Below, one piece after another: positions 1-64,000 of a DNA stretch of 64,000 bases. Numbering within the stretch: the stretch's first letter is position 1; each line of letters begins with the position of its first letter. Position numbers and translations under genes: made by a program. The notes beneath the pieces are model-generated. The model was given only the letters and a program-made list of their open reading frames with translations. It searched no databases and was not told the origin of the DNA. This DNA is from Armatimonadota bacterium. GTDB taxonomy: Bacteria > Armatimonadota > Armatimonadia > Armatimonadales > Capsulimonadaceae. Location: assembly GCA_019239955.1 (NCBI GenBank), contig JAFAZD010000348.1, positions 21,176-85,175 of the forward strand. Reading direction: 5' to 3'.

Positions 1-282
1 ACCGGCTTCATCTACGCCAACTGTGACGCCGCTAGCAGTCCCCCCTTCAGCCCGGCGCGGATGCTGGCCGACCTGTCCTGGCGCCACGCGGGGCCGAAGG
101 CAGCCTGGTGCGCCGATCCGCCCGCCGCGGCCCGCGTCAGCGTCGCCTACGCCGACGGGCACGTCAAGTCGGTGCCGGCGGCGCAGCTGTCGGCCTTCCG
201 GCAGTGGTCCCTGCTCCAGGGGGAGGGCACGTCCGGGTGCCGGCCGGACCAGGACGGCCGGGGCGGGTGCTGGTACCCCTGA
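1..282 (+). CDS. 3' end of a gene entering from upstream. The C-terminal tail resembles the H-X9-DG-type end of prepilin-like (pseudopilin-like) proteins.
   Basis: Frame 1 is open from base 1 to the TGA at 280-282, with G/C-rich third codon positions. Tail motif: VSVAYADGHVKSV. Confidence 0.4.
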   Translation, partial: TGFIYANCDAASSPPFSPARMLADLSWRHAGPKAAWCADPPAAARVSVAYADGHVKSVPAAQLSAFRQWSLLQGEGTSGCRPDQDGRGGCWYP

Positions 283-475
283 GTCATTGGCACCCAGGAG
301 TCATTGGCACCCCGGAGTGCTCCGGCGGCCCGGAGTCCTCACGACTGATCTTCCGAGCTTCCGATGGCCCCCGGCGAATCCCGAAGCGGGGCCCCGCCTG
401 GGCGGGGCCGGCCGGGAGCCCCCGCCGCCGGGGTTTCCGACGAAGAGTCGTAAGAGTGCAGCGCTGGACCAGGAA

Positions 476-505
476 TTGACAATCTCTTTTTCCATGTGAT
501 AAGAT
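476..505 (+). promoter_or_regulatory. Sigma70-like promoter for the blaI-like/M56 operon.
   Basis: TTGACA at 476-481, an 18-nt spacer, and an extended -10 (TGA TAAGAT) at 497-505, in an AT-rich patch. Confidence 0.4.
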
Positions 506-552
506 GGAGCGTTCGCGCCCGCCAGTCGGCCGCTGGCGGCGAATGCAAGCCT

Positions 553-1233
553 ATGGATGACAAAGACATGGACGAAAGGGACAGTATGGCGGAAGACGGC
601 GTGCCGGAAGACGCGGCGGGCGGCTCCGGCCAGGCATCGGAGGGGGCCGGCGCGCCGGCGGGCGGTGAGGACGCGGGGGGGCGGCACTGGCTCAAGTACG
701 CCGGGATCGGCGGGCACCGCAAGCCCGGCCCGGGCGGCGGGCGGCTCCGGGCGATCACGTCCCTGGGCAGCCTGGAGGCGGAGGTGCTGGGGGTGCTCTG
801 GGAGATCGGCCGTCCGGCCACGGGCATGGAGGTCATGGAGCACTCCCTGTACAAGCGGCGCGCCCGGGGGGAGGAGCCGGCCTCCTTCGCGACGATCGCC
901 ACCACCCTGCGGCGCCTGACGCAGAAGGGGCTGCTCACCAGCGAGAAGCACGAGCAGCGCACCCCGGTCTACGCGCCGACCGTCAACCGGGAGGAGATGG
1001 CGGCCCGCATTCTCAACAACGTCTCGGAGACCCTGCTGGGCCGGCCCCTGCACGCGCTCCTGCCCCGGCTGGTCGGCGGTTTCCTGCCCCCCACCCCGGA
1101 CGAAGGCACCGGCGGCGATGACGCCGGCGCCAGCCGTGACGCCAACGATCCCGAGGTGCAGCAGCTGCTGCAGGCGCTGGAGGAATTGGCCCGCCGGGAG
1201 GAGGGCGACCCGCACGTGCCCCCGGGGGCATGA
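553..1233 (+). CDS. BlaI/MecI/CopY-family winged-helix transcriptional repressor.
   Basis: Motifs LGSLEAEVLGVLWEIGRPATGMEV and FATIATTLRRLTQKGLLTSEKHEQRTPVYAPTV, followed directly by an M56 partner gene. ATG 553 was chosen because the predicted promoter lies inside the longer GTG-496 ORF; the start is uncertain. Confidence 0.8.
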   Translation: MDDKDMDERDSMAEDGVPEDAAGGSGQASEGAGAPAGGEDAGGRHWLKYAGIGGHRKPGPGGGRLRAITSLGSLEAEVLGVLWEIGRPATGMEVMEHSLYKRRARGEEPASFATIATTLRRLTQKGLLTSEKHEQRTPVYAPTVNREEMAARILNNVSETLLGRPLHALLPRLVGGFLPPTPDEGTGGDDAGASRDANDPEVQQLLQALEELARREEGDPHVPPGA

Positions 1234-1323
1234 CCGCCCGCCGCCGACCGGCGGCCACCGGTCGTCCCGTGGGGAAATCCGCTTCGCCGACCGTTCCACC
1301 GAATTACACGCACACGGCACACC

Positions 1324-2694
1324 ATGGATCTCGCGGCCTTGCATCTTCTCGACGACGTCCGGCGCGTCTGGCGGGGCGGGGCGGCCTGGCACGCACTCGG
1401 CCGCTCCCTGGGATACCTCGTGGGCGTCTTCCTCGCGCGGCACTGGGTCTTGGCCGTGGCCAACGCGGCGCTGACGGCGCTGCTGGGGCTGGGGGCGCTG
1501 CGGCTGGTCCGCCGGCTGTCGCTGGGGCCGTCCATCGAGGACTGGCACCTGCGCCTGCGCCACTTCGTCCTCCTGGCCGCCCTGTGCAAGGGCGCGTTCT
1601 ACCTCATCCTGGGTGACAACCACCGCTTCCGGTCGGGGCGCCCCGTCGGCTTCGGGCTTCAGCTGCCCAGTCCCTTCGACCTGCTCCACCTGGCCCCGCG
1701 CGCCAGTTATTCCGTCTATTCCGTGTGGCGTCCCACGATGGCGACGGAGCTGGTCGGCCCGCTGCTGGCGGGGGCGGACCTCGTCCTGTTGCTGCGGCGG
1801 GGGCTGCAACTGGCGGCGCTGCTGTCCTGGCTCGGGAGCCTCCCGTGCGTCCGCCCCGGCGCGGCGGGCGTGCCGCCGACGGGGCGGGACTGGCCCCGGC
1901 CCGCCCCGGAGCCGGCGGAGGGCCTGCGCCCGGCGCAGGGCCCGCTGGGGGAGCGCGTGGAGGAGGCCCTGCGCCGGGCGGCGGCCGCCCTGGGTCTGGC
2001 CGCGCCGAGAGGGCTCCCGCGCCTGGTGCTGGCCGAATTGCCGGCGCCGACCCCGCTGCTGCTGGGCCTGTGGCGGCCGTACCTGCTGCTGGCTCCCTCC
2101 TTCGCCGCCACCCTCTCGGACGCCGAGATGGAGATGGCGCTGCGGCACGAGCTGGCGCACCTGCGACGGCACGACCACTGGTGGCGCTGGCTGCTCCTCT
2201 GGGTGGAGGACCTCGGCCGCCTCAACCCGCTCACGTCCTGGCTCAGCCGGGAGGCGATGGAGCAGGAGGAGGCCTTCTGCGATCGGCAGGCGGTGTCGTC
2301 GGCGCGGGACGCCGCCGACCTGGCCCAGGCCATCGTCAAGTGCCGGCGGCACCTGCGGGGGTTGCGGGCGCAGTGGGCCGCCCCCCGGCGCGCCGGCCCG
2401 GTCCCGGCCGCCGCCCCGCCTCTGCCGGACGCCCTGGCTCTGCCGGACGCCGTGCTGCCGATGCTGCTTGGCCAGGAGTGGGGGCACCAGGACCCGGACG
2501 CGGTGCTGCGCCGCCGGCTGGCCCGCCTGCTCGCGCAGGCGCAAGGCGCTCCCCCGGCGCGGGCGTCGGCCCTGCATACGCTCCCCCGCGCGGCGCTGCG
2601 GCGCGGACTGCATTGGGGCGCGTTCCTGTTGCTGGCGATGCTGCTGGCGCTGATCGCCTACGCCAAGTTCTTTCTGGTCATCAACTTCTCGTGA
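1324..2694 (+). CDS. M56-family (BlaR1-like) membrane zinc metallopeptidase / signal transducer.
   Basis: HExxH in ALRHELAHLRRHDHWWRW. Hydrophobic N-terminal helices and a C-terminal TM helix. Paired with the BlaI-like gene. No penicillin-binding sensor domain is visible. Confidence 0.85.
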   Translation: MDLAALHLLDDVRRVWRGGAAWHALGRSLGYLVGVFLARHWVLAVANAALTALLGLGALRLVRRLSLGPSIEDWHLRLRHFVLLAALCKGAFYLILGDNHRFRSGRPVGFGLQLPSPFDLLHLAPRASYSVYSVWRPTMATELVGPLLAGADLVLLLRRGLQLAALLSWLGSLPCVRPGAAGVPPTGRDWPRPAPEPAEGLRPAQGPLGERVEEALRRAAAALGLAAPRGLPRLVLAELPAPTPLLLGLWRPYLLLAPSFAATLSDAEMEMALRHELAHLRRHDHWWRWLLLWVEDLGRLNPLTSWLSREAMEQEEAFCDRQAVSSARDAADLAQAIVKCRRHLRGLRAQWAAPRRAGPVPAAAPPLPDALALPDAVLPMLLGQEWGHQDPDAVLRRRLARLLAQAQGAPPARASALHTLPRAALRRGLHWGAFLLLAMLLALIAYAKFFLVINFS

Positions 2695-3310
2695 GGCCCA
2701 TTCGGGTCCTCGTGAGGCCCATTCCGGCATTCCCGGGGGGAGCGCCCGGCGCGGCGGCATGTCCGCGCCCCGGCCGCCGCAGAGTTTCAGGGGGCCTCCC
2801 CTCTCGGGGGCTCGGCCCAGGAAGGAGAGAGAACCGCGCACCCCGGCGGGGTGCCGTCCCCGGGCGACTGGACCGTCCCGATCGGGCCGTAGATCGTCCG
2901 CCGGAAAACTATTTGTCACGTCAACGTAAATTTCATCGCGAAGCCCGCCGGCGCACTTCGGGCCGGCGGCCGGAGAACCCCTCATGCACCCATTGACACC
3001 TGACGCCTTCCGGGCCTGGGCCGCGTCCCCCGCGGACGGGGCAGCGCGCCCGACGAGCGGGGGAGCAGTCCTCCCCGCCGAGTTCGCCGACCCGGTCTGC
3101 TGCTGGAACATCTGTCCGGCGTGGACCGGTCCCCCCAAGCGGCCGCGCCAGTACGGCGGCGCCACCACCCAGTACGGCGGCGCCATCGCCCTGGAGCGGT
3201 CCCCGGAGCCGGCGGCGGTGCGATCCGGCCCCCCGGCACCGGCCGCCGCGCCGCATCTTCCTCGCGCCGGGGCGCCGGCACGGCCGGGCGCGGCCGGGGG
3301 GAGACACCTG

Positions 3311-4648
3311 ATGCGCCGCCTCCTGGTCGAGACGGTCGGGCCGGACCGGCACCTGCTCTTCAACCCGCTGTCCGGCGCGGTCGACCTGGCCTCCGACGCC
3401 GATGTCGCCCGCCTCGACCGGCTCCGGCGGGGCGAGGACGCGGCGCTGACGCCCGCCCAGGAGGCGGCGCTGCGCGCCCGCCTGTACCTGTTCGACGGCC
3501 CCGGCGAGGAGGAGGCCTGCCTGGAGGCCGCCGTGACGGGGGCCTGGGAGCGGATGGCGCGCGCGCAGCCCCAGATGTACACCCTCTGCCCGACGCTCGC
3601 CTGCAACCTGGCCTACGGCTACTGCTTCGAGGGGGACAGCCTGGCGGACAAGCCGCAGGGGGTGATGGCGGAGGAGCAGGTCGGGCGGGCCTTCGCGGCC
3701 ATCGCCCGCCTGCGCCGACAGTACGCCGATCAACCGTCCGCCGATCAGCCCGCCGCCCGCCAGGCGGACGCACTCAGCGGCCCCCCCTGGATCGCCCTGT
3801 TCGGCGGCGAGCCGCTGCTGCCCAGCACCCGCCGCAGCGTCGCCGCGATCCTGCGCCACGCCGCCGCCGAGGGCTTCCTGGTCGCGGCGACCACCAACGG
3901 GGTCAACCTGGCGCGCTTCGAGGACCTGCTGACGGAATACGCCGACATCCTCACGGTCGTCCAGGTCACCCTGGACGGGCCGCGGGCCGTCCACGACGCC
4001 CGGCGCCACCGGCTGGGCGGGCAGGGCACCTTCGACGAGATCGTGCGCGGGGTCGACCTGCTGCTGTCCCTGGGCATCGACGTGGACCTGCGGGTCAACC
4101 TCGACGCCGCCAACGTGGACGCGCTGCCGGCGCTGGTGGACTTCCTCCACGCCAAGGGCTGGCCCGCCCACCCGGCCTTCGCCCTGGCGCTGGCGCCCGT
4201 CACGGTCCACGGGGAGGCGGGGGGCTGCCGGAGCAAGTACGACCGCGCGCTCTCGGAGCTGGAGCTGGCGCGGCGCGTGGTGGCGCTGGCGGAGGCGCAC
4301 CCGCGCGTGGCGCGGCTGTGCCACCTGGGGTTCCTGCGGCACCTGGAGTACCTGGTGAGCGTGCTGGAGCCGGAGAGGCTGGGGCCGGGCCGGCGGGGCG
4401 GGGCGCGGCCGGTCGGGCCGCGCTACTGGTACTGCGAGGCCAGCACGGACAAGCAGTACGTCTTCACCCCGGAGGGGCTGATCTACAGCTGCACGGAGGC
4501 GGTCGGCCGGCCGGAGCACGCGGTGGGCCGCTTCGACCCGGACCTCACGCTGTGGGCCGAGGAGCGCGGGCGGTGGGTGGGGCGGACGATCCTCTCGCAC
4601 CCCAAGTGCCGGGAGTGCGCCATCTCGACGCTGTGCGGCGGCGGCTGA
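3311..4648 (+). CDS. Radical SAM / SPASM-domain protein (peptide-maturase-like). It ends at an in-frame TGA that replaces the last SPASM cysteine.
   Basis: Core strands FGGEPLL, ATTNG and VVQVTLDG. C-terminal KCRECAISTLCGGG is followed by TGA at 4646-4648. GGAGA Shine-Dalgarno 6 nt before ATG 3311. The cluster-binding motif is atypical (CPTLACNLAYGYC). Confidence 0.8.
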   Translation: MRRLLVETVGPDRHLLFNPLSGAVDLASDADVARLDRLRRGEDAALTPAQEAALRARLYLFDGPGEEEACLEAAVTGAWERMARAQPQMYTLCPTLACNLAYGYCFEGDSLADKPQGVMAEEQVGRAFAAIARLRRQYADQPSADQPAARQADALSGPPWIALFGGEPLLPSTRRSVAAILRHAAAEGFLVAATTNGVNLARFEDLLTEYADILTVVQVTLDGPRAVHDARRHRLGGQGTFDEIVRGVDLLLSLGIDVDLRVNLDAANVDALPALVDFLHAKGWPAHPAFALALAPVTVHGEAGGCRSKYDRALSELELARRVVALAEAHPRVARLCHLGFLRHLEYLVSVLEPERLGPGRRGGARPVGPRYWYCEASTDKQYVFTPEGLIYSCTEAVGRPEHAVGRFDPDLTLWAEERGRWVGRTILSHPKCRECAISTLCGGG

Positions 4649-5889
4649 CACATGGCCGCCCGGGAGCGGGCGGGGGGGCCGCGGACCGGCTGCTGCAGGT
4701 CGTGCTGCCCGGACGGGGGCCGGGGCTGCGCCCGGCGCGGCGGGCGGGTGATCCGCCGCGCGCTTCGGAGCCGCCTCGCTCCGCCCGCCCGCCGCACCCG
4801 CCGGAGCCGTTCTGCAACGCGGCCGAGGAGACGGTGCGGGCTTACCTGCGGGCCATGGGGCGCGACGGGGCGATCGAGGACAGGGTGAAAACCCTTTTGT
4901 AAAGATCCCTGTTTGTCAAGTGCCCTGGGACAGAGTGGCAGCCCGCCCTCCGCCTGCTCTACAGCCGGTAACCGGGGCGGGCGGCCGTCTTTGCGTCCAG
5001 TCGCCCCGTGCATGAGCGTCAGTCGGTGGTCTCCGGGTGGCGACCGGGGCGGCAACAGCCTCTTCACCAATCTGAGGGACGAGAGCGCAAGCCGCACCGG
5101 GGGAAGCGGCACACCTCCGGGAACGGGGAAGCGGCACCTCCCCTAATGGGGACTCGACCGCATGCCCTCGCCGCGCAACGCCATCCCCGGCGGTTCGGGA
5201 CGAGGAGGACGGCAAAGCGGGGTGGCAGGCGGGTCGAACCTACGGCGACCGGGGCCGGGCGGCCGAGAGGGGGCGGCTGGCCGAGAACACGGGTGACAGT
5301 GGCATCGCGGACATGCAGTGATACGTTCGTCGAGTACCACGCCGCTGCGATCAGGGTGGCGCGGCGTGTTGCTCGGGCCGCGTGTCGCTCGGGCCGCTAT
5401 TGCCCCTGCGCGCGGCCCAAGCCGGCCCGGCCACTATCGCCGTAGTAGCGATGACACGGCTTCGGAGCAGTCCCCGGTCGAGTCTGTCCTTCCCCCTTTG
5501 GCTCACGGAATGCCTCTGTTATCGGGAGCCTCTGTTGTGGCGCATGGGGAGGGAAGACGGTCCGGGAGGAGACAACGAGGCAATTGATCGCTCGCACGGA
5601 AGCACACCATTCTGTGTTCCTCCCGCCCCATACTCCTCCTGAATACCGTGCTGAGTCCCGACTGCCCAGTTTTGCCGCACTTCGGCGGCCGGAGGCCCCT
5701 CAACAGAGCGAATGGGACCGACCGCCCGAATGACAGCGGAGGTGGCCCGCCTGGCGCGGGAGAGGAACCAGGAGCGGGAGAGGGACCAGGAGGTTGTAGC
5801 GGCCGGATCTATGCCCGCCGGCTCCGAACCCGACGGGCATTGAAATTGAACGCGCATCATCGGCCATGAAAACTTTTGGTAATTCTCCA

Positions 5890-5920
5890 TTGACATTCGT
5901 TGATAATGTTAAGGTATAAT
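5890..5920 (+). promoter_or_regulatory. Candidate promoter for the Trypco2-like/protease pair.
   Basis: TTGACA at 5890-5895 and TATAAT at 5915-5920 in an AT-rich patch. The spacer is 19 nt, which is long. Confidence 0.3.
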
Positions 5921-6091
5921 GCCTGTACCGACGAAGGACCTGTCCGGCTACCCCGCGGAGGCTGTGGACGACGCCGGCCCGGGTCCCGGAGGGGCCGGGT
6001 GCTCACGGAGCTCGTCGATTGGCAGAAGCCTTTCAGTCTGCCGAGACGCCCGGCCCGCGCGGGGCCGAGTGGGGACAGAGGTTGACCGTTT

Positions 6092-6424
6092 ATGACCACC
6101 TTGCTGGAGTTAGAGGGAACACCGACCGGAAGCCCCCGCATTTTCGTCGAGGTGCATGAAGGGGAACTTTCGGGAGGTATCGAGCCGGCCTCGCCGGTGG
6201 ATTGCGTGGTTGAACATGCGCGACAGGCCTTCGATGCGGCGATGGAGAGTGTGAAGGCGACCGTCCAGGCGATCACCCAGAAGTTTAACCGCCTGGACCA
6301 CCTCGACGGCACGCCGGACGAGTATGAAGTCGAATTCGGACTGAAGCTGACCGCCGAAAGCGGCGTGATCATCACCTCCGGTGGCGTGGAGGCAAACTTC
6401 AGGGTCACGCTGAGATGGAAGTGA
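6092..6424 (+). CDS. Trypco2-like (trypsin-co-occurring domain) small protein.
   Basis: 110 aa. C-terminal signature YEVEFGLKLTAESGVIITSGGVEANFRVTLRWK. The stop lies 12 nt before the protease start. Locally lower G+C. Confidence 0.75.
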   Translation: MTTLLELEGTPTGSPRIFVEVHEGELSGGIEPASPVDCVVEHARQAFDAAMESVKATVQAITQKFNRLDHLDGTPDEYEVEFGLKLTAESGVIITSGGVEANFRVTLRWK

Positions 6425-6436
6425 GGGAGAACATCC

Positions 6437-7582
6437 GTGCCACGAGAAGACCATATCGTCCGGATATTGAGCGGTCGCGGGGGGATCGCGGGGGTCGGAT
6501 TTTTCGTCACGTCTCAGCAGCTCCTGACCTGTGCCCACGTCGTCAACTTTGCGCTCGGACGGGAACCGTATGAGCAAAGCCACCCCCCGAAGGAATCAAA
6601 GATCCTGGTGGAGTTTCCCTTCGATCCACAAGCTCCAGCACAGGAGGCGCGGGTCGTCGGCTGGGAGGCCGCCACCAAGCTGACGCGCCGCTGCCGCGAC
6701 AGCGGCGGTGACATCGCCACGTTGGAGATCCAGGCCGCCCGCCCGCCCGCCGTGGGATTCTCGCTCATGTCCGGCCTCCGGCCCATCGCCGGCCGCCCGG
6801 TCGAGGCGTTCGGTTATCCCGGCGACTCCGAAATCGGGGTGTGGGCGGAGGGATCAATTAGCGGGCGGACGGAGACCGGGTGGTTCCAGCTCAATGGCGA
6901 CGACGCCCGCCCCGACTACATCACGCAGGGCTTCAGCGGTGGGCCGGTGTGCGAGTATGGCACCGACACCGTCGTGGGGATGGTGGTGCGGGCCGATACT
7001 CGCGGGAGCAGGCGCTCCTACATGATTCCAGCCCAGATGCTCAAACAGCGGATCCGGGTGGCCAGACACCGAGGCTCCATCGGGTGGGCCATCCACTACC
7101 TCCGGACTTGTACACTGGCCGCTCTCTTGACGGACCTGGCGGCGGCGGAGCGGCAGGGATTCGAGGACGACGCCTGTGACCAGGTCAAGACGGTCCTCGC
7201 CGTCGTCGCTCACCATGACCCGGAAAACCCACTGCACTCGATCATGTATGCCGCGACCCGCTCCCAGTTCGAGACCTTCCTGCGGGTCTACGACGAGTGG
7301 AACGGGCCGGGACACAACGCGCAGTTCGCCGGCCTCCGCCGGGAGAAGCTGAAAGAGTTGCGCAGCGTCCGGGAAGCGATCAGCAGGAAGATCATCGAGG
7401 ACGACGGCGTGTTTGCGGATGTCCTGGACTGGCGATTCCTCGACGCGATCCATCGTGAAATTCCGAAGACCTGTGGGAAACACCCGGAAAAGTTCCGGCA
7501 TCTGATCACCGCGGGGCGGGAGTACTTCAAGCGCAAGGAGTACCTCGGTCCCGGCGCGACGGGCAGTTCGGCTTCGGCCTAG
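6437..7582 (+). CDS. Cytoplasmic trypsin-like (S1) serine protease with an unassigned ~190-aa alpha-helical C-terminal domain.
   Basis: Triad contexts LLTCAHVV (His), GGDIATLEI (Asp) and QGFSGGPV (Ser). GTG start preceded by GAGGGAGA. No signal peptide. Confidence 0.85.
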   Translation: MPREDHIVRILSGRGGIAGVGFFVTSQQLLTCAHVVNFALGREPYEQSHPPKESKILVEFPFDPQAPAQEARVVGWEAATKLTRRCRDSGGDIATLEIQAARPPAVGFSLMSGLRPIAGRPVEAFGYPGDSEIGVWAEGSISGRTETGWFQLNGDDARPDYITQGFSGGPVCEYGTDTVVGMVVRADTRGSRRSYMIPAQMLKQRIRVARHRGSIGWAIHYLRTCTLAALLTDLAAAERQGFEDDACDQVKTVLAVVAHHDPENPLHSIMYAATRSQFETFLRVYDEWNGPGHNAQFAGLRREKLKELRSVREAISRKIIEDDGVFADVLDWRFLDAIHREIPKTCGKHPEKFRHLITAGREYFKRKEYLGPGATGSSASA

Positions 7583-7617
7583 CCCCCGCGAGGACCCGTC
7601 ACGGCCACCGACCCGCC

Positions 7618-7796
7618 ACAAGGAAAGACTCCGCCTGGCGGGGCGGAGTCGGGGAGTGCGGAAAGAGGGGGCAGTGGTCAAGATAGACACATGCGGAATT
7701 TGTCGGTAACCGCGGGCTACAGTCGTGGGCCGGGCGGCCCACAAGATTCCTCACTAGGCGGGGTCTAGCGGACGGCGTCCTTTCTCTATCAAGACC
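7618..7796 (-). ncRNA. Candidate ~180-nt small RNA defined only by the promoter and terminator above.
   Basis: Promoter at 7803-7831 and terminator at 7620-7650 on the same strand. No SD-preceded ORF lies between them. Contains an internal hairpin GTGGGC-CGCCCG-GCCCAC. No known RNA family was recognised. Confidence 0.2.
7620..7650 (-). terminator. Intrinsic-terminator-like hairpin read on the minus strand.
   Basis: On the minus strand: GACTCCGCC-CCGCCA-GGCGGAGTC followed by TTTCCTT. On the plus strand the hairpin is not followed by a T-run. Confidence 0.4.
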
Positions 7797-7802
7797 GTAA
7801 TC

Positions 7803-7831
7803 AACTTACCACGTTCGGCGGCAGATGTCAA
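7803..7831 (-). promoter_or_regulatory. Sigma70-like promoter pointing toward the 3' end of the protease gene.
   Basis: Minus strand TTGACA (7831-7826), a 17-nt spacer, then TAAGTT (7808-7803). Confidence 0.35.
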
Positions 7832-8678
7832 CAGCAGTTCTGCCGGTTTTTCCGCTGAGGCGCACGGGCACCGGCGGCGCCCCAAGCGTCCGCGCTCGCC
7901 CGGTCAGGACGTCGAACCTCCCCGGCCTCCCGGCAGGACGCCAGGAAGCACCGCGGTCCGCGGGGACCACCAGGACTGCGTCTGTCGGCAGCGAGTTCAT
8001 CCACCACGAGAGGCCCGGCAACGGCGCGCGGGCATCACCTTCACGCGCGCCCACCCCTACGGCACGACCCACACCGGCGGCACGAACGGCAGACTCACTC
8101 GGTGACTGGAGCGTGGACAGGCGGCTGGTCCGGGCGGGCCGCGAGGCGGGCCCGGGGAGACAGCTCGGCGGCAGCCGCCCCTGCCTCCGGGACGCGGGAG
8201 GCGCGCCGCGGGTGCGTCGTGGTCGGCCAGCGGTCGGCCGGCGTCCTTGGTGAAGCGTGCCATGATGGTCCCCTCCCCCGAGTTCGGCTCCCACTCGCCC
8301 AATACACGCGACATGTGAAACCCACGGGAACGGCCATTGAGCGTCCCCAGACAGCAGCGGAGTGTCCCCGGCCGAGGACTGCGGCGTAAAAAAGCGACGC
8401 GCCGACGCCGCATGGCTTCCCCCAATACTTCGGTCCATGCCGCCGCTCACGGGCCGGGCACGCCCGACCCGTTCCGGGCGGCACTTCAGCCGGCTTGACA
8501 CCGGTCTTGACGCCGGGGACGACTTCGGGGACGATCTGCGCCCTGAATTCAGCGCCGGCCGGACAAAACAGCCTCCGCTTCAACGCCGCCTCCGCTTTGT
8601 GCCCAGGGGATGCTCCCCCCGCGTGACCGTCCGACTTTCGGGGGGCGCGACGTCCGCTCTTTCCCGGGCCGACGAAGG

Positions 8679-9929
8679 TTAGGGGTCTGCGCCTCCGGCC
8701 GCCCCCGCAGCGCCGGATGCGGGCGGCAGGATCGTCAGCGGCAACGTCTCCGGCGACACCTGACCGTTGACGGCGATGGCGACCGCGACCTGCTGGTTCG
8801 GCTGCCAGACCTGTCCGCCCGGAGGCTGGCGCGGGATCAGGAAGTCGACGTGGGTGTCGTCCCAGGCGCGGACGGACGCCGGCGGGATGGGAACGTTGTC
8901 CAGGCGCAACTGCGCGCCGCCCTGCGTGGCGCCGAACCCCTGGCCGGTCAGCGTGACCGAGTCGCCCGGCGCTCCGGTGGCGGGAGAGAGGAGCACGATC
9001 TGCGGGTCGGCGGGCGTCGGCGGCCCTTGAGCCGGGCCACCGGGCGGGACCGTGCCGCCGGGCTGCGCGGTGGTCGCGGTGCCACCGGGCCCGCTGGAGC
9101 CGGCGTCCTCCCTGCTGTGCGGGGCAGCCTTAAGGCTTAGGTAGCCGGCGTGGCTGATGCCGAGCAGCACGACGAAGTCGGACGAGAGCGCCGGCAGGGT
9201 CGTGACGAGGCCAGCGCCGGCGCTGTAGAAGTGCCGGCCGACGGCGAAGGCGTAACAGACGAGGAGGGCGACGGTGAAGAAGAACATCTGCACCTTGCCC
9301 AGGTCGAGGGTGGCGGCGTTGCCCGTCTCCTCGCCGCGGAACATGTCGGAGAACTGCGCGTCGGCCGGGCACTGCTTGTAGACGAGCAGGCCGTCCGGCG
9401 GGTCCGCGTTGACGACTCCGTTGACGCCCTGGTTCCGCAACTGGAGGAAGGTGCTGGCGCGCTCATCGGTGTCCGGAGACTTCCCTTGCTTGTTGCTCTG
9501 GATGAGGCTCTTGCCGACCAGCGAGGCGTTACTGATGCCGAGGGCGTACCACAGCTCCTGCGGGACCCGGACCCCGATGGACGCCATCGCGTCATTCCCA
9601 TTCGCCAGGTTCGACAGCACCGCCGAGACCCAGGCGGAGATGACGACCGCGGTCCAGCAGGATAGCTGGAACCGCGAGAGGCTGATGTGGTTCCGGCTGT
9701 CGATGAACGCGCCCGGCAGGACGCCCTTGAGGCCGTGCCCGGCGACGACCACGAACGCCAGCACCAGGGCGAGGGTGAGCAGCCACTCGTGGGCCCGGGC
9801 GCCCGCGGCGGTGGCGCCGGTTCCGAGCCGGAGCCAGGGAATGGCGGCGATGAGGACGAGGGCCGAACAGAGAAGCAGCGTCGTCCCGATGGTCCAGCGG
9901 GCTGGTGGTCGGCAATCCGCGGTCGTCAT
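8679..9929 (-). CDS. Multi-pass membrane protein with a C-terminal IPT/TIG-like beta domain.
   Basis: Several hydrophobic helices (TLLLCSALVLIAAIPWL, LLTLALVLAFVVVAG, CWTAVVISAWVSAVL, FFFTVALLVCYAFAV). C-terminal SPATGAPGDSVTLTGQGFG. GAGGAGAA Shine-Dalgarno before the ATG. Confidence 0.7.
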   Translation of the reverse strand: MTTADCRPPARWTIGTTLLLCSALVLIAAIPWLRLGTGATAAGARAHEWLLTLALVLAFVVVAGHGLKGVLPGAFIDSRNHISLSRFQLSCWTAVVISAWVSAVLSNLANGNDAMASIGVRVPQELWYALGISNASLVGKSLIQSNKQGKSPDTDERASTFLQLRNQGVNGVVNADPPDGLLVYKQCPADAQFSDMFRGEETGNAATLDLGKVQMFFFTVALLVCYAFAVGRHFYSAGAGLVTTLPALSSDFVVLLGISHAGYLSLKAAPHSREDAGSSGPGGTATTAQPGGTVPPGGPAQGPPTPADPQIVLLSPATGAPGDSVTLTGQGFGATQGGAQLRLDNVPIPPASVRAWDDTHVDFLIPRQPPGGQVWQPNQQVAVAIAVNGQVSPETLPLTILPPASGAAGAAGGADP

Positions 9930-9974
9930 GGGCGTTTCTCCTCGCGGGCGAGCGCGGCCGCGCTCGCCCGCCGG

Positions 9975-10463
9975 TCAATCGGACGCATCGGCCAGGACAT
10001 AGACGTCGGTCGCGTCGTGCCAGGTGAGGCTCCCCCACGCGCGGCGATCCGGGCCGCGGCCGCCGTGGGACTCGATGGTCCACCCCAAATAGATCAGTGT
10101 GACGTGGCCATCCTTGACCTTCGTGCGGCCCCGGAACACCGGGGCCAGGAAGGCGATGCGGACGAGGCCGTCGCCGAGCCCGCCGGCCTTCGGCGAACTG
10201 GGCTCGAACCCGTGGTTGCGCACCCAGTCGTGCTGCCGAACGGACCCGTCGGGGAAGGTGGAGACGGCGGGCCGGATGCCCCGCCAGACTGCTTCCCACA
10301 TGAAGCCGCTGCAGTCGACGTGCTTGAAGTCGACGCCGGGCACGGCCCCGTGGTGCGGGATCTTGTTCCCGTCCGTCACGCCGTAGTTGACCCCCGCCTC
10401 GAGGCAGGCGTCCAGGAATTCGAGGACCTTGCCCATGTCGAGCGGCAGCGTCGTCCAGCCCAT
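9975..10463 (-). CDS. NlpC/P60-like cysteine peptidase (cell-wall-hydrolase fold), no signal peptide.
   Basis: Catalytic Cys context VDCSGFMWEAV and a downstream His in DGHVTLIYLGWTIESHGG. 162 aa. Confidence 0.65.
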   Translation of the reverse strand: MGWTTLPLDMGKVLEFLDACLEAGVNYGVTDGNKIPHHGAVPGVDFKHVDCSGFMWEAVWRGIRPAVSTFPDGSVRQHDWVRNHGFEPSSPKAGGLGDGLVRIAFLAPVFRGRTKVKDGHVTLIYLGWTIESHGGRGPDRRAWGSLTWHDATDVYVLADASD

Positions 10464-10506
10464 ACGCGGTGCCCCTTTCGCGCGGCCACCCTCCGGTTTC
10501 GCGCGG

Positions 10507-12543
10507 TTACTCCTCCGAAGCCGTGGCGGGATCCACGGTGATCGTCACGGGCGCGGCGTTCGGCCCGCCGCCCGCGGATTTTGTCCAGACCCGCCTGTCT
10601 CCGGGGACATGGACGACGAGCACGTACGCCCCGGGTCCCACCCCGGTGAAGCGGAAGCTCTGCCCCCCGTCGCGCAGCCTCTGCGCGTCATGCAGGGACC
10701 GCACGTCCAGGGGCCGCCCGCTCGGTCGGCGCAGTTCCAGGACGACGTTGGCGACCAGTGGCGGGTGGACGAGGACCCTCCCGGACACCACGCCCGGCGC
10801 GGGGCCGGGGCGGGGGCCGGCCGGTGACGGGCGGGGCCGCGGGGCCGGGTTCCCCTGGGGGCGCACCGGTCCCTCCGGCGGGGCCGGCCGTGTTGGCGCC
10901 CGCCGGGCGGGCGGGCGGGGGGTCGGCTGACTGCCGGGCGTCACGCCGCCGGGGGCCGGCAGGACGGGGATCGGGCCGCCGGGGGCGGGCGCGCCGGCCC
11001 CCGGCGGGCGGGCGGGAATCAGGACACGGGTGACACTCCCCGGACCCACCACGACCTTATCCCTCAGGATTATCGCCGCGCGCCCGACGCCGTTGTCGGT
11101 GATCGTGTAGCGGCCGGGCGTGAGGAAGGCTGCGTCGCGGCCGGCGTGGGTCAGGTGCAGCTGCGCCAGGCCGCCCCCCCCGCTGTCGTCCCCCGGGAAG
11201 ACTTTGAGGATTGCCCCCGACGGCCCCTTGACGGCCAGGACGCCGTCGCCGGTGAGGATCTGGCGGCTGGTGTACAGGCCGGTGACCTGCTGGGGGCTGA
11301 CGTTGATGGAGCGCCCGGTCCGGTCGGGCGCGGGCTTGCCGAAGAGCAGCCGCGAGAGGTCGAGGCTGGCGGCGCCGGAGAACTGCGTGCCGGACGTCCC
11401 CTGGCTCGGGAACTGCGGCCCGGCGGAGAGGACCAGCGCCCCGTCGCCGAGAGTCACGCTCGGGCCGACGTAGACCCCCTTCCCGTCGACGACCCCGGCG
11501 GTGACGCCCGGCAGGCCGCCGCGCGACGGCGTCTCCGACAGGAGCGCGTTGACGCCGGTGAGGCTCTTATTGCCGCCCCGCGAGGTGACGATGCCCGCGA
11601 TGGCGCTGACGTGCGGGTTGTTCAGCAGGGCCGTCTCCGCCGGGCCGCTCAGGCTGTCCGCGGATGGCAGTCCGAACAAGAGCAGGAGCGGCTTAAGGGC
11701 GCCGGCCCCCTCCTGGGACGCCGTCTGCTCGCTGGTGGCCTCGTCGGAGAGGCCCTCCTCCTCGGCCGTCGCGGACCGGTCCGCGGCGTGGATGACCGGC
11801 AGGTTGGGATCGGGGAGCAGCGTCATGGTCACCTTCACGCTCTGGGTCGCCCCGTTCTTCGGGTCGAGGGTCAGGCCCACGTCCCGGGCGACGACACTCA
11901 CGTCAAAGACGTAATAGCTGCCGGCGCCGATGGCGTACCGGTGCGGCACGAAGCTCCAGGTGAGCCGCTCGGAGGGGACGGCCTGCGGCGGCAGGGGCTG
12001 CGTGCCGGACACGACCTGGAGCGAGAGTGCGGCGCCGGCGTAGTCCCGGAGGATGTCCAGGACGCGCCGCCGGTCGATGGCCACCTCGCCCGCCTTGAGC
12101 GGGTCCACGCCGTCATCCATGAGCAGGGACAGGAACTGATCGTCACGGAGGTCCCCGCGGAGTTCGGCCATGATCCGGGCCGCGTTCTGGCTCCGGGCTG
12201 GCAGGTCCTGCCGGGTCCCGGCGTTGTACCGCGCGAAGTCGACGTTGCCGATCTCGATCGGCGTCTCCGCCGGCGGCGCAAAGGGCCCCGCCGGGTCATG
12301 AGGCACGATGGGCCAGGTCACCGTCGTCACCGTGTTGACGAGCCTGTCGTGGAGGTCCAATGCGATCTGCCCGACCACGGCCTGGAGGGCGGTGTCCGCG
12401 AGCGCGGCGGGATCGCCCTGGACGGTCGCGGGCGGGCCAGTCTCGCCCCGCAGCGGCAGGGGCAGGGCTGCGGCCAGCGCGACCGCGAGGATTGGCGCGC
12501 CCCCCCAGAGCCATCCCCGGGCCCGTGTCAGGACGTTCGGCAT
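10507..12543 (-). CDS. Large secreted protein of unknown function with a Pro-rich linker and a C-terminal prealbumin/carboxypeptidase-regulatory-like beta domain.
   Basis: ATG at 12543 with AGGAGA Shine-Dalgarno. Signal-peptide-like WLWGGAPILAVALAAALPLPL. C-terminal SGRVLV...FRFTGVGPGAYVLVV. Confidence 0.7.
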   Translation of the reverse strand: MPNVLTRARGWLWGGAPILAVALAAALPLPLRGETGPPATVQGDPAALADTALQAVVGQIALDLHDRLVNTVTTVTWPIVPHDPAGPFAPPAETPIEIGNVDFARYNAGTRQDLPARSQNAARIMAELRGDLRDDQFLSLLMDDGVDPLKAGEVAIDRRRVLDILRDYAGAALSLQVVSGTQPLPPQAVPSERLTWSFVPHRYAIGAGSYYVFDVSVVARDVGLTLDPKNGATQSVKVTMTLLPDPNLPVIHAADRSATAEEEGLSDEATSEQTASQEGAGALKPLLLLFGLPSADSLSGPAETALLNNPHVSAIAGIVTSRGGNKSLTGVNALLSETPSRGGLPGVTAGVVDGKGVYVGPSVTLGDGALVLSAGPQFPSQGTSGTQFSGAASLDLSRLLFGKPAPDRTGRSINVSPQQVTGLYTSRQILTGDGVLAVKGPSGAILKVFPGDDSGGGGLAQLHLTHAGRDAAFLTPGRYTITDNGVGRAAIILRDKVVVGPGSVTRVLIPARPPGAGAPAPGGPIPVLPAPGGVTPGSQPTPRPPARRAPTRPAPPEGPVRPQGNPAPRPRPSPAGPRPGPAPGVVSGRVLVHPPLVANVVLELRRPSGRPLDVRSLHDAQRLRDGGQSFRFTGVGPGAYVLVVHVPGDRRVWTKSAGGGPNAAPVTITVDPATASEE

Positions 12544-12587
12544 GAGCAGGTCTCCTGTTCTTCGTCGGCGGCTTTCCCGGTGGCCGC

Positions 12588-13199
12588 TCACATATTGACG
12601 GCCTTGGTGCAGTAGGCGACGGGGGCGGCCGGGTCCTCGTACAGGAACATCCCGAGCCATGACCCGTCCGCCGCCAGGACCGGGGCGCCGGAGTCCTGCA
12701 TGTTCAACGCGGCATCCTCCGGCAGGCGGACGGTGAAGCCGTCGTCCAGGTCGGGGCCGCCGTCCACTGGGGTGGGGATCGTCCGGGCCGAGTCCGCGAC
12801 CGTCCCAGCGACGGGCCCGGAGGCAGCGCGGATGACGACCTGATCGCCGGATCCCGGTGCCGAGAGCGCCGTCAGGTCCGGCCGGAGGATGCCGCCGGCG
12901 GCGGGCGCGCTCGTGACGCGGACCAGTGCCCGGCCGGTCGTGGCCGCCCCGGCCCCGATCAGCGACTCGACCGCGAACAGGACACCGAGCGCGGAGCCAT
13001 CGTCGCGGACCACGGTGGCACTCTTGACCTGGATCTCCTGGGCCGCCGTCTGGACCTGCGTGTAGACGAGGGCGAGCCCCGACGTAACCACATAGTCCAG
13101 GGCGCTGCCGGGCACGAACGGGCCGACGACGCAGGCCGTACAGAGCGGGCTGTCCCCGATGGGGTGCGTCGCATCCTGCTTTCGTTGAACAAGGGGCAT
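12588..13199 (-). CDS. S1 (chymotrypsin-fold)-like protein that appears to lack the catalytic His (pseudo-protease).
   Basis: MQDSGAPVL serine box. The expected TAAH position reads CTACVV. AGGAGA Shine-Dalgarno before ATG 13199. Confidence 0.55.
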   Translation of the reverse strand: MPLVQRKQDATHPIGDSPLCTACVVGPFVPGSALDYVVTSGLALVYTQVQTAAQEIQVKSATVVRDDGSALGVLFAVESLIGAGAATTGRALVRVTSAPAAGGILRPDLTALSAPGSGDQVVIRAASGPVAGTVADSARTIPTPVDGGPDLDDGFTVRLPEDAALNMQDSGAPVLAADGSWLGMFLYEDPAAPVAYCTKAVNM

Positions 13200-13320
13200 G
13201 GAAGATCTCCTGATCGGGCGTCCCGGATGACGCACCGCGTGTCGAGAGGCGCGTGGCGGGGGCGGGACCCGCGCGTCGGCCATGCGCACACCTGGGCGGC
13301 CGGGCGGCGAGCCCGGACCG

Positions 13321-14067
13321 TCAGCCCTCCGGCGGCAAAATGAGCCGGGCAAGGAACAGTTCCGCGCCACTGACCGCCGGGTTGGTCTGGTCGCAGTCGA
13401 TGCCGTTGCCGTCGGGGCAGTCCTGCGCGAACTGCCAGAGCAGCACCGGAAACGGCAGATCAAAGGCCGGTTCGCAGAAACCGGAGTCCCACTCGGCGAA
13501 CCCTTGGTCGCAGGCATTGTTCCGCAGGCGGGCGACCCACGCCCCGAAGCACGGCGCCCCGGCCGCCTGCGCCTGCCGCAGGGCACGCCACGTCGCGTCG
13601 TCGTGGGTGCGCGCGTACACGCAGGGCAGCAGCTCGAACCGGTCGCCGCTCAGCTCCCGGCTGCGGACACGCAGGGCCGACGCCCACCCGATGAAATAGT
13701 CCGCGGACAGGCTCGGCGGCCCCTCCACGTCGAGGAACACCAGGAACTGGCCCCCCTGGGCCGCGACCGCGTCGGCGCCGAAGGCCGCGACGATCGCCTC
13801 GGCGTTGCCGGCGCCGTCCTCGGCCCCGGTGTCGGCGCCGGACGAGACATGGCCCGTCTGCTGCGCGATCGGGAGCACGCGCAGGCCGTTCGCCCGCAGC
13901 GGGCCGTTCTCCCAGGCGGGCCGGTAGACGGCCGGGCCGGGGATCCCGGGGGACTTGAAATAGCGCCCCCAGAACCGGGGAGTCTCGCCGAAGAAGTCGC
14001 GTGCCAAGTCGAGCAAATGCCCCGCGAACGGCACGGAGCTGTCCGCGCCGGGTATCCCGACAGCCAT
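13321..14067 (-). CDS. DUF1906 / Rv2525c-like glycoside-hydrolase-fold protein, no signal peptide.
   Basis: FWGRYFKSPG...GLRVLPIAQQTG...FLVFLDVEG pattern. GGGAGG Shine-Dalgarno. First gene of the five-gene operon. Confidence 0.65.
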   Translation of the reverse strand: MAVGIPGADSSVPFAGHLLDLARDFFGETPRFWGRYFKSPGIPGPAVYRPAWENGPLRANGLRVLPIAQQTGHVSSGADTGAEDGAGNAEAIVAAFGADAVAAQGGQFLVFLDVEGPPSLSADYFIGWASALRVRSRELSGDRFELLPCVYARTHDDATWRALRQAQAAGAPCFGAWVARLRNNACDQGFAEWDSGFCEPAFDLPFPVLLWQFAQDCPDGNGIDCDQTNPAVSGAELFLARLILPPEG

Positions 14068-14248
14068 GGTCTGGCCTCCCTGAGGGCCCTCCGGCCCTCC
14101 CCAACCCTGCGGTCCTCGAACGGGAGGATGATCCCCCTGTCCCCCGCGCGTCCGCCGGGGCCGGCAGGCACTTGGCCCACGCCGCCGGGGTCCAGCGGCG
14201 GATCGGCTCGCGGCCCGCGCGCCGAGCCGCCTCCCGGCACCGTCCCGG

Positions 14249-17200
14249 TCAGGCCTGCCCCCCCGGGTCCGGCCCCCCCGCCCGGGGACGCAGGCGCTGG
14301 GCCAGCGCCGGGTCCAGCAGGGCGGCCCGCTCCGCCGCCGCCTCGAACTCCGCCAGCCGCCCCTGCCGCCGGCACAGCTCCGCCAGACCCGCCCACGACG
14401 GCCCGAACCCCGGCTCCTGCCCGACCGCCGCCCGCCACTGCGCCTCCGCCTCCGCCCACCGCCCCATGTCCTGGTACACCAGCGCCAGGTTGTGGTGCGC
14501 CTTGAACCCCGTCATCGACACATCCAGGCTGTCGATGTGGCCCACCTCCCGGTCCGTCAGCAGCCTTAAGTAACTGGCCTCGGCGGCGGCCAGGTCGCCC
14601 GCCTGGTGGTGGAGAACCCCGGCCCGGAACAGCAGCTCCGGGTCCCGCGGGTACAGCGCCAGTCCCTGCTCCGCCCGCGCCACCGCCCCCGCCACGTCGC
14701 CCTGCCCCTGGAGGCACCCCGCCAGCATCGCGTAGACCTTGCGCACCGTGGACTCCTGGGGCCGACTCAGCGCCAGGCACCGCTCCAGCGCCGCCCGCGC
14801 CCGGTCGTACTCCTTCATGTGGAAGGCCGTCATCCCGATGTTGAACAGCACGAACGGGTGGTCCGGCCGGTCCCGCAGGTCCAGCTCCAGCAGCCGCAGG
14901 TCCCGCGCGCGCTTCCGGCGCTGGCCCTCCGGGCTGTGGTCGTAGCCGGAGTGGACCACGTACAGGTCGGTGCGCTCGACCTGGCTCCCGGCCCGGTAGA
15001 TCGGCTCCAGGATCTGCTCGTGGATGCGCCCCTCGAAGCGCAGGCCCAGGCCGTTGCGGAACAGCTTGACGTGGTCGACGACCGTGCAGCCGGCCTCCCC
15101 CGGACCGGGCGGGATCTGCACCTGCACGATCAGGCCCGCGGTGCGCTCCGGCGCCCGCAGCGCCAGGTCGTGGAGCCGCCGCCCGCAGTCCTCCGGGAGG
15201 GTGTCGTCGGCGTCCATCCAGAAGATCCAGTCGCCGGTGGCGTGGGCCAGCGAGGCGTTGCGCGCGGCCGAGAAGTCGTCGCACCAGGCGAAGGACTCGA
15301 CGCGCGCGCCGTGCGCGCGCGCGATCTCGGGCGTGCGGTCGGTGGAGCCGGTGTCCACCACGACGACCTCGTCCACCCAGGGGCAGACGCTCCGCAGGCA
15401 GTCACCGAGGACGCGCTCCTCGTCCCGGACGATCATGCACAGCGAGATGGTCGGGCCGCCGTGGCGGCGGGCGGGCTCCAGTCGGGTGTCCTCCCCGGCC
15501 CGGACGGCGGCCGGCGGCCGCCACTGGACCGGCAGGGCGGGGAGCGGCGGGGCCGTCACCGGTCGGGGCGGCGCTTCCGCAGGCGGTGGGCCGGGCCTCT
15601 CCCGCCCCGGCGGGCCCTCGCCCCTCGCCGCGCGGCCGCCCTCGGGTTCAGCGCCCGTCGGCGCGAGCCCGGTCCACCCCGGGACGGCCCGGGACCGCAG
15701 GTCGCCCAGCAGCCCCGCCGCCGCCGCGGCCGAGTGCCCCCACGTCCACCCCGACGCCACCCGCCGGGCCGCCGCCTCGCCCTTGCGCCGCGCCAGCCCG
15801 GGGTCCTGACGCACCTCCCGCAGCAGCCCCGCCAGGTCGTCGGGGTCCACCTCGAACATCCAGGGCAGCCCCACGCACTCCCACGGCCCGACCCGCCCTT
15901 CCGGGCACGGCCGGCGGGCCGCCGCCACCCGCCAGCCCACGGCCTCGTCCACGAAGTCGTCGGTCGGCCCCCCGGCCGGCACGATGACCGGCGTCCCGCA
16001 GGCCATCGCCTCCAGCGCCGGCAGGCAGAAGCCCTCCCCCCGGTAGGGCGCCACCAGGCAGTCCGCCGCCGCGTACACCCCCGCCAGCCGGTGCGCCGGC
16101 AGCTCCTCGTCCAGGTAGACGACCCGCGGCATCGCCGGGTCGGCGATCATCTCCCGGATGCGGGCCGCCTCGTTCTGGTCCCGGTAGACGGTCCGCGTGC
16201 CCGTGTCCTTGACCACCAGGGCCACGGCGTCCGCCGGGCCGAAGGCGCGCCGGTAGGCCTCCAGGAGCACGTCCGCCCCCTTGCGGTGGATCGTGCCCCC
16301 CACGTACAGGAACACGAACCGGCCGCGCAGGCCCTCCGGGGTCTCCGCCGCCCCGGCCTCGGTCGTGAAGACGTAGGGGGGCGCGTCCGGGCGGAAGACG
16401 GACGCGTCCACGCCCAGCGGCAGCAGGCGCAGCCGCGCCTCCGCCACCCCGCTCGCCCGGTAGACCTCCCGGACGTAGCGGCTGTAGCACCAGACCTCGG
16501 CGACGTGCGCCGCGATCTGCGGCACCCACTCCCGGGGCAGGTAGCCGTACTCCCAGGGCTGGACCAGCACGAGGCGCCCCTCGTCGGCGGGGCCGAGCCG
16601 GGGCGGGAAGCCGTGGCGCACATGCACGTCGGCGGGGCCGGAGAGCGGCGCGAACGCCCGCGCCGCCAGCCGCGCCAGGCGCGGGTCCCCGTCGGGGCCG
16701 AACTCGGGCGCCTCGGTCGGGCAGACGGACAGCTCCACGCCGGGGGGACCTACCAGTGCCGGGTCCAGCAGCCCCAGGCACAGCTCCCGGTTGACGTGCG
16801 CCAGGCTGTGCCACCGCAGCTGCGCCCCCTCCCAGCGCACCCGGATGGGGACGGCGTCAGGCGGGGAGACGTGGGGCGGCCCGGTCGCCCCCGGGGCCTG
16901 CGACGCGCCGGCCCCGGGGGCGGCGGGGGCCATCACCGGGTGCGGCGTGTGCCGCGCGCGCACCTGCGCCGCGGCCGCCGCCACCAGCGGCCCCACCGCC
17001 GCCCGGCTGAAGTGTGCCGCCACGTGCCGCCGCGCCCGCTCGCCCAGCCGCCCCGCCTCCTCCCGGTCCGCGACGACCCGCCGCATCAGCGCGCGCAGGT
17101 GCGCGGCGCGCGGCTCCGCCCAGCGGTGCCCCCGGTACGCCGGCACCTCCCGCCACCCCCGCTCCGGCACGTCGGCCAGGTCGTAGTCGACCAGCAGGCT

Positions 17201-19804
17201 CGTCTCCGGCGTCATGAAGGCGGTGCTGCCGCCCCAGCCCGTCCCGATCACCGGCAGCCCGCTCGCCATTGCCTCCAGGTACGGCCGCCCCCACCCCTCG
17301 CCCCGGCTCGGCAGCACGTACGCCCCGCTCGCCCCGTAGAGGGCGACGAGGCCCTCCGGGTCCAGGTGCTCGAACGCGAACCACACCCGCCCGCGCGCCG
17401 ACAGTTCGCGCGCCGCCACGTCCGCGCCGAGCGCCTCCCGCACGCACGCCGCCGCCTGTGCCCGGATGCCGTCCGCGCCCAGGCCCAGGCTGGACCAGAC
17501 CCGGAGCAGCAGCCGCACGTCCGGCTCCCCCGCGCGGCCCTCCCCCGCGAACTCCTCCAGGAAGGCGCGCAGCAGCACGTCCCAGCCCTTGTGCAGCGTC
17601 CAGTCGAAGACCGCCAGGAACACGAAGGCGTCCCCGGCGAGGGCCTCCTGAACGGAGGCCGGCAGGCCCGCGCGAGCCGCCCCCCGGGCGGGCGCGTCCC
17701 GGAACGGCCCCGGGTCCAGGCAGCCGGGCACCACCATCAGCTTGTCCTCCGCCACGCCCGCCCGCGCGAAGGTCCCCCGGTTGAACTCGCCGGGCACCCA
17801 CACCGCGTCCATCGCGTTGCACGCCCGCACCCAGTCCGCCGGCAGCCGGTCCGTCTCGAACATCGTCCGCCCCACCGCCGCCCGCGCCCGAGGGTCCCGC
17901 CGGAACAGCGGGGCGAAGTTGTGGACCACCTGCACGAAGCCCGGCGCCGCCGCCCGCCGCGTCAGGGCCTCCAGCCGCCGCCGCTCCCCCGCCCCCAGCG
18001 GCGCCTCCCGCTCGCCCCACGGCGTCACCTGCGCGGCCACCGGGCCGCCCGCCGCCCCGTCGCCGCCCGCCGCCTCCTCGCCCTGGGCTCCCCCCGGCCC
18101 GCCGGCCGCGCCGGTCTCCCCGCCGGCCTCACGCGTTTCCTCCCCCCCGGCGGCGCCGGTCTCCTCCAGGGCCAGCACGAGCTGGCGCACCTCGTCGCCG
18201 TAGCCGCTCGGGTCCAGCAGCGGCCCGCTCCACACCACCGGCGCCCCGCCCGCCGCCAGCCGGACCTCCGTAGGCGCCGGGCGGGGCCGCCGCCGCGCCG
18301 CCGCCAGCGCGAACTCCAGGACCTCTTCCGCGCCCGCCGGGACCTGCTCCTCCGGCGGCTGCAGCTGCCCGCCCCTGAAGCGGCGCTCGTAGAGCTTGGC
18401 GTGCTGCTCGAACCGGTAGAAGGCGGACAGGAACGAGTAGAGGAAGCCGTGGACGCCGTCCTGGGGGGCGCCGCCCCGGTCGTAGTAGGCCTGGAAGTCC
18501 GCCACGAAGTGGGCGACCGCGTCCTGCCAGTGGAAGGGGCGCCCGTCCCGGTGCATGTCCGCCGCCTCCCCGTCCGTGTAGCGGTTGAGCTTCTCCAGGT
18601 AGTGCGCCAGGCTGTCGAAGGAGAAGTGCTCCAGCGCCAGGCCCGGGTCGTCGGGCGGGAACGAGAGGACCGGCCCGTCCACCTGCGCGCCCGAGTGCAG
18701 GCGCGGGTTGAAGTGGAACCGCCCGTTCCTCAGCAGCCGCGGCGCCGTGTAGCCCGGGTAGAGGCAGCGCATCCAGCGGCCGGCGAAGTGGTGGCGGAAG
18801 GGGATGAGCAGCGCCGCGAAGGGCGGGTCCGGCCCGTCGATCAGGGCCCGCAGCGCCGGGCCGAGGCCGGGGGGGACGCGCTCGTCGGCGTCCAGGTAGA
18901 ACACCCAGCGGCACGCCGCCCGCATCGCCGACACGTTGCGCGCCCGGTCGAAGTTGGGGATCCGGGGGTGGCGGACGATGTTGTCCGTGTAGCGGCGGGC
19001 GATCTCGACGGTGGCGTCCTCGCTCTCCATGTCGCAGACGATCGTCTCGTCGGCCCAGCCGGTCAGGGTCTCCAGGCAGGCCGCGATGTGGCGGGCCTCG
19101 TTGCGCGTGTGGACGACGGCGGAGACGCCGGCGGGGTACGGCTCGGCCCCCGGGCGCATCAGGGCGCGCAGCGCCGGGGCCGCGGGCGCGCCGCGCAGCA
19201 CGCCCAGGACGTGCTCCTTCCCGCCCAGGCGCGGGTCGCCGTAGTAGCGCAGCCCCGCCACGTCGAAGGGGGCCAGCACCCGCGCCCACTCCTCGAGCGG
19301 CAGCAGGCGCTCGTCGCCGAACTCCGGGGCGAAAGGGTAGAAGACGGAGGGGACGCTGAAGACCACCCAGTCCGCCAAGGCCACCTGCTGGGCCAGCGCC
19401 GCCCGGATTTGGGGCGCCGGGAAGTGCTCGAGCACGCCCTGGTGGTGGATCACGTCGTAGCGGCCCCGCGCGGCGGAGTGAGGGTCAGGATAGAGATCGA
19501 AGAGGTCCCCCACCCGGAATGAGGCCCGGCCCCCGAGCACGTTGTTGACCAGGCGGGCGCGCTCCACGAGCGCGGGGGCGTAGTCGATGCCCTCGGCCCG
19601 GAGGCCGCGCTCGGAGAGCCAGACGGCGCCGTAGCCGGAGCCAACCCCCGTCTCCAGAGTGCGGCCGCCCGGCGGGCAGCGCCGCAGGACCTCGGTGAGG
19701 TACTCCAGGAGGAAGGGCGCGCCGTTGAGTCCGGCATAGTGGCGCGGCACGTCACACAGCGGCGTCTGGTTGTAGAGGTCGGCCCACCGGGCGGACGCGG
19801 ACAT
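14249..19804 (-). CDS. Giant multidomain glycan-biosynthesis enzyme: SAM methyltransferase + GT2 + two GT4-like domains + GT2 + TPR repeats.
   Basis: LETGVGSGYGAVWL (methyltransferase motif I). VSAVVHTRNEARHI and ISLCMIVRDEERVL...WMDADD (GT2 domains). Two blocks with the GT1/GT4 E-x7-E-like motif (PSRGEGWGRPYLEAMASGLPVI and PYRGEGFCLPALEAMACGTPVI). C-terminal TPR-like repeats. Confidence 0.85.
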   Translation of the reverse strand: MSASARWADLYNQTPLCDVPRHYAGLNGAPFLLEYLTEVLRRCPPGGRTLETGVGSGYGAVWLSERGLRAEGIDYAPALVERARLVNNVLGGRASFRVGDLFDLYPDPHSAARGRYDVIHHQGVLEHFPAPQIRAALAQQVALADWVVFSVPSVFYPFAPEFGDERLLPLEEWARVLAPFDVAGLRYYGDPRLGGKEHVLGVLRGAPAAPALRALMRPGAEPYPAGVSAVVHTRNEARHIAACLETLTGWADETIVCDMESEDATVEIARRYTDNIVRHPRIPNFDRARNVSAMRAACRWVFYLDADERVPPGLGPALRALIDGPDPPFAALLIPFRHHFAGRWMRCLYPGYTAPRLLRNGRFHFNPRLHSGAQVDGPVLSFPPDDPGLALEHFSFDSLAHYLEKLNRYTDGEAADMHRDGRPFHWQDAVAHFVADFQAYYDRGGAPQDGVHGFLYSFLSAFYRFEQHAKLYERRFRGGQLQPPEEQVPAGAEEVLEFALAAARRRPRPAPTEVRLAAGGAPVVWSGPLLDPSGYGDEVRQLVLALEETGAAGGEETREAGGETGAAGGPGGAQGEEAAGGDGAAGGPVAAQVTPWGEREAPLGAGERRRLEALTRRAAAPGFVQVVHNFAPLFRRDPRARAAVGRTMFETDRLPADWVRACNAMDAVWVPGEFNRGTFARAGVAEDKLMVVPGCLDPGPFRDAPARGAARAGLPASVQEALAGDAFVFLAVFDWTLHKGWDVLLRAFLEEFAGEGRAGEPDVRLLLRVWSSLGLGADGIRAQAAACVREALGADVAARELSARGRVWFAFEHLDPEGLVALYGASGAYVLPSRGEGWGRPYLEAMASGLPVIGTGWGGSTAFMTPETSLLVDYDLADVPERGWREVPAYRGHRWAEPRAAHLRALMRRVVADREEAGRLGERARRHVAAHFSRAAVGPLVAAAAAQVRARHTPHPVMAPAAPGAGASQAPGATGPPHVSPPDAVPIRVRWEGAQLRWHSLAHVNRELCLGLLDPALVGPPGVELSVCPTEAPEFGPDGDPRLARLAARAFAPLSGPADVHVRHGFPPRLGPADEGRLVLVQPWEYGYLPREWVPQIAAHVAEVWCYSRYVREVYRASGVAEARLRLLPLGVDASVFRPDAPPYVFTTEAGAAETPEGLRGRFVFLYVGGTIHRKGADVLLEAYRRAFGPADAVALVVKDTGTRTVYRDQNEAARIREMIADPAMPRVVYLDEELPAHRLAGVYAAADCLVAPYRGEGFCLPALEAMACGTPVIVPAGGPTDDFVDEAVGWRVAAARRPCPEGRVGPWECVGLPWMFEVDPDDLAGLLREVRQDPGLARRKGEAAARRVASGWTWGHSAAAAAGLLGDLRSRAVPGWTGLAPTGAEPEGGRAARGEGPPGRERPGPPPAEAPPRPVTAPPLPALPVQWRPPAAVRAGEDTRLEPARRHGGPTISLCMIVRDEERVLGDCLRSVCPWVDEVVVVDTGSTDRTPEIARAHGARVESFAWCDDFSAARNASLAHATGDWIFWMDADDTLPEDCGRRLHDLALRAPERTAGLIVQVQIPPGPGEAGCTVVDHVKLFRNGLGLRFEGRIHEQILEPIYRAGSQVERTDLYVVHSGYDHSPEGQRRKRARDLRLLELDLRDRPDHPFVLFNIGMTAFHMKEYDRARAALERCLALSRPQESTVRKVYAMLAGCLQGQGDVAGAVARAEQGLALYPRDPELLFRAGVLHHQAGDLAAAEASYLRLLTDREVGHIDSLDVSMTGFKAHHNLALVYQDMGRWAEAEAQWRAAVGQEPGFGPSWAGLAELCRRQGRLAEFEAAAERAALLDPALAQRLRPRAGGPDPGGQA

Positions 19805-19997
19805 GGAACACCCTCTCGGATCTCGGACACCCTCTTGGACCGGCCGGGACCAGCCGTGCATACGGAATATTCGCCGGCCACGCGTTTTCCGGTCCTCACC
19901 ACGGGCCGATGTCCCGTCCCCGCGCGATGGCCGAGGGCGGCCCGCCGTTCTTGGGTAACTCCACCCTTAAAGACGGACGGTGATTTAAGTCAAAGGT

Positions 19998-20066
19998 TTC
20001 AAAAGTAAGTTACAATCTGTATAATGAAGGTGTCTGTATTATACTTGAAATTTTGCGCCGCGTCAA
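19998..20066. promoter_or_regulatory. AT-rich divergent promoter region between the two large glycosyltransferase genes.
   Basis: Plus strand: TTCAAA 19998-20003, 16-nt spacer, TATAAT 20020-20025. Minus strand: TTGACG (20066-20061), 17-nt spacer, TATAAT (20043-20038). Confidence 0.35.
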
Positions 20067-20193
20067 CGTCCGACGACGGTTCGATTCGCGGGCGCGAACA
20101 CGGCCTTTCAGGAAAAGGGCCGCCCGGAAGGCTGCCTGGAAGGGCGTCCGGGAGACGCCGCTTCCCGCGGGGCAGATCAGGGGGCAGATCAGA

Positions 20194-22659
20194 ATGAACG
20201 CGTCAGACATCCCGGTCGGCCGCGCCGCGGCAACGGCCGAGATCCCCAGGGCCGTGCTGGCCAAGTTCTTCGAGGCGCCAGACTCGGAGGCGCCGAACCC
20301 GGCCCCGCCGCAGACCGGCGACGGCCCGGCGGGCGCGGCGGGCCTGCTGTACCGGAGCCCGGGACGGCCCGGCCTCCCCGCCTCCGCCCTCACGGTCCTC
20401 GGGGTCGCCCCCGACGAGGGCGCCTGCGGCCACTACCGCGTCCGCTACCCCCTGATGTGCCTCGCCGCCCAGGGCGCCCGGGTCGAGGTGCGCCGGGCGG
20501 ACGCCCCGATCCCCCTGGAGAGCTTCCTCGGGGCCAACGTCCTCTACCTCTCGCGGGCCTACACCGACGCGTTCCGGCGCGACGTCCAGGCCGTCGCCCG
20601 CCTCAGCGGCGCCACCGTCGTCTACGACCTCGACGACTGCCTGCACCACGTCTCCCGGACCAGCCCCGCCTTCCCCGCGTACGACCCGGCCGCCCCCGCC
20701 GGCCGGTCCGCCCTGGACAGCATTTCCCGCTTCATGGCGGCCGCCGATGGGGCCATCTTCTCGACCCGGGAGCTACAGGCTCAGTACGAACACGCCCTGA
20801 GCCGGGATGGCGGCCCGGCCAGGTCCTCGCATGTGCTCTTCAACGGCCTGGACCTGGCCCTCGGGGAGCGGGACTGGGACCTGGAGGCGCCGCGCTTCAA
20901 CTGGCGGGCGCTGGCCGAGCGGCAGGGGTGTGCCGTTGACGCGGACAGCCTGCTCTTCGGCTGGGCCGGCAGCAACACCCACTACGACAGCCTCCTGGAA
21001 CTGGGCGACGCCGTCGCCCGGGTCCTCGCCCGGACGGAGAACACTTTCTTCGGCCTCTTCACCGACCCCCACCTGGCCTGCCACTTCTGCGTCGAGCGCT
21101 GGGGACTGCCGCTGCGGCGAGTCGTCTTCCTGCCGCCGGCGCCGTTCGGGCGCGCCCCCCGCGTGCTCTCGGCCTTTGACCTGGCGCTCGCGCCGCTCAG
21201 AAACGACGTCTTCAACCGCTGCAAGTCCTGCCTGCGCCTGCTGGAGCACGGCGCCTGGGGCACCCCCTACGTCGCCAGCCCGGTGGCCCCCTACTGGCGC
21301 TTCCACCGCGAGACGGGCGGGCGCGGCGGCGAGGTGGCCCGTGCCCCGGCGGAGTTCGCCGCCCACGCCGTCCGGCTGCTGGAGGACCCCGACGGGCGGC
21401 GCGAGCGGGGCGCGTTCCTTGCGCGGCACGTCCGGGCCCGTCACGACGTGCGCACGACCGCGGCCCCGCTGCTGTACACGCTGCGGGCGATCCAGGAGAG
21501 CCGGGGCACGGTGCTCCCCCAGCCGTCCTGGCGCTCGATCGAGGACGCCTGGGCGGGCGTCCCGAAGGCGGCGCCGGCCGTTGACGCCGGCGCGCCCTGC
21601 CCCTGCGGCTCGGGGCGCCCCTACGGGGAGTGCCCGAACGGCTGTCCCCCCGCCTTCGGGGAGCTGGAGGACGGGGACGCGCCGGGAGAAGGGCGCGGGA
21701 ACGCCGCAGTGGAAGGCGGACCGCCGGCGGACGGAGTACGGGGTGGCGCGGAAATCAGGGCCGCTGAAGGGGAGGGAGGCGCCATGACGGTGATCGCGGC
21801 GACCTTGTTGTGCGACCGGAAGGCGGCCGACCAGCTCACCGCCGTCCCCGCCGTCCTGGCCATGGAGGGTGTCATCCGCCTCTACGTCAGCGTCCAGACC
21901 GATGGGGCCGCCGACTTCGCCCCCCTCGAGGCGTTCCTCGCCGCCCACCCCACCCCCTCCCTCGTCGAGCCCTGGCACCGCGGCGGCTGGGAGGGTGCCT
22001 TCCCGGAGGACGACCGGGACCAGCGCCGGCTGCTGGGCATCGTCACCGCCCGCAACATGGCCCTCGATTACGCCCTCGGCCAGGGCGCCGACTGGCTGCT
22101 CTTCGTCGACGCCGACGTCGTCCCCGCGCCCGACGGGCTGCGCCGCCTCCTCGCCCTCGGCAGGCCCCTGTGCGGCGGCCTGGTGCCGGGGCGGGGCGAG
22201 CACGCCCCGATCCACTACGTCTTCCCCGGCCACATGGCCGACCCGGACTGGGACCTGCCCGTCACCGAGGAGAACGGCGTGATCCGCTGCGCCTTCGGCA
22301 CCTGCGGCTACATGCTCATCCATTGGAGCGTCTTCAGCCGCCTGCGCTTCCGCTTCAATCCGCTCGCCCGCCCCGGCTCTCCAGCGATGGCCGAGGACCC
22401 GGCCTACTGCCTCGACGCCGTGCGCCTGGGACTGGCCGACGCCTTCTACATCGACCGCCGCGCCACCGCCCGGCATGCGAGCCGCGAGGGCGCCCGCGCG
22501 ACACCGGGCGAGGGGGCCGGGGGCAGCCGCATCTCGACAGCAGGTGACAACAGCGCGGGAGAAGAGGCCGGACCCGCAACGGGACACTCCGGCCCCGCGG
22601 GGGAAGGGGGCCGGCCATGTTCCCCAGGGGGAGGGGGCCGCCCGTGTTCGACTACCTGA
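20194..22659 (+). CDS. Two-domain glycosyltransferase with an internal SEC-C metal-binding motif.
   Basis: N-terminal GT-B-like region (GHYRVRYPL...VVYDLDDCLHHV). CPCGSGRPYGECP. C-terminal GT-A-like region (DWLLFVDADVVP). Confidence 0.75.
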   Translation: MNASDIPVGRAAATAEIPRAVLAKFFEAPDSEAPNPAPPQTGDGPAGAAGLLYRSPGRPGLPASALTVLGVAPDEGACGHYRVRYPLMCLAAQGARVEVRRADAPIPLESFLGANVLYLSRAYTDAFRRDVQAVARLSGATVVYDLDDCLHHVSRTSPAFPAYDPAAPAGRSALDSISRFMAAADGAIFSTRELQAQYEHALSRDGGPARSSHVLFNGLDLALGERDWDLEAPRFNWRALAERQGCAVDADSLLFGWAGSNTHYDSLLELGDAVARVLARTENTFFGLFTDPHLACHFCVERWGLPLRRVVFLPPAPFGRAPRVLSAFDLALAPLRNDVFNRCKSCLRLLEHGAWGTPYVASPVAPYWRFHRETGGRGGEVARAPAEFAAHAVRLLEDPDGRRERGAFLARHVRARHDVRTTAAPLLYTLRAIQESRGTVLPQPSWRSIEDAWAGVPKAAPAVDAGAPCPCGSGRPYGECPNGCPPAFGELEDGDAPGEGRGNAAVEGGPPADGVRGGAEIRAAEGEGGAMTVIAATLLCDRKAADQLTAVPAVLAMEGVIRLYVSVQTDGAADFAPLEAFLAAHPTPSLVEPWHRGGWEGAFPEDDRDQRRLLGIVTARNMALDYALGQGADWLLFVDADVVPAPDGLRRLLALGRPLCGGLVPGRGEHAPIHYVFPGHMADPDWDLPVTEENGVIRCAFGTCGYMLIHWSVFSRLRFRFNPLARPGSPAMAEDPAYCLDAVRLGLADAFYIDRRATARHASREGARATPGEGAGGSRISTAGDNSAGEEAGPATGHSGPAGEGGRPCSPGGGGRPCSTT

Positions 22660-23750
22660 TCGTCGGCGCCGGGTTCGCCGGCAGCGTCCTCGCGGAGCGC
22701 CTCGCCTCCCAGGCCGGCAAGACGGTGCTCCTCGTCGAGCGCCGCCCCCACGTCGGCGGCAACGCCTACGACTTCTATGACGACGCCGGCGTCCTCGTCC
22801 ACCGCTACGGCCCCCACGTCTTCCACACCAACAGCGAGCGCATCTTCCGGTACCTGTCCGCCTTCACCGACTGGCGCCCCTACGAGCACCGCGTCCTCGC
22901 CGAGGTGGACGGCCTGCTCCTCCCCGTCCCCATCAACCGCACCACCGTCAACCGGCTCTACGGCCTGGACCTGCGCACCGACGCGGAGTGCGCCGCCTTC
23001 TTCGCCGCCCGCGCCGAGCCGCGCGCCCACCCCCGCACCGCCGAGGACGCCGTCGTCGGCCGGGTCGGGCGCGACCTCTACGAGAGGCTCTTCCGCGGCT
23101 ACACCCGCAAGCAGTGGGGCCGGGACCCGTCGGAGCTGGACGCCTCCGTCACCGCCCGCATCCCCGTGCGCACGAACACCGACGACCGCTACTTCACCGA
23201 CGCCTTCCAGGCCCTGCCCAAAGGCGGCTACACCGCCCTGTTCGCGCGCCTGCTCGCCCACCCCGCCATCGAGCTGCGGCTGGGCACGGACTGGCGGGAG
23301 GTCAAGGACACCGTCCCCCACCGCCACGTGGTCTTCACCGGCCCCGTCGACGAGTTCTTCGGCCACAGCCTCGGTGCCCTGCCCTACCGCTCCCTGCGCT
23401 TCGCGTTCGAGACCCGGCCCGTCACCCGGGCGCTGCCCGCCCCGGCGGTCAACCACCCCAACGAGCACGCCTACACGCGCGTGGCCGAGTTCACACAAAT
23501 GACGGGGCAGGCGTTCGGACCGGGGCGGGAGCGGACGACGCTGGCCTACGAGTACCCGCAGGCGGCGGGGGAGCCCTACTACCCGGTGCCGTGCCCGGAG
23601 GCGCGGGCGCTGGCGGCGCGCTACCGGGCGCTGGCGGAGGCGACGCCGGGGGTGACGTTCGCGGGGCGGCTGGGGACCTACCAGTACTACAATATGGACC
23701 AGGTGGTCGCCCAGGCCCTCACGGTCTTTGAGAGGCTCCGGGACGCCTGA
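22617..23750 (+). CDS. glf: UDP-galactopyranose mutase.
   Basis: FDYLIVGAGFAGSVLAERLA (FAD fold), GGNAYDFYD, HRYGPHVFHT, RFAFE...NHPNEHAYTRVAEF, GRLGTYQYYNMDQVV. Confidence 0.9.
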   Translation: MFPRGRGPPVFDYLIVGAGFAGSVLAERLASQAGKTVLLVERRPHVGGNAYDFYDDAGVLVHRYGPHVFHTNSERIFRYLSAFTDWRPYEHRVLAEVDGLLLPVPINRTTVNRLYGLDLRTDAECAAFFAARAEPRAHPRTAEDAVVGRVGRDLYERLFRGYTRKQWGRDPSELDASVTARIPVRTNTDDRYFTDAFQALPKGGYTALFARLLAHPAIELRLGTDWREVKDTVPHRHVVFTGPVDEFFGHSLGALPYRSLRFAFETRPVTRALPAPAVNHPNEHAYTRVAEFTQMTGQAFGPGRERTTLAYEYPQAAGEPYYPVPCPEARALAARYRALAEATPGVTFAGRLGTYQYYNMDQVVAQALTVFERLRDA

Positions 23751-23977
23751 GAGGCCGGACGGCGGGGACGACGGCTTTGCAGACCAGACCGTACGGAGTG
23801 CCACAGAGAAGCCGACGAAGTGATCCGGGCCCGCGCCGGCAACAGATGACCCCGTGTATTGTCCGCAGGTCGCCCTCTCGGTGAGACCATTGAACGCTGC
23901 GGAAGAGACAACAAGTCATAATTTCGCAGAGAATATACAAAAAGTATCCATCGGAAGGAGGAAATCCCGTCGAGGCG

Positions 23978-24450
23978 GTGAAAGAAGCGCATAAGCAAGC
24001 GGGAACAGGGCCGGATGTGATCCAGTTCCGCCTGCTGTACTGGCGTACGGGCCATCCCCCCGGTTGGTGGGCTACCCAGGATTGTTCACAGACTTCGATG
24101 AAGTGGCCGACATACGGTGGTCTCCCGACGGTCGGCGCTTCGCGTTCCTGGGTGGCAGCACGGGGTTTGACTCAGGAGGGCCGATCCGGGGCGCGCTCTG
24201 CTGTGTAGACGCGGTGACGGGGCGCTTCTTCTTTGGGCCGGGCGGCGTGGGGCGCTACCGGTGGGTCGGGCCGCAACGGCTACGGTACGTGGTGACGGAC
24301 GCGGTGCCCGATCCACGCCATCCGCAGAATGGTGGGCTCGCGCCGTGGAGTCCGCGCTACTGGACCGGGAGCGCCACCGACCGCATTTGGGAAGACCCCG
24401 CCTGGCTGCGCGGGAAGGCCCGTCTTCATGGGCAGCTCTGGCCATGGTAG
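23978..24450 (+). pseudogene. Hypothetical protein with a WSPDGRRFAF beta-propeller-type repeat, apparently frameshifted at a C6 run.
   Basis: The GTG-23978 frame (VKEAHKQAGTGPDVIQFRLLYWRTGHPPG) changes to the frame of ORF 24064-24450 at the C run 24056-24061. Confidence 0.3.
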
Positions 24451-24510
24451 CGAGAGTTCACGCAAATATGCAACAACATTCCTGAGAACTGTTGCAAGTG
24501 AGGAAACGCC

Positions 24511-24760
24511 ATGTCGGAGTTTTTTGATCCCGTCGGCAATCGGCTCTATCTCACGGAGGAGGAGCGCCGCTCCTTCCTTGCCGCCGACCATCATGGCAAG
24601 ACCAGCGCCCTGCCCCGCGTGAGGTCCGCACCTTCTGCTCTCTGCTGCACTACACTGGATGCCGGATGGCCCAGTCGTGGCGCCCAAGGGCGACCGCCTG
24701 CCTTCCTTGAGGCTTTCAAAATGTCCACATCATGTGGCAGACGGAATCAGAGCGGGGCCC
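24511..24760 (+). pseudogene. Remnant of a small tyrosine recombinase (integrase).
   Basis: MSEFFDPVGNRLYLTEEERRSFLAA in one frame continues as FCSLLHYTGCRMAQ in another frame. It is truncated by the next gene. Confidence 0.45.
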
Positions 24761-24763
24761 AGT

Positions 24764-26062
24764 ATGATTGACCCCCGACTGGCGGAGGCCGCGTCCTCCG
24801 CGAATGACGTTGCCCGCCTTGAGGCCGCCCGCCGCCTGGCCGACGCGGGGCCCGCCGGTCTCCCCCTCCTGAGGGCGCTGGTCACAGACCGCAACGACTT
24901 CGTCCGCCAGGCCGCCAAGGCAGCCGTCTACACCGTCGCCCGCGACCACGCCGACCTCGAGGCCGCCCGCCTGGGCCTGGAGGTCGCCGCGGACAACAAC
25001 CTCCACCTGCGCGTCACCGCCTGGCAGGGCCTCAAGGCGCTCCCCCGCGACCTGATCGCCGCCGCCTACGAGCCGCCGACGCCCGTGCCCGGCCACGGGA
25101 TCGACTGCCTGAGCCGCAACCAGGTCCCCACCGCGGCGGGCCCCCTCCGCGACCCCCGTACCGGCGGCCCCCGGCGCTGCCACGTCTGCGTCGCCCTCGT
25201 CGCCACCCCCGGCTTCGAGGGCCTGCTGGACATGTGCCTCCGCTCGCTGAAAAAGAACGGCGGCCTGGAGGGCCTGGACCACACCCTCCTCGCCTTCATG
25301 CCCGGTGCCGACGACGCCTGCCGCCAGGTCTGCCGCCGCCACGGCGCCCTCTGCGTCGAGCCGCTCTCCCTGGTCCCCCCGCACGCCTCCATGAAGGGCA
25401 TGCTCTACTCCCTGCACCGCTGGGTGGACGCCCGCTGCTACCTGTGCCTCGAGCCCGACATGCTCGTGCTCGGCCCCCTCCGCCCCCTCCTCGAGCGGGC
25501 CCTCGCCGGCCGCCGGGGCCGCCTCTACGCCGTCCCCAACCTGCCCTCCCTGCGCGCGCAGGACGCGGCGCGGCGCGCGGGGGCGCTCCGGGAAGGGGGC
25601 GCGGGAGACCCCGACCTGCAGGCCTGGATCACCCAGTGCTGCGGCGGCGACGGCGGCGACGTGCGCTTCCTGCTGGGCGAGCGCACCGTGCGGCCCCGCC
25701 TCTTCGCCAACGCCGGGCTGTTCCTGGGGGACCGGGAGGCGCTGGCGCGCGTGGAGGCGCAGATCCTCGCCATGCAGCCCTTCGCCTCGCTCTGGATCGA
25801 CACCGGCTACGTCCACTGGCGCGACGAGATGGTCTGGAACCTGGCCTACAGCCTGGCCGGCAACGCCGTGGCCCTGCCCAAGCACTACAACTACGAGCCG
25901 GAGGGTGAGATGGAAGAGGGTATGCTGGACGGCCTGCGGCGCGACCCGGAGACCGGCCGGTACGCCCCCGCCCTCGCGCCGGGGCAGGCGAGCGTCTTCC
26001 ACTTCGTCGGCGCGGCGAAGGCGTGGATGCCCCGCTACCTGGAGGCCTATGGGATCCCCTGA
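24764..26062 (+). CDS. HEAT-repeat N-terminus plus a nucleotide-diphospho-sugar-transferase-like (GT8-like) domain protein.
   Basis: ARLEAARRLADAGPAGLPLLRALVTDRNDFVRQAA (HEAT-like). VALVATPGFEGLLDMCLRSLKKNG...YLCLEPDMLVLGPL. Confidence 0.6.
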   Translation: MIDPRLAEAASSANDVARLEAARRLADAGPAGLPLLRALVTDRNDFVRQAAKAAVYTVARDHADLEAARLGLEVAADNNLHLRVTAWQGLKALPRDLIAAAYEPPTPVPGHGIDCLSRNQVPTAAGPLRDPRTGGPRRCHVCVALVATPGFEGLLDMCLRSLKKNGGLEGLDHTLLAFMPGADDACRQVCRRHGALCVEPLSLVPPHASMKGMLYSLHRWVDARCYLCLEPDMLVLGPLRPLLERALAGRRGRLYAVPNLPSLRAQDAARRAGALREGGAGDPDLQAWITQCCGGDGGDVRFLLGERTVRPRLFANAGLFLGDREALARVEAQILAMQPFASLWIDTGYVHWRDEMVWNLAYSLAGNAVALPKHYNYEPEGEMEEGMLDGLRRDPETGRYAPALAPGQASVFHFVGAAKAWMPRYLEAYGIP

Positions 26063-26243
26063 GGCGTGGGATCGCGGGAGAGCCGGCGGGGGCGCGGGAC
26101 GACCGGGAGGCCGGGGCTGCTGCGGCCTACCTCCCGCCCGCATGCTGGGTCCACCGAGGAGACCCATCTTGGCCTGGGATGGGGCACAGCTCGGACACGG
26201 CACCAGTAGAGACTCTCAGGCCGCGTCAGGAGGCGCGGAGCCG

Positions 26244-27239
26244 ATGCACATCCCGAAGATCATCCACCACATCTGGGTGGGCCCCGCGCCCCTCCCCGCA
26301 CCCGCCCGTCACTACATCGGCACCTGGCGGCACCACCACCCCGGCTGGCGGATGCGCCTCTGGACCGACGACAACCCCCCGCCCCTGCGCAACCGCGCCC
26401 TCTACGACGGCTTCACCAATCCCGGCGCCCGCTCCGACATCCTCCGCTACGAGCTCCTGGCCCGCTTCGGCGGCGTCTACGCCGACACCGACGTGGAGTG
26501 CCTGCGGCCCCTCGACCCCCTGGCCCGCACGGCGACCGCCTTCCTCGGCGACATCGCCCCCCAGCACACCGAGACCGGCCCCCAGCGCCTCGAGATCGCC
26601 GTGCTCGCCGCCGCGCCCGGCCACCCCTTCTTCGCCCAGGTCCTGGCCCACCTGGAACCCTGGGCGCAGGCCTTCCGCCCCTTCACCTCCGCGCTCAGCA
26701 CCGGGCCCCAGTTCCTCGAGCGCCAGCTCGCCCTGTGGGGCCACCGCCCGGCGGCGGGCACCCCGGGGTCGGGCGTGACGCGGCTGCCCCCGGCCTGCTT
26801 CTACCCCTTCGGCTGGCAGGAGCGGCCGGCGCCGGGGGCGCGCTTCCCCGACTCCTACGCACTCCACCACTGGTGGGGCAGCTGGCACACCGACGCCGTG
26901 GAGCCGGTGGGGCCGGTCTGCACCCTGCTCAGCGAGCGCCTCTACCCCCGCTTCCGCCAGTTCATGGCGGCCCTCCCCCCGGAGGAGCGGGCCGCGGCGG
27001 AGGCGGTGCTGCTGGACGAGTGCCGGGGGCAGGCCGCCAGCGCTAACGACTTCTACCGGCTGGCGGCGGCCACGGTGCTGGCGAACCTGCCCCAGGCGGA
27101 GGCCCGGGCGCTGCGAGAACGGCTGTGTCGGGACCGTAACGCTGCCGTCGCGGAGACGGCGCGCCGGGGATCTCCAGCCGGAGATGGAGGGCCCGGTGTC
27201 AAACGCCGTGAAGAAGTGGTTGATCCGCAAATCTGGTGA
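26244..27239 (+). CDS. GT32-like glycosyltransferase (DXD sugar transferase). The 3' tail is supplied by an IS end.
   Basis: IPKIIHHIWVG, SDILRYELLARFGGVYADTDVECL. The last ~9 codons lie inside the ISL3 terminal repeat that starts near 27214. Confidence 0.8.
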   Translation: MHIPKIIHHIWVGPAPLPAPARHYIGTWRHHHPGWRMRLWTDDNPPPLRNRALYDGFTNPGARSDILRYELLARFGGVYADTDVECLRPLDPLARTATAFLGDIAPQHTETGPQRLEIAVLAAAPGHPFFAQVLAHLEPWAQAFRPFTSALSTGPQFLERQLALWGHRPAAGTPGSGVTRLPPACFYPFGWQERPAPGARFPDSYALHHWWGSWHTDAVEPVGPVCTLLSERLYPRFRQFMAALPPEERAAAEAVLLDECRGQAASANDFYRLAAATVLANLPQAEARALRERLCRDRNAAVAETARRGSPAGDGGPGVKRREEVVDPQIW

Positions 27240-27278
27240 AGGCCGAGCAGGCAGGCGGGCCAGTGGAAAAATGCCCCA

Positions 27279-28064
27279 TTAGCCGGGGGCCAGCACCCGC
27301 GCCCGCAACAGGTCGAAGCCCGCGCGCCCGTACATAGAACGTTTGAGCAGCTTCAGACGGTTCACCTGGCCCTCCGTCTGCCCGTTGCTCTACCCCGACG
27401 AGAGGCCCGCCGCCACGGCCGCCTTGTTCTGGACCATGCTCAGGGCGAAGCCCGCCAGTTCTGGCAGACCGCTCCGCCGGGCCAGAGCAAGCCAGCCGTC
27501 CAGGCCCGCCGCGCGTCGCTCGCGCACCAGGCGCCCGAAGCCGCAGGCCATCTCCTGCGCCGCCCGGATCGCCGGGCACAGCGTATGAAGCCGCACGACG
27601 AAGGCAGTCTGCTCGGCGCTCAGCCTCTCCGGCGGGCGCAAGAGCAGCCACAGCACCGACCGGGGAGAGGGAGTGGGCGTCCGGGGCAGGTGAAACGGGG
27701 TGCGCCCGCGCCGCTGCTCTTTGGGGAGCGCCTGCCGCCACGGGGCGACGTGCCGCTGCACCACCTCGACGGAGCCGGCGAAGCCCAGCCCTTGCAGCTC
27801 CCGCCACAGCATGGCGGCGTTGTGGCAGCCCGCCTCCCAGCGCCGCCGCAGGTACGCGGCGAACGGGTCGGCGCCGGTGGGCCGGCGCGGGCGGGGCGCG
27901 CTCTCGGGGAAGTCCGGGGCGCGGATCAGGCGCCGGACGCAGTTGCGGGAGAGGCCCAGCGCCGTGGCGATGGCGCGGGCGCTGACGCCCTGCCGGTGCA
28001 GGCCGACCACCTGCTCGTAGCGGGCCAGCCGCCGCTGACGCCTGGCCCGAGTGATGAACGTCAA
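27279..28064 (-). pseudogene. ISL3-family transposase, C-terminal third only, with an in-frame stop.
   Basis: AYLRRRWEAGCHNAAMLWRELQGLGFAGS. LSSG-TAG-SNGQTEGQVNRLKLLKRSMYGRAGFDLLRARVLAPG, with TAG at 27390-27392 where Trp is expected. Confidence 0.7.
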
Positions 28065-28182
28065 TTAGAAGTCCTGGCGCATTGCCTCACGAGATTCCTA
28101 ACTTTTAGCAGGTTGTTGCCTCATCAAGAACCTAACCCTAACCAGTGGCTGTCGCATTCGCTCAAGCCGCTGGAGGGACAAC

Positions 28183-28960
28183 ATGAGGCAAAAGATGAGC
28201 TTGACCACACGCAAAGAACTGATCGGCAGTGTCGCGCCGGGCTACCGGCGGGCCACCGGGCGACAGAAGGGACGCATCCTCGATGAGTTCGTTGCCGCCA
28301 CCGGCTACGCCAGGAAGCACGCCATCGCCGTACTCGGACGCGGCGACACCGCCGGTCCTCCCTCCTGCCGACGTCGGAAACGCCGCTATGACGACGCGGT
28401 GCTCGCCGCCTTGGTCGCCCTCTGGCGCGCCGCCAATGGCATCTGCGCCAAGCGGCTCGTCCCCTTCCTGCCCGAACTGGTGGAGGCCCTGGAGCGGGGC
28501 GGGCATCTGTCACTGGCCCCCGACGTCCGGGACAGGCTGCTCGCCATGAGTATCGCCACCGCGGACCGGCTCCTGGCACCCGAGCGCCGCAAAGACGGGC
28601 GGGGCGTGGGCACTACCCGGCCCGGTCCGCTCCTCAAGCGCCAGATCACCGTGCGCACCTTCGCCGATGCGTACCTTCGCCGACTGGGACGACGGTCAGC
28701 CCGGCTTCTTGGAGATCGACCTGGTCGCCCACTGCGGCCAGTGGGCCGGCGGCTCGTTCCTGAACACCCTGGTGCTGACCGACGTGGCGACGGGGTGGAC
28801 CGAGTGCCGCCCGCTGCTCCACCGCAGTGAGGCCGGCGTCACCGACGCGATCACGCAGGTGCGCCAGTCCTTGCCCTTCTGCGTCCGAGGCCTGGACACC
28901 GACAACGGTAGCGAGTTCATCAACTACGAGATGCTCCGCTACGCTGAGATTGACGCTCAT
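28183..28960 (+). pseudogene. rve (integrase-core) DDE transposase, frameshifted and 3'-truncated.
   Basis: GRILDEFVAATGYARKHAI. FLEIDLVAHCG...GLDTDNGSEFIN. An imperfect 16-nt duplication (28655-28667 / 28671-28683) shifts the frame. Homology ends near 28955. Confidence 0.6.
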
Positions 28961-29368
28961 CACGCACGGCAGGCGTCGGCCCCGGGCTGCTCCTGCTTAG
29001 CAAGCGAGCTTTAGAGGCGGCCTCAGCACGTTTTCTCGCGTTCTGATTTCGCCAGCAGACTCTATGCTCCTGCGGGGCACCGCCGGGAATGAAAATGGGC
29101 TATTTTCGGAGCAGTATCAAATATGCGGATCAACCGTTTACCATGAACGTTCACAGCTTCGCGTATCGGACACGTAGCGGACACGCAGCGGGTCCGCGGC
29201 CGCCGGGGAGACAATGGGGTGGCCTCCGTAACGGGTAGGGACCGAGGTCGCCGCCCGGTCATCAAGCGGGAGCAAACCACGGGGACTTCACGGCCCAAAA
29301 GCCGAGGACGGCTTACTCGGTCTCGGAACAAGGCACGGGGAACGGGTCAGCGCCATGTGTGTGTCGGG

Positions 29369-30310
29369 TCAGCGCCGCGCTGGCGTGTCGTCATACCCCA
29401 ACTCCCGGGGGTCGTGCGTGCTCTTCACCAAATCTCCCTCCAACACGAGCCCGTGACAGAATCTACCCTGGCGGCTGCGAATCAGCCAGAGGGGGCGCTC
29501 GGCGTTTCCGGCAGTGACACCGTCATCGTCGTAAGGCCTGCGTCCGGCGGCGCGGCCGTTCCACTCGATAGGGCTGCGGCACCCCTCCGTGGTGTCGAAC
29601 CGGCGGTAATCGGGCACGTAGGCCGCCGCCCACAGGTCCGGGGCATGGGCGAATCGGCCCAGGCCCGGCCGCAGCAGCGACAGCAACTCCCCGTAGGAGT
29701 GGACGTTGGGCACCGCCTGATGGTTCGTCACGTACTCCCGAAGTGCCCGCCGCAGATCGGAGTCCTCCAGGTAGTAGACTCGTGTTGCGTAGACCTGGGC
29801 CTCCAGCCCCGGGTAGGGGCGGGACGGGATCAGCAGCACCGCCAGCCCCACCGGTACGCCCGCCAGGTGGACCGCCAGGCAGCGGGAGACGACGTGCCAG
29901 GGGCGCGGCGGCGTCGGGCCTCCCGCCGTGGCCTCCTGCCCAGGCGAGGCGTTCCCGCCCTTGCCCCAGTTCGCGGCCTTGCCCCAGAAGCGCGCCTCGG
30001 CCAGGGCCGAGAGGACCCCGAACCCGGTGAACAGCAAGAGGGATCGGCCAAAAGGGTCGGGGTTCAACTGGTTCCCATAGAAACCCAGGAAGGCGCAGGC
30101 GATGCCGGAGAAGAGGCCGCGGATGAGGGCCGTGACGGTGTTGGCCTTGAGGGAGCAGCCCAGCGCCCGCGCGGGGGGGATCCGCAGCCACCAGCCCATG
30201 GCAGCCGCCTCAAAGGCGACCGTGACGGCGACGTAGGCCAGCCAGGGTCCCCAGTCGAATGTGGCGAGCGCCAGGCCCATGGCCCCGTTGGCTGAGGCCG
30301 GCGCGGGCAT
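29369..30310 (-). CDS. Hypothetical membrane protein (N-terminal TM helices, soluble C-terminal domain).
   Basis: 313-aa ORF with good G/C at third codon positions. Hydrophobic segments WLAYVAVTVAFEAAAMGWWL, LIRGLFSGIACAFLGF and LLLFTGFGVLSAL. Confidence 0.5.
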   Translation of the reverse strand: MPAPASANGAMGLALATFDWGPWLAYVAVTVAFEAAAMGWWLRIPPARALGCSLKANTVTALIRGLFSGIACAFLGFYGNQLNPDPFGRSLLLFTGFGVLSALAEARFWGKAANWGKGGNASPGQEATAGGPTPPRPWHVVSRCLAVHLAGVPVGLAVLLIPSRPYPGLEAQVYATRVYYLEDSDLRRALREYVTNHQAVPNVHSYGELLSLLRPGLGRFAHAPDLWAAAYVPDYRRFDTTEGCRSPIEWNGRAAGRRPYDDDGVTAGNAERPLWLIRSRQGRFCHGLVLEGDLVKSTHDPRELGYDDTPARR

Positions 30311-30387
30311 CAGCAGTCACACAAGAGCGAAGAGGAGCGGTCGGAACCTGCGCACACGGTCAGTGAGGTAATCCATGGTGTGAACGT

Positions 30388-30658
30388 TCATGGCTGAGTA
30401 AAGATGACCCGCTCACAGCCCGCGTTGTCGCAGAAGAAGCGGCGGGCCGTGAGCCTCAGGCGGACGGCGATGGCCCGCCGGGGCAGGTCGGCGACGGTCC
30501 TCTCGTAACGGCTGTGGACGCGCGAGGGAGTGGTGGCCGCAGAGGGGACAGGCTGCCCCTGGCTGGACGCTCGTGAGCCGGAGCGTGCGGGCACCCCCGG
30601 CCGGGGCGATGCACTCCAGGTGGAGTAGGTTCGGGGCGGGCAGCAAGGTGGTCTCCAT
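30388..30658 (-). pseudogene. ISL3-family transposase N-terminal zinc-finger fragment, frameshifted.
   Basis: METTLLPAPNLLHLE...ACPLCGHHS in one frame. RVHSRYERTVADLPRRAIAVRLRLTARRFFCDNAGCERVIF in the next. Confidence 0.65.
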
Positions 30659-31079
30659 GCCGCAGGTTTCGCCACGGCTGAGGCTCTTCCTGCTATCGAG
30701 CAAGCATCAACTCATCAAATGCGCGGGAGAACCACTTTTACAAGGCGTATGACAGCGGAAGCCCTGCCGACGCAGAGGGCCCCGCTTAGACCATCGCGGA
30801 TATGGGGGGGCCTTCGTCATAGCCGTCAGGGGCACCCGCCCGACGCTGGCTAAGAAGATTCTGCCCCATCAAAGCCTGCTTTTTGGGCCATCGGGTGGCT
30901 CACAGTTACGGCGCATAGTGGCTCATCTGCAATCGGCGTTTGACATCTGGTTGGCGGACACAATAGGCGAAGCTGGAGCGCCCCAGGCTTGCTAGCCTAC
31001 CGCCGGTGGCAAGCGCGTCTCTGGGAAAGGCCCAGGCGAATCATCAGGACGGCTCCCGCCCGCCTCTGCGGGGCTCCGG

Positions 31080-31374
31080 TCAGTTTTTTGCCAGCACTTG
31101 CCTCATGACATCGACTTCGAGGTCACGCTCGGCGAGGAGCCGCTTGAGGCTTCATTGAGGTGAGGCGGGCGTTCTCGGATTCGAGTTCCTTGATCTGCCG
31201 GGCTTCGGGCACATCCAGGCCGCCGAACCCGCGGCGCCAGATGTAGAAGGTGTTCTCGGCGCTGCCATATTCTTTGCAGGGCGCAGTGATCGGCTTCTCG
31301 CCGCGCTCGGCCTGCTGCAAAATGCGGACGATCTGTTCGTCCAAGGGCCGTGGTTTCTTCAAGAGACTCTCCAT
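31080..31374 (-). pseudogene. IS3-family OrfA (HTH) remnant with a small insertion and no OrfB.
   Basis: PRPLDEQIVRILQQAERGEKPITAPCKEYGSAENTFYIWRR...RQIKELESENARL. The expected KRLLAERDLEVDVMRQVLAKN continues out of frame. Confidence 0.6.
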
Positions 31375-31425
31375 TTTCTAGGAAGAGTCTAACCTTTTCC
31401 GTGGCCCCATTTCCGGGGGAGCAGG

Positions 31426-32151
31426 TCACACGTACGGCCACACTGGCTCTGGTCGCGGATCAGGGTGAGAAGGGAATGGCCACACTGGCCCCGGTTGCGG
31501 ATCACAAGGATCTGTAATCGAGAGGGCAGGCGGATACGGGAAAGGAAGATAAAGGTTCAGTTTGCCTTCGAGCTTACAGATCTTTTCCGCTCGGGCCTGC
31601 CATTTCCCTACCACGTTTTCGAGTGGGCCCTGCCAATAATACATAACACAATTGCCACACCGCAGGCAACATGACCGAGTGTATTGGGGTGAGTCACCCT
31701 CCCCAACCACATCCCTGTCGCAGCTCCAGCCAATCCGATCAAAGCAACTCTGTGTTTTCCAGCATCTTAAAGCAGCGGTTGCCACGTTTGTTCCGCTACA
31801 TAGGCCGTTCGCAATTTGCGCGATCCGCTCATATAGCATATTGGCAATCGAATCCACGTTCGTCAGGCATGCCAATGCGCATGATCTGGCCGAGAGGCCC
31901 GCCGGATCGGAAAGACCTACGGGTTTGTTAAGTACATATTGATACGCGTTTGCCTCATGTCGGAGGCTCGCCGCAGCTACTTGCTGCACCAACCTTGTTT
32001 GCCCAAGCCGGTGAGCAATGGGATCCCTGCTGGCCCACCGCCCCTTCTGGGCGTCCAGGTGCCTTGCTCTCACGTACTCCCTATTCGCGCCGTCGCGCCG
32101 GTAGCCCGCCTGCCCCCCGAACCGGTACGGGTTCACCGTCGTTCCCGCCAT
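31426..32151 (-). CDS. Stand-alone Rhs C-terminal tip plus a 155-aa Cys-rich toxin-like domain (orphan cassette with its own SD).
   Basis: NPYRFGGQAGYRRDGANREYVRARHLDAQKGRWASRDP...LSDPAGL, followed by a low-G+C Cys-rich tail. GGAGGGGGA Shine-Dalgarno before the ATG. Confidence 0.65.
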   Translation of the reverse strand: MAGTTVNPYRFGGQAGYRRDGANREYVRARHLDAQKGRWASRDPIAHRLGQTRLVQQVAAASLRHEANAYQYVLNKPVGLSDPAGLSARSCALACLTNVDSIANMLYERIAQIANGLCSGTNVATAALRCWKTQSCFDRIGWSCDRDVVGEGDSPQYTRSCCLRCGNCVMYYWQGPLENVVGKWQARAEKICKLEGKLNLYLPFPYPPALSITDPCDPQPGPVWPFPSHPDPRPEPVWPYV

Positions 32152-32294
32152 CTCCGTCCCCCTCCCGCCTTCGCGGCTACTCCGTCTCCCCTGCCAATCC
32201 GTCTCCCGACCCGCCAGCGCCCGGGCGTGTCGGCGCCCGCCCCCTCAGCACGAGGAGCCCGGGCCCGCCCCGCCGGCCGGCGGTCAGCCGGCGG

Positions 32295-32603
32295 TCAGCA
32301 CGAGGAGCCCGGGCCCGGCGGCGGCGGCAGCGAGGTCCCCCCCGACACCTCCAGGTCGATCGAGTAGACCTGGCACCCCCCCTGGTTGTCGTTGACGTCC
32401 ACCCAGATCCCGTACTGACCCAGCTGGGCGTCCGAGGGCGGCCGCACCGTCACGAACGCGCCCCCCAGGCGCAGGTCCGCCGTGATGTTCCAGTACAGCT
32501 GGGGGCCCTCCCCCGCGTACCGGACGTAGTCGCCCTGGCCGCACTGCGTGGGCTGCGGGTTGTAGATCAGGAAACTCGACGTCCCCCCGGCCACTGCGTT
32601 CAT
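32295..32603 (-). CDS. Hypothetical 102-aa beta-rich protein inside the split orphan Rhs cassette.
   Basis: GAAGGAGG Shine-Dalgarno 6 nt before the ATG, with good G/C at third codon positions. No recognisable family. Confidence 0.55.
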   Translation of the reverse strand: MNAVAGGTSSFLIYNPQPTQCGQGDYVRYAGEGPQLYWNITADLRLGGAFVTVRPPSDAQLGQYGIWVDVNDNQGGCQVYSIDLEVSGGTSLPPPPGPGSSC

Positions 32604-32840
32604 CCTGTGCCTCCTTCTGCCGTCTCACCCGGCAGGCCCTCGCCCGCCAATCGCTCTACCGCCAAACTCCCGCACGTCAAACTTCCGGGCGAACGCGCCC
32701 GAGCCCCACCTCGGAAATCCTCCACGGGAACCCGGTCCTCCGAGGGGAACCGCGCACCCAGCACTCCCCAGCGATCTGGCGGCCCCTCCACCGGGACGCC
32801 ACGCCTTCCGCTCCGCTCTCAGCCAACCTCCAGCGGCGTG

Positions 32841-33209
32841 CTATCCCTTCTCCTCGCCGAACGCCGTGGAGACGTAGGCGTCCGTCACGGCCCCCTGCCC
32901 GTCCGTCAGTGCCCGCGCGTTGGCCGACGGGTCGAACACGAAGAAGCTGCTCGCACTCCCCCGCCGCTGGCTCACCAGGCCGCCCCAGTACCCTGAACTG
33001 TCGGTGTAGTGCGCCTGCGTGTTCCCGGACCCGTCCGTGTCCAGCAGCACGTTCTGGCCGTCCCAGACGAACTGTGTCGTGAAGGTCATCGTCACCAGCG
33101 TCCGCCGCAGCCCGTCCGCCGCGTAGGCATACGTCTCCGCCGTCCTGTCCGGCAGCGCCATGAGCGTCAGCCAGTTTTCCGAGCCCCGCTCGTGTTCAGG
33201 CCAGCGCAT
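32841..33209 (-). pseudogene. Orphan Rhs core fragment ending just before the conserved tip.
   Basis: TAETYAYAADGLRRTL...TQFVWDGQNVLLDTDGSG...YVSTAFGEEKG-stop, which aligns with the main Rhs ...TQFVWDGLNLLLETNGSG...YVYTAFGEEKN. Confidence 0.65.
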
Positions 33210-33301
33210 TTTCTCACATTACTGATCTCACCAGTGTTATCAAACCCGCGGATGAATCATCTAGACTCGGCAAATGATAATAGCGATCAAACCAACCCGG
33301 A

Positions 33302-33508
33302 CTAGCCCTTTGGACGCTTGGATCGTGTGATCATAACCCTTACGCCAGCTTCAAGCAGATCGAAAAGAAAGCCTATCACCAGAGCAAAACCAGCGATTAT
33401 TAAGATCTGCAACATGACACTTAAGGAACTGAGCCAATACCTGTCAACAATCACAGCCAAGATTGCGCCTATCGCTCCACGAATATAGCTAACAACAGGG
33501 AGATTCAT
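33302..33508 (-). CDS. Small two-TM membrane protein; candidate displaced immunity protein for the main Rhs toxin.
   Basis: 68 aa in low-G+C DNA. Hydrophobic segments AIGAILAVIV and LQILIIAGFALVIGFLF. AAGG-type SD. Confidence 0.5.
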   Translation of the reverse strand: MNLPVVSYIRGAIGAILAVIVDRYWLSSLSVMLQILIIAGFALVIGFLFDLLEAGVRVMITRSKRPKG

Positions 33509-33739
33509 GGCCTTCTACCTTTAGAAACGAGTGCTAGCATGGTAACGGAATTTATTGCGTTTTTAGGCAGCCTTCTTGGAGCGGGTGCGCCAGAGCCTAG
33601 TACGCTCGGCGTTGTGCTTCTCGAACAGGAACAGGAACTGCTTACGCACGTTGCCGAAGATTCGTGCCGGTACCCACTGTATTGGCTTCACCATGCCGGA
33701 CTATCGTTGCCGCCATTTCATGGTCCACGCCTCCTACGG

Positions 33740-34017
33740 TCTGGCCGCTACTTTGCTCTGGCCCGGCGGAGCAGCCTGCCAGAACTGGCGGGCTTGGCCC
33801 AGGACAAGGCGGCTGTGGCGGAGGGGCTGGCCTCGGAATGGAGCAACGGGCAGACGGAGGGCCAGGTGAACCGGCTGAAGATGCTCAAGCGTTCTATGTA
33901 CGGGCGCGCGGGCTTCGATCTGTTGCGGGCGCAGGTGCTGGCCCCCGGCTAATGGGGCATCTTTCCGCTGTCCCGCCTGCCTGCCTGGGCTTCATCAGAA
34001 TTGCGGATCAATCATTT
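33740..34017 (+). mobile_element. Second ISL3 3' fragment (transposase C-terminus plus terminal repeat).
   Basis: WSNGQTEGQVNRLKMLKRSMYGRAGFDLLRAQVLAPG, then an end TTCATCAGAATTGCGGATCAATCATTT (33991-34017) matching the 27214 end. Confidence 0.6.
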
Positions 34018-34059
34018 CCTCATGAGCGTTGACAGGTGTCTTTAGGGTTTGTGCTTCGG

Positions 34060-34745
34060 CTGTGACACGCTCAAGCGCGCCTACCTGCTGGTGGCCAGTA
34101 TCTTCCGATCTGCCTTCGCCCTCCTACACCGCCTAGCCGCCCTGGTGGGGCGAATGACAGGCCACCCTCGGCCTCCAGGGCCTGAGCGGGCGGCTGTACC
34201 TGATGGACGGCCTGCCCGTGCCCGACTCAAGCCCATCAGCCACGGGCGGGTGCGCCTCTTGCACTAGGAAGGAGCCTACTTCGCTAACGCAGTTGGACGC
34301 AAGGGCAGCATGGGCTGATTCTTCGGCTTCAAGCGGCACGCCCTGGTCCACCACAGCGGAGCGATCCTATCGGCCGTGCGGCAGAAAATGATCCAGCCGC
34401 TGATCCCCGAGATGGTTCAGCCGGGGGCCCGAACCTTGGTGGACGAGTACGCCATCTACGCCCGTCTGCCGGAGTGGGGCTATGAGCACGGAAGCCTCTA
34501 CCACGCGCGACGCTGGGACGCCGCGATGAGGACGGCGAGGCTCCTGCCGGGTGCATGTCAACATTCTTGAGGGCTTCTGGCCGCTGCCGCACTCCTGGCT
34601 GCCCCGTGCCGGAGCGTCTCGCAGGAGCACCCCCCGCTATGCCTGGGCTTCGAGTTTTTCCACAACGCCCGTAGGCGTGGAAAAACTCTGCTCGGCCCTT
34701 GATCGGGCTACTGCTGACGTAGCTCCTCGAAAATTCGTTACGAGC
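34060..34745 (+). pseudogene. IS982-like DDE transposase fragment interrupted by an IS1595-like transposase C-terminal fragment, with multiple frameshifts.
   Basis: YLMDGLPVP...FFGFKRHALVHHSGAIL across frames. LVDEYAIYARLPEWGYEH and VNILEGFW...LPLYLGFEFFHNAR-like sequence across frames. Confidence 0.45.
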
Positions 34746-34752
34746 GACAAAG

Positions 34753-37700
34753 TTATTTAAACCTATCACTCATTTGCGCGCAAGTAGCAACAATAGCTCC
34801 GATACCGCCGAGGATCCCTCTCAGACAAGCAGTGTTACAAGCTGATTGCGCGAGAATGCCCTTTATACAACTCCAAGCACAAGGAACAAAGGTTGTTTCC
34901 TCGTCGATTGCACTTGCAGCCGCACATAAAGGTATAAACCCTAAAACTTGGATTTTACAGAGTATAGGCAGGGCAATCCAGCAGCCTGCAGCGGCATTCT
35001 TAAGATAAGATCTTAGACATTTCTCGAAACCATCTAAGGAGAATAAACCGCTAGGATCAACATAGGACGCAGGATTGTTGCTTACGTATCGATATAAGTT
35101 GGCCTCTGTTAAGAAGTCTACAACTGGATCTCTGCTGATCCATCTTCCCCTGTTCGTGTCTAGATGCCTGGCGCGGACGTAGACGCGGTTGGCCCCGTCA
35201 CGCCGGTAACCGACGTGTCCACCGAACAGGTACGGGATCGTGGCGCTCCCGATGTTCTTCTCCTCGCCGAAGGCTGTGTAGACGTAGCTGTCCGTCACAC
35301 CGCCGCCGATTGCAGTCAAGATACGGGTATTAAGCGACGGGTCAAATCCGGGGAACTGACTCACCCCGCCCTGACGTACCGAAACAAGGTTACCCCAGTC
35401 GCTGGGAAAGCCGGTGTTTTGCAACCGCGTAACTCCGCTCCCGTTCGTCTCTAGCAGAAGATTCAACCCGTCCCATACGAACTGCGTTGTCCCCGTCGAA
35501 GCCGCCAAGCTCCGCCGCAGCCCATCCGCCGAATAGGCATACGTCTCCACCTGGCCGCTGGGCAGCGCCAGGCCCGTCAGCCGGTTCTCCGCGTCCCAGG
35601 CGTAGCTCGTCAGCGACCCGCCCGCGTTGACCAAGAGTCGGTTGCCGTTGGCGTCGTAGCTGTGGGTCGTGACCGTCGTCCCCATCCGCTCCATCAGCAG
35701 CTCGTTGGCCGGCCCGAATGTCGAAACTGTCACCACGCCCGCGTCGGTCGTGCCCGTCCGGTTGCCCAGCGGGTCGTAGGCGTAAGTCACGGAGAAGGGC
35801 GTCGTGCCGCCGCGCTGCTCGCTCACCAGCTGGTAGGCCGCGTCGTAGCCGTAGGTGGTCACGCTCCCGTCCAGCTCCGCCAGCGTCAGCCGGTTGCCGG
35901 CGGTGTCGTAGGTGGACGTGTAGACCGCGCGCCCCGCCCCGGACGCCGTGACGTTCGCCAGGAGCACCTCACGGCCGGCCGGGTCGTACACGTGGCTGAC
36001 CGTCACGCCATTGCCCAGCGTCTTGACCAGCTCCCGGTCTAGCGCGTCATAAGAGATGGTCGTGGCCTCGCCGAAGGGGTTAGCGATCCGGGCCAGCCGG
36101 TTCTGGGAGTCGTAGGCGTAGGTCGTCGTGCCGCCGTCCGGATCGAGCAGGGTCGTGCGGTTGCCAGCGGCGTCGTAGGCGTAGGTCAGCGCCTTGCCGG
36201 TCGGGTAGAGGACCGAGGCCGGCCGGCCGTCACGGTCGTAACTGTACGACGTCACGCCGGTGGAGTCCTGCATGGTCGCCTGCTGGCCGGCCGGGTCGAA
36301 GGTGTAGGTGACACGGGTGCCGTCTCGGTAGAGCCGGCCCGCCTCGCGGTTGAGGGCGTCGAAGGTGTAGGTGGTCGGCCAGTTCCGGGCATCCACGCGC
36401 AGGACACGGTTGACCGCACCATCATAGGAGTAGGAGATGAACACCCCCAGTGGATCTTGGCTGGATAATAGGCTACTTCGGTGATCGTACGTGTTGGTTG
36501 TGCGGTTGCCCAGGGCATCAACCACTGCCAACATGCGCCCGGCCAGGTCATAGACCACTGTAGTCGTATACCCGAGCGGGCCCACGCTCGCCACCGGGCG
36601 CGTCAGTAAGTCATACAGCGTTGTCGTAGTGTGCCCCAGCACGTCGACCGAGGCGACGGCAAGCCCAGAGAGGTCGTAGACCGTGGTGGTGGCGTGCCCG
36701 AGCGGGTCCACGCTTGCCACCGGCCGGGAGGCGACATCGTAGACCCTGGTGGTGGTGTGCCCCAGCGCATCAACCGTGGCGACCTGGCGGCCTGCGGCGT
36801 CGTAGGCGGTGGTGCTCACGTTCCCCAGCGGGTCCGTCACGCTCACCATCCGCCCCAGCGGGTCATATGCACGGGTCGTCACGTGCCCGAGCGGGTCCGT
36901 CACGCTCACCGGCTTGTCCCAGACGCCGTAGGTGGCCGTCGTCCGGTTCCCCAGCGCGTCGATGAGGATCGTCCGATTCCCGTTGCTGTCGTAGCCGCTG
37001 GTGGTGGTGTGCCCCAGCGGGTCCGCCACCGAGACCACCCGGTTCTGCGCGTCGTAGATCCAGCTAGTGCGGTTCCCCAGCGGGTCCACCGCGGCGATGA
37101 CGTTGCCCCCCAGGTCATAGACGCTCGTCCACACGTGCCCCAGCGGGTCCGTGACCCCCGTCCGGTTCCCGAACCCGTCGTACCCGTACGTGGTGGTGTT
37201 GCCCAGCGGGTCCGTCGTCGAGGTGCGCAGGCCCCGCGCGTTGTAGGCGTAGCTGGTCGCGTTCCCCAGCGGATCCACCGATGCCTGCAGCCGCCGCAGC
37301 GCCCCCGTCGTGTCGTAGGGACTGCCCGCGTACCCGTAGACGTAGCTGGTCGTGCCCCCGTCCGCCGCCACCACCGCCACCGTGTTGTTGTAGGCGTCGT
37401 GGACGTACGTGGTGGTCCGCCCCAGCGGGTCGATCGTGGCCGTCGGGTTGAAGGAGCCGTCGTAGTTGGTCGTGGTGACCGCCCCCAGCGGGTCCTGCTG
37501 CGAGACCAGCCGCCCGTCGGTGCGCACGAAGGTGCTCACGTTGCCCAGCGGGTCCTGCGTCCCCAGCAGCGTGGCGGCGATCCCCAGCGCGTGGGTGGTC
37601 ACGTGCCCCAGCGCGTCCGTGACGCTCATCGTGCCCGTCCCGTAGGCGTAGGTCGTCGTCCCCACCCCCGCCACCGTCCGCGCCGCCACCCGGTTGCTCC

Positions 37701-38616
37701 CGTCGTAGGCGTAGCTGGTCCCGTAGCCGTTGGGGTCCACGATCCCCGTCAAGAGCGGCAGGTTGTTGTACTGGTACTGCGTGATGCAGCCCGACGGCCC
37801 CTGCACCTGCGCCAGCAGCGGCTTGCCCGGCACCTGGGACGTGTTGTACGTGAAGGTCGTGTACCGCCCCGCCCAGTCCTCGACGGCCTGCAGCAGGCCC
37901 CCGCTGTAGCTGAAGGTCACCAGCCGCCCCGAGGCGTCCTGGAGCGTGCTCAGCAGGCCCGAGCTGTAATTGAAGGTGTGGGTGTTGCCGCCCGGCTCCT
38001 GCACGTAGGCCACCGAGGTGACCTGCCCAGTGGTGTCGAGCGGGTAGGCGGTGGTCACCCCGTCGGGGGTGGTCTCCTTCCAGTAGGCGTGGGTGGTGTC
38101 CTGGATCAGAGTGTTCAGAAGCCCCACCGTCTGGGGGGCGAAGCCGGCGCCGGTGTTCAGGTAGCTGACGACGCCGCCGTTGCCGCGGGTGAGGGTGACG
38201 ACGGCGCCGGAGGCGGGGGAGGAGGCCTGGGCGAGCAGGTTGGTGGAGAGGGTGCGGCCGTAGCCGAAGGGGCCGTTGTAGGTGGTGTTGGCGTTGTAGA
38301 AGTAGGCGACGTCGACGTCGAGGCCGACGGAGGGCAGGTGGATCTCGGGGTCCACGAGGAGGGAGCCGTCGGGCCGGGGGTGCGGGCGGTAGGCCTCCTC
38401 GTTGGGGCGGGCCTCCCGGTTAGAGCGGACCTCCTGATTGGAGAGGCCGGGGCGGCTACCCCCGCTCCCGCCGGGGGAGGCGCCCGCGCTCCCGCCGAAC
38501 CCGCCCGCCAGGCAGGCAGCGCGCAGGACGCCCAAGCCGTCGCCACGTCCGGTCCCCTCGGATTCCGGGGGCGTCATCCCGTCCGTCATCGTCACCCTCC
38601 CGTCCGCCATCGTCAC
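34753..38616 (-). CDS. Rhs/YD-repeat polymorphic toxin with a 96-aa Cys-rich hydrophobic C-terminal domain.
   Basis: Dozens of YD-type repeats (DPLGNxTxYxYD). Conserved tip YRRDGANRVYVRARHLDTNRGRWISRDP...YVDPSGL. The last ~0.4-0.7 kb is markedly lower in G+C. Confidence 0.9.
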   Translation of the reverse strand: MTMADGRVTMTDGMTPPESEGTGRGDGLGVLRAACLAGGFGGSAGASPGGSGGSRPGLSNQEVRSNREARPNEEAYRPHPRPDGSLLVDPEIHLPSVGLDVDVAYFYNANTTYNGPFGYGRTLSTNLLAQASSPASGAVVTLTRGNGGVVSYLNTGAGFAPQTVGLLNTLIQDTTHAYWKETTPDGVTTAYPLDTTGQVTSVAYVQEPGGNTHTFNYSSGLLSTLQDASGRLVTFSYSGGLLQAVEDWAGRYTTFTYNTSQVPGKPLLAQVQGPSGCITQYQYNNLPLLTGIVDPNGYGTSYAYDGSNRVAARTVAGVGTTTYAYGTGTMSVTDALGHVTTHALGIAATLLGTQDPLGNVSTFVRTDGRLVSQQDPLGAVTTTNYDGSFNPTATIDPLGRTTTYVHDAYNNTVAVVAADGGTTSYVYGYAGSPYDTTGALRRLQASVDPLGNATSYAYNARGLRTSTTDPLGNTTTYGYDGFGNRTGVTDPLGHVWTSVYDLGGNVIAAVDPLGNRTSWIYDAQNRVVSVADPLGHTTTSGYDSNGNRTILIDALGNRTTATYGVWDKPVSVTDPLGHVTTRAYDPLGRMVSVTDPLGNVSTTAYDAAGRQVATVDALGHTTTRVYDVASRPVASVDPLGHATTTVYDLSGLAVASVDVLGHTTTTLYDLLTRPVASVGPLGYTTTVVYDLAGRMLAVVDALGNRTTNTYDHRSSLLSSQDPLGVFISYSYDGAVNRVLRVDARNWPTTYTFDALNREAGRLYRDGTRVTYTFDPAGQQATMQDSTGVTSYSYDRDGRPASVLYPTGKALTYAYDAAGNRTTLLDPDGGTTTYAYDSQNRLARIANPFGEATTISYDALDRELVKTLGNGVTVSHVYDPAGREVLLANVTASGAGRAVYTSTYDTAGNRLTLAELDGSVTTYGYDAAYQLVSEQRGGTTPFSVTYAYDPLGNRTGTTDAGVVTVSTFGPANELLMERMGTTVTTHSYDANGNRLLVNAGGSLTSYAWDAENRLTGLALPSGQVETYAYSADGLRRSLAASTGTTQFVWDGLNLLLETNGSGVTRLQNTGFPSDWGNLVSVRQGGVSQFPGFDPSLNTRILTAIGGGVTDSYVYTAFGEEKNIGSATIPYLFGGHVGYRRDGANRVYVRARHLDTNRGRWISRDPVVDFLTEANLYRYVSNNPASYVDPSGLFSLDGFEKCLRSYLKNAAAGCWIALPILCKIQVLGFIPLCAAASAIDEETTFVPCAWSCIKGILAQSACNTACLRGILGGIGAIVATCAQMSDRFK

Positions 38617-38969
38617 CCCTACCTTCCCGCCGGTGCGGCGGCGTCTGACACCGCCGCATTCTGGAACATGAGCTACTGTTCCGCGTTAACTGTTCCGCAT
38701 TAGCCGTAGTTCGTTGTCTGGGTTAGTTGTGTCTGGGTTAGTTGTCTGTGCAGACCGTCCTGTGTTACTTGTGTCGCTGTTATACTAACGGCGTGTCAAA
38801 ACTTCACATTGCGGTCTCTCATTGTGAGGCTGCAACATGAACTTCTCATGCGCCGACAGTATACTTGTGCCGCTTGAGGCCCAGCGGAATGAACCGGAGG
38901 CCTTGAAGCCATAGACCGGCGGGGTCGACTGGCGGCAAGGGATGCACCGGCGGCCCCCCGGCGCGTCGC

Positions 38970-39314
38970 CTAATAACGCGCGATGGGCGGCGGCCCGGGG
39001 GTGCCGAGGCCGCCGGAGCCGAAGGGGTCACCAGGGCCGAAGCCCGGCGGACCGCCAAAGCCAAAGCTCGGCGGACTGCCAGGGCCGAAGGGACCACTGC
39101 CGCCGTGGCCGCACACCGGACATGTCGTCGGCGCGCCCGGCGGGGCGGCGGGGGCGGCGTAAGGACCGTAGGGGCTGAGGAAGGGGCCGCCGGTCGGGCT
39201 CGGGTAGGGGCTGCCGTAGGCAGCGGCGGCGACCGCGCTCCCGCCGCCGCAGTTGACGCAGACGGGCGCCGCCGTCACGTTCCCGCCTGGATCAGCGCCA
39301 GGGCCAACGCTCAT
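38970..39314 (-). CDS. Gly/Pro-rich 114-aa protein with two CxxC motifs.
   Basis: AGGAGGA Shine-Dalgarno 7 nt before ATG 39314. CVNCGGG and CPVCGHGG. Otherwise low complexity, so the call rests mainly on the SD and its operon position. Confidence 0.45.
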   Translation of the reverse strand: MSVGPGADPGGNVTAAPVCVNCGGGSAVAAAAYGSPYPSPTGGPFLSPYGPYAAPAAPPGAPTTCPVCGHGGSGPFGPGSPPSFGFGGPPGFGPGDPFGSGGLGTPGPPPIARY

Positions 39315-39364
39315 GGACATCCTCCTAATCTTCCTAAATCTTCTACGTAAACCTTCTTCCCGTA

Positions 39365-39847
39365 CTAAACCGTCACCGAGCCTCCCGAGGGACCGGCGGC
39401 GTCCGCCGCGACAGCCTCCGCCGGGACCATCCCCGCGGGAAGTGTCTCAGCCGGGAGCGTCTGCGCCTGGGCCAGCGCCTCCCGCAGCGCCTTCACGGCC
39501 AGCACCGGGCAGTGCTCCCGCCCCAGCGGCATCTTCCCGATCGAGGACTCGATCAGCGCCCCGTCCAGCGCCGCCGCCCCCGCCAGCGTCTTGCCCGTCA
39601 CCCACCCCGCCACGAACTCCCCGCACGCCGCCGCCGCCGGGCACGGGTAGGTCTGGAACCGGGCGTCCACGACGCGCCCCCCGCGGACCTCCAGGGCCAG
39701 CAGCATGAAGGGACCCTGCCCCGCCGTCCCCTCCCGGCCCACCAGGTACGTCCTGCCCGGGCCCATTGCGTCCGTCTTGCCAGGCGGTGAGCCGCCGTCC
39801 GCCATCGCGGCCTTCCCGCCGATGTCACCACCCGCGTCCGATGTCAT
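39365..39847 (-). CDS. NifU/IscU-like scaffold-domain protein, degenerate (first cluster Cys absent).
   Basis: RFQTYPCPAAAACGEFVAGWVTGKTLAGAA...LPLGREHCPVLAVKALREAL matches the IscU C-terminal two-thirds. The N-terminal start is uncertain. Confidence 0.6.
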   Translation of the reverse strand: MTSDAGGDIGGKAAMADGGSPPGKTDAMGPGRTYLVGREGTAGQGPFMLLALEVRGGRVVDARFQTYPCPAAAACGEFVAGWVTGKTLAGAAALDGALIESSIGKMPLGREHCPVLAVKALREALAQAQTLPAETLPAGMVPAEAVAADAAGPSGGSVTV

Positions 39848-39978
39848 CTGTCATCAGGCCTCCGAGGCCACCGCCCGCCGATGTCACCGTCGCCACGGGC
39901 GGCGGAGCCGGGACCGCGATAGCGGGCATCCCTACGCCCGCCCCGGCGTAATTTCCAGTACGATTATTTCTGAGACAA

Positions 39979-40007
39979 TGATAACAGCAAAGCGCGATTG
40001 AGTCAAG
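39979..40007 (-). promoter_or_regulatory. Promoter for the NifU-like / Gly-Pro-rich (/Rhs) transcription unit.
   Basis: Minus strand TTGACT (40007-40002), 17-nt spacer, TATCAT (39984-39979), in an AT-rich patch. Confidence 0.4.
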
Positions 40008-41043
40008 GGATTTACCAAAAGTTTTTCAATTATTTTTTCACAGGCAATGGATCATCCCGGTGCGCCTTCAGCGCGACCGACAGCGGCAGGGCCCGGCTGG
40101 GCACGTGCTACGACCGGGAAGCAACCCCCTGTCCGCGGTCAAACCGGCGAGTGCCGCCGTATGCCCGCCCCGCCGCCTGCACAGGGAAGAGGACGATGCG
40201 GCCCGTGATGCCCAGGAAGCGGACGATGCCGATGCTTCGGGCCTCGTCATTGTCAAAGCCGGGGGCGGGATGCCGCCGGGGCCCATGCCTGCCCGACGGA
40301 TCCCGCTCGGTTCACACCCTCTTTGCCACCATCCCGGGCCGTCATTCGGTCTCCCGCACGGCTTTGAAGAAGAGTAGGATGTTTATTTGCCTGACTGCCG
40401 TGACTGAGTGTCGGCCTCTTCAATGGCCCGCCGATAAAGCCCATGTTCACGAACGGCGTCGCCTCGCTTGGAACGGCGTCGCCTCGCTTGAACAGCAGCA
40501 GCCCTTCCGTCGCGACTAGGGTTGTCCCGGCCAAGGCCGTCTCGGTGTTGTCGCCGGAGCCGCCGACGTCAGTGTGACGGAAGATCGCTTCCACCTCATC
40601 CAGTCGTCCTCCTCATCCAGTCGTCCTCAGGTATGCGAGCGCCACCGTCAGGCCATTCATCCGCCCCCGGTCATCCGCCCCCGGATCATCGGGGCTCGCC
40701 TTGGCACTGATCTTGCCATCCACCCGCTCGCCTCGAAATCCTGGAGCGGCACCGCGGCCGGGCATGATCCCGACGTAGCCGGCTCGAGAACGGCCCATCG
40801 AACGGTCAGAGCCAGCTCTTGCAGTGGCACGAGGCCTCCTGCCAGGCGGCCTTACCGCAGGATCACCAGGCATGTGCCTCGAACGAGCGCGGGACTCGCA
40901 AGCTGTCTGGGGCGAGGTCGAACTCATCGAACTCCGGGAGACGCCGCGACGCTCCAGTCGGCCCGCGCCACGGCGTTGTCGGTGGACTGTTCGAGGCGGC
41001 GCCGGAACAGGTGCGGGCGGGGAGAGCACCCCCCGACTTCGGG

Positions 41044-42282
41044 TTAAGAGTCGCCAGGCGCTCGCCAGCTTAGCGGTCCTGGTTGAACGTCAGGCTGGCT
41101 TTGATCAAGGCTGGCTTTGATCAGTCGCCGCACCTCCTGGGGGTCGTCCTCGGCCTTCTCGGCCAGCGTCGGCACGAACACCTGGTGGGCCTCCAGCAGC
41201 GTCACCAGGATGCGGGCGTAGTAGGCGCCCGGCCTCTCCACGACGCCCTTCTTCCCCTCCTTGGCCAGGCGCTGGCGGGTGAGGTGGAGCGCCTGCCCCG
41301 GCAGGTCGCGCAGGCCGTGCTGCTCGCAGACCGAGAGCAGCTGGCGGTGGCGGCGCTCGCTGCCCAGGTCGTGCAGCTCGGCGGCCAGGGCGGCGGCCTG
41401 CCTGTCCAGGACCTCGGCTTTCAGGTTGCGCGGCCTCGGCTTCCGGGAGGCGGACTGCCCCGGCCCGGTGCTCCCCGTTTCGTTCGGGGGTTCCTCGAAA
41501 GGAGTGAAAAGATTGGGCTTCCCAACGTTCAACGTTAGTTCGTTAGGATTCTCTTCCGAGTATCCTCCAGACTCTGTCGGGTCAATTTGACCCGACGCTG
41601 GGGTCAAATTGACCCCCATAGGGGGCCGGCGTCGGGTCAATTTGACCCCAGCCTCACTCTGAGCCAGCGCCGGGTCAATTTGACCCGGCGCAAGTTCGGC
41701 CTCCCGTTCGGGTCGCACTGCGGCGGGCGCAACCTGTTTTGCCCGCCGCTTGGCGGCCGTCACGGCGTCCTCGCCGCCCGGCTGACCGGCCCCCTTTTCG
41801 GCGCGGGCCTCCGCCTCTCGGACGTAGGCGGCGACGCGCGGCCAGTCCTCCTCATGCACGGGGTCGTCCATGGCGATCCGGTAGGAGTTGGAGTCGCGGC
41901 GCACCCCGCCCCGTCCGCCGCCGAGCCGGTACTCCTGCTGCGGCTCGACGAAGCGCCGCAGCGCGGCGTTGTGCGCCAGCTCCCGCTTGACGGTCGCCTC
42001 GGAGACGCCGACGGCGCCGGCGATCTCCGCCCGGCTGACCTGCCAGTGGTTGCGGCACTCGCCGGTGCGCCGGTCGTGGTAGCAGTGGGCGCGCAGGTAG
42101 AGCAGGATCTGCAGCCCCGTCCCGCCCAGCAGGCGGGACCAGCGCTCGACCAGGTACCGCGAGCAGAAGACGAGCCGGTTCGGCTCCGTGACGGCGTTGA
42201 CCGCCGAGTGGTAGAACGGGGACAGCGTGATCACACTCCGGCTGTCCATGGGCGCTCCTCCTGGGGGCGTCGCCCCCGTCAT
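41044..42282 (-). CDS. Replication-initiator-like winged-helix protein carrying internal iterons.
   Basis: HTH region VSRAEIAGAVGVSEATVKRELAHNAAL. GAGGAAA Shine-Dalgarno before ATG 42282; an alternative ATG at 42249 has AGGAGGAG. Iterons lie in the linker-coding region. Confidence 0.65.
   Translation of the reverse strand: MTGATPPGGAPMDSRSVITLSPFYHSAVNAVTEPNRLVFCSRYLVERWSRLLGGTGLQILLYLRAHCYHDRRTGECRNHWQVSRAEIAGAVGVSEATVKRELAHNAALRRFVEPQQEYRLGGGRGGVRRDSNSYRIAMDDPVHEEDWPRVAAYVREAEARAEKGAGQPGGEDAVTAAKRRAKQVAPAAVRPEREAELAPGQIDPALAQSEAGVKLTRRRPPMGVNLTPASGQIDPTESGGYSEENPNELTLNVGKPNLFTPFEEPPNETGSTGPGQSASRKPRPRNLKAEVLDRQAAALAAELHDLGSERRHRQLLSVCEQHGLRDLPGQALHLTRQRLAKEGKKGVVERPGAYYARILVTLLEAHQVFVPTLAEKAEDDPQEVRRLIKASLDQSQPDVQPGPLSWRAPGDS
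41579..41686. repeat. Four dyad-symmetric 15-bp iterons (candidate replication origin).
   Basis: GGGTCAATTTGACCC at 41579-41593, 41634-41648 and 41672-41686. GGGTCAAATTGACCC at 41601-41615. Confidence 0.75.
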
Positions 42283-42347
42283 CGTCGTTTCCTCGCGTCG
42301 CCGTCCGCCGCACCCCCCGCGGGGGTACGGCCTCATACCGATGTCCC

Positions 42348-42373
42348 GAAACTGTCAATTTGAATTGACAGTT
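42348..42373. promoter_or_regulatory. Perfect 26-bp palindrome upstream of the Rep-like gene (operator or centromere-like site).
   Basis: AAACTGTCAATT-TG-AATTGACAGTTT. Confidence 0.5.
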
Positions 42374-42468
42374 TCCGCCGCCCGCCGACCCGAATGGAGG
42401 TCATCCCCCCTGAGCAAGGTGTCGCGGGCTGCCCCTGCGTGGTGCCGCGACGGCGCGGCGGGCGACGG

Positions 42469-43542
42469 TCATGTCCCGTCGCCCGCCACCGGGTGTGCCG
42501 CCAGCGAAGTCCGGCGGCGCTCCCCGGCCGTCCCGCCGCCGTCCGCAGGGACGCCGGGAGGCTCCTCTAACAGGGTGCCGGGAGGCTCCTCGCCCAGCGC
42601 CTCCCGGAGCAGGGAGCGCTCCTCCGGCGTCAGCCGGCCGCCGGCCGCCGCCTCCAGCGTCCGGCGGACGAACGGCTTCAGGGCGGTCCCGTCCGCGCCC
42701 GCCGCGCCGGCCGGCGCGTCACTGGCCGCTCCGCCCGCGCCGGCCGGCGCGGCGGGCTGCCCCTGGCCGGTGCGCTCCTGGATCAGGCCGCGCAGGCGCG
42801 CGACGGTCAGCGCGCAGCCGCCCACGCGCCGCCCCTCCGGGCGGGCCGCCTGGCGGGCGAGGGCGACGAGGTCGTCCTCCGCGAGGCTGTCCTGGGCCCG
42901 CTGGAGGAGGATGCCGTGGCTGCCGCTCAGGCGCCCGGCCTCGATCAGGGCGGCGACGGGGCCGGGCAGGGAGGCCAGGTTGAACAGGTCGTGGATGCGG
43001 GCGCGTCCGAGGCCGACCTCGGCGCCGACGTCGTCCCAGGTGACCTTGTGGTTCTGGGCCTTGCGGATCTCGTACAGACGCCGCAGGGCGCGGCCCTTCT
43101 CGATGTCCGTCAGGCCCGCGCGCAGGATGTTCTCGGCGAGCTGCGCCGCCTGGACGTCCTCGTCGGCCAGGTCGCGCACGCGGGCGGGGATGCGGACCCG
43201 GCCGGCCATCCGGGCGGCCCGCCAGCGCCGCTCGCCGGCCACCAGGCGGTAGGGCCCGCCGGGGGCGGCGGGGGGCCGCACCAGGACCGGCTGGAGGACG
43301 CCCCGGCGGGCGATGTCGTCCGCGAGGGCGCGCAGCTCGGCCTCGTCGAAGTGGCGGCGCGGCTGCCCGGGGTCGGGCGCGATCTCGTCCAGGAGCAGGT
43401 CGCGCGCGTCGGTGGCGACCCCGGCGTGGGCGCGGTCGCCCTCCTCGAGCAGGCCGGCGGCGGCGGCCACCGTGTCCGCGAGGCCGGCGCGGAGCCGGTT
43501 CCGGGACGAGGGCGACTCAGTTGCCGGTGATCTCGACGACAC
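42469..43542 (-). CDS. parB: ParB-family partition protein.
   Basis: VLQPVLVRP...YRLVAGERRWRAARMAG, AQLAENILRAGLTDIEKGRAL. Lies downstream of parA. The GTG start overlaps the parA end and is uncertain. Confidence 0.85.
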   Translation of the reverse strand: MSSRSPATESPSSRNRLRAGLADTVAAAAGLLEEGDRAHAGVATDARDLLLDEIAPDPGQPRRHFDEAELRALADDIARRGVLQPVLVRPPAAPGGPYRLVAGERRWRAARMAGRVRIPARVRDLADEDVQAAQLAENILRAGLTDIEKGRALRRLYEIRKAQNHKVTWDDVGAEVGLGRARIHDLFNLASLPGPVAALIEAGRLSGSHGILLQRAQDSLAEDDLVALARQAARPEGRRVGGCALTVARLRGLIQERTGQGQPAAPAGAGGAASDAPAGAAGADGTALKPFVRRTLEAAAGGRLTPEERSLLREALGEEPPGTLLEEPPGVPADGGGTAGERRRTSLAAHPVAGDGT

Positions 43543-44503
43543 TGCTGATGACCTCCTCCGCCAGGGCGTGGTACGGCTCCGCCTCGGGCAGGCCGGAAAA
43601 GACGATCGGGGCGCGCGCGGCGGTGGAGCCGTCCACCGCGGTGCGCTCGGGGATCACCGTCTGGAACATCCGCTTGCCGAAGATGGCGGTGGCCATCTCC
43701 ATGATGGCCGCCGCGTTGGCCGTGCCGGCGCGCTGGCGGTTCAGGACCCCGCCCAGCACGTGGATGGGGTGGCGGGACAGCTCGGCGCAGCCCTTGCGGG
43801 TGTTGAGGAGCTGGCGGACGCCCTCCAGCGAGAACGCGCCGTCGATCGGGATCAGGACGGCGTCGGAGGCGACCATGGCGTTGATGGAGAGCAGGCCGAG
43901 CGACGGGGGCGAGTCGACCAGGATGAAGTCGTAGTCCGCGCGCACCTCGTCCAGCGCCTTGTCGAGCTTCATCTCGCGGCCCATGGTGTTCTGCACGACC
44001 ATCTCGGCGGCGGCGAGGTTCAGGTGGGAGGGCGCCAGGAACAGGTTCGGGTGCTGGGCGGCGGGGCGGATGATCTGGGCGATCTGCCGGGTCGGCCCGG
44101 AGACCTCGTAGCCGAGGACGTCCGCGACCGAGGCCTCCAGGTCGTTCCAGAGGACGCCCAGGCCGAACGAGCAGTTGGCCTGGGGGTCGAAGTCCACGAT
44201 CAGCACGCGGTAGCCCTGGGTGGCGAGGGCGCCGGCCAGGTTGATCGTGATGGTCGTCTTGCCGACGCCGCCCTTCTGGTTGACGAGCGCGATGGCGGTG
44301 GTCGCCTTGCGCTTGCGGCCGGAGAGCATCTCGCGCAGGCGGCCGAGGTCCTCGGCGGTGTAGATGCGCCGCTTGCCCTCGCGGATCGACGGGGCGGCGT
44401 CGCCGCGGCGGTCCATGCGCCGCAGCGTCTCGGGCGAGATCCCCAGGACGTTGGCGGCCTGCGTGACGGTGAAGTTTTCGATCGGACGGCGGCGGACAGC
44501 CAT
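43517..44503 (-). CDS. parA: ParA/Soj-family partition ATPase with an N-terminal MerR/excisionase-type HTH.
   Basis: Deviant Walker A NQKGGVGKTT. LIVDFDPQAN. N-terminal FTVTQAANVLGISPETLRRMDRRG. Confidence 0.9.
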   Translation of the reverse strand: MAVRRRPIENFTVTQAANVLGISPETLRRMDRRGDAAPSIREGKRRIYTAEDLGRLREMLSGRKRKATTAIALVNQKGGVGKTTITINLAGALATQGYRVLIVDFDPQANCSFGLGVLWNDLEASVADVLGYEVSGPTRQIAQIIRPAAQHPNLFLAPSHLNLAAAEMVVQNTMGREMKLDKALDEVRADYDFILVDSPPSLGLLSINAMVASDAVLIPIDGAFSLEGVRQLLNTRKGCAELSRHPIHVLGGVLNRQRAGTANAAAIMEMATAIFGKRMFQTVIPERTAVDGSTAARAPIVFSGLPEAEPYHALAEEVISSVVEITGN

Positions 44504-44854
44504 CGGCGACCCTCCCGACCGGACCGCGCGGCGGGGGCGCGGTCGCGGGCAGTGCGTGTCTGCAGTGCGTGTCTTCGGCGCGGGGCGGCCAGGGAGTCCT
44601 GGCGGGACATCTAGGGAGTCCTGGCGGGACGTGCGGGCCGCCGCCGCGGGTATGCGGACATTATAGCGGCCCGGCGCCCGCTTGTCAAGGGCTTTGCGCC
44701 GTCAAGTTAAACATTTTTTTCTTGAGTGTAACCGGGAGGCGGAAAACCCGGCGGAAACAGGCGCTAAAACATAAACAGCCCCGTAATTTATATAACGGCG
44801 CGGCCGGCGGACGTCCTTTCTCACGGAGGCCTGCCCGGCCGCTCGGCGGGGAAG

Positions 44855-44872
44855 TGTCAATTCAAATTGACA
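44855..44872. promoter_or_regulatory. 18-bp palindrome upstream of parA sharing a half-site with the 42348 palindrome.
   Basis: TGTCAATT-CA-AATTGACA, in the parA-methylase intergenic region. Confidence 0.5.
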
Positions 44873-44950
44873 AAGCGCGGCTTTCTTGGGCGTGGGCGGC
44901 AGGGGCCTTCACCGAAAGTCTCCCTGCGGCCGCGCTGTGGCCGCAGGCCC

Positions 44951-45919
44951 TCACGCGGCCGCCTGACGACGGGGCCGTCCCGTGGACTCACGTCCGTTGC
45001 AGCGTCCCCGGCTTGAGGGAGGAGCGACCTCCATCCGCCCGGCCGCGCCGCCGGTCTCGCGCTCCCAGCGCCAGAGGATGAGGCCGCAGTACTCCGGGCT
45101 GATCTCCATCATGCGACAGACCCGCCTGCTCTGCTCGCAGGCCAAAAGCGTCGAGCCGCTCCCCCCGAACCCGTCGAACACGAGGTCGCCCTCCCGGCTG
45201 CTGTTCCCGATCGCCCGCGCCAGCAGCGCCAGCGGCTTGACCGTCGGGTGCGGCAGCCGGTGGCGCGGGTTGGGGACCGTCCAGACGGTGTCCTGGCCCC
45301 TCCCCCCGTGGAAGGCGTGGGGCGCGCCGGGCCGCCAGCCGTAGAGGAGCGCCTCGTGGCGGGGGTGGTAATCCGCCCGGCCCAGGGCGAAGTGGTTCTT
45401 CACCCAGACCAGCTCCTGGCGGACCGGCAGCCCGGCGTCCTGGAGGGCGAGGCGGAAGGCCAGCTGGGTGGGTCCGCCGGGGGAAAAGACGTAGAAGGGG
45501 CCGCCGGGGCGCAGGGGGACCAGGGCGAGGGCGCGGGCGAGCATGTGCCGGAGGGCGTCGGGGAGCAGCGTGTCGCCGGCCAGGGGCGGGTGCGGCCGGC
45601 GGCGGGCTTCCTGGCCGCCCTTCCCCCGGCGGGCGCGTCCCTCGGCGCGGACGCGCCCGGTGTAGGCGACGCCGTAGGGCGGGTCGGTCAGCAGCAGGTC
45701 GACGGCCTGGCCGGGGGGCAGCAGGCGCCGGACCTGCTGCGGGTCGGCGCAGTCGCCGCAGAGGAGGCGGTGCGGCCCCAGCTGCCACAGGTCGCCGGGC
45801 CGCACCCGCCGGGGCACGTCCGGCACCTCGGCGCGGATGCGATCCGGCACCTCGGCGCGGATGCGAGAGGAAGTGGGGCGAGAGGGAGCGCGGGACGTCA
45901 CGCCCAGGGGAGACGTCAC
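44951..45919 (-). CDS. N4/N6 DNA methyltransferase (beta-class motif order).
   Basis: LLLTDPPYGV (motif IV) precedes FDGFGGSGSTLLA (motif I). The GTG start forms a GTGA overlap with the upstream stop. Confidence 0.85.
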   Translation of the reverse strand: MTSPLGVTSRAPSRPTSSRIRAEVPDRIRAEVPDVPRRVRPGDLWQLGPHRLLCGDCADPQQVRRLLPPGQAVDLLLTDPPYGVAYTGRVRAEGRARRGKGGQEARRRPHPPLAGDTLLPDALRHMLARALALVPLRPGGPFYVFSPGGPTQLAFRLALQDAGLPVRQELVWVKNHFALGRADYHPRHEALLYGWRPGAPHAFHGGRGQDTVWTVPNPRHRLPHPTVKPLALLARAIGNSSREGDLVFDGFGGSGSTLLACEQSRRVCRMMEISPEYCGLILWRWERETGGAAGRMEVAPPSSRGRCNGRESTGRPRRQAAA

Positions 45920-47331
45920 GCCGACGGGCGGCTCCGGCCCCGGCCCGCCGGCTCCCCTGCGGGCGGCTCCCCCTCCGGCGGGGCACCCGTGCGGGCCCAC
46001 CGCCCGGCCCCCTTGTCCCACCGCCACTGGTGGCCGGCGGCCCGGCGCTCCCATTCGCGCCGCGCCCGCCGGTCGCCGGGCCCGTGGATGCTCAGCGCCT
46101 CCTCCTCCCGCCACAGGCGCACCGGGTCGGGGCGGGCCGGGCGCCGGTCCGTGCCGCCCCCCCGCCCCTCGTCGGTCCTCCGCCCCGCGTCGGCGAGCAG
46201 CCGGGGGAGGGCGCGGGCGAAGGCCGCCAGGGAACACTCCGCCGGCGTCCCCGCCGGGGCGGCGCCGGCCAGGAAGCGGCCCAGCAGCGCCAGCAGGCGC
46301 CCGTGGGGGCAGCGGCGCAGCAGGGCGGCGGCGAGCCGGCCCTCGCGGCCCCAGGCCAGGGAGGGCGGGGGGGCCTGAGGGAAGGCGCGCCGGCAGGCCT
46401 GCTCGTAGGCCAGCAGGAGGCGGCGCACCTCGCCGTACTCCGTCCCCTCCGTGCCGTCCTCCGGCCCCTGCGTCGCCCCCGCCAGTTGCCCCAGGACGCT
46501 CCCCCCGGCCCCCGCCCGCCGGCCCGCATGCGTGCGCTCCCCGCTCTCGGCCGACGGGCCTTCGCGTCCCGCGCCTGCGCCCTCGGGCACCACCACTTGT
46601 GCCTGTGTGCTCTCCCCTGCCTGTGTACTTTCTTCGCTGTACCGTCCCTCTTCCGGCAGTGAACCCGCCAGGGGCTCACTGCCGGAAGGCCCTCTTTTGT
46701 TTGTGCTTTCTTTTGTTGTGCGTACTTTCCCCCCAGCGGAAGGTACGCCCGCGGCCCCGTCCCCGGGGGCGGCCCGTGTCCTTTCGGCGGTGTCCCGTCC
46801 GCCCGCCCCGTCGCCCGCGCCCTCCGTGTCCCTCCCCTCCGCGTCCCGCCCCGCCGCGTCCCTCGGCCCCGCGTCCTCCCGCTCCGTGAGCGCCGGCCCC
46901 AGGCGGAACCAGTGCCGCCCCGGGTAGCGGCGGCGCGCGGCGGGCGTGGTGAGGGGCCGACCGTCCTCGGCGAGCACCTGGACCAGCCCCCGGCGCACCA
47001 GGGCGTCCAGGGCGCGGCTGATGGGCCGGGTGGAGCGGCCGGTGCGGGCGGCCAGCTGGGCCTGGGTGAGCCAGTCGCGCTCCTTGCGGGCGCCCCCGTC
47101 CCGCCCCGGCGCGGCCTGCCAGCCCAGGGTCTGGCGGACGACCACGCAGAGCAGGCGCCACTGGGTGTCGGTGAGGGCGGGCATGACGGCGTCCAGCAGG
47201 GCGGCGGGGAAGGGGACGCTGCGGGCCGGGAACGGGACGCCGCGTGCGGGGAAGGGGACGCCGGGCCCCGGCCGGTCGGCGGGGGCCGGCCCGGGGGCGG
47301 GTTCCCGGCGGGGGGCGGCGGCCCGGATCAT
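45916..47331 (-). CDS. Winged-helix replication-protein-like protein.
   Basis: LTDTQWRLLCVVVRQTLGW...WLTQAQLAARTGRSTRPISRALDALVRRGLVQV. ATGA overlap with the upstream gene. Confidence 0.6.
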   Translation of the reverse strand: MIRAAAPRREPAPGPAPADRPGPGVPFPARGVPFPARSVPFPAALLDAVMPALTDTQWRLLCVVVRQTLGWQAAPGRDGGARKERDWLTQAQLAARTGRSTRPISRALDALVRRGLVQVLAEDGRPLTTPAARRRYPGRHWFRLGPALTEREDAGPRDAAGRDAEGRDTEGAGDGAGGRDTAERTRAAPGDGAAGVPSAGGKVRTTKESTNKRGPSGSEPLAGSLPEEGRYSEESTQAGESTQAQVVVPEGAGAGREGPSAESGERTHAGRRAGAGGSVLGQLAGATQGPEDGTEGTEYGEVRRLLLAYEQACRRAFPQAPPPSLAWGREGRLAAALLRRCPHGRLLALLGRFLAGAAPAGTPAECSLAAFARALPRLLADAGRRTDEGRGGGTDRRPARPDPVRLWREEEALSIHGPGDRRARREWERRAAGHQWRWDKGAGRWARTGAPPEGEPPAGEPAGRGRSRPSA

Positions 47332-48491
47332 CCCCCCTCCCCCGGGTCCCGGGCCGGACCGCCGGGCGGCGGCCCCTCGGGCAGGGCCGGGTCGAAGGGC
47401 GGCCGTTCCTTCGGGGCCGGCGCGCCTTGGGGGAGTGGGTCCGCCTCTCCCCCGTCCTCCCCGCGCCCCGTCGGGGCTTCCGGCTTCGTCGGGGCTTCCG
47501 GCTCTGCGGGCGCTTCCGGCTCCCACGGCGCCGCCGGCCCCGGCCCGGCCTCCGGGGGGAGGCGGCGCAGGGCGGGCGGCGGGCCGTAGTCCCCGGCGAT
47601 GGCGGCCACCAGGAAGCGGGCGGGACTCTTGGCCTGCCGGTAGGGCAGCCAGTCCAATTGCCGCTGCACGGCCTCGGGGGCGCGCTCCGTCACCAGGGCC
47701 AGCGCCTGCTCCCGGTCCACCCCCCGCCGCACCAGCTGCCCCAGCAGGCCCCGCCGCGCCGGCGGCAGCGCCGCCTCCCGCTCCCGCAGGCGCTCGGCCT
47801 GCTCCCCCTGCGCCTGCACGTCCCAGCCGTAGAAGCGGGCGATCTCGGCCTCCACCTCGGCGCGCGGGCGGGCGTAATGGGCGCGGGAGTAGGCGACCAC
47901 CGCCTCCCGCCCGGCCACGGGCGGCGGGGGCGCGGGCGGGGCGTCCCGGAACTGCGGCGGGGCGTCCGCGAAGGCCAGCAGCGCGGGCGCAGGCGTGACG
48001 GCGTCCAGGCCGCTCTCGCGCGGCAGCTCGCGCAGGAGCGGCTCGCCCCGCCAGGACAGGGCGGCCAGGCGGGCGAGGCGCGGGCGGGCCCTGCCCTCCG
48101 GGACGCCCATGGCGGCGGCGAGTTCGGCGACGGCGGGGCGGACGTCCCCGTTGGGGGTGAGGAAGGTGAGCACCAGCAGCAGGGTCTTCCATTCCTCCCC
48201 CGGCAGGGCGTGCCAGAGGCCGGCGGTGCGCAGGGCGGGGGTGAGGACGAGGCGGGCGGCGGGGCGGTGGTAGCCGGCGGGGGTCTCGTCGAGGCGCCGC
48301 CGCTCGATGAGGAAGGGCCGCTCCGGGGACGGGGCGGCGGCCGGCGGGGCGGCGGCCGGTTCGGGGACGGTGGGCATGGGCGTGGGGCTAGGGATGAGGT
48401 CGGGGAGGGGAAGCCGGGGAGCGAAGAGCCGGGGGCCGGCAGGTGAGCGGGCGGGGTGGGACGGCCGGGCCGTCCCCTGGGGGAGCGTCAC
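47328..48491 (-). CDS. Hypothetical protein of the element (wHTH-like N-terminus).
   Basis: 387-aa ORF with ATGA coupling to the next gene. C-terminal QRQLDWLPYRQAKSPARFLVAAIAGDYG. The start is uncertain. Confidence 0.55.
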   Translation of the reverse strand: MTLPQGTARPSHPARSPAGPRLFAPRLPLPDLIPSPTPMPTVPEPAAAPPAAAPSPERPFLIERRRLDETPAGYHRPAARLVLTPALRTAGLWHALPGEEWKTLLLVLTFLTPNGDVRPAVAELAAAMGVPEGRARPRLARLAALSWRGEPLLRELPRESGLDAVTPAPALLAFADAPPQFRDAPPAPPPPVAGREAVVAYSRAHYARPRAEVEAEIARFYGWDVQAQGEQAERLREREAALPPARRGLLGQLVRRGVDREQALALVTERAPEAVQRQLDWLPYRQAKSPARFLVAAIAGDYGPPPALRRLPPEAGPGPAAPWEPEAPAEPEAPTKPEAPTGRGEDGGEADPLPQGAPAPKERPPFDPALPEGPPPGGPARDPGEGG

Positions 48492-48894
48492 GGCTCCCCC
48501 GGCTGCGGCCGCTCCCCCTCCTGCGGCGGGAGGGCATCCCGGCCCGGGCGCTCGTGGTCCGGGGCCGCGTCAGGTGCCGCGCCGCGTGAGGTGCCGCGCC
48601 CGGGAGGCGGCGCGGGCTGCGGGCGCAGCGATCAAGGCTGCGGGCGCAGCGGTCCCGGCTGCGCGCGTCGCGGCGGCGCCGGAAGGCGCTGGGGCGGCCC
48701 GCGCCGGGCCGCCGGGAGATGCCGGGACGTCTCCCCCGGCGGGCGCGGGGGAACGGGCGGAAGGGCCGGTCCTGCGGGAGTCGGGAGCGGGGGTCGGACG
48801 GATCATCGGGCATGGCGATAGTCGGTTACGGATGAAGCAGTGGGACAAAGCACCGGGGAAGCGGGCGGTCGGGGCGGATGCCGGAGCGCGGGCC

Positions 48895-49416
48895 TCAGGG
48901 CAGGAAGCGCAGCAGCAGCGCCAGGGCGGGCAGGGCCAGGAGCGGCGTCAGCGCCTCCTCGGCCCAGGAGCCGGTCGTCAGGCGCAGGCGGGGCGGCAGC
49001 AGGTGCCAGCGCCGGTCCCGGCGGTTGGGCCAGGCCGGGACGCCGCTCTTGGTGCAGGCGTCGGCGGCCAGGTGGCTCCCGTACCCCATGAAAAGGGCCA
49101 GGGGGGCCTCGGAGGGCCTCCAGAGGGCCAGAAAGAGGCATCCCGCGCCGAGGCCGAGCCCGCCGGCGGGCGAGTGCAGCAGGCCCCGGTGGCCGAGGGT
49201 GCGGTGCAGCGCCAGGGCCAGGGGCGCCAGGGGCCGCACGCCCCCGAGGGAGAGGGAGGCGATCTTGGAGGAGGCGGCGTCCAGGTCGGGCAGGAGCGCC
49301 CCCAGGGCGGCGAGCGCGGCCAGTCCCCCGACGTTCTGCGGGGTCAGCGCGCCGGGCACGGCCTCCAGGAGCCAGAGGGAGTTCAGGCCGACGAGCACGT
49401 GGCCGCGCCACATCAT
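48895..49416 (-). CDS. YdjM-like membrane-bound metal-dependent hydrolase.
   Basis: GHRGLLHSP...FMGYGSHLAADACTKSGVP, with flanking hydrophobic helices. Confidence 0.7.
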   Translation of the reverse strand: MMWRGHVLVGLNSLWLLEAVPGALTPQNVGGLAALAALGALLPDLDAASSKIASLSLGGVRPLAPLALALHRTLGHRGLLHSPAGGLGLGAGCLFLALWRPSEAPLALFMGYGSHLAADACTKSGVPAWPNRRDRRWHLLPPRLRLTTGSWAEEALTPLLALPALALLLRFLP

Positions 49417-49485
49417 GGCAATGATGGCAATGATGATAATGATGGCAATGAGTTCATGGCAGCGCGACTGTCATGGCCGGACTCC

Positions 49486-50157
49486 TCATCGGCGGACGGA
49501 GACGATGACGGTCAGGCCCCGGCGCGGCGGCCCGCCCCCGGCCGGTGTCTGCTGATCCGGTGTCTGCTGATCCGGTGTCTGCTGACGGGGCGGCTCGCCC
49601 CCCGAGGGGCCCGGGGCCTGTTGGCCCGGGAACTGGCGGGCGAGGCGGCGCAGCAGGTCAAGGTCCACCTCCCACGCCCCGCCCGGCGTCTGGCGCAGCC
49701 CCACCCGCCAGTCGGCCAGCAGGCGGGCCAGGCCCTCGCCGTCCACCAGGGCCAGGTCGTCCCGGGCCCCGGCGGCCTGCCGGGCCTGGGGCGAGAACGC
49801 GCCGGTGGTGACGAGCAGGCCGTGGTGGGCCTGCGCGCGGGCCAGGGCGCCGCGCAGTTCGTCCACGCAGCGCAGCTGGACCGTCCGGCCCGGGTCGTGC
49901 TTGAGCTGGACGATCAGCCTCTGGCGGGTCAGGCCGGCCTCCCACTCGGCCTCGATGTCCCAGCCGCCGGCGGCCCGCTCCCCCGCCACGAAGGCGTTGC
50001 GGCCCCGGCTTTGGGTGCGGCGGACGCGCACGCCGGTGTAGCCCATCTGGGCCAGCAGCCGGCGCAGCAGGTGCGCCACGGCCCCGAAGCTCTGGGCCTG
50101 CACCTGCGCGCGCAGCGCCTCGTGAAGCGGGCCGTGTGGTGCGCCGGTCTGCGTCAT
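49486..50157 (-). CDS. Mrr-like (restriction endonuclease fold) protein with a QQTPD x3 C-terminal repeat.
   Basis: FGAVAHLLRRLLAQMGY, WDIEAE...LIVQLKH, GLLVTTGAFS. ATGA overlap with the upstream HTH gene. Confidence 0.7.
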   Translation of the reverse strand: MTQTGAPHGPLHEALRAQVQAQSFGAVAHLLRRLLAQMGYTGVRVRRTQSRGRNAFVAGERAAGGWDIEAEWEAGLTRQRLIVQLKHDPGRTVQLRCVDELRGALARAQAHHGLLVTTGAFSPQARQAAGARDDLALVDGEGLARLLADWRVGLRQTPGGAWEVDLDLLRRLARQFPGQQAPGPSGGEPPRQQTPDQQTPDQQTPAGGGPPRRGLTVIVSVRR

Positions 50158-50615
50158 GCGCCCCCCTTCCCCGTCCCCGGCCCGGAGTGGCCGTGCCCCG
50201 CCTGTTGCTGTTCCCACCGGCGGGCCTGCTCCTGCTCCCAGGTGCGGCCGACGCGGCAGCCGGGGCAGCCGCAGAGGGCGCAGACGGCGGGGGTGGGGTA
50301 GGAGCCGTCCAGGGAGAACAGCTCGCATGGGTCCAGGCGCGTCCCCTCCCGGCCCGTGCCCTTCCAGAGCCTCGTCAGGCGCCGTTCCACCGCCTGGGTG
50401 ACCTTCCAGGCGAAGGAGAAGGAGGGGCCGCGCTGGCCGGACAGCACCCGGCTCAGGGAGGAGCGGGAGACGCCGGCCTCGGCGGCCAGGCGGGCGCGCC
50501 CGCTGGACAGGTACCAGTTGATGTGGAGCATCACCCCCTCCAGGCGCGTATGGATCAGTGGCGTGCCTGGGTCGGACGCGGGCGGACGGGATGGGAGTGT
50601 GGAGTCGGGCGGCAT
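50154..50615 (-). CDS. HTH DNA-binding protein coupled to the Mrr-like gene.
   Basis: RARLAAEAGVSRSSLSRVLSGQRGPSFSFAWKVTQAV. A C-terminal CALCGCPGC cluster. The start is uncertain (MLHINWYL is possible). Confidence 0.6.
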   Translation of the reverse strand: MPPDSTLPSRPPASDPGTPLIHTRLEGVMLHINWYLSSGRARLAAEAGVSRSSLSRVLSGQRGPSFSFAWKVTQAVERRLTRLWKGTGREGTRLDPCELFSLDGSYPTPAVCALCGCPGCRVGRTWEQEQARRWEQQQAGHGHSGPGTGKGGA

Positions 50616-51052
50616 GGGCCTCCTTTCGGGCAGTTACAGGTAAGGGGACGGGCTACCGGACGCGATCGGCACGCGCTTGGCTTCCGGCGGGCGGTCGTTC
50701 CTCCTCAGTGTAATCGCCCCGCACGCGAATGCCGGAGCGGGTTGCCTTCGGGCAATCGGCGGTGCCTCGTTACCATCTAGCGGGCCAAGACCGCCGGGTC
50801 GCCGGCGGGCTAGGGGATTGCCGGCGGGCCAGGGGATTGCCGGCGGGCCATGCGGCTTGGCCCGAAGAGGCATCCAGGAGCACGATGGCTTCACCCATCC
50901 AATGGCATCCATGCATCTGCCGACCCCCAACCCCAAGGACGTCCAGGAGTTCCAGGCCTTGTACCAGGCCCGGTTTGGTGTAGAGTTGGAGGCCGAGGCG
51001 GCCCGCCTCATGCTTACCGATCTCGTCCAGTTCTATTTCCTCACCAAAGGCC

Positions 51053-52723
51053 ATGAACTCCACCGCCACAACCAACTCGCCGGGTCGCCCCCGCGCCACG
51101 GGGCGGTACGCAATCTACGCCCGCAAGTCCCAGGAGAGCGAGGACCGGCAGGTCCAGAGCATTGACGACCAGGTGCGCCTCTGCCGGGAGATGGCGCGGG
51201 AGCGGGGCCACCAGGTCGTGCGCGTCATCGAGGAAGCCCGCTCCGCCAAGGCCCAGGGCACCCGCCCCGGCTACCGCGAACTGATAGGGCTGATCGAGCG
51301 GGGGGAGGCGGACGGGGTGCTGGCCTGGCACCCGGACCGCCTGGCCCGCAACGCCGTGGACGGCGGCTGGGTCCTGGACCTGCTGGACCGGGGCCGGATC
51401 AAGGGCCTGTCGTTCGTCTCCTACACCTTCGAGGACACGCCGGAAGGCAAGTTCATGCTGGGCATGATCTTCTCGCAGTCCAAGTACTACGTGGACAAGC
51501 TCGCCAAGGACGTGCGCCGAGGCCTGGACAGCAAGCGGGATAAGGGGCAGTACCCCCACCGCGCGCCCGAGGGCTACCTCAACAACGTCGTGGACAAGAC
51601 CATCGAGGCCGACCCCGAGCGCTTCCCCCTGCTGCGCCAGGCCGTCGAGCTGGTTCTGCAGCGGGTACTGTTGCCCAGCCAGGTGCTGGCGAAGCTCAAC
51701 GGGCAGTGGGGCTACCGGACCCGCCGAACCAAGCGCAGCAAGGGCGGTCCGCTCTCGCGGACCAGCTTCTACGACCTGCTCTCCAGCCCCTTCTACTACG
51801 GCGAGTGCCGGGAGAAGGGGCGCGTGTACCCCGGCGCGCACCCGCCCCTGATAAGCCGCGAGGAATTCGAGGAGATCCAGCGGATTTTGGGCCGGCCCGA
51901 GAAGCCGAAGGCGCAGAAGCACGCCTTCGCGCTGACCGGGCTGATCCGGTGCGGGCGGTGTGGCTCCATGATCACGGCGACAATCTCCAAGGGGCACGTC
52001 TACTACCACTGCACCAACCGCCGGGGCGACTGCACCAAGGCCGGCGTCCGGGCGGAGGTCCTGGAGGGTCAGGTGCGGGAGCGGCTCGCGCGGCTCGCGG
52101 TCCCGGCGTTCCTGGAGCCGCTCCTGCTGGGGATGGTGGAGCGCTTCTTCGCCGAGACCTACGGGCGGGGCCGGCAGGTCGAGGAGAGCCGGCACCGGGC
52201 ACTAGAGGAGGCGCAGCGGCAGATGCAGGGACTGGTCTCCATGCGGCTGCGGGAGCTGCTCACGGACGCGGAGTACCTGGAACAGAAGCAGCGGCTACAG
52301 GAGCAGATCGACGGGCTACGGCGGGAAATCGATGCGGCGGAACACGTCATGGAACAGGCGCTGGAGACCGCGGAGAACGTGATCCACTACGCGGCATGGG
52401 CGGGGCGGGCCTTCGCCGAGGGCGGGCCGGAGGAGCGGCGGCAGATCGCGGGCCTGCTGGGGAGCCGCTTCGTTCTAACCGAGGGAAACCTGCTCCTGGA
52501 GCCGAATCCCTACCTGGCGCCCTTCGCCCAGGATCACGCGGAATTGGCAGGGTTCAAACCGCCGGAAAGCGGCCCCGGGAGCGCAAAAAGGACCGACGCG
52601 GAGGCGCCGGTCCCTCTTGGCTGCCCATCGGGGACTGCATTCAAATTGGGCGGCTTGATTGCACGGTATGAGGAGTACTTCCCGCCACTGCCTTTCGGCC
52701 CGACCCTGCCCGGCCTTTCGTGA
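51053..52723 (+). CDS. Large serine recombinase (resolvase domain + recombinase domain + zinc ribbon).
   Basis: YAIYARKSQESEDRQVQSIDDQ (catalytic Ser context), VLAWHPDRLARN, LIRCGRCGSMITA...YYHCTN. Confidence 0.9.
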   Translation: MNSTATTNSPGRPRATGRYAIYARKSQESEDRQVQSIDDQVRLCREMARERGHQVVRVIEEARSAKAQGTRPGYRELIGLIERGEADGVLAWHPDRLARNAVDGGWVLDLLDRGRIKGLSFVSYTFEDTPEGKFMLGMIFSQSKYYVDKLAKDVRRGLDSKRDKGQYPHRAPEGYLNNVVDKTIEADPERFPLLRQAVELVLQRVLLPSQVLAKLNGQWGYRTRRTKRSKGGPLSRTSFYDLLSSPFYYGECREKGRVYPGAHPPLISREEFEEIQRILGRPEKPKAQKHAFALTGLIRCGRCGSMITATISKGHVYYHCTNRRGDCTKAGVRAEVLEGQVRERLARLAVPAFLEPLLLGMVERFFAETYGRGRQVEESRHRALEEAQRQMQGLVSMRLRELLTDAEYLEQKQRLQEQIDGLRREIDAAEHVMEQALETAENVIHYAAWAGRAFAEGGPEERRQIAGLLGSRFVLTEGNLLLEPNPYLAPFAQDHAELAGFKPPESGPGSAKRTDAEAPVPLGCPSGTAFKLGGLIARYEEYFPPLPFGPTLPGLS

Positions 52724-52807
52724 GGAAGAACCGCCTCACAACGGTACTCCGACCGGGACATTCCGGGGCCTCCGTGATGATCCCGGCTGTATGCCGGTAT
52801 CTCCTCC

Positions 52808-53134
52808 TTACAGGGGCAGGAAGGTGACGGCGACGCCCTCGCTGACGGCGTACCAGAGGCAGGTATAGAGCAGGAACGGATCGTTGTCGAAGGTCTCCAG
52901 CCTCTGCGTGATCGTCACCTGGCGGTCGTGGCCCTTGTGGTCATGCTTGGCCCGCTGGATTGCCTCGATGAACTGCGGTGCCCGCTCGACGTGGGGCATG
53001 AATTGGGGCGCGATTTTCTGCATGGCTGTGGCGGTGAACGTGATCCAAGGCGGGTCATTGGGGGCCACCCTGTTTTTTCCAGCATACACGAACCCGGCGG
53101 CGTTGACAATCCCCCGTGACGCCCGGCTCGTCAC
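52808..53134 (-). CDS. Hypothetical protein.
   Basis: 108-aa ORF in moderately lower-G+C DNA with no recognisable family. The start is uncertain. Confidence 0.35.
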   Translation of the reverse strand: MTSRASRGIVNAAGFVYAGKNRVAPNDPPWITFTATAMQKIAPQFMPHVERAPQFIEAIQRAKHDHKGHDRQVTITQRLETFDNDPFLLYTCLWYAVSEGVAVTFLPL

Positions 53135-53332
53135 GGGCGAGGAGGCGTGCGTTCCGGGGGCGCCCGGTCGGCGGCTTGAGGACAGGCGGGAGTTTCAGTA
53201 CAATGGGGAAGCGGCGGCTTCCAGACACGGCCACGCCGTAATGCCCCCCTGCCCGGGAAGCTCTCATGCCCGTTCTTGCCGTGCGCCGCGCCAGGCGCAA
53301 GCAACCTGACCGAACCATCCAACCGAACCCCT

Positions 53333-53788
53333 ATGGCCCTGACGGACCACCCCACGGACCTGACCGGCCTCTGGCACGCCCTCTGGCAGACCACCGCCGA
53401 AGGCCGGCCCAACATCAACACGGAGGTGGTCCGCCTCCAGCAGCGCGGCCCGGAGCTGTGGCTGGAGAACACCGGCCGCAGCCCGGAGAACCCGATCGGG
53501 GGCTACCTGTGGCGGGGCGAGGGGGTACTATACAACGGGCAGTACCTGATCGGCTCCTATGCTGCCGCCGAGCAGAGCGTCATCGCCAAGGGGTCGCTGT
53601 ACTTCGTACTCAACCCGGGCGGTGATTACCTGGTCGGCAAGTGGGTCGGGTGCAACCTGGACTCCACCTTCACGTGGGGATTCGGCGTGTTCGCCAAGGA
53701 CAAGGAACGCGGCATGGCGAAATTGCGTCTGCTCCTGGGCCGCCAGGACGGGTCGGTGCCACCGGTTCTCGTGGAGAAAGCCCGGTGA
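53333..53788 (+). CDS. Hypothetical beta-rich protein.
   Basis: ATG 53333 within ORF 53276-53788. Plausible composition (LWHALWQTTAEGRPNINTEVV...YLVGKWVG). Confidence 0.45.
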   Translation: MALTDHPTDLTGLWHALWQTTAEGRPNINTEVVRLQQRGPELWLENTGRSPENPIGGYLWRGEGVLYNGQYLIGSYAAAEQSVIAKGSLYFVLNPGGDYLVGKWVGCNLDSTFTWGFGVFAKDKERGMAKLRLLLGRQDGSVPPVLVEKAR

Positions 53789-53802
53789 CGGGTGGAGGAG
53801 AT

Positions 53803-54204
53803 ATGGTCGGAGGAGAGATGATGACGGACGACGAGACGCCCGACGCGGCCCCAACGGCGGAAGCGCCGGCGGCGTGGGACTTCGTGCAGGTCCTGACGAC
53901 GGCGGAGAAGCGGGAAGACGCGCAGAGGATCGCGGCCGGGGTGGTGGAGCGGCGGCTGGCCGGGTGCGCCCAGGTCCTTGGCCCGATCACCAGCACCTAC
54001 TGGTGGCAGGGCCGAGTGGAGATGGCCGAGGAGTGGCTGTGCTTGATCAAGACGCGCCGGTCGCTGTACGCGCCGCTGGAGGCGGCGATCCGGTCCCTGC
54101 ACCCCTACGAGGTGCCGGAGATCCTGGCCGTCCCGGTGCTGAAAGGCCACGCCCCGTACCTGGCCTGGCTTGATTCTGTCCTAAAACCGAACAGCGGAAG
54201 TTGA
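53803..54204 (+). CDS. cutA: CutA divalent-cation tolerance protein.
   Basis: RLAGCAQVLGPITSTYWWQGRVEMAEEWLCLIKT...LHPYEVPEILAVPV. GGTGGAGGAG Shine-Dalgarno before ATG 53803. Confidence 0.85.
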   Translation: MVGGEMMTDDETPDAAPTAEAPAAWDFVQVLTTAEKREDAQRIAAGVVERRLAGCAQVLGPITSTYWWQGRVEMAEEWLCLIKTRRSLYAPLEAAIRSLHPYEVPEILAVPVLKGHAPYLAWLDSVLKPNSGS

Positions 54205-54465
54205 ACGAGCCGGCATCCGTGGACGGGTCCTTCGCCCCGCGAGTGCCGCCTCCGGGAAGCCGCGGGCCGGTCCATGGTCTCCTCGCCTGCCATCCTCTCT
54301 TGCACGCGGCGGGAACTCCTGTCATCGTGGAATAAGAGAATAAGATGTCGGCCCATCATTTCGGGCGCGACGTCGGCCTCGGCAGGCCGTTCCCGCGCCT
54401 GGAGTCGGCGCGCCTTGACGCCGGCCGAGCTTCCGAGGCAGAGACCGTCCACGAAATCACCCGCC

Positions 54466-54705
54466 ATGCCCTCCCACGATCGAGACGACCGGTCCTGGAC
54501 CGCCGACGATGTCGAGCGCGTCCTGATCAACCCGGCCTACGCCATCACCCTGGCCCCCGGCCTCTTCGGCGAGCACGAGCCGCTGGTCGGCCGGGACGAG
54601 TGGGTCCGGGCCAACGTGCGGCTAATCCAAATACTGGGGGTTGAGCCGTGGCTGCGCCAGCTCCTGAGCGTTCTCGAAGGCAACTACCCCGTCTCGGGCG
54701 AGTAG
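54466..54705 (+). CDS. Small hypothetical protein.
   Basis: SWTADDVERVLINPAYAITLAPGLFGEHEPLVGRDEWVRANVRLIQILG looks protein-like. No clear SD, and the start is uncertain. Confidence 0.3.
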   Translation: MPSHDRDDRSWTADDVERVLINPAYAITLAPGLFGEHEPLVGRDEWVRANVRLIQILGVEPWLRQLLSVLEGNYPVSGE

Positions 54706-55381
54706 CCCGCTCCCACGAACTGGGCTGACCGCCGTCAGTGTTCTTCATCTTCCGTGTTCCTCGTTTCCAGGGCATATTAGCTCAGGACATTCCGCCGGGC
54801 CAGCCCCGGCGTCCGTCTCTGCCACCGGCCCTGGCGGGAGGTCTCGCCGGGCGGGACGGCCTCGAGGATCAAGAGGCAACGGGAGCAGGCGCGCCCGCAC
54901 CGGTGCCAGCCTGCCTTCAGGAAGCAGTAGCCGGGATAGGGGGAGGCGACCTTGGCCGGGTTCACATAGGTGTGCCGCTCCCCCGGCCAGCGCCGTCAGC
55001 AATCTGCATGGCCTCATGTGTCAAAGGCTGGGGTGAGATGGCAACGGCTCTGGGGCAGGGCAACAGTGGCCACCGGGAAAAAGCGGTCGACGGAACCGCG
55101 TCCACGGGACGAGCCGTCTCCCTGACCACCCTATCGACCGGGCTATCTGCGGGGCCATCCGCGCGTAAGGCTGGCAGTTCTTAGGTGCCGCCCTCGTGCC
55201 TCCCCCGGGCGGCCGGAATGGGAATGCGGAAACCTCAAAGCCTCATCCCCATTGCTGACGGGCAACGCCCCTCCCCGCCGCCCGCCGGGGCTGCTACGCT
55301 CTCCTCGGGAGCCGCCGCGCAGGGGCGCTCACCCTCCCCTTTCGCCCCGGCGCGGCCAATCCTGCTCCCCCGGAGGACTCC

Positions 55382-55972
55382 ATGATCGATGACACCCTGA
55401 CGACTGACGCTTTGGGGGCGGAAGCCCCTTCCTCTGGGCCGGCCGCCGGCCTGACGGCTCCGGGCGGCGGTACCCACTCCCCCGAACCCGCCGTCCCTCC
55501 CGCCCTGTGGGTCGGCTTCCTGGAACTGGAGGCCTGGCTCGCGGCAGTGGACCCCGCCCGCCCCGTGCTGCTGCTGCCGGTGGCCCATGCCCTCGGCGCC
55601 GACGGCCCCTTCCGCACGGAGCAGCTGCTGGTCGCGTGCCAGCAGGTGACGCCCGAGGGGCACGTGCTCTACTGCCGGCTACGGGCGGCCACGCTGACCC
55701 GCGTGTGCGGGGAGGTGGTGGACGCGGACTGGCGGCAGAAGGAGATGGCCTGGGAGAGCCTGTGGGAGTGCGTGCAGGAGACGCTGGAGGAACGTGGCCT
55801 GATGGTGCTTTCGGCGACGGCGGCCTGCCCGGCGGGCCTGCCGCTGCTCTGGGGGCACGCGGGCGGCATCGCCTACGACGAGGCGCACCGCTGCTTCCGC
55901 CGGCTGACGGCGGCCCCAGACGGGGCCGCGGCCCCTGCCGCCCCGCCCCTCCAGGGATGCGGCGCGGCGTGA
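55382..55972 (+). CDS. Hypothetical protein.
   Basis: 196-aa ORF with coherent G/C at third codon positions. No family recognised. Confidence 0.45.
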   Translation: MIDDTLTTDALGAEAPSSGPAAGLTAPGGGTHSPEPAVPPALWVGFLELEAWLAAVDPARPVLLLPVAHALGADGPFRTEQLLVACQQVTPEGHVLYCRLRAATLTRVCGEVVDADWRQKEMAWESLWECVQETLEERGLMVLSATAACPAGLPLLWGHAGGIAYDEAHRCFRRLTAAPDGAAAPAAPPLQGCGAA

Positions 55973-56328
55973 GGTGCCGTCCGCACCCGCCTTCCGGGGC
56001 GCACCCGCCTTTCGCCGGGACCGATTCCCGCCCGCGCCACCCCGGCGCGGGCCTTTCTTTGTCACTTCCCTGCGGCGCTGTTCCCCGGTTCGGGCCGGCG
56101 GGCGGCCGGGCGGTCCTCCCCGACAGCAGAGGCACCCGTGGACGGTGATCCGGCACGCGCGGCGGGGCGCGTACCTGGACGCGCGGGAGCGGGCGTGGGT
56201 GGGGCGCGACATCGCCCAGTTGGCGCGGTTCGACTGCGGGGAGATGGGCGCGGAGGCCGCGCCCGCCGCCTGACCGGCGCGGGCGCGCGGGGGTGGAGCA
56301 GGCATGATGCAGGTATAATGGCGGTCGG

Positions 56329-56523
56329 ATGACCGTCGTCGATCTGGTGGCCAAACTGCGGGCGGGCCAGCATCGGGCGGATGCGATCGCGCGCATCGTC
56401 GGGTACATCGTGATGATCCAGCGGCTGGGGTGGGACGACCTGCCCCTCAACCGGGTCTCCAAGTACAACCTGGAGAAGACGTTCCGGCTGCTGGAGATCG
56501 ACCCGCACCAGGTCGAGCTGTAG
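56329..56523 (+). CDS. Small hypothetical protein, possibly leaderless.
   Basis: 64 aa. TATAAT at 56313-56318, about 10 nt before the ATG. No SD. Confidence 0.3.
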   Translation: MTVVDLVAKLRAGQHRADAIARIVGYIVMIQRLGWDDLPLNRVSKYNLEKTFRLLEIDPHQVEL

Positions 56524-56677
56524 CGGCGTCGGGCCGGAGCGGGGCTGATACCCCTTTTTTGCGAACGCATCGGCTCCCACGGGCGGAGGCCTCGTGTTCA
56601 AACATAAATACATTTGAACAATTTCCAGGTACAATCTCTCCATCACTTCCGGCGAACGCCGGGGCCGAGGGGCTGCG

Positions 56678-57340
56678 ATGGAGACACTCTGGGAGGGCAC
56701 GGACGGCCTGCCGGTCGCCCGTGCGGCGTCGCCCGCGGAACGGGCGGCGCTGGTACGACTGTTCGGGCGCGTCGCCGAGGAGCAGGGCTGGCGGCCGGGG
56801 GACGCCCTGGAGCGCTACCGCGCCCGGTCGGTCTATTTCGCGGCCCGGGCCGGCGGTGAGTTGGCCGGCGGGCTACAGCTGGTGCCGGCGGACGGCTCGG
56901 AGGGCGCGCCGCACCGGGCGGTCTGGCCGGAGGTGGACGTGCCGGGCGGGCCGGGAGAGGTCGCGCACGTGCTGATCCTGGCGCTGGTGCCGGAGCACCG
57001 GGGCAAGGCCGGGCTGCTGTGGCCGCTGTGCGTGGCCCTGTGGCGCTTCTGCGTCCGGGAGGGCGTCCGGACGCTGCTCCTGGAGGCCACCCCCACGACC
57101 CTGGCCGTGTACCGGCGGCTGGGCTTCCCGCTGCACGTCATCGGCGGACTGCGCGAACACTGGGGCGAGGACTGCTACCTCTGCGAGACGGGGGTGGGGG
57201 AGGTGGCAGACGCCCTGGCGCAGAAGGCGGTGTGCTCCCCCGCCTACCGCCGGATCGTGGAGGCCGCCCACCGCGGCTGCGCCATCGAGCGGCATCCCGC
57301 GCCGGCACCAGTCCCCCTTGCGCCGGGGCCGGCGGCGTGA
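56678..57340 (+). CDS. GNAT-fold N-acyltransferase (N-acyl amino acid / autoinducer-synthase-like).
   Basis: VLILALVPEHRGKAGLLWPLCVALWRFCVREGVRTLLLEATPTTLAVYRRLGF. Confidence 0.65.
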   Translation: METLWEGTDGLPVARAASPAERAALVRLFGRVAEEQGWRPGDALERYRARSVYFAARAGGELAGGLQLVPADGSEGAPHRAVWPEVDVPGGPGEVAHVLILALVPEHRGKAGLLWPLCVALWRFCVREGVRTLLLEATPTTLAVYRRLGFPLHVIGGLREHWGEDCYLCETGVGEVADALAQKAVCSPAYRRIVEAAHRGCAIERHPAPAPVPLAPGPAA

Positions 57341-57341
57341 C

Positions 57342-58313
57342 ATGATGGCGGGGAACGCCCAATACAAAGCCTTCCCCACAAAGCCTTCCCCGCCCATGAC
57401 GCTGCTGACCGCCTCGCTGTACCTGCTGTGCCTGGCCTTCCTGCTCGGCTCCGCCCTGTTCGTGCTGTCCCGGGACCCGCGCTCGCGCCTCAACCGCCTC
57501 TACGCCCTGCTGGCGCTCTCCCTGCTGGGCTGGGCCGCCACCCTGCTCGCCTTCGCCGGCCAGGCCGCCCCCGCCCCGCTGCTGCTCCTCGGCCGGCTCA
57601 ACTTCGCCGCCGTCCCCGTCGCCGCCACCGCCGCCCTGCTGTTCGTGCGCGAGCTGGCGGGCCGGCCCCTGCGGAGCCAGGGCTGGCTCTGGGCGGAGAC
57701 GCTGGCCCTGGCGCTCGCGTCCCTGCTGACGGGCGGGGTGGACCGGGCCGAGCGGGTTGTGCAAGGACAGCACTTGACCGCCTACGGGCCGCTGTTCCCT
57801 CTGTACCTGGCGCACGTCGTCCTGCTGCTCACACTGGCCGTCCTGACGGCTCTGCGGCCGCCCCCAACTGCCTTGCCCCAGGCGCGTCGGTCGCTGCGGC
57901 TGGTGGGGTGGGGGATGCTGGCGGCGGCCCTGGTCGGTCTGGTGACGAACGCCCTGCTTCCCTACTCTTTCGGGGACTTCCGCTGGATCAACGCGGGGCC
58001 GCTGGCGACGCTGCTGTTCCTGGGGAGCGTGGGCTACGCCGTGTTCGCCTACCACCTGTTCTCGCTCCGGATCATCGTCCGCAGGGCGCTGGTGCTGGCG
58101 GGGCTGGTGACGCTGGCGCTGGAGCTGTACCAGCTGGCCGTCACGTTCCTGTCCCACCTGCTGCCGTTCGGGGACAAGGAGGCGCGAGGGTACGCGGCGG
58201 CGACGGTGGCGCTGGCGGTGAACGCCTTCACCCAGCAGCCGGTGCGGCAGTGGCTGGAAAGACTGCTGGACCGGGCCCTCGGCGCGCCGCACGGCCAGCG
58301 CCGCGACCGTTAA
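57342..58313 (+). CDS. 7TM sensor-type membrane protein without an output domain.
   Basis: Seven hydrophobic segments, then the typical post-TM helix IIVRRALVLAGLVTL...QQPVRQWLERLLDRALG. The ORF stops there. Confidence 0.65.
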   Translation: MMAGNAQYKAFPTKPSPPMTLLTASLYLLCLAFLLGSALFVLSRDPRSRLNRLYALLALSLLGWAATLLAFAGQAAPAPLLLLGRLNFAAVPVAATAALLFVRELAGRPLRSQGWLWAETLALALASLLTGGVDRAERVVQGQHLTAYGPLFPLYLAHVVLLLTLAVLTALRPPPTALPQARRSLRLVGWGMLAAALVGLVTNALLPYSFGDFRWINAGPLATLLFLGSVGYAVFAYHLFSLRIIVRRALVLAGLVTLALELYQLAVTFLSHLLPFGDKEARGYAAATVALAVNAFTQQPVRQWLERLLDRALGAPHGQRRDR

Positions 58314-58452
58314 TCGCCGCCGGGCCGAGGGACTCCCCGTCCGGGCGGTCGCCGCCGGCACCCCGCGACGCCTCACGCCGGGCTTCGTCCGCCGGGAGAG
58401 GCCATCACCGTGAAGGACCGTTCCAGGGTAGGATGGGGTATGATAACGAGGT

Positions 58453-59502
58453 ATGCCCGCCCGCCGCCCGCGACAGCAGGACGACGCCCTCCGGCGCGCC
58501 GCCCGCCTCTTCCGGATCGTCACCCTCGTCTTCAGCCGCCCGCCCGGGGATCCCCTCGGCCGCGACGAACTGTCCCTCGAGTGCGGCTGCGACCCCCGCA
58601 CGGTCCAGCGCGACCTGGACCTGCTGCGCGAGGCCGGCGTCCCCCTGGAGTACGACCGCGCCGCCCGCGCCTACGCCCTCCCGGAGAAGGGGTGGGTCCT
58701 CCCTATCGACCCGCTCACGCCCCAGGACGCGCTGGCGCTCGCCCTCATCCGCGGCCTGCTGGCCGGCCCCGGCGTGCCCCAGCGCGAGGCCCTGCTCGCC
58801 GTGCTGGACAAGGCCACCGCCGGCCTGCCGCCCGCCCTGCGGGCGCTCCTCCAGGACGCCTCCGCCGCCGTCCGCCCCGCCGGCGCCGCCCGCGACTACT
58901 CCCACGCCCCCCTCGACGCGCTGGTCCAGGCCGCCGCCGCCCGCCAGTCCGTGGAGATCGATTACGAGAGCGCCACCAGCGGCCGGTCCTGGCGCCGGGT
59001 GGACCCCTACGCCGTGGAGCCGCGCGACGGCCAGTTCTGGGAGCTGCACGCTTGGGACCCCAAGCACGGCCAAGTGCGCACCTTCGCGCTGGACCGGATC
59101 GTGGGGATGCGCGGGTTGGGAGAGGCGTTCACGCTGCGCGAGGCCGAGTGGGCGGCCTTCGCCGGGGCCATCGGCGTGATCGGGGGCCTGCGCGGCGGCA
59201 CGGAGGAGGCGGTGGACGTCCTCTTCGCCCCGCCGGTCGCCCCCTACGCCCTCGCCAGGCGCTGGCCGGCGGGCCTGACTGCCACGCCGCAGCCGGACGG
59301 CGCGGCCCGCCTGACGGGCACGGTGGCCGGCCTAGACGGCATCACGGCCGAACTCTTGCGCTGGCGCCGCCACGCCCAAGCCCTTGGCGGCCCCGCCCTG
59401 CGCGCCCGGATGCGCGCGGAGCTGGCGGCCATGGCCGCCCTTTACGACGGCCCGCCCCCTGAAAACGATCCGCAAAAAAATTCGCCGCCAGACCCGAAGT
59501 GA
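58453..59502 (+). CDS. HTH + WYL-domain transcriptional regulator adjacent to cas3.
   Basis: N-terminal RLFRIVTLV...LSLECGCDPRTVQRDLDLLREAG. WYL region WRRVDPYAVEPRDGQFWELHAWDPKHGQVRTFALDRI. Confidence 0.8.
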   Translation: MPARRPRQQDDALRRAARLFRIVTLVFSRPPGDPLGRDELSLECGCDPRTVQRDLDLLREAGVPLEYDRAARAYALPEKGWVLPIDPLTPQDALALALIRGLLAGPGVPQREALLAVLDKATAGLPPALRALLQDASAAVRPAGAARDYSHAPLDALVQAAAARQSVEIDYESATSGRSWRRVDPYAVEPRDGQFWELHAWDPKHGQVRTFALDRIVGMRGLGEAFTLREAEWAAFAGAIGVIGGLRGGTEEAVDVLFAPPVAPYALARRWPAGLTATPQPDGAARLTGTVAGLDGITAELLRWRRHAQALGGPALRARMRAELAAMAALYDGPPPENDPQKNSPPDPK

Positions 59503-59654
59503 CAACACGCTGTCACCGCCGTTTGGACTCCCTCCGGTCATCATAGGAGCAATCATGCACTCGTCATGCAAGGTGCCGGCAGGAATTCCTCTGCCCCCGT
59601 GCCGAACAAGCGTAGTGCTGTTGGCGGGCGAACATTTCCACTGAGGACCTACGC

Positions 59655-62363
59655 ATGCTCCACACCCAGCTCTGGGCCAAGTCCGATCCTTACCACCCCC
59701 TGTGGTGTCACCTGCTGGACGTCGCCGCCGTCTGCGAGGCCCTGCTGCCCCGCTTCGGCGGCGTCGAAGGCCTCCCCACGCCGTGGCTGCTCTACCTGGT
59801 CGCCCTGCACGACATCGGCAAGGCCGACGCCGAGTTCCAGAACAAGGATCCGCAACAGGCGCAGCGCCTCGCCGCCCTTGGGCTGACCCTGCCGGCGGAA
59901 GTCACCAAATTCCGGCATGAGGCTCGCTCCGCCGACTGGCTGTCGGCCAAGTTAAAGACTCTGGGGTGGGGAAAGCAACCGGCTCAGGCGATCGCCGGCG
60001 CGATCCGGGGACACCACGGCGACTTTGGTGCCCAGGCGTACCGGGAGCAGGACCCCACCTTGGCCGCCCGCGTCGCCCTCTGGGCGCCTCTGCGCGAGGC
60101 CCTGGCCGCCCTGGTGCGTGACACCCTGGGTGCCGAGGCGTTCGCACTGACGCGCTGTCGGGACGCGAGCGCCGCCGGCATGAAGCTCTCGGGACTGATC
60201 GTGCTGGCCGACTGGATCGCCTCCAACCACGAGCAGTACCCCTACCACGACAACACACGGCTCGACGACAGCCTCTCGCCTCGGCAATACTGGCGGGCCG
60301 CCCAGAGGGAGGCCAAGATCGCGGTCGCGCGCCTGGAACTGACCGCCCCGCCCGCCGCCGGCCCGGAGCCGCCGGCGTTCAACGACATCTGGCCCGGCTT
60401 CACGGTCCGCGCCGTGCAGCGTGCCGTCGAGGAGGCCGCCCTGTCCGGCGTCGGCCCCGGCCTGGCCATCATTGAGGCGCCTATGGGCGAGGGCAAGACT
60501 GAGGCTGCGGTTTACCTGGCCGAGTACTGGAATCGTCGCACGGGCCGCGCCGGCCTCTACTTCGCCCTTCCCACGCAGGCCACCAGCAACCAAATGCACA
60601 AACGCTATTGGGACTACTTGCAGCGCACCTCCCCGACGGAGGCACCCCGCCTGGTCCACGGCATGTCCTGGCTGCTGGACGAGATCCCGCCGGCCGAGAC
60701 CGCCCGCACCTATGGGGATCAGGCCGGCGGCGAGGACAACGAGCCGCTGTCCCGCGAGTGGTTCCGCAATGCGAAACGGGCGCTCCTGGCCCCCCACGGC
60801 GTCGGCACGGTGGACCAGGCGCTGATGGCCGCGCTGAACGTCAAGCACGGATTCCTGCGCTTCCTGGGACTGAACGCCAAGACCCTGATCGTGGACGAGG
60901 TCCACGCCTACGACGCCTACATGACGACACTGCTCTGCCGCCTCCTGGTCTGGTGCCGTGCCCTCGAGATCCCCGTGATCCTCCTGTCCGCCACCCTGTC
61001 ATGGGGCCAGAAGCAGCAACTGTGCCGCGCCTATGCTGGCCGCGACGTCCTGCCGACGCCGTCGGCCCAGGACGAGCCGTACCCCCTGCTCACCTTCGTC
61101 CCCCTTGACGCGGGGCCGGACGCGCCCGCCCAGACGATCTCCGTCACGCCAGACCCGTCCCGTGATCGGACGGTCGCCCTAGAGGTGCATCCGGGCGCCC
61201 TGGAAGACCCGCTCCTGACCGCGGCGCTGGCCGCCGCCCAAGTCCAGGACGGCGGCTGTGTCTGCGTCGTCGTCAACACCGTGGTCGCGGCGCAGGAGAC
61301 CTTCCGCGCCCTGAAAGACAGGCAGCGGCAGAACGGCCTGCCCCCGGACACGCGCCTCATGCTCTTTCACGCCCGCTTCCGCGCCGAGACACGGGAAGAG
61401 ATCGAAAAAGAGGTCCTGCGCCGCTTCGGCAAGGACGCCGGGGCCAACCGGCCACGTCGGGCCATCCTAGTCGCCACCTCGGTGGTGGAGCAGAGCCTCG
61501 ACATTGACTTTGACGTGATGCTGTCGCAGCTCGCGCCCGTGGACCTGCTGCTTCAGCGCAGCGGCCGCGTCTGGCGGCACGCGCATCATCCTCGCCACGG
61601 CCGCCCCGGACCGGCCCTGCACCTGCTCCTGCCCACCGCCGGCCGTTTCCACTTCGGCGGGACTGGCCTGGTCTATCAGCCGGAGCTGTTGCTGCGCACG
61701 CTGGACCTACTCTGGGGGCGTCCCGCCTTCCAACTGCCGGCGGACATCCGCCCACTGATCGAGGCCTGTTACGGCGCCACGGAGCCGCCCGCGACCGTGC
61801 CCCCGGAGGTCTTCGCCAAAGCCGTCCGGAAACGCATCGCGGACCAACAGAAAGCCGAAGACGAGGCAAAGAAGCACCTGATCCCCGACCCCGACCCGGC
61901 CGTCTTCCAACTGGCCCAGACCAAGGAGATCGTCGCAGAGGCGGAGGAGGGGCAGAAGGCGGACTTCTTCCACGCCCAGACACGCCTCGGCGACCAGACC
62001 GTCTCCTCCCTAGTGCTGCACGATCCCGAACTGCTCGCCCTGGTGCGCCGCGGCATCGCTCACCCGAAGGCACCCCCGCCGCCGCAGGAAAAGCTCCGCG
62101 CCCTCTTCTGGCAGAAGGCCAACCTGCCGGCGCGGTGGCTCGCCGAGGCCACGGCCGCGCCAGGGTTTGAGATCATCACCGATGGCCCCAGGTGGCTCCG
62201 GCACCACGTCGTTCTCGGCTTCCGGGACGGCGTGTGGCAGGGAGAACACACGCCGAGCAATGACCAGCGCGCCCCCATCACCATTGAGGACCACCCCGCA
62301 GAAGGCCTGCGGCGACGGGAGCTACCCGCCGCCTCTGGAGAACAACCCGATGCCGACGCCTAA
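59655..62363 (+). CDS. cas3: Cas3 HD nuclease / DEAH helicase (type I).
   Basis: LWAKSDPYHPLWCHLLDVA...ALHDIGKADAEFQ (HD domain), APMGEGKTEAA (Walker A), LIVDEVHAYD (DEAH box). Confidence 0.95.
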   Translation: MLHTQLWAKSDPYHPLWCHLLDVAAVCEALLPRFGGVEGLPTPWLLYLVALHDIGKADAEFQNKDPQQAQRLAALGLTLPAEVTKFRHEARSADWLSAKLKTLGWGKQPAQAIAGAIRGHHGDFGAQAYREQDPTLAARVALWAPLREALAALVRDTLGAEAFALTRCRDASAAGMKLSGLIVLADWIASNHEQYPYHDNTRLDDSLSPRQYWRAAQREAKIAVARLELTAPPAAGPEPPAFNDIWPGFTVRAVQRAVEEAALSGVGPGLAIIEAPMGEGKTEAAVYLAEYWNRRTGRAGLYFALPTQATSNQMHKRYWDYLQRTSPTEAPRLVHGMSWLLDEIPPAETARTYGDQAGGEDNEPLSREWFRNAKRALLAPHGVGTVDQALMAALNVKHGFLRFLGLNAKTLIVDEVHAYDAYMTTLLCRLLVWCRALEIPVILLSATLSWGQKQQLCRAYAGRDVLPTPSAQDEPYPLLTFVPLDAGPDAPAQTISVTPDPSRDRTVALEVHPGALEDPLLTAALAAAQVQDGGCVCVVVNTVVAAQETFRALKDRQRQNGLPPDTRLMLFHARFRAETREEIEKEVLRRFGKDAGANRPRRAILVATSVVEQSLDIDFDVMLSQLAPVDLLLQRSGRVWRHAHHPRHGRPGPALHLLLPTAGRFHFGGTGLVYQPELLLRTLDLLWGRPAFQLPADIRPLIEACYGATEPPATVPPEVFAKAVRKRIADQQKAEDEAKKHLIPDPDPAVFQLAQTKEIVAEAEEGQKADFFHAQTRLGDQTVSSLVLHDPELLALVRRGIAHPKAPPPPQEKLRALFWQKANLPARWLAEATAAPGFEIITDGPRWLRHHVVLGFRDGVWQGEHTPSNDQRAPITIEDHPAEGLRRRELPAASGEQPDADA

Positions 62364-62597
62364 TCGGGAGTGTTCATCCCCACTCAGTGTGAGGCAATTG
62401 CTGACTCCATTCGCCTTGTCAGCTACGAACCCGGTTCATCTCCACGCCGTGGAGCATTTTCAGTGTACCTGGGTTCGTCCTACTTCATGTCACAATAAAA
62501 CGATGGAAAACTATGCTGCGTTCTCCCTCACTTCGTGGTATGATAGCACAGGAACTTACGAAGTGTTCGTAGCTAAAGCATACACGAGGAGAAAAAA

Positions 62598-62810
62598 ATG
62601 AATAACCCAGGACAACAAGCGTTCCATGTTGATCGCCGGCCTGGCCGGCCGCTGATGGGCAAAGAGCGGCGTGTGACGCTCACCTTGACTATGGACCCGG
62701 GCGTCGCGGATCAACTGAGGGAGCTTGCCTATCGCCACGATCTCTCATGCTCGCGCTTCGTAGAAATGCTGGCGATTGAGCTGCTCAACAGCAACCGCCG
62801 CAATCAATAG
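62598..62810 (+). CDS. Ribbon-helix-helix (CopG/Arc-like) DNA-binding protein inserted between cas3 and cas8e.
   Basis: Beta strand RVTLTLTMD, then helices PGVADQLRELAYRHDLS and CSRFVEMLAIELL. GAGGAG Shine-Dalgarno. Low-G+C segment. Confidence 0.7.
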   Translation: MNNPGQQAFHVDRRPGRPLMGKERRVTLTLTMDPGVADQLRELAYRHDLSCSRFVEMLAIELLNSNRRNQ

Positions 62811-62909
62811 ACTTCTTGCAGAAGGGCAACCACGCAGGGCCGCCCCTACACCGGCAATTCCGTAGGGGCAGTCCTGCGTAACCGCCCTGTCATCCCTTCT
62901 GCAAGAGGT
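62811..62909 (+). promoter_or_regulatory. ~95-nt imperfect nested hairpin whose 3' arm covers the cas8e Shine-Dalgarno.
   Basis: ACTTCTTGCAGAAGGG (62811-62826) pairs with CCCTTCTGCAAGAGGT (62894-62909). Inner stems: ACGCAGG/CCTGCGT and GCCCCTAC/GTAGGGGC. Confidence 0.4.
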
Positions 62910-62912
62910 CTA

Positions 62913-64000
62913 ATGAGGATCACGATGAACTACAACGTCATCAATGACCCCTTCATTCCCGTCCTGGATTTGGACGGTCAGCCGCACGAGTTGGGTCTGC
63001 GCGAACTCCTGCGGCGTGCGCCCATGCTCCGCGCCGTCCAGGACCCGTCTCCTACCGTGGAGTTCGGCCTGTACCGCCTCCTCACGGCGCTGGTGCTGGA
63101 CATCTTCCGGCCCCGCAACACCGAGGACCTCGCCGACCTGCTGGACGCCGGCACGTTCGACATGGCCGCGGCCGACGCCTACTTCCAGCGCTACGCCAAC
63201 CGCTTCGACCTGTTCCACCCGCAGCACCCGTTCTTGCAGACCGGCGGCATGACCGCCGAGGCGGACAAGCCCCTCGCTGCCCTGCTGCCCACCCTGCCGT
63301 CCGGTACCAACGCCGGCCACTTCCACCACGCCCACGAGAAGGATTTCGGCGTCAGCCCCGCCGCCGCCGCCCGTCTCCTCACCCTGATGGCCCCGTTCAT
63401 GACCGCCGGCGGGGCCGGGCTGGCGCCGTCCATCAACGGCGCCCCGCCCTGGTACGTTCTGATCGGCGGGCGCAACCTGTTCGAGACCCTCTGCCTCAAC
63501 TGCCCCGTCCCGCCGTTCGTCCCCGAGGGACTGACGGACATGCCGCCCGCCTGGCGCAACGACCAGCCACCGGCCACCGACCGCTGCACCCGCACCAGCC
63601 TCCTTGAAGCGCTCACCTGGCGCCCCCGCCGGGTGCAGCTGGTCCCTGGTGAGCCGGGCCGTTGCGCCTTGACCGGGCGGGAAACGCCGACCCTGATCCG
63701 CGCCATGAAGTTCACCGCCGGCGCCTCCTGCGCCCTCACCACCTGGCGCGACCCCAGCGTCGCCTACCGGATCACCAAGGACGGCCCGATCGTCCTGCGG
63801 CCCCAGGAGGGCAAGGAAGTCTGGCGCGACACTGGCCCACTGGCCCTGCTCCATGAAGGGGAAGACGGTCAGGGGGATGCCACCGTACAGTACCAGCGCC
63901 CGCGTCTGGTGGACCAGTTCGCCACGTTGTCCGGTGACGATTGGTGGTCAGGCCGCCCTGACCTCGCGATTGTCCTCTACGGCATGCGTACGGACCTGAA
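62913..64000 (+). CDS. cas8e: Cas8e (Cse1/CasA) large Cascade subunit, type I-E; 3' end lies outside the window.
   Basis: The frame is open from ATG 62913 (alternative 62925) to the window end; the ORF track misses it because no stop is reached. Motifs INDPFIPVLD, LPSGTNAGHFHH, APSINGAPPWYVLIGG, LYGMRTDL. Confidence 0.85.
   Translation, partial: MRITMNYNVINDPFIPVLDLDGQPHELGLRELLRRAPMLRAVQDPSPTVEFGLYRLLTALVLDIFRPRNTEDLADLLDAGTFDMAAADAYFQRYANRFDLFHPQHPFLQTGGMTAEADKPLAALLPTLPSGTNAGHFHHAHEKDFGVSPAAAARLLTLMAPFMTAGGAGLAPSINGAPPWYVLIGGRNLFETLCLNCPVPPFVPEGLTDMPPAWRNDQPPATDRCTRTSLLEALTWRPRRVQLVPGEPGRCALTGRETPTLIRAMKFTAGASCALTTWRDPSVAYRITKDGPIVLRPQEGKEVWRDTGPLALLHEGEDGQGDATVQYQRPRLVDQFATLSGDDWWSGRPDLAIVLYGMRTDL

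Follow-up and report, generated by a model that had tools for sequence, protein, structure and literature searches.

Within the 64-kb stretch of DNA analysed here (the window), a small Trypco1-type gene (gene 1) lies immediately upstream of a gene for a trypsin-like protease that carries a helical C-terminal domain, here called C-dom (gene 2). On balance we favor, by a modest degree of confidence, the reading that these two genes form a minimal Pepco-protease conflict module that acts by abortive infection or programmed cell death, in which gene 1 would, by analogy with a characterized relative, probably be the effector and C-dom probably a sensor or regulator rather than an effector. These roles are assigned because the Trypco2-type Pepco is a pore activated by cleavage by a sensor-fused protease; the sensor role of C-dom is suggested only by its fusion to alternative effectors. 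The original prediction had proposed a minimal protease-based module with the C-terminal domain as effector. Its first part, a self-contained pair of Trypco-family protein and S1 protease without an NTPase, stands, but its second part does not, as in the sister Trypco2 family the small protein is the effector and the protease-fused domain the sensor.

Gene 1 (positions 6092 to 6424, forward strand) has an ATG start and encodes 110 residues, recorded as the hypothetical protein MBV9852064.1, and gene 2 (6437 to 7582, forward strand) has a GTG start and encodes 381; the codon-position G+C contents of both (0.62/0.43/0.75 and 0.65/0.48/0.82, respectively) are of the coding type. As first described, the two are tightly coupled, lying 12 nt apart. 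The junction between them (6425 to 6436, forward strand) reads TGA-GGGAGAACATCC-GTG, with the Shine-Dalgarno-like GAGGGAGA spanning the stop codon of gene 1, and the only close homologue of the pair, L001, retains it as TGA-GGAGGAACATCC-ATG. The short gap and the position of the Shine-Dalgarno-like element over the stop codon indicate, at the level of sequence, that the genes are translationally coupled. In gene 2, conservation is far higher at the first and second codon positions (78% and 84%) than at the third (49%), which indicates that the gene is under purifying selection, and the coding signature of both genes, the intact catalytic triad and the coupled junction all persist across 26% protein divergence. 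L001 also has a downstream 107-aa gene, for which the window holds no counterpart.

Gene 1 had been taken for a Trypco2-type protein, but Pfam and NCBIfam matches place it in Trypco1. It matches the Trypco1 profile PF19493 with an E-value of 9.2e-23, covering profile positions 8–97 of 98, and the NCBIfam family CU044_2847_fam (NF041216) with an E-value of 2.7e-18. It gave no match to Trypco2 (PF19631) even at E-values up to 10, in a search in which the Trypco2-type SsPepco matched that profile at 5e-18, and the BLASTP similarity of gene 1 to SsPepco (E 0.039) is not significant. A hydrophobic-moment scan places a helical segment at residues ∼33–66 and two strongly amphipathic beta-strands at 76–86 and 95–110, with the alternating hydrophobic/charged periodicity also seen in SsPepco. 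The C-terminus of the protein coincides with the last beta-strand of the Trypco1 profile, with no tail beyond it. Residue I94, which sits in the turn joining the two beta-strands, 16 residues before the C-terminus, is invariant when gene 1 is aligned with the L001, L009 and L012 Pepcos, and that gene 1 might be cleaved at I94 is a speculation. We predict gene 1 to be a latent effector; a PADLOC search with it gave no match.

Residues 1–198 of gene 2 (6437 to 7030, forward strand) correspond to an HtrA/DegS-like S1 serine protease domain. Trypsin_2 matches residues 19–182 (E 1.9e-11), Foldseek finds HtrA, DegS and MarP (E ∼3e-9) over the protease half only, and the triad of H34, D92 and S167 is intact and invariant in eight full-length relatives (alignment A8). 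Gene 2 has no transmembrane or signal-like segment, its maximum 19-residue hydropathy being 1.3, consistent with a cytoplasmic location. Both the intact triad and the missing signal peptide had been anticipated in the original prediction. The full-length model of gene 2 has a pTM of 0.86, which implies that the protease domain and C-dom would be docked onto each other and not freely tethered.

The remainder of gene 2 (residues 199–381; 7031 to 7582, forward strand) is C-dom, a predicted sensor or regulatory module delineated from its relatives, column statistics, an AF2 model and its fusions. The model of residues ∼199–370 (pLDDT 87, pTM 0.83) is all-helical, with eight helices, and the column statistics yield a family signature of G213, W217, R223, D233, L234, E238, G241, C247, Y285, W288, N289, R301, R312, D331, P350 and F353. 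Scans of 71 members against Pfam, NCBIfam, PADLOC and PHROG gave nothing consistent, and a profile search of PDB sequences gave no match. The fold search that had been proposed for residues 200–381 was carried out with the pLDDT-87 model and likewise found no match by Foldseek, the best E-values being 0.69 in the PDB and 0.77 in BFVD. The region is, as first noted, all-helical, and it is matchless in every library tried; C-dom is a novel, previously uncatalogued helical domain.

Among 1.84 billion cluster representatives, C-dom has 114 relatives, 93 of them stand-alone and 21 fused, the latter to trypsin (12), TIR (3), PNP nucleosidase (1), Mrr nuclease (1) or unassigned N-terminal regions (4). 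One protein has a PNP-TRADD-N head joined to the front of trypsin, and no separate Pepco gene accompanies it. Together with this protein, the TIR, PNP and Mrr fusions suggest that the effector head varies and C-dom stays constant, and since these heads are bona fide effectors, C-dom appears to behave as a sensor or adaptor, not as an effector. One TIR–C-dom fusion adjoins an OLD-family nuclease gene. The 93 stand-alone representatives are not easily explained by a pure 'sensor' label.

Further searches also showed that the pairing itself is conserved. In all five two-domain trypsin–C-dom fusions examined (the window pair, L001, L009, L012/L013 and GCA_015689235.1), a Trypco1 gene lies −11 to +13 nt upstream of the fusion gene, down to ∼30% identity, so that the homologues of the two genes do co-occur. 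No NTPase was found near any of the five, and vWA, MoxR, iSTAND and STAND are absent both here and in the four relatives with the two-gene module. The distribution of the pair is extremely patchy, as a protein-seeded scan of 185,579 species genomes found no relative; the corresponding scan of JGI metagenomes gave one match, which was trypsin-only, and scans with exact cores, run on genome, metagenome and viral collections, revealed no further copy of either the pair or the candidate small RNA described below. A phage or plasmid origin of C-dom was rejected, as a tblastn search of 50,697 phage records and 72,556 plasmid records returned nothing.

The module lies in an islet (about 5250 to 8000, without strand) with a G+C content of 0.62–0.67 in the composition profile, compared with 0.70–0.79 in its flanks and 0.711 over the whole window, as the original prediction had it. 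A 74%-identical copy of the pair occurs in a 58% G+C organism, the contig of the closest relative having 57.7% G+C, and this copy, together with the low-G+C islet, suggests that the module is mobile and was probably acquired horizontally. Flanking repeats or att sites were sought and rejected, as only short, G+C-rich, chance-level repeats were found, both direct and inverted ones being unconvincing. The upstream (4649 to 6091, 1443 nt) and downstream (7583 to 8678, 1096 nt) flanks contain no ORF bearing a coding signature, in keeping with their description as ORF-poor, although the downstream one holds a conserved candidate small-RNA gene. The neighbours of the pair in the window (BlaI/BlaR1-like, radical SAM, a TIG membrane protein and glycosyltransferases) are non-defence genes, so the suggested defence-island setting is not found here. 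No NTPase core (MoxR, STAND or GTPase) is fused to the pair or present among the neighbouring genes within ∼15 kb, and inspection of these genes bears out the earlier remark that no STAND/NTPase partner is adjacent; a ParA further off is the sole P-loop protein found in the window.

The downstream flank contains a candidate structured and conserved small-RNA gene, convergent to gene 2. A terminator scan identified an intrinsic terminator (7620 to 7650, reverse strand), consisting of a 9-bp G+C-rich hairpin at 7650–7627 followed by a T-rich tail; the hairpin is kept in L001, there with a longer T-run after it. The candidate RNA body (7651 to 7797, reverse strand), ∼177 nt with the terminator, is supported by conservation against L001 and by folding z-scores of −3.7 and −2.8, and contains a closing stem, GGUCUUGAUAGA/UCUAUCUUGACC, with one compensatory pair, and a conserved GCUAG/CUAGC hairpin. 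The body is 73% identical to L001, compared with 49% at third codon positions of gene 2. Promoter-like elements read from the sequence (7803 to 7831, reverse strand) comprise a −35 TTGACA (7831–7826), a 17-nt spacer and a −10 TAAGTT (7808–7803), and L001 has TTTACA, 17 nt and TAACTT in the same register; the site scores below the consensus scan threshold. An Rfam search gave no match. A coding origin of the conserved block was ruled out, as window and L001 share no reading frame and differ by indels that are not multiples of three. The RNA has a 17/20 match to the GFSGGP-coding region, but a role as antisense regulator of the operon was rejected because duplex energies were no better than those of shuffled controls.

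Trypco1 and Trypco2 are now jointly called Pepco (bioRxiv 10.1101/2025.11.14.688446). In the SsPepco-SsAvs4 system of Streptomyces subrutilus, the Trypco2-type SsPepco is a pre-assembled 9–10-mer beta-barrel pore, which becomes toxic once the adjacent trypsin-like protease, fused to the Avs4 sensor, cleaves after I97 and so removes a disordered, charged C-terminal tail that follows a conserved isoleucine (Evans et al., 10.1101/2025.11.14.688446). The barrel resists denaturation, toxicity is triggered by phage protein and depends on the catalytic serine, and Pepco genes adjoin serine or cysteine protease genes in a conserved pairing (10.1101/2025.11.14.688446). The window pair resembles the modules of Evans et al. 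in that a small Trypco-family gene lies immediately upstream of an intact-triad trypsin-like protease, in that the protease bears an extra non-protease domain, and in the amphipathic beta-strands of the small protein. Unlike the tailed, Trypco2-type SsPepco, however, gene 1 is a Trypco1 protein without a disordered C-terminal tail, and unlike SsAvs4, a 1638-aa STAND NTPase, gene 2 has 381 aa with a 170-aa helical domain; nor does it carry any of the other sensors of described Pepco-protease systems (FGE, TM-STAND and peptidoglycan-binding). Trypco1 and trypsin are also neighbours in the vWA-MoxR/VMAP and STAND systems, whose logic, in which effectors vary around a constant module, fits C-dom as well, but in contrast to those ternary systems the present one is cut to two genes with no core NTPase (Kaur, Burroughs, Iyer, Aravind 2020, eLife, PMC7159879). 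Among solved structures, the protease half comes closest to the PDZ-regulated HtrA and DegS, which likewise have a docked C-terminal non-catalytic domain, and C-dom, judging from the model, could gate the protease allosterically in the same manner; gene 2 differs from these periplasmic proteases in being cytoplasmic without a signal peptide, in having an eight-helix bundle without PDZ similarity, and in its Trypco1 partner. We infer that the pair is a variant of this recently described Pepco-protease kind, with a previously uncatalogued C-terminal domain.

We suggest the following mechanism for such a module. Gene 1 would be a small, soluble, latent protein that oligomerizes through its amphipathic beta-hairpins into a barrel, which turns membrane-active after site-specific cleavage, and gene 2 would be a cytoplasmic HtrA/DegS-like serine protease held inactive, with C-dom substituting for the STAND NTPase, FGE or other sensors of the described systems. 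An infection or stress cue sensed by C-dom would release or activate the protease, probably via conformational change or oligomerization, and the activated protease would cleave the Pepco, permeabilizing the cell. Pore formation, demonstrated only for Trypco2, is extended here by analogy to a Trypco1-type protein, and we likewise infer the trigger, the cleavage site and any phage-defence role. Two features of gene 1 count against this explanation, namely that it has no significant similarity to the Trypco2-type SsPepco and no cleavable tail; also counting against a conflict module are the non-defence neighbours and the lack of a PADLOC match for gene 1 or C-dom.

An alternative that we consider unlikely is that C-dom is a homotypic adaptor or oligomerization module of the EAD/Death-like type (Kaur et al. 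2020), through which the protease, or a TIR, PNP or Mrr head, would be coupled to an unlinked partner with the same domain, this being perhaps a stand-alone copy or a sensor from another part of the genome. Like EAD1-11 and the bacterial Death-like adaptors, C-dom is helical and occurs both on effectors (trypsin, TIR, PNP, REase) and by itself, the very distribution used to define EADs (PMC7159879). Yet none of its 114 representatives, the longest being 781 aa, carries an NTPase or other core component, no second copy of C-dom exists within the window, and the contexts examined, those of four stand-alone genes, show neither effector nor protease genes nearby and no consistent partner. C-dom, moreover, matches no Pfam EAD or Death model, Foldseek finds no such fold either, and with eight helices in ∼170 residues it is roughly twice as large as a Death-like domain. 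Far less probable still, in our judgment, is that C-dom is a toxic effector, such as a HEPN-like RNase, with the protease as its regulator and the Trypco protein as an accessory. This possibility derives from the string RFLDAIH in the window protein, whose Rx5H spacing had been put forward as a hint of a HEPN RNase in a domain that is helical like HEPN, and the invariant polar residues D233, E238, C247, W288-N289, R301, R312 and D331 could form an active site. In a 115-sequence family alignment, however, the R333 column is occupied by E, Q or K and the H339 column by Y (68/111), F (16/111) or H (12/111), Foldseek returned no HEPN entry from the PDB or BFVD (best E 0.69), and no Pfam HEPN-clan match was found among 71 members. 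With its R and H unconserved and no match to the HEPN four-helix fold, the motif is best regarded as chance. A toxic C-dom fused to established effectors such as TIR, PNP and Mrr would also yield two effectors and no sensor, and it is the sister Trypco family that has been shown experimentally to be the effector.

It is improbable, to a degree between these two alternatives, that the pair has no immune role, being either a protease for regulation or quality control that is paired with a small substrate or chaperone partner, or a non-functional remnant in decaying acquired DNA. Consistent with this reading are the HtrA/DegS-like protease fold, immediate neighbours that are not defence genes and the location of one relative pair between RNase D-like and DnaJ genes, and the ∼1.1–1.4 kb of gene-free DNA on each side could be decayed sequence. 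Weighing against it are the retention of coding signature, triad and coupled junction despite the divergence from L001, the purifying selection on gene 2, the patchiness of the pair's distribution and the nature of the other C-dom partners (TIR, PNP and Mrr), as well as the fact that Trypco1 is known only from conflict-system contexts. Returning to the conflict module, a bolder version of it, which we put forward as possible but rather doubtful, is that C-dom represents a new, compact, NTPase-free sensor family, or a family of integrated decoys descended from a stand-alone protein of cells or mobile elements, that directly gates interchangeable death effectors (Pepco-cleaving protease, TIR, PNP nucleosidase and Mrr nuclease), with the convergent small RNA as a third component in the subfamily of the window, for example as an RNA regulator or antidote.

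Gating of death effectors by proteases is coming to be seen as one of the main principles of prokaryotic immunity, and to our knowledge every characterized Pepco system relies on a large sensor, for instance a STAND NTPase. With a 170-residue helical domain as its only extra part, a 381-aa protease would rank among the smallest sensor-protease-pore circuits, a size that makes it attractive for studying what licenses a protease and how activation of a Trypco1-type barrel proceeds without the cleaved tail of Trypco2. If the linked small RNA is real, Pepco-protease modules would gain a layer of RNA so far unreported for them. As C-dom is in none of the libraries searched, naming and characterizing it would provide an annotation for an entire family of 'hypothetical proteins', including those with TIR, PNP and Mrr heads and some 90 stand-alone lineages.

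Gene 1 (6092–6424, ATG start, 110 aa) and gene 2 (6437–7582, GTG start, 381 aa) are separated by a 12-nt gap (TGA-GGGAGAACATCC-GTG), and a Shine-Dalgarno-like GAGGGAGA shares bases with the stop codon of gene 1. G+C at their three codon positions (0.62/0.43/0.75 and 0.65/0.48/0.82, respectively) follows the gradient expected for real genes here, if more weakly than in the neighbors. The pair lies in a dip to 0.62–0.67 G+C over ~5250–8000, flanked on both sides by 0.70–0.79, in a window of 71.1% G+C overall, and the flanks (4649–6091 and 7583–8678) contain no ORF with a coding signature. These ORF, composition and coding checks bear out the physical description in the original prediction, namely two ORFs, a 12-nt gap, a lower-G+C islet and ORF-poor flanks. 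Neither gene product has a transmembrane segment, and an Rfam search of the window gave no match. Upstream of the islet (496–4648) are genes for a BlaI-like repressor, a BlaR1-like M56 sensor-protease and a 554-aa radical SAM protein, which have no evident connection to the gene pair.

The names Trypco1 and Trypco2 were given to two families that, in conflict systems built around an NTPase, occur next to trypsin-like peptidases in a mutually exclusive way (Kaur et al. 2020, PMC7159879); both have since been renamed Pepco (Evans et al., bioRxiv 10.1101/2025.11.14.688446). Profile scans place gene 1 in Trypco1, one family away from the Trypco2 type originally assigned: it matches Pfam Trypco1 (PF19493) with an E of 9.2e-23 over profile positions 8–97 of 98, and NCBIfam CU044_2847_fam with an E of 2.7e-18. 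Trypco2 identity is ruled out, as that profile gave no match even at E up to 10 in a scan where SsPepco, a studied Trypco2-type protein from Streptomyces subrutilus, matched Trypco2 at 5e-18. BLASTP of gene 1 against SsPepco was not significant (E 0.039). A hydrophobic-moment scan revealed a helical stretch at residues ~33–66 and two strongly amphipathic beta-strands (76–86 and 95–110), whose alternation of hydrophobic and charged residues resembles the barrel strands of SsPepco.

The N-terminal half of gene 2 is a trypsin-like protease (Trypsin_2, residues 19–182, E 1.9e-11), and the intact S1 triad recognized earlier holds, with H34, D92 and S167 invariant in eight full-length relatives. A further relative, P0042 (346 aa; alignment A3), aligns with the trypsin domain over its N-terminal half, lacks the TCAHV histidine motif and has no match in a Pfam trypsin search; on this sequence evidence it may be a protease version made inactive. 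The full-length AlphaFold2 model of gene 2 is confident (pLDDT 90.8, pTM 0.86), and in Foldseek it matches the HtrA, DegS, MucD and MarP proteases (E about 3e-9) over only some 205–229 columns, which correspond to the protease half. Its high pTM suggests that the helical C-terminal domain (C-domain, residues about 199–370) would be docked in a fixed manner on the protease, an arrangement recalling PDZ-gated HtrA/DegS.

On the evidence available, the C-domain represents an uncatalogued domain family. A HMMER search across 1.84 billion cluster representatives yielded 114 relatives, of which 20 reach an E of 1e-10 or better and a single one exceeds 35% identity. The family signature comprises G213, W217, R223, D233, L234, E238, G241, C247, Y285, W288, N289, R301, R312, D331, P350 and F353, with W288 and R301 at 100% in the 115-sequence alignment. 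Modelled alone, the domain forms eight helices (pLDDT 87, pTM 0.83), for which Foldseek returned nothing significant (best E 0.69 in PDB and 0.77 in BFVD). Nothing consistent emerged from Pfam, NCBIfam, PADLOC and PHROGs scans of 71 members, from a PDB profile search, or from tblastn against phage and plasmid collections.

The domain is promiscuous in its partners. While 93 of the representatives are stand-alone proteins (215 aa or fewer), 21 are fusions: 12 to a trypsin-like domain, three to TIR, one to PNP_UDP, one to an Mrr-type restriction endonuclease C-terminal to the C-domain, and four to an unassigned N-terminal region. Conflict systems use TIR, PNP and Mrr as standard effector heads, and a domain that stays constant while the effectors joined to it vary has the hallmark of a sensing, regulatory or adaptor part, not of an effector. 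The first assignment, with the C-domain as effector, probably has effector and sensor the wrong way round. One of the 12 trypsin fusions, P0023 (L011 538–2883), is a 781-aa protein with a PNP_UDP nucleosidase, TRADD-like N, trypsin and C-domain; no Trypco1 gene was found directly upstream at its locus, and it appears from its architecture that a fused effector head has taken the place of the separate Pepco gene, with the protease and C-domain chassis kept. The four stand-alone contexts checked had no consistent partner, one gene lying between resolvase and integrase genes with an IS21 element near. P0091, a TIR fusion from a Methylibium MAG (L010 2238–7278), adjoins genes for an OLD-family AAA_15/TOPRIM nuclease and a DUF2130 protein, which by gene content looks the clearest defence-island-like setting found for the family.

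The pairing with Trypco1 is conserved. Gene 2 has a single close homologue, P0002 (74% identity), which is on a contig of 57.7% G+C and has a Trypco1 gene upstream with the same 12-nt gap. More distant trypsin–C-domain proteins, at about 31–34% overall identity, also have one directly upstream, with an 11-nt overlap (P0020), a 2-nt gap (P0025, on two contigs) or a 13-nt gap (P0043), so that the gene was present in all five two-domain fusions examined; an NTPase gene was near none of the five. Members of the close subfamily are very rare: a search of 185,579 species-representative genomes found no relative, and every member looked up is a singleton from a metagenome or MAG, with the annotation hypothetical. 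The records of the gene 1 and gene 2 proteins are from an Armatimonadetes MAG.

SsPepco forms a denaturation-resistant beta-barrel of 9–10 subunits (Evans et al., 10.1101/2025.11.14.688446). The adjacent Avs4-fused trypsin-like protease cuts off its 2-kDa C-terminal tail after I97, the truncated form is lethal to E. coli, and toxicity requires both that protease's catalytic serine and a phage portal as trigger; the same study lists, as further sensors fused to the Pepco-linked protease, FGE, TM-STAND and peptidoglycan-binding domains (Evans et al., 10.1101/2025.11.14.688446). By analogy, gene 1 would encode a latent pore-forming effector and gene 2 the protease that activates it, and the C-domain would be the input module, substituting for the large sensors of the described Pepco systems. 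We likewise infer a cleavage site, a C-domain sensing role with its trigger, and a role in phage defence. A real difference from SsPepco is that window-type Pepcos, as aligned, stop at the last beta-strand (...TLRWK) and have no disordered tail; their sole invariant Ile, I94, is 16 residues before the C-terminus, where the chain turns from one amphipathic strand to the other, so activation may differ in detail.

Other explanations fare less well. The original prediction took RFLDAIH as a hint of a HEPN-like effector, a reading contradicted by the fold search, by the fusions to effectors and by the motif itself, which is a chance resemblance: in the 115-sequence alignment its R column holds E, Q or K, and its H column holds Y in 68 of 111, F in 16 and H in just 12. 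Were the C-domain instead an EAD-like homotypic adaptor, its many stand-alone copies would be accounted for, but among the 114 representatives there is none with a core NTPase, the window has no second copy of the domain, and EAD and Death models do not match it. A module in decay, or one with no immune function, would fit the non-defence genes immediately around the pair. It is made less likely by the partners of Trypco1 and the C-domain, which are all of the conflict type, and by purifying selection, gene 2 being 78%, 84% and 49% identical to its counterpart at L001, the locus of the closest homologue, at first, second and third codon positions.

Just past the end of gene 2, a minus-strand block (7620–7797) is 73% identical to L001 1642–1838, far above the 49% at third codon positions. 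We regard it as a candidate for a structured small RNA (about 177 nt) running convergently to gene 2; with its promoter-like elements it spans 7620–7831 (L001 1642–1880). The -35/-10 elements are in the same register at both loci (TTGACA, 17 nt, TAAGTT; in L001 TTTACA, 17 nt, TAACTT), and the block has similar predicted folds (z-scores -3.7 and -2.8), a closing stem with one compensatory change and a minus-strand intrinsic terminator. The two sequences share no reading frame, Rfam gave no match, and further copies were absent from every collection scanned; with two sequences only, it stays a candidate. An antisense match to the GFSGGP-coding region was no better than chance and is ruled out.

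Elsewhere in the window, a minus-strand gene (14249–19861) encodes a 1870-aa protein with methyltransferase, GT4, GT2 and TPR domains, its GT4 part also matching Pfam 'GT4-conflict'; the window's only tRNA call (ARAGORN tRNA-Arg, 15111–15191) is inside this gene, outside the islet, and is probably a false positive. A 1287-aa RHS-repeat protein (34753–38616, minus strand; RHS_repeat E 3e-90), with small ORFs downstream, is probably a polymorphic toxin by its sequence. Genes for ParB, a MerR-fused ParA and a large serine recombinase (42469–44503, minus strand, and 51053–52723) suggest an integrated mobile element mid-window. A type I-E CRISPR-Cas locus begins at 59655–64000, with Cas3 (HD and helicase, 902 aa) and then Cse1, cut by the window end.

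We suggest that the gene pair is, by analogy with the SsPepco system, most likely a minimal protease-based conflict module, the kind originally proposed, though with the Trypco2 type, the HEPN motif and, probably, the effector and sensor roles revised. Systems of this kind are already known and recently characterised; the genuinely new part is an uncatalogued helical domain family with several effector partners.
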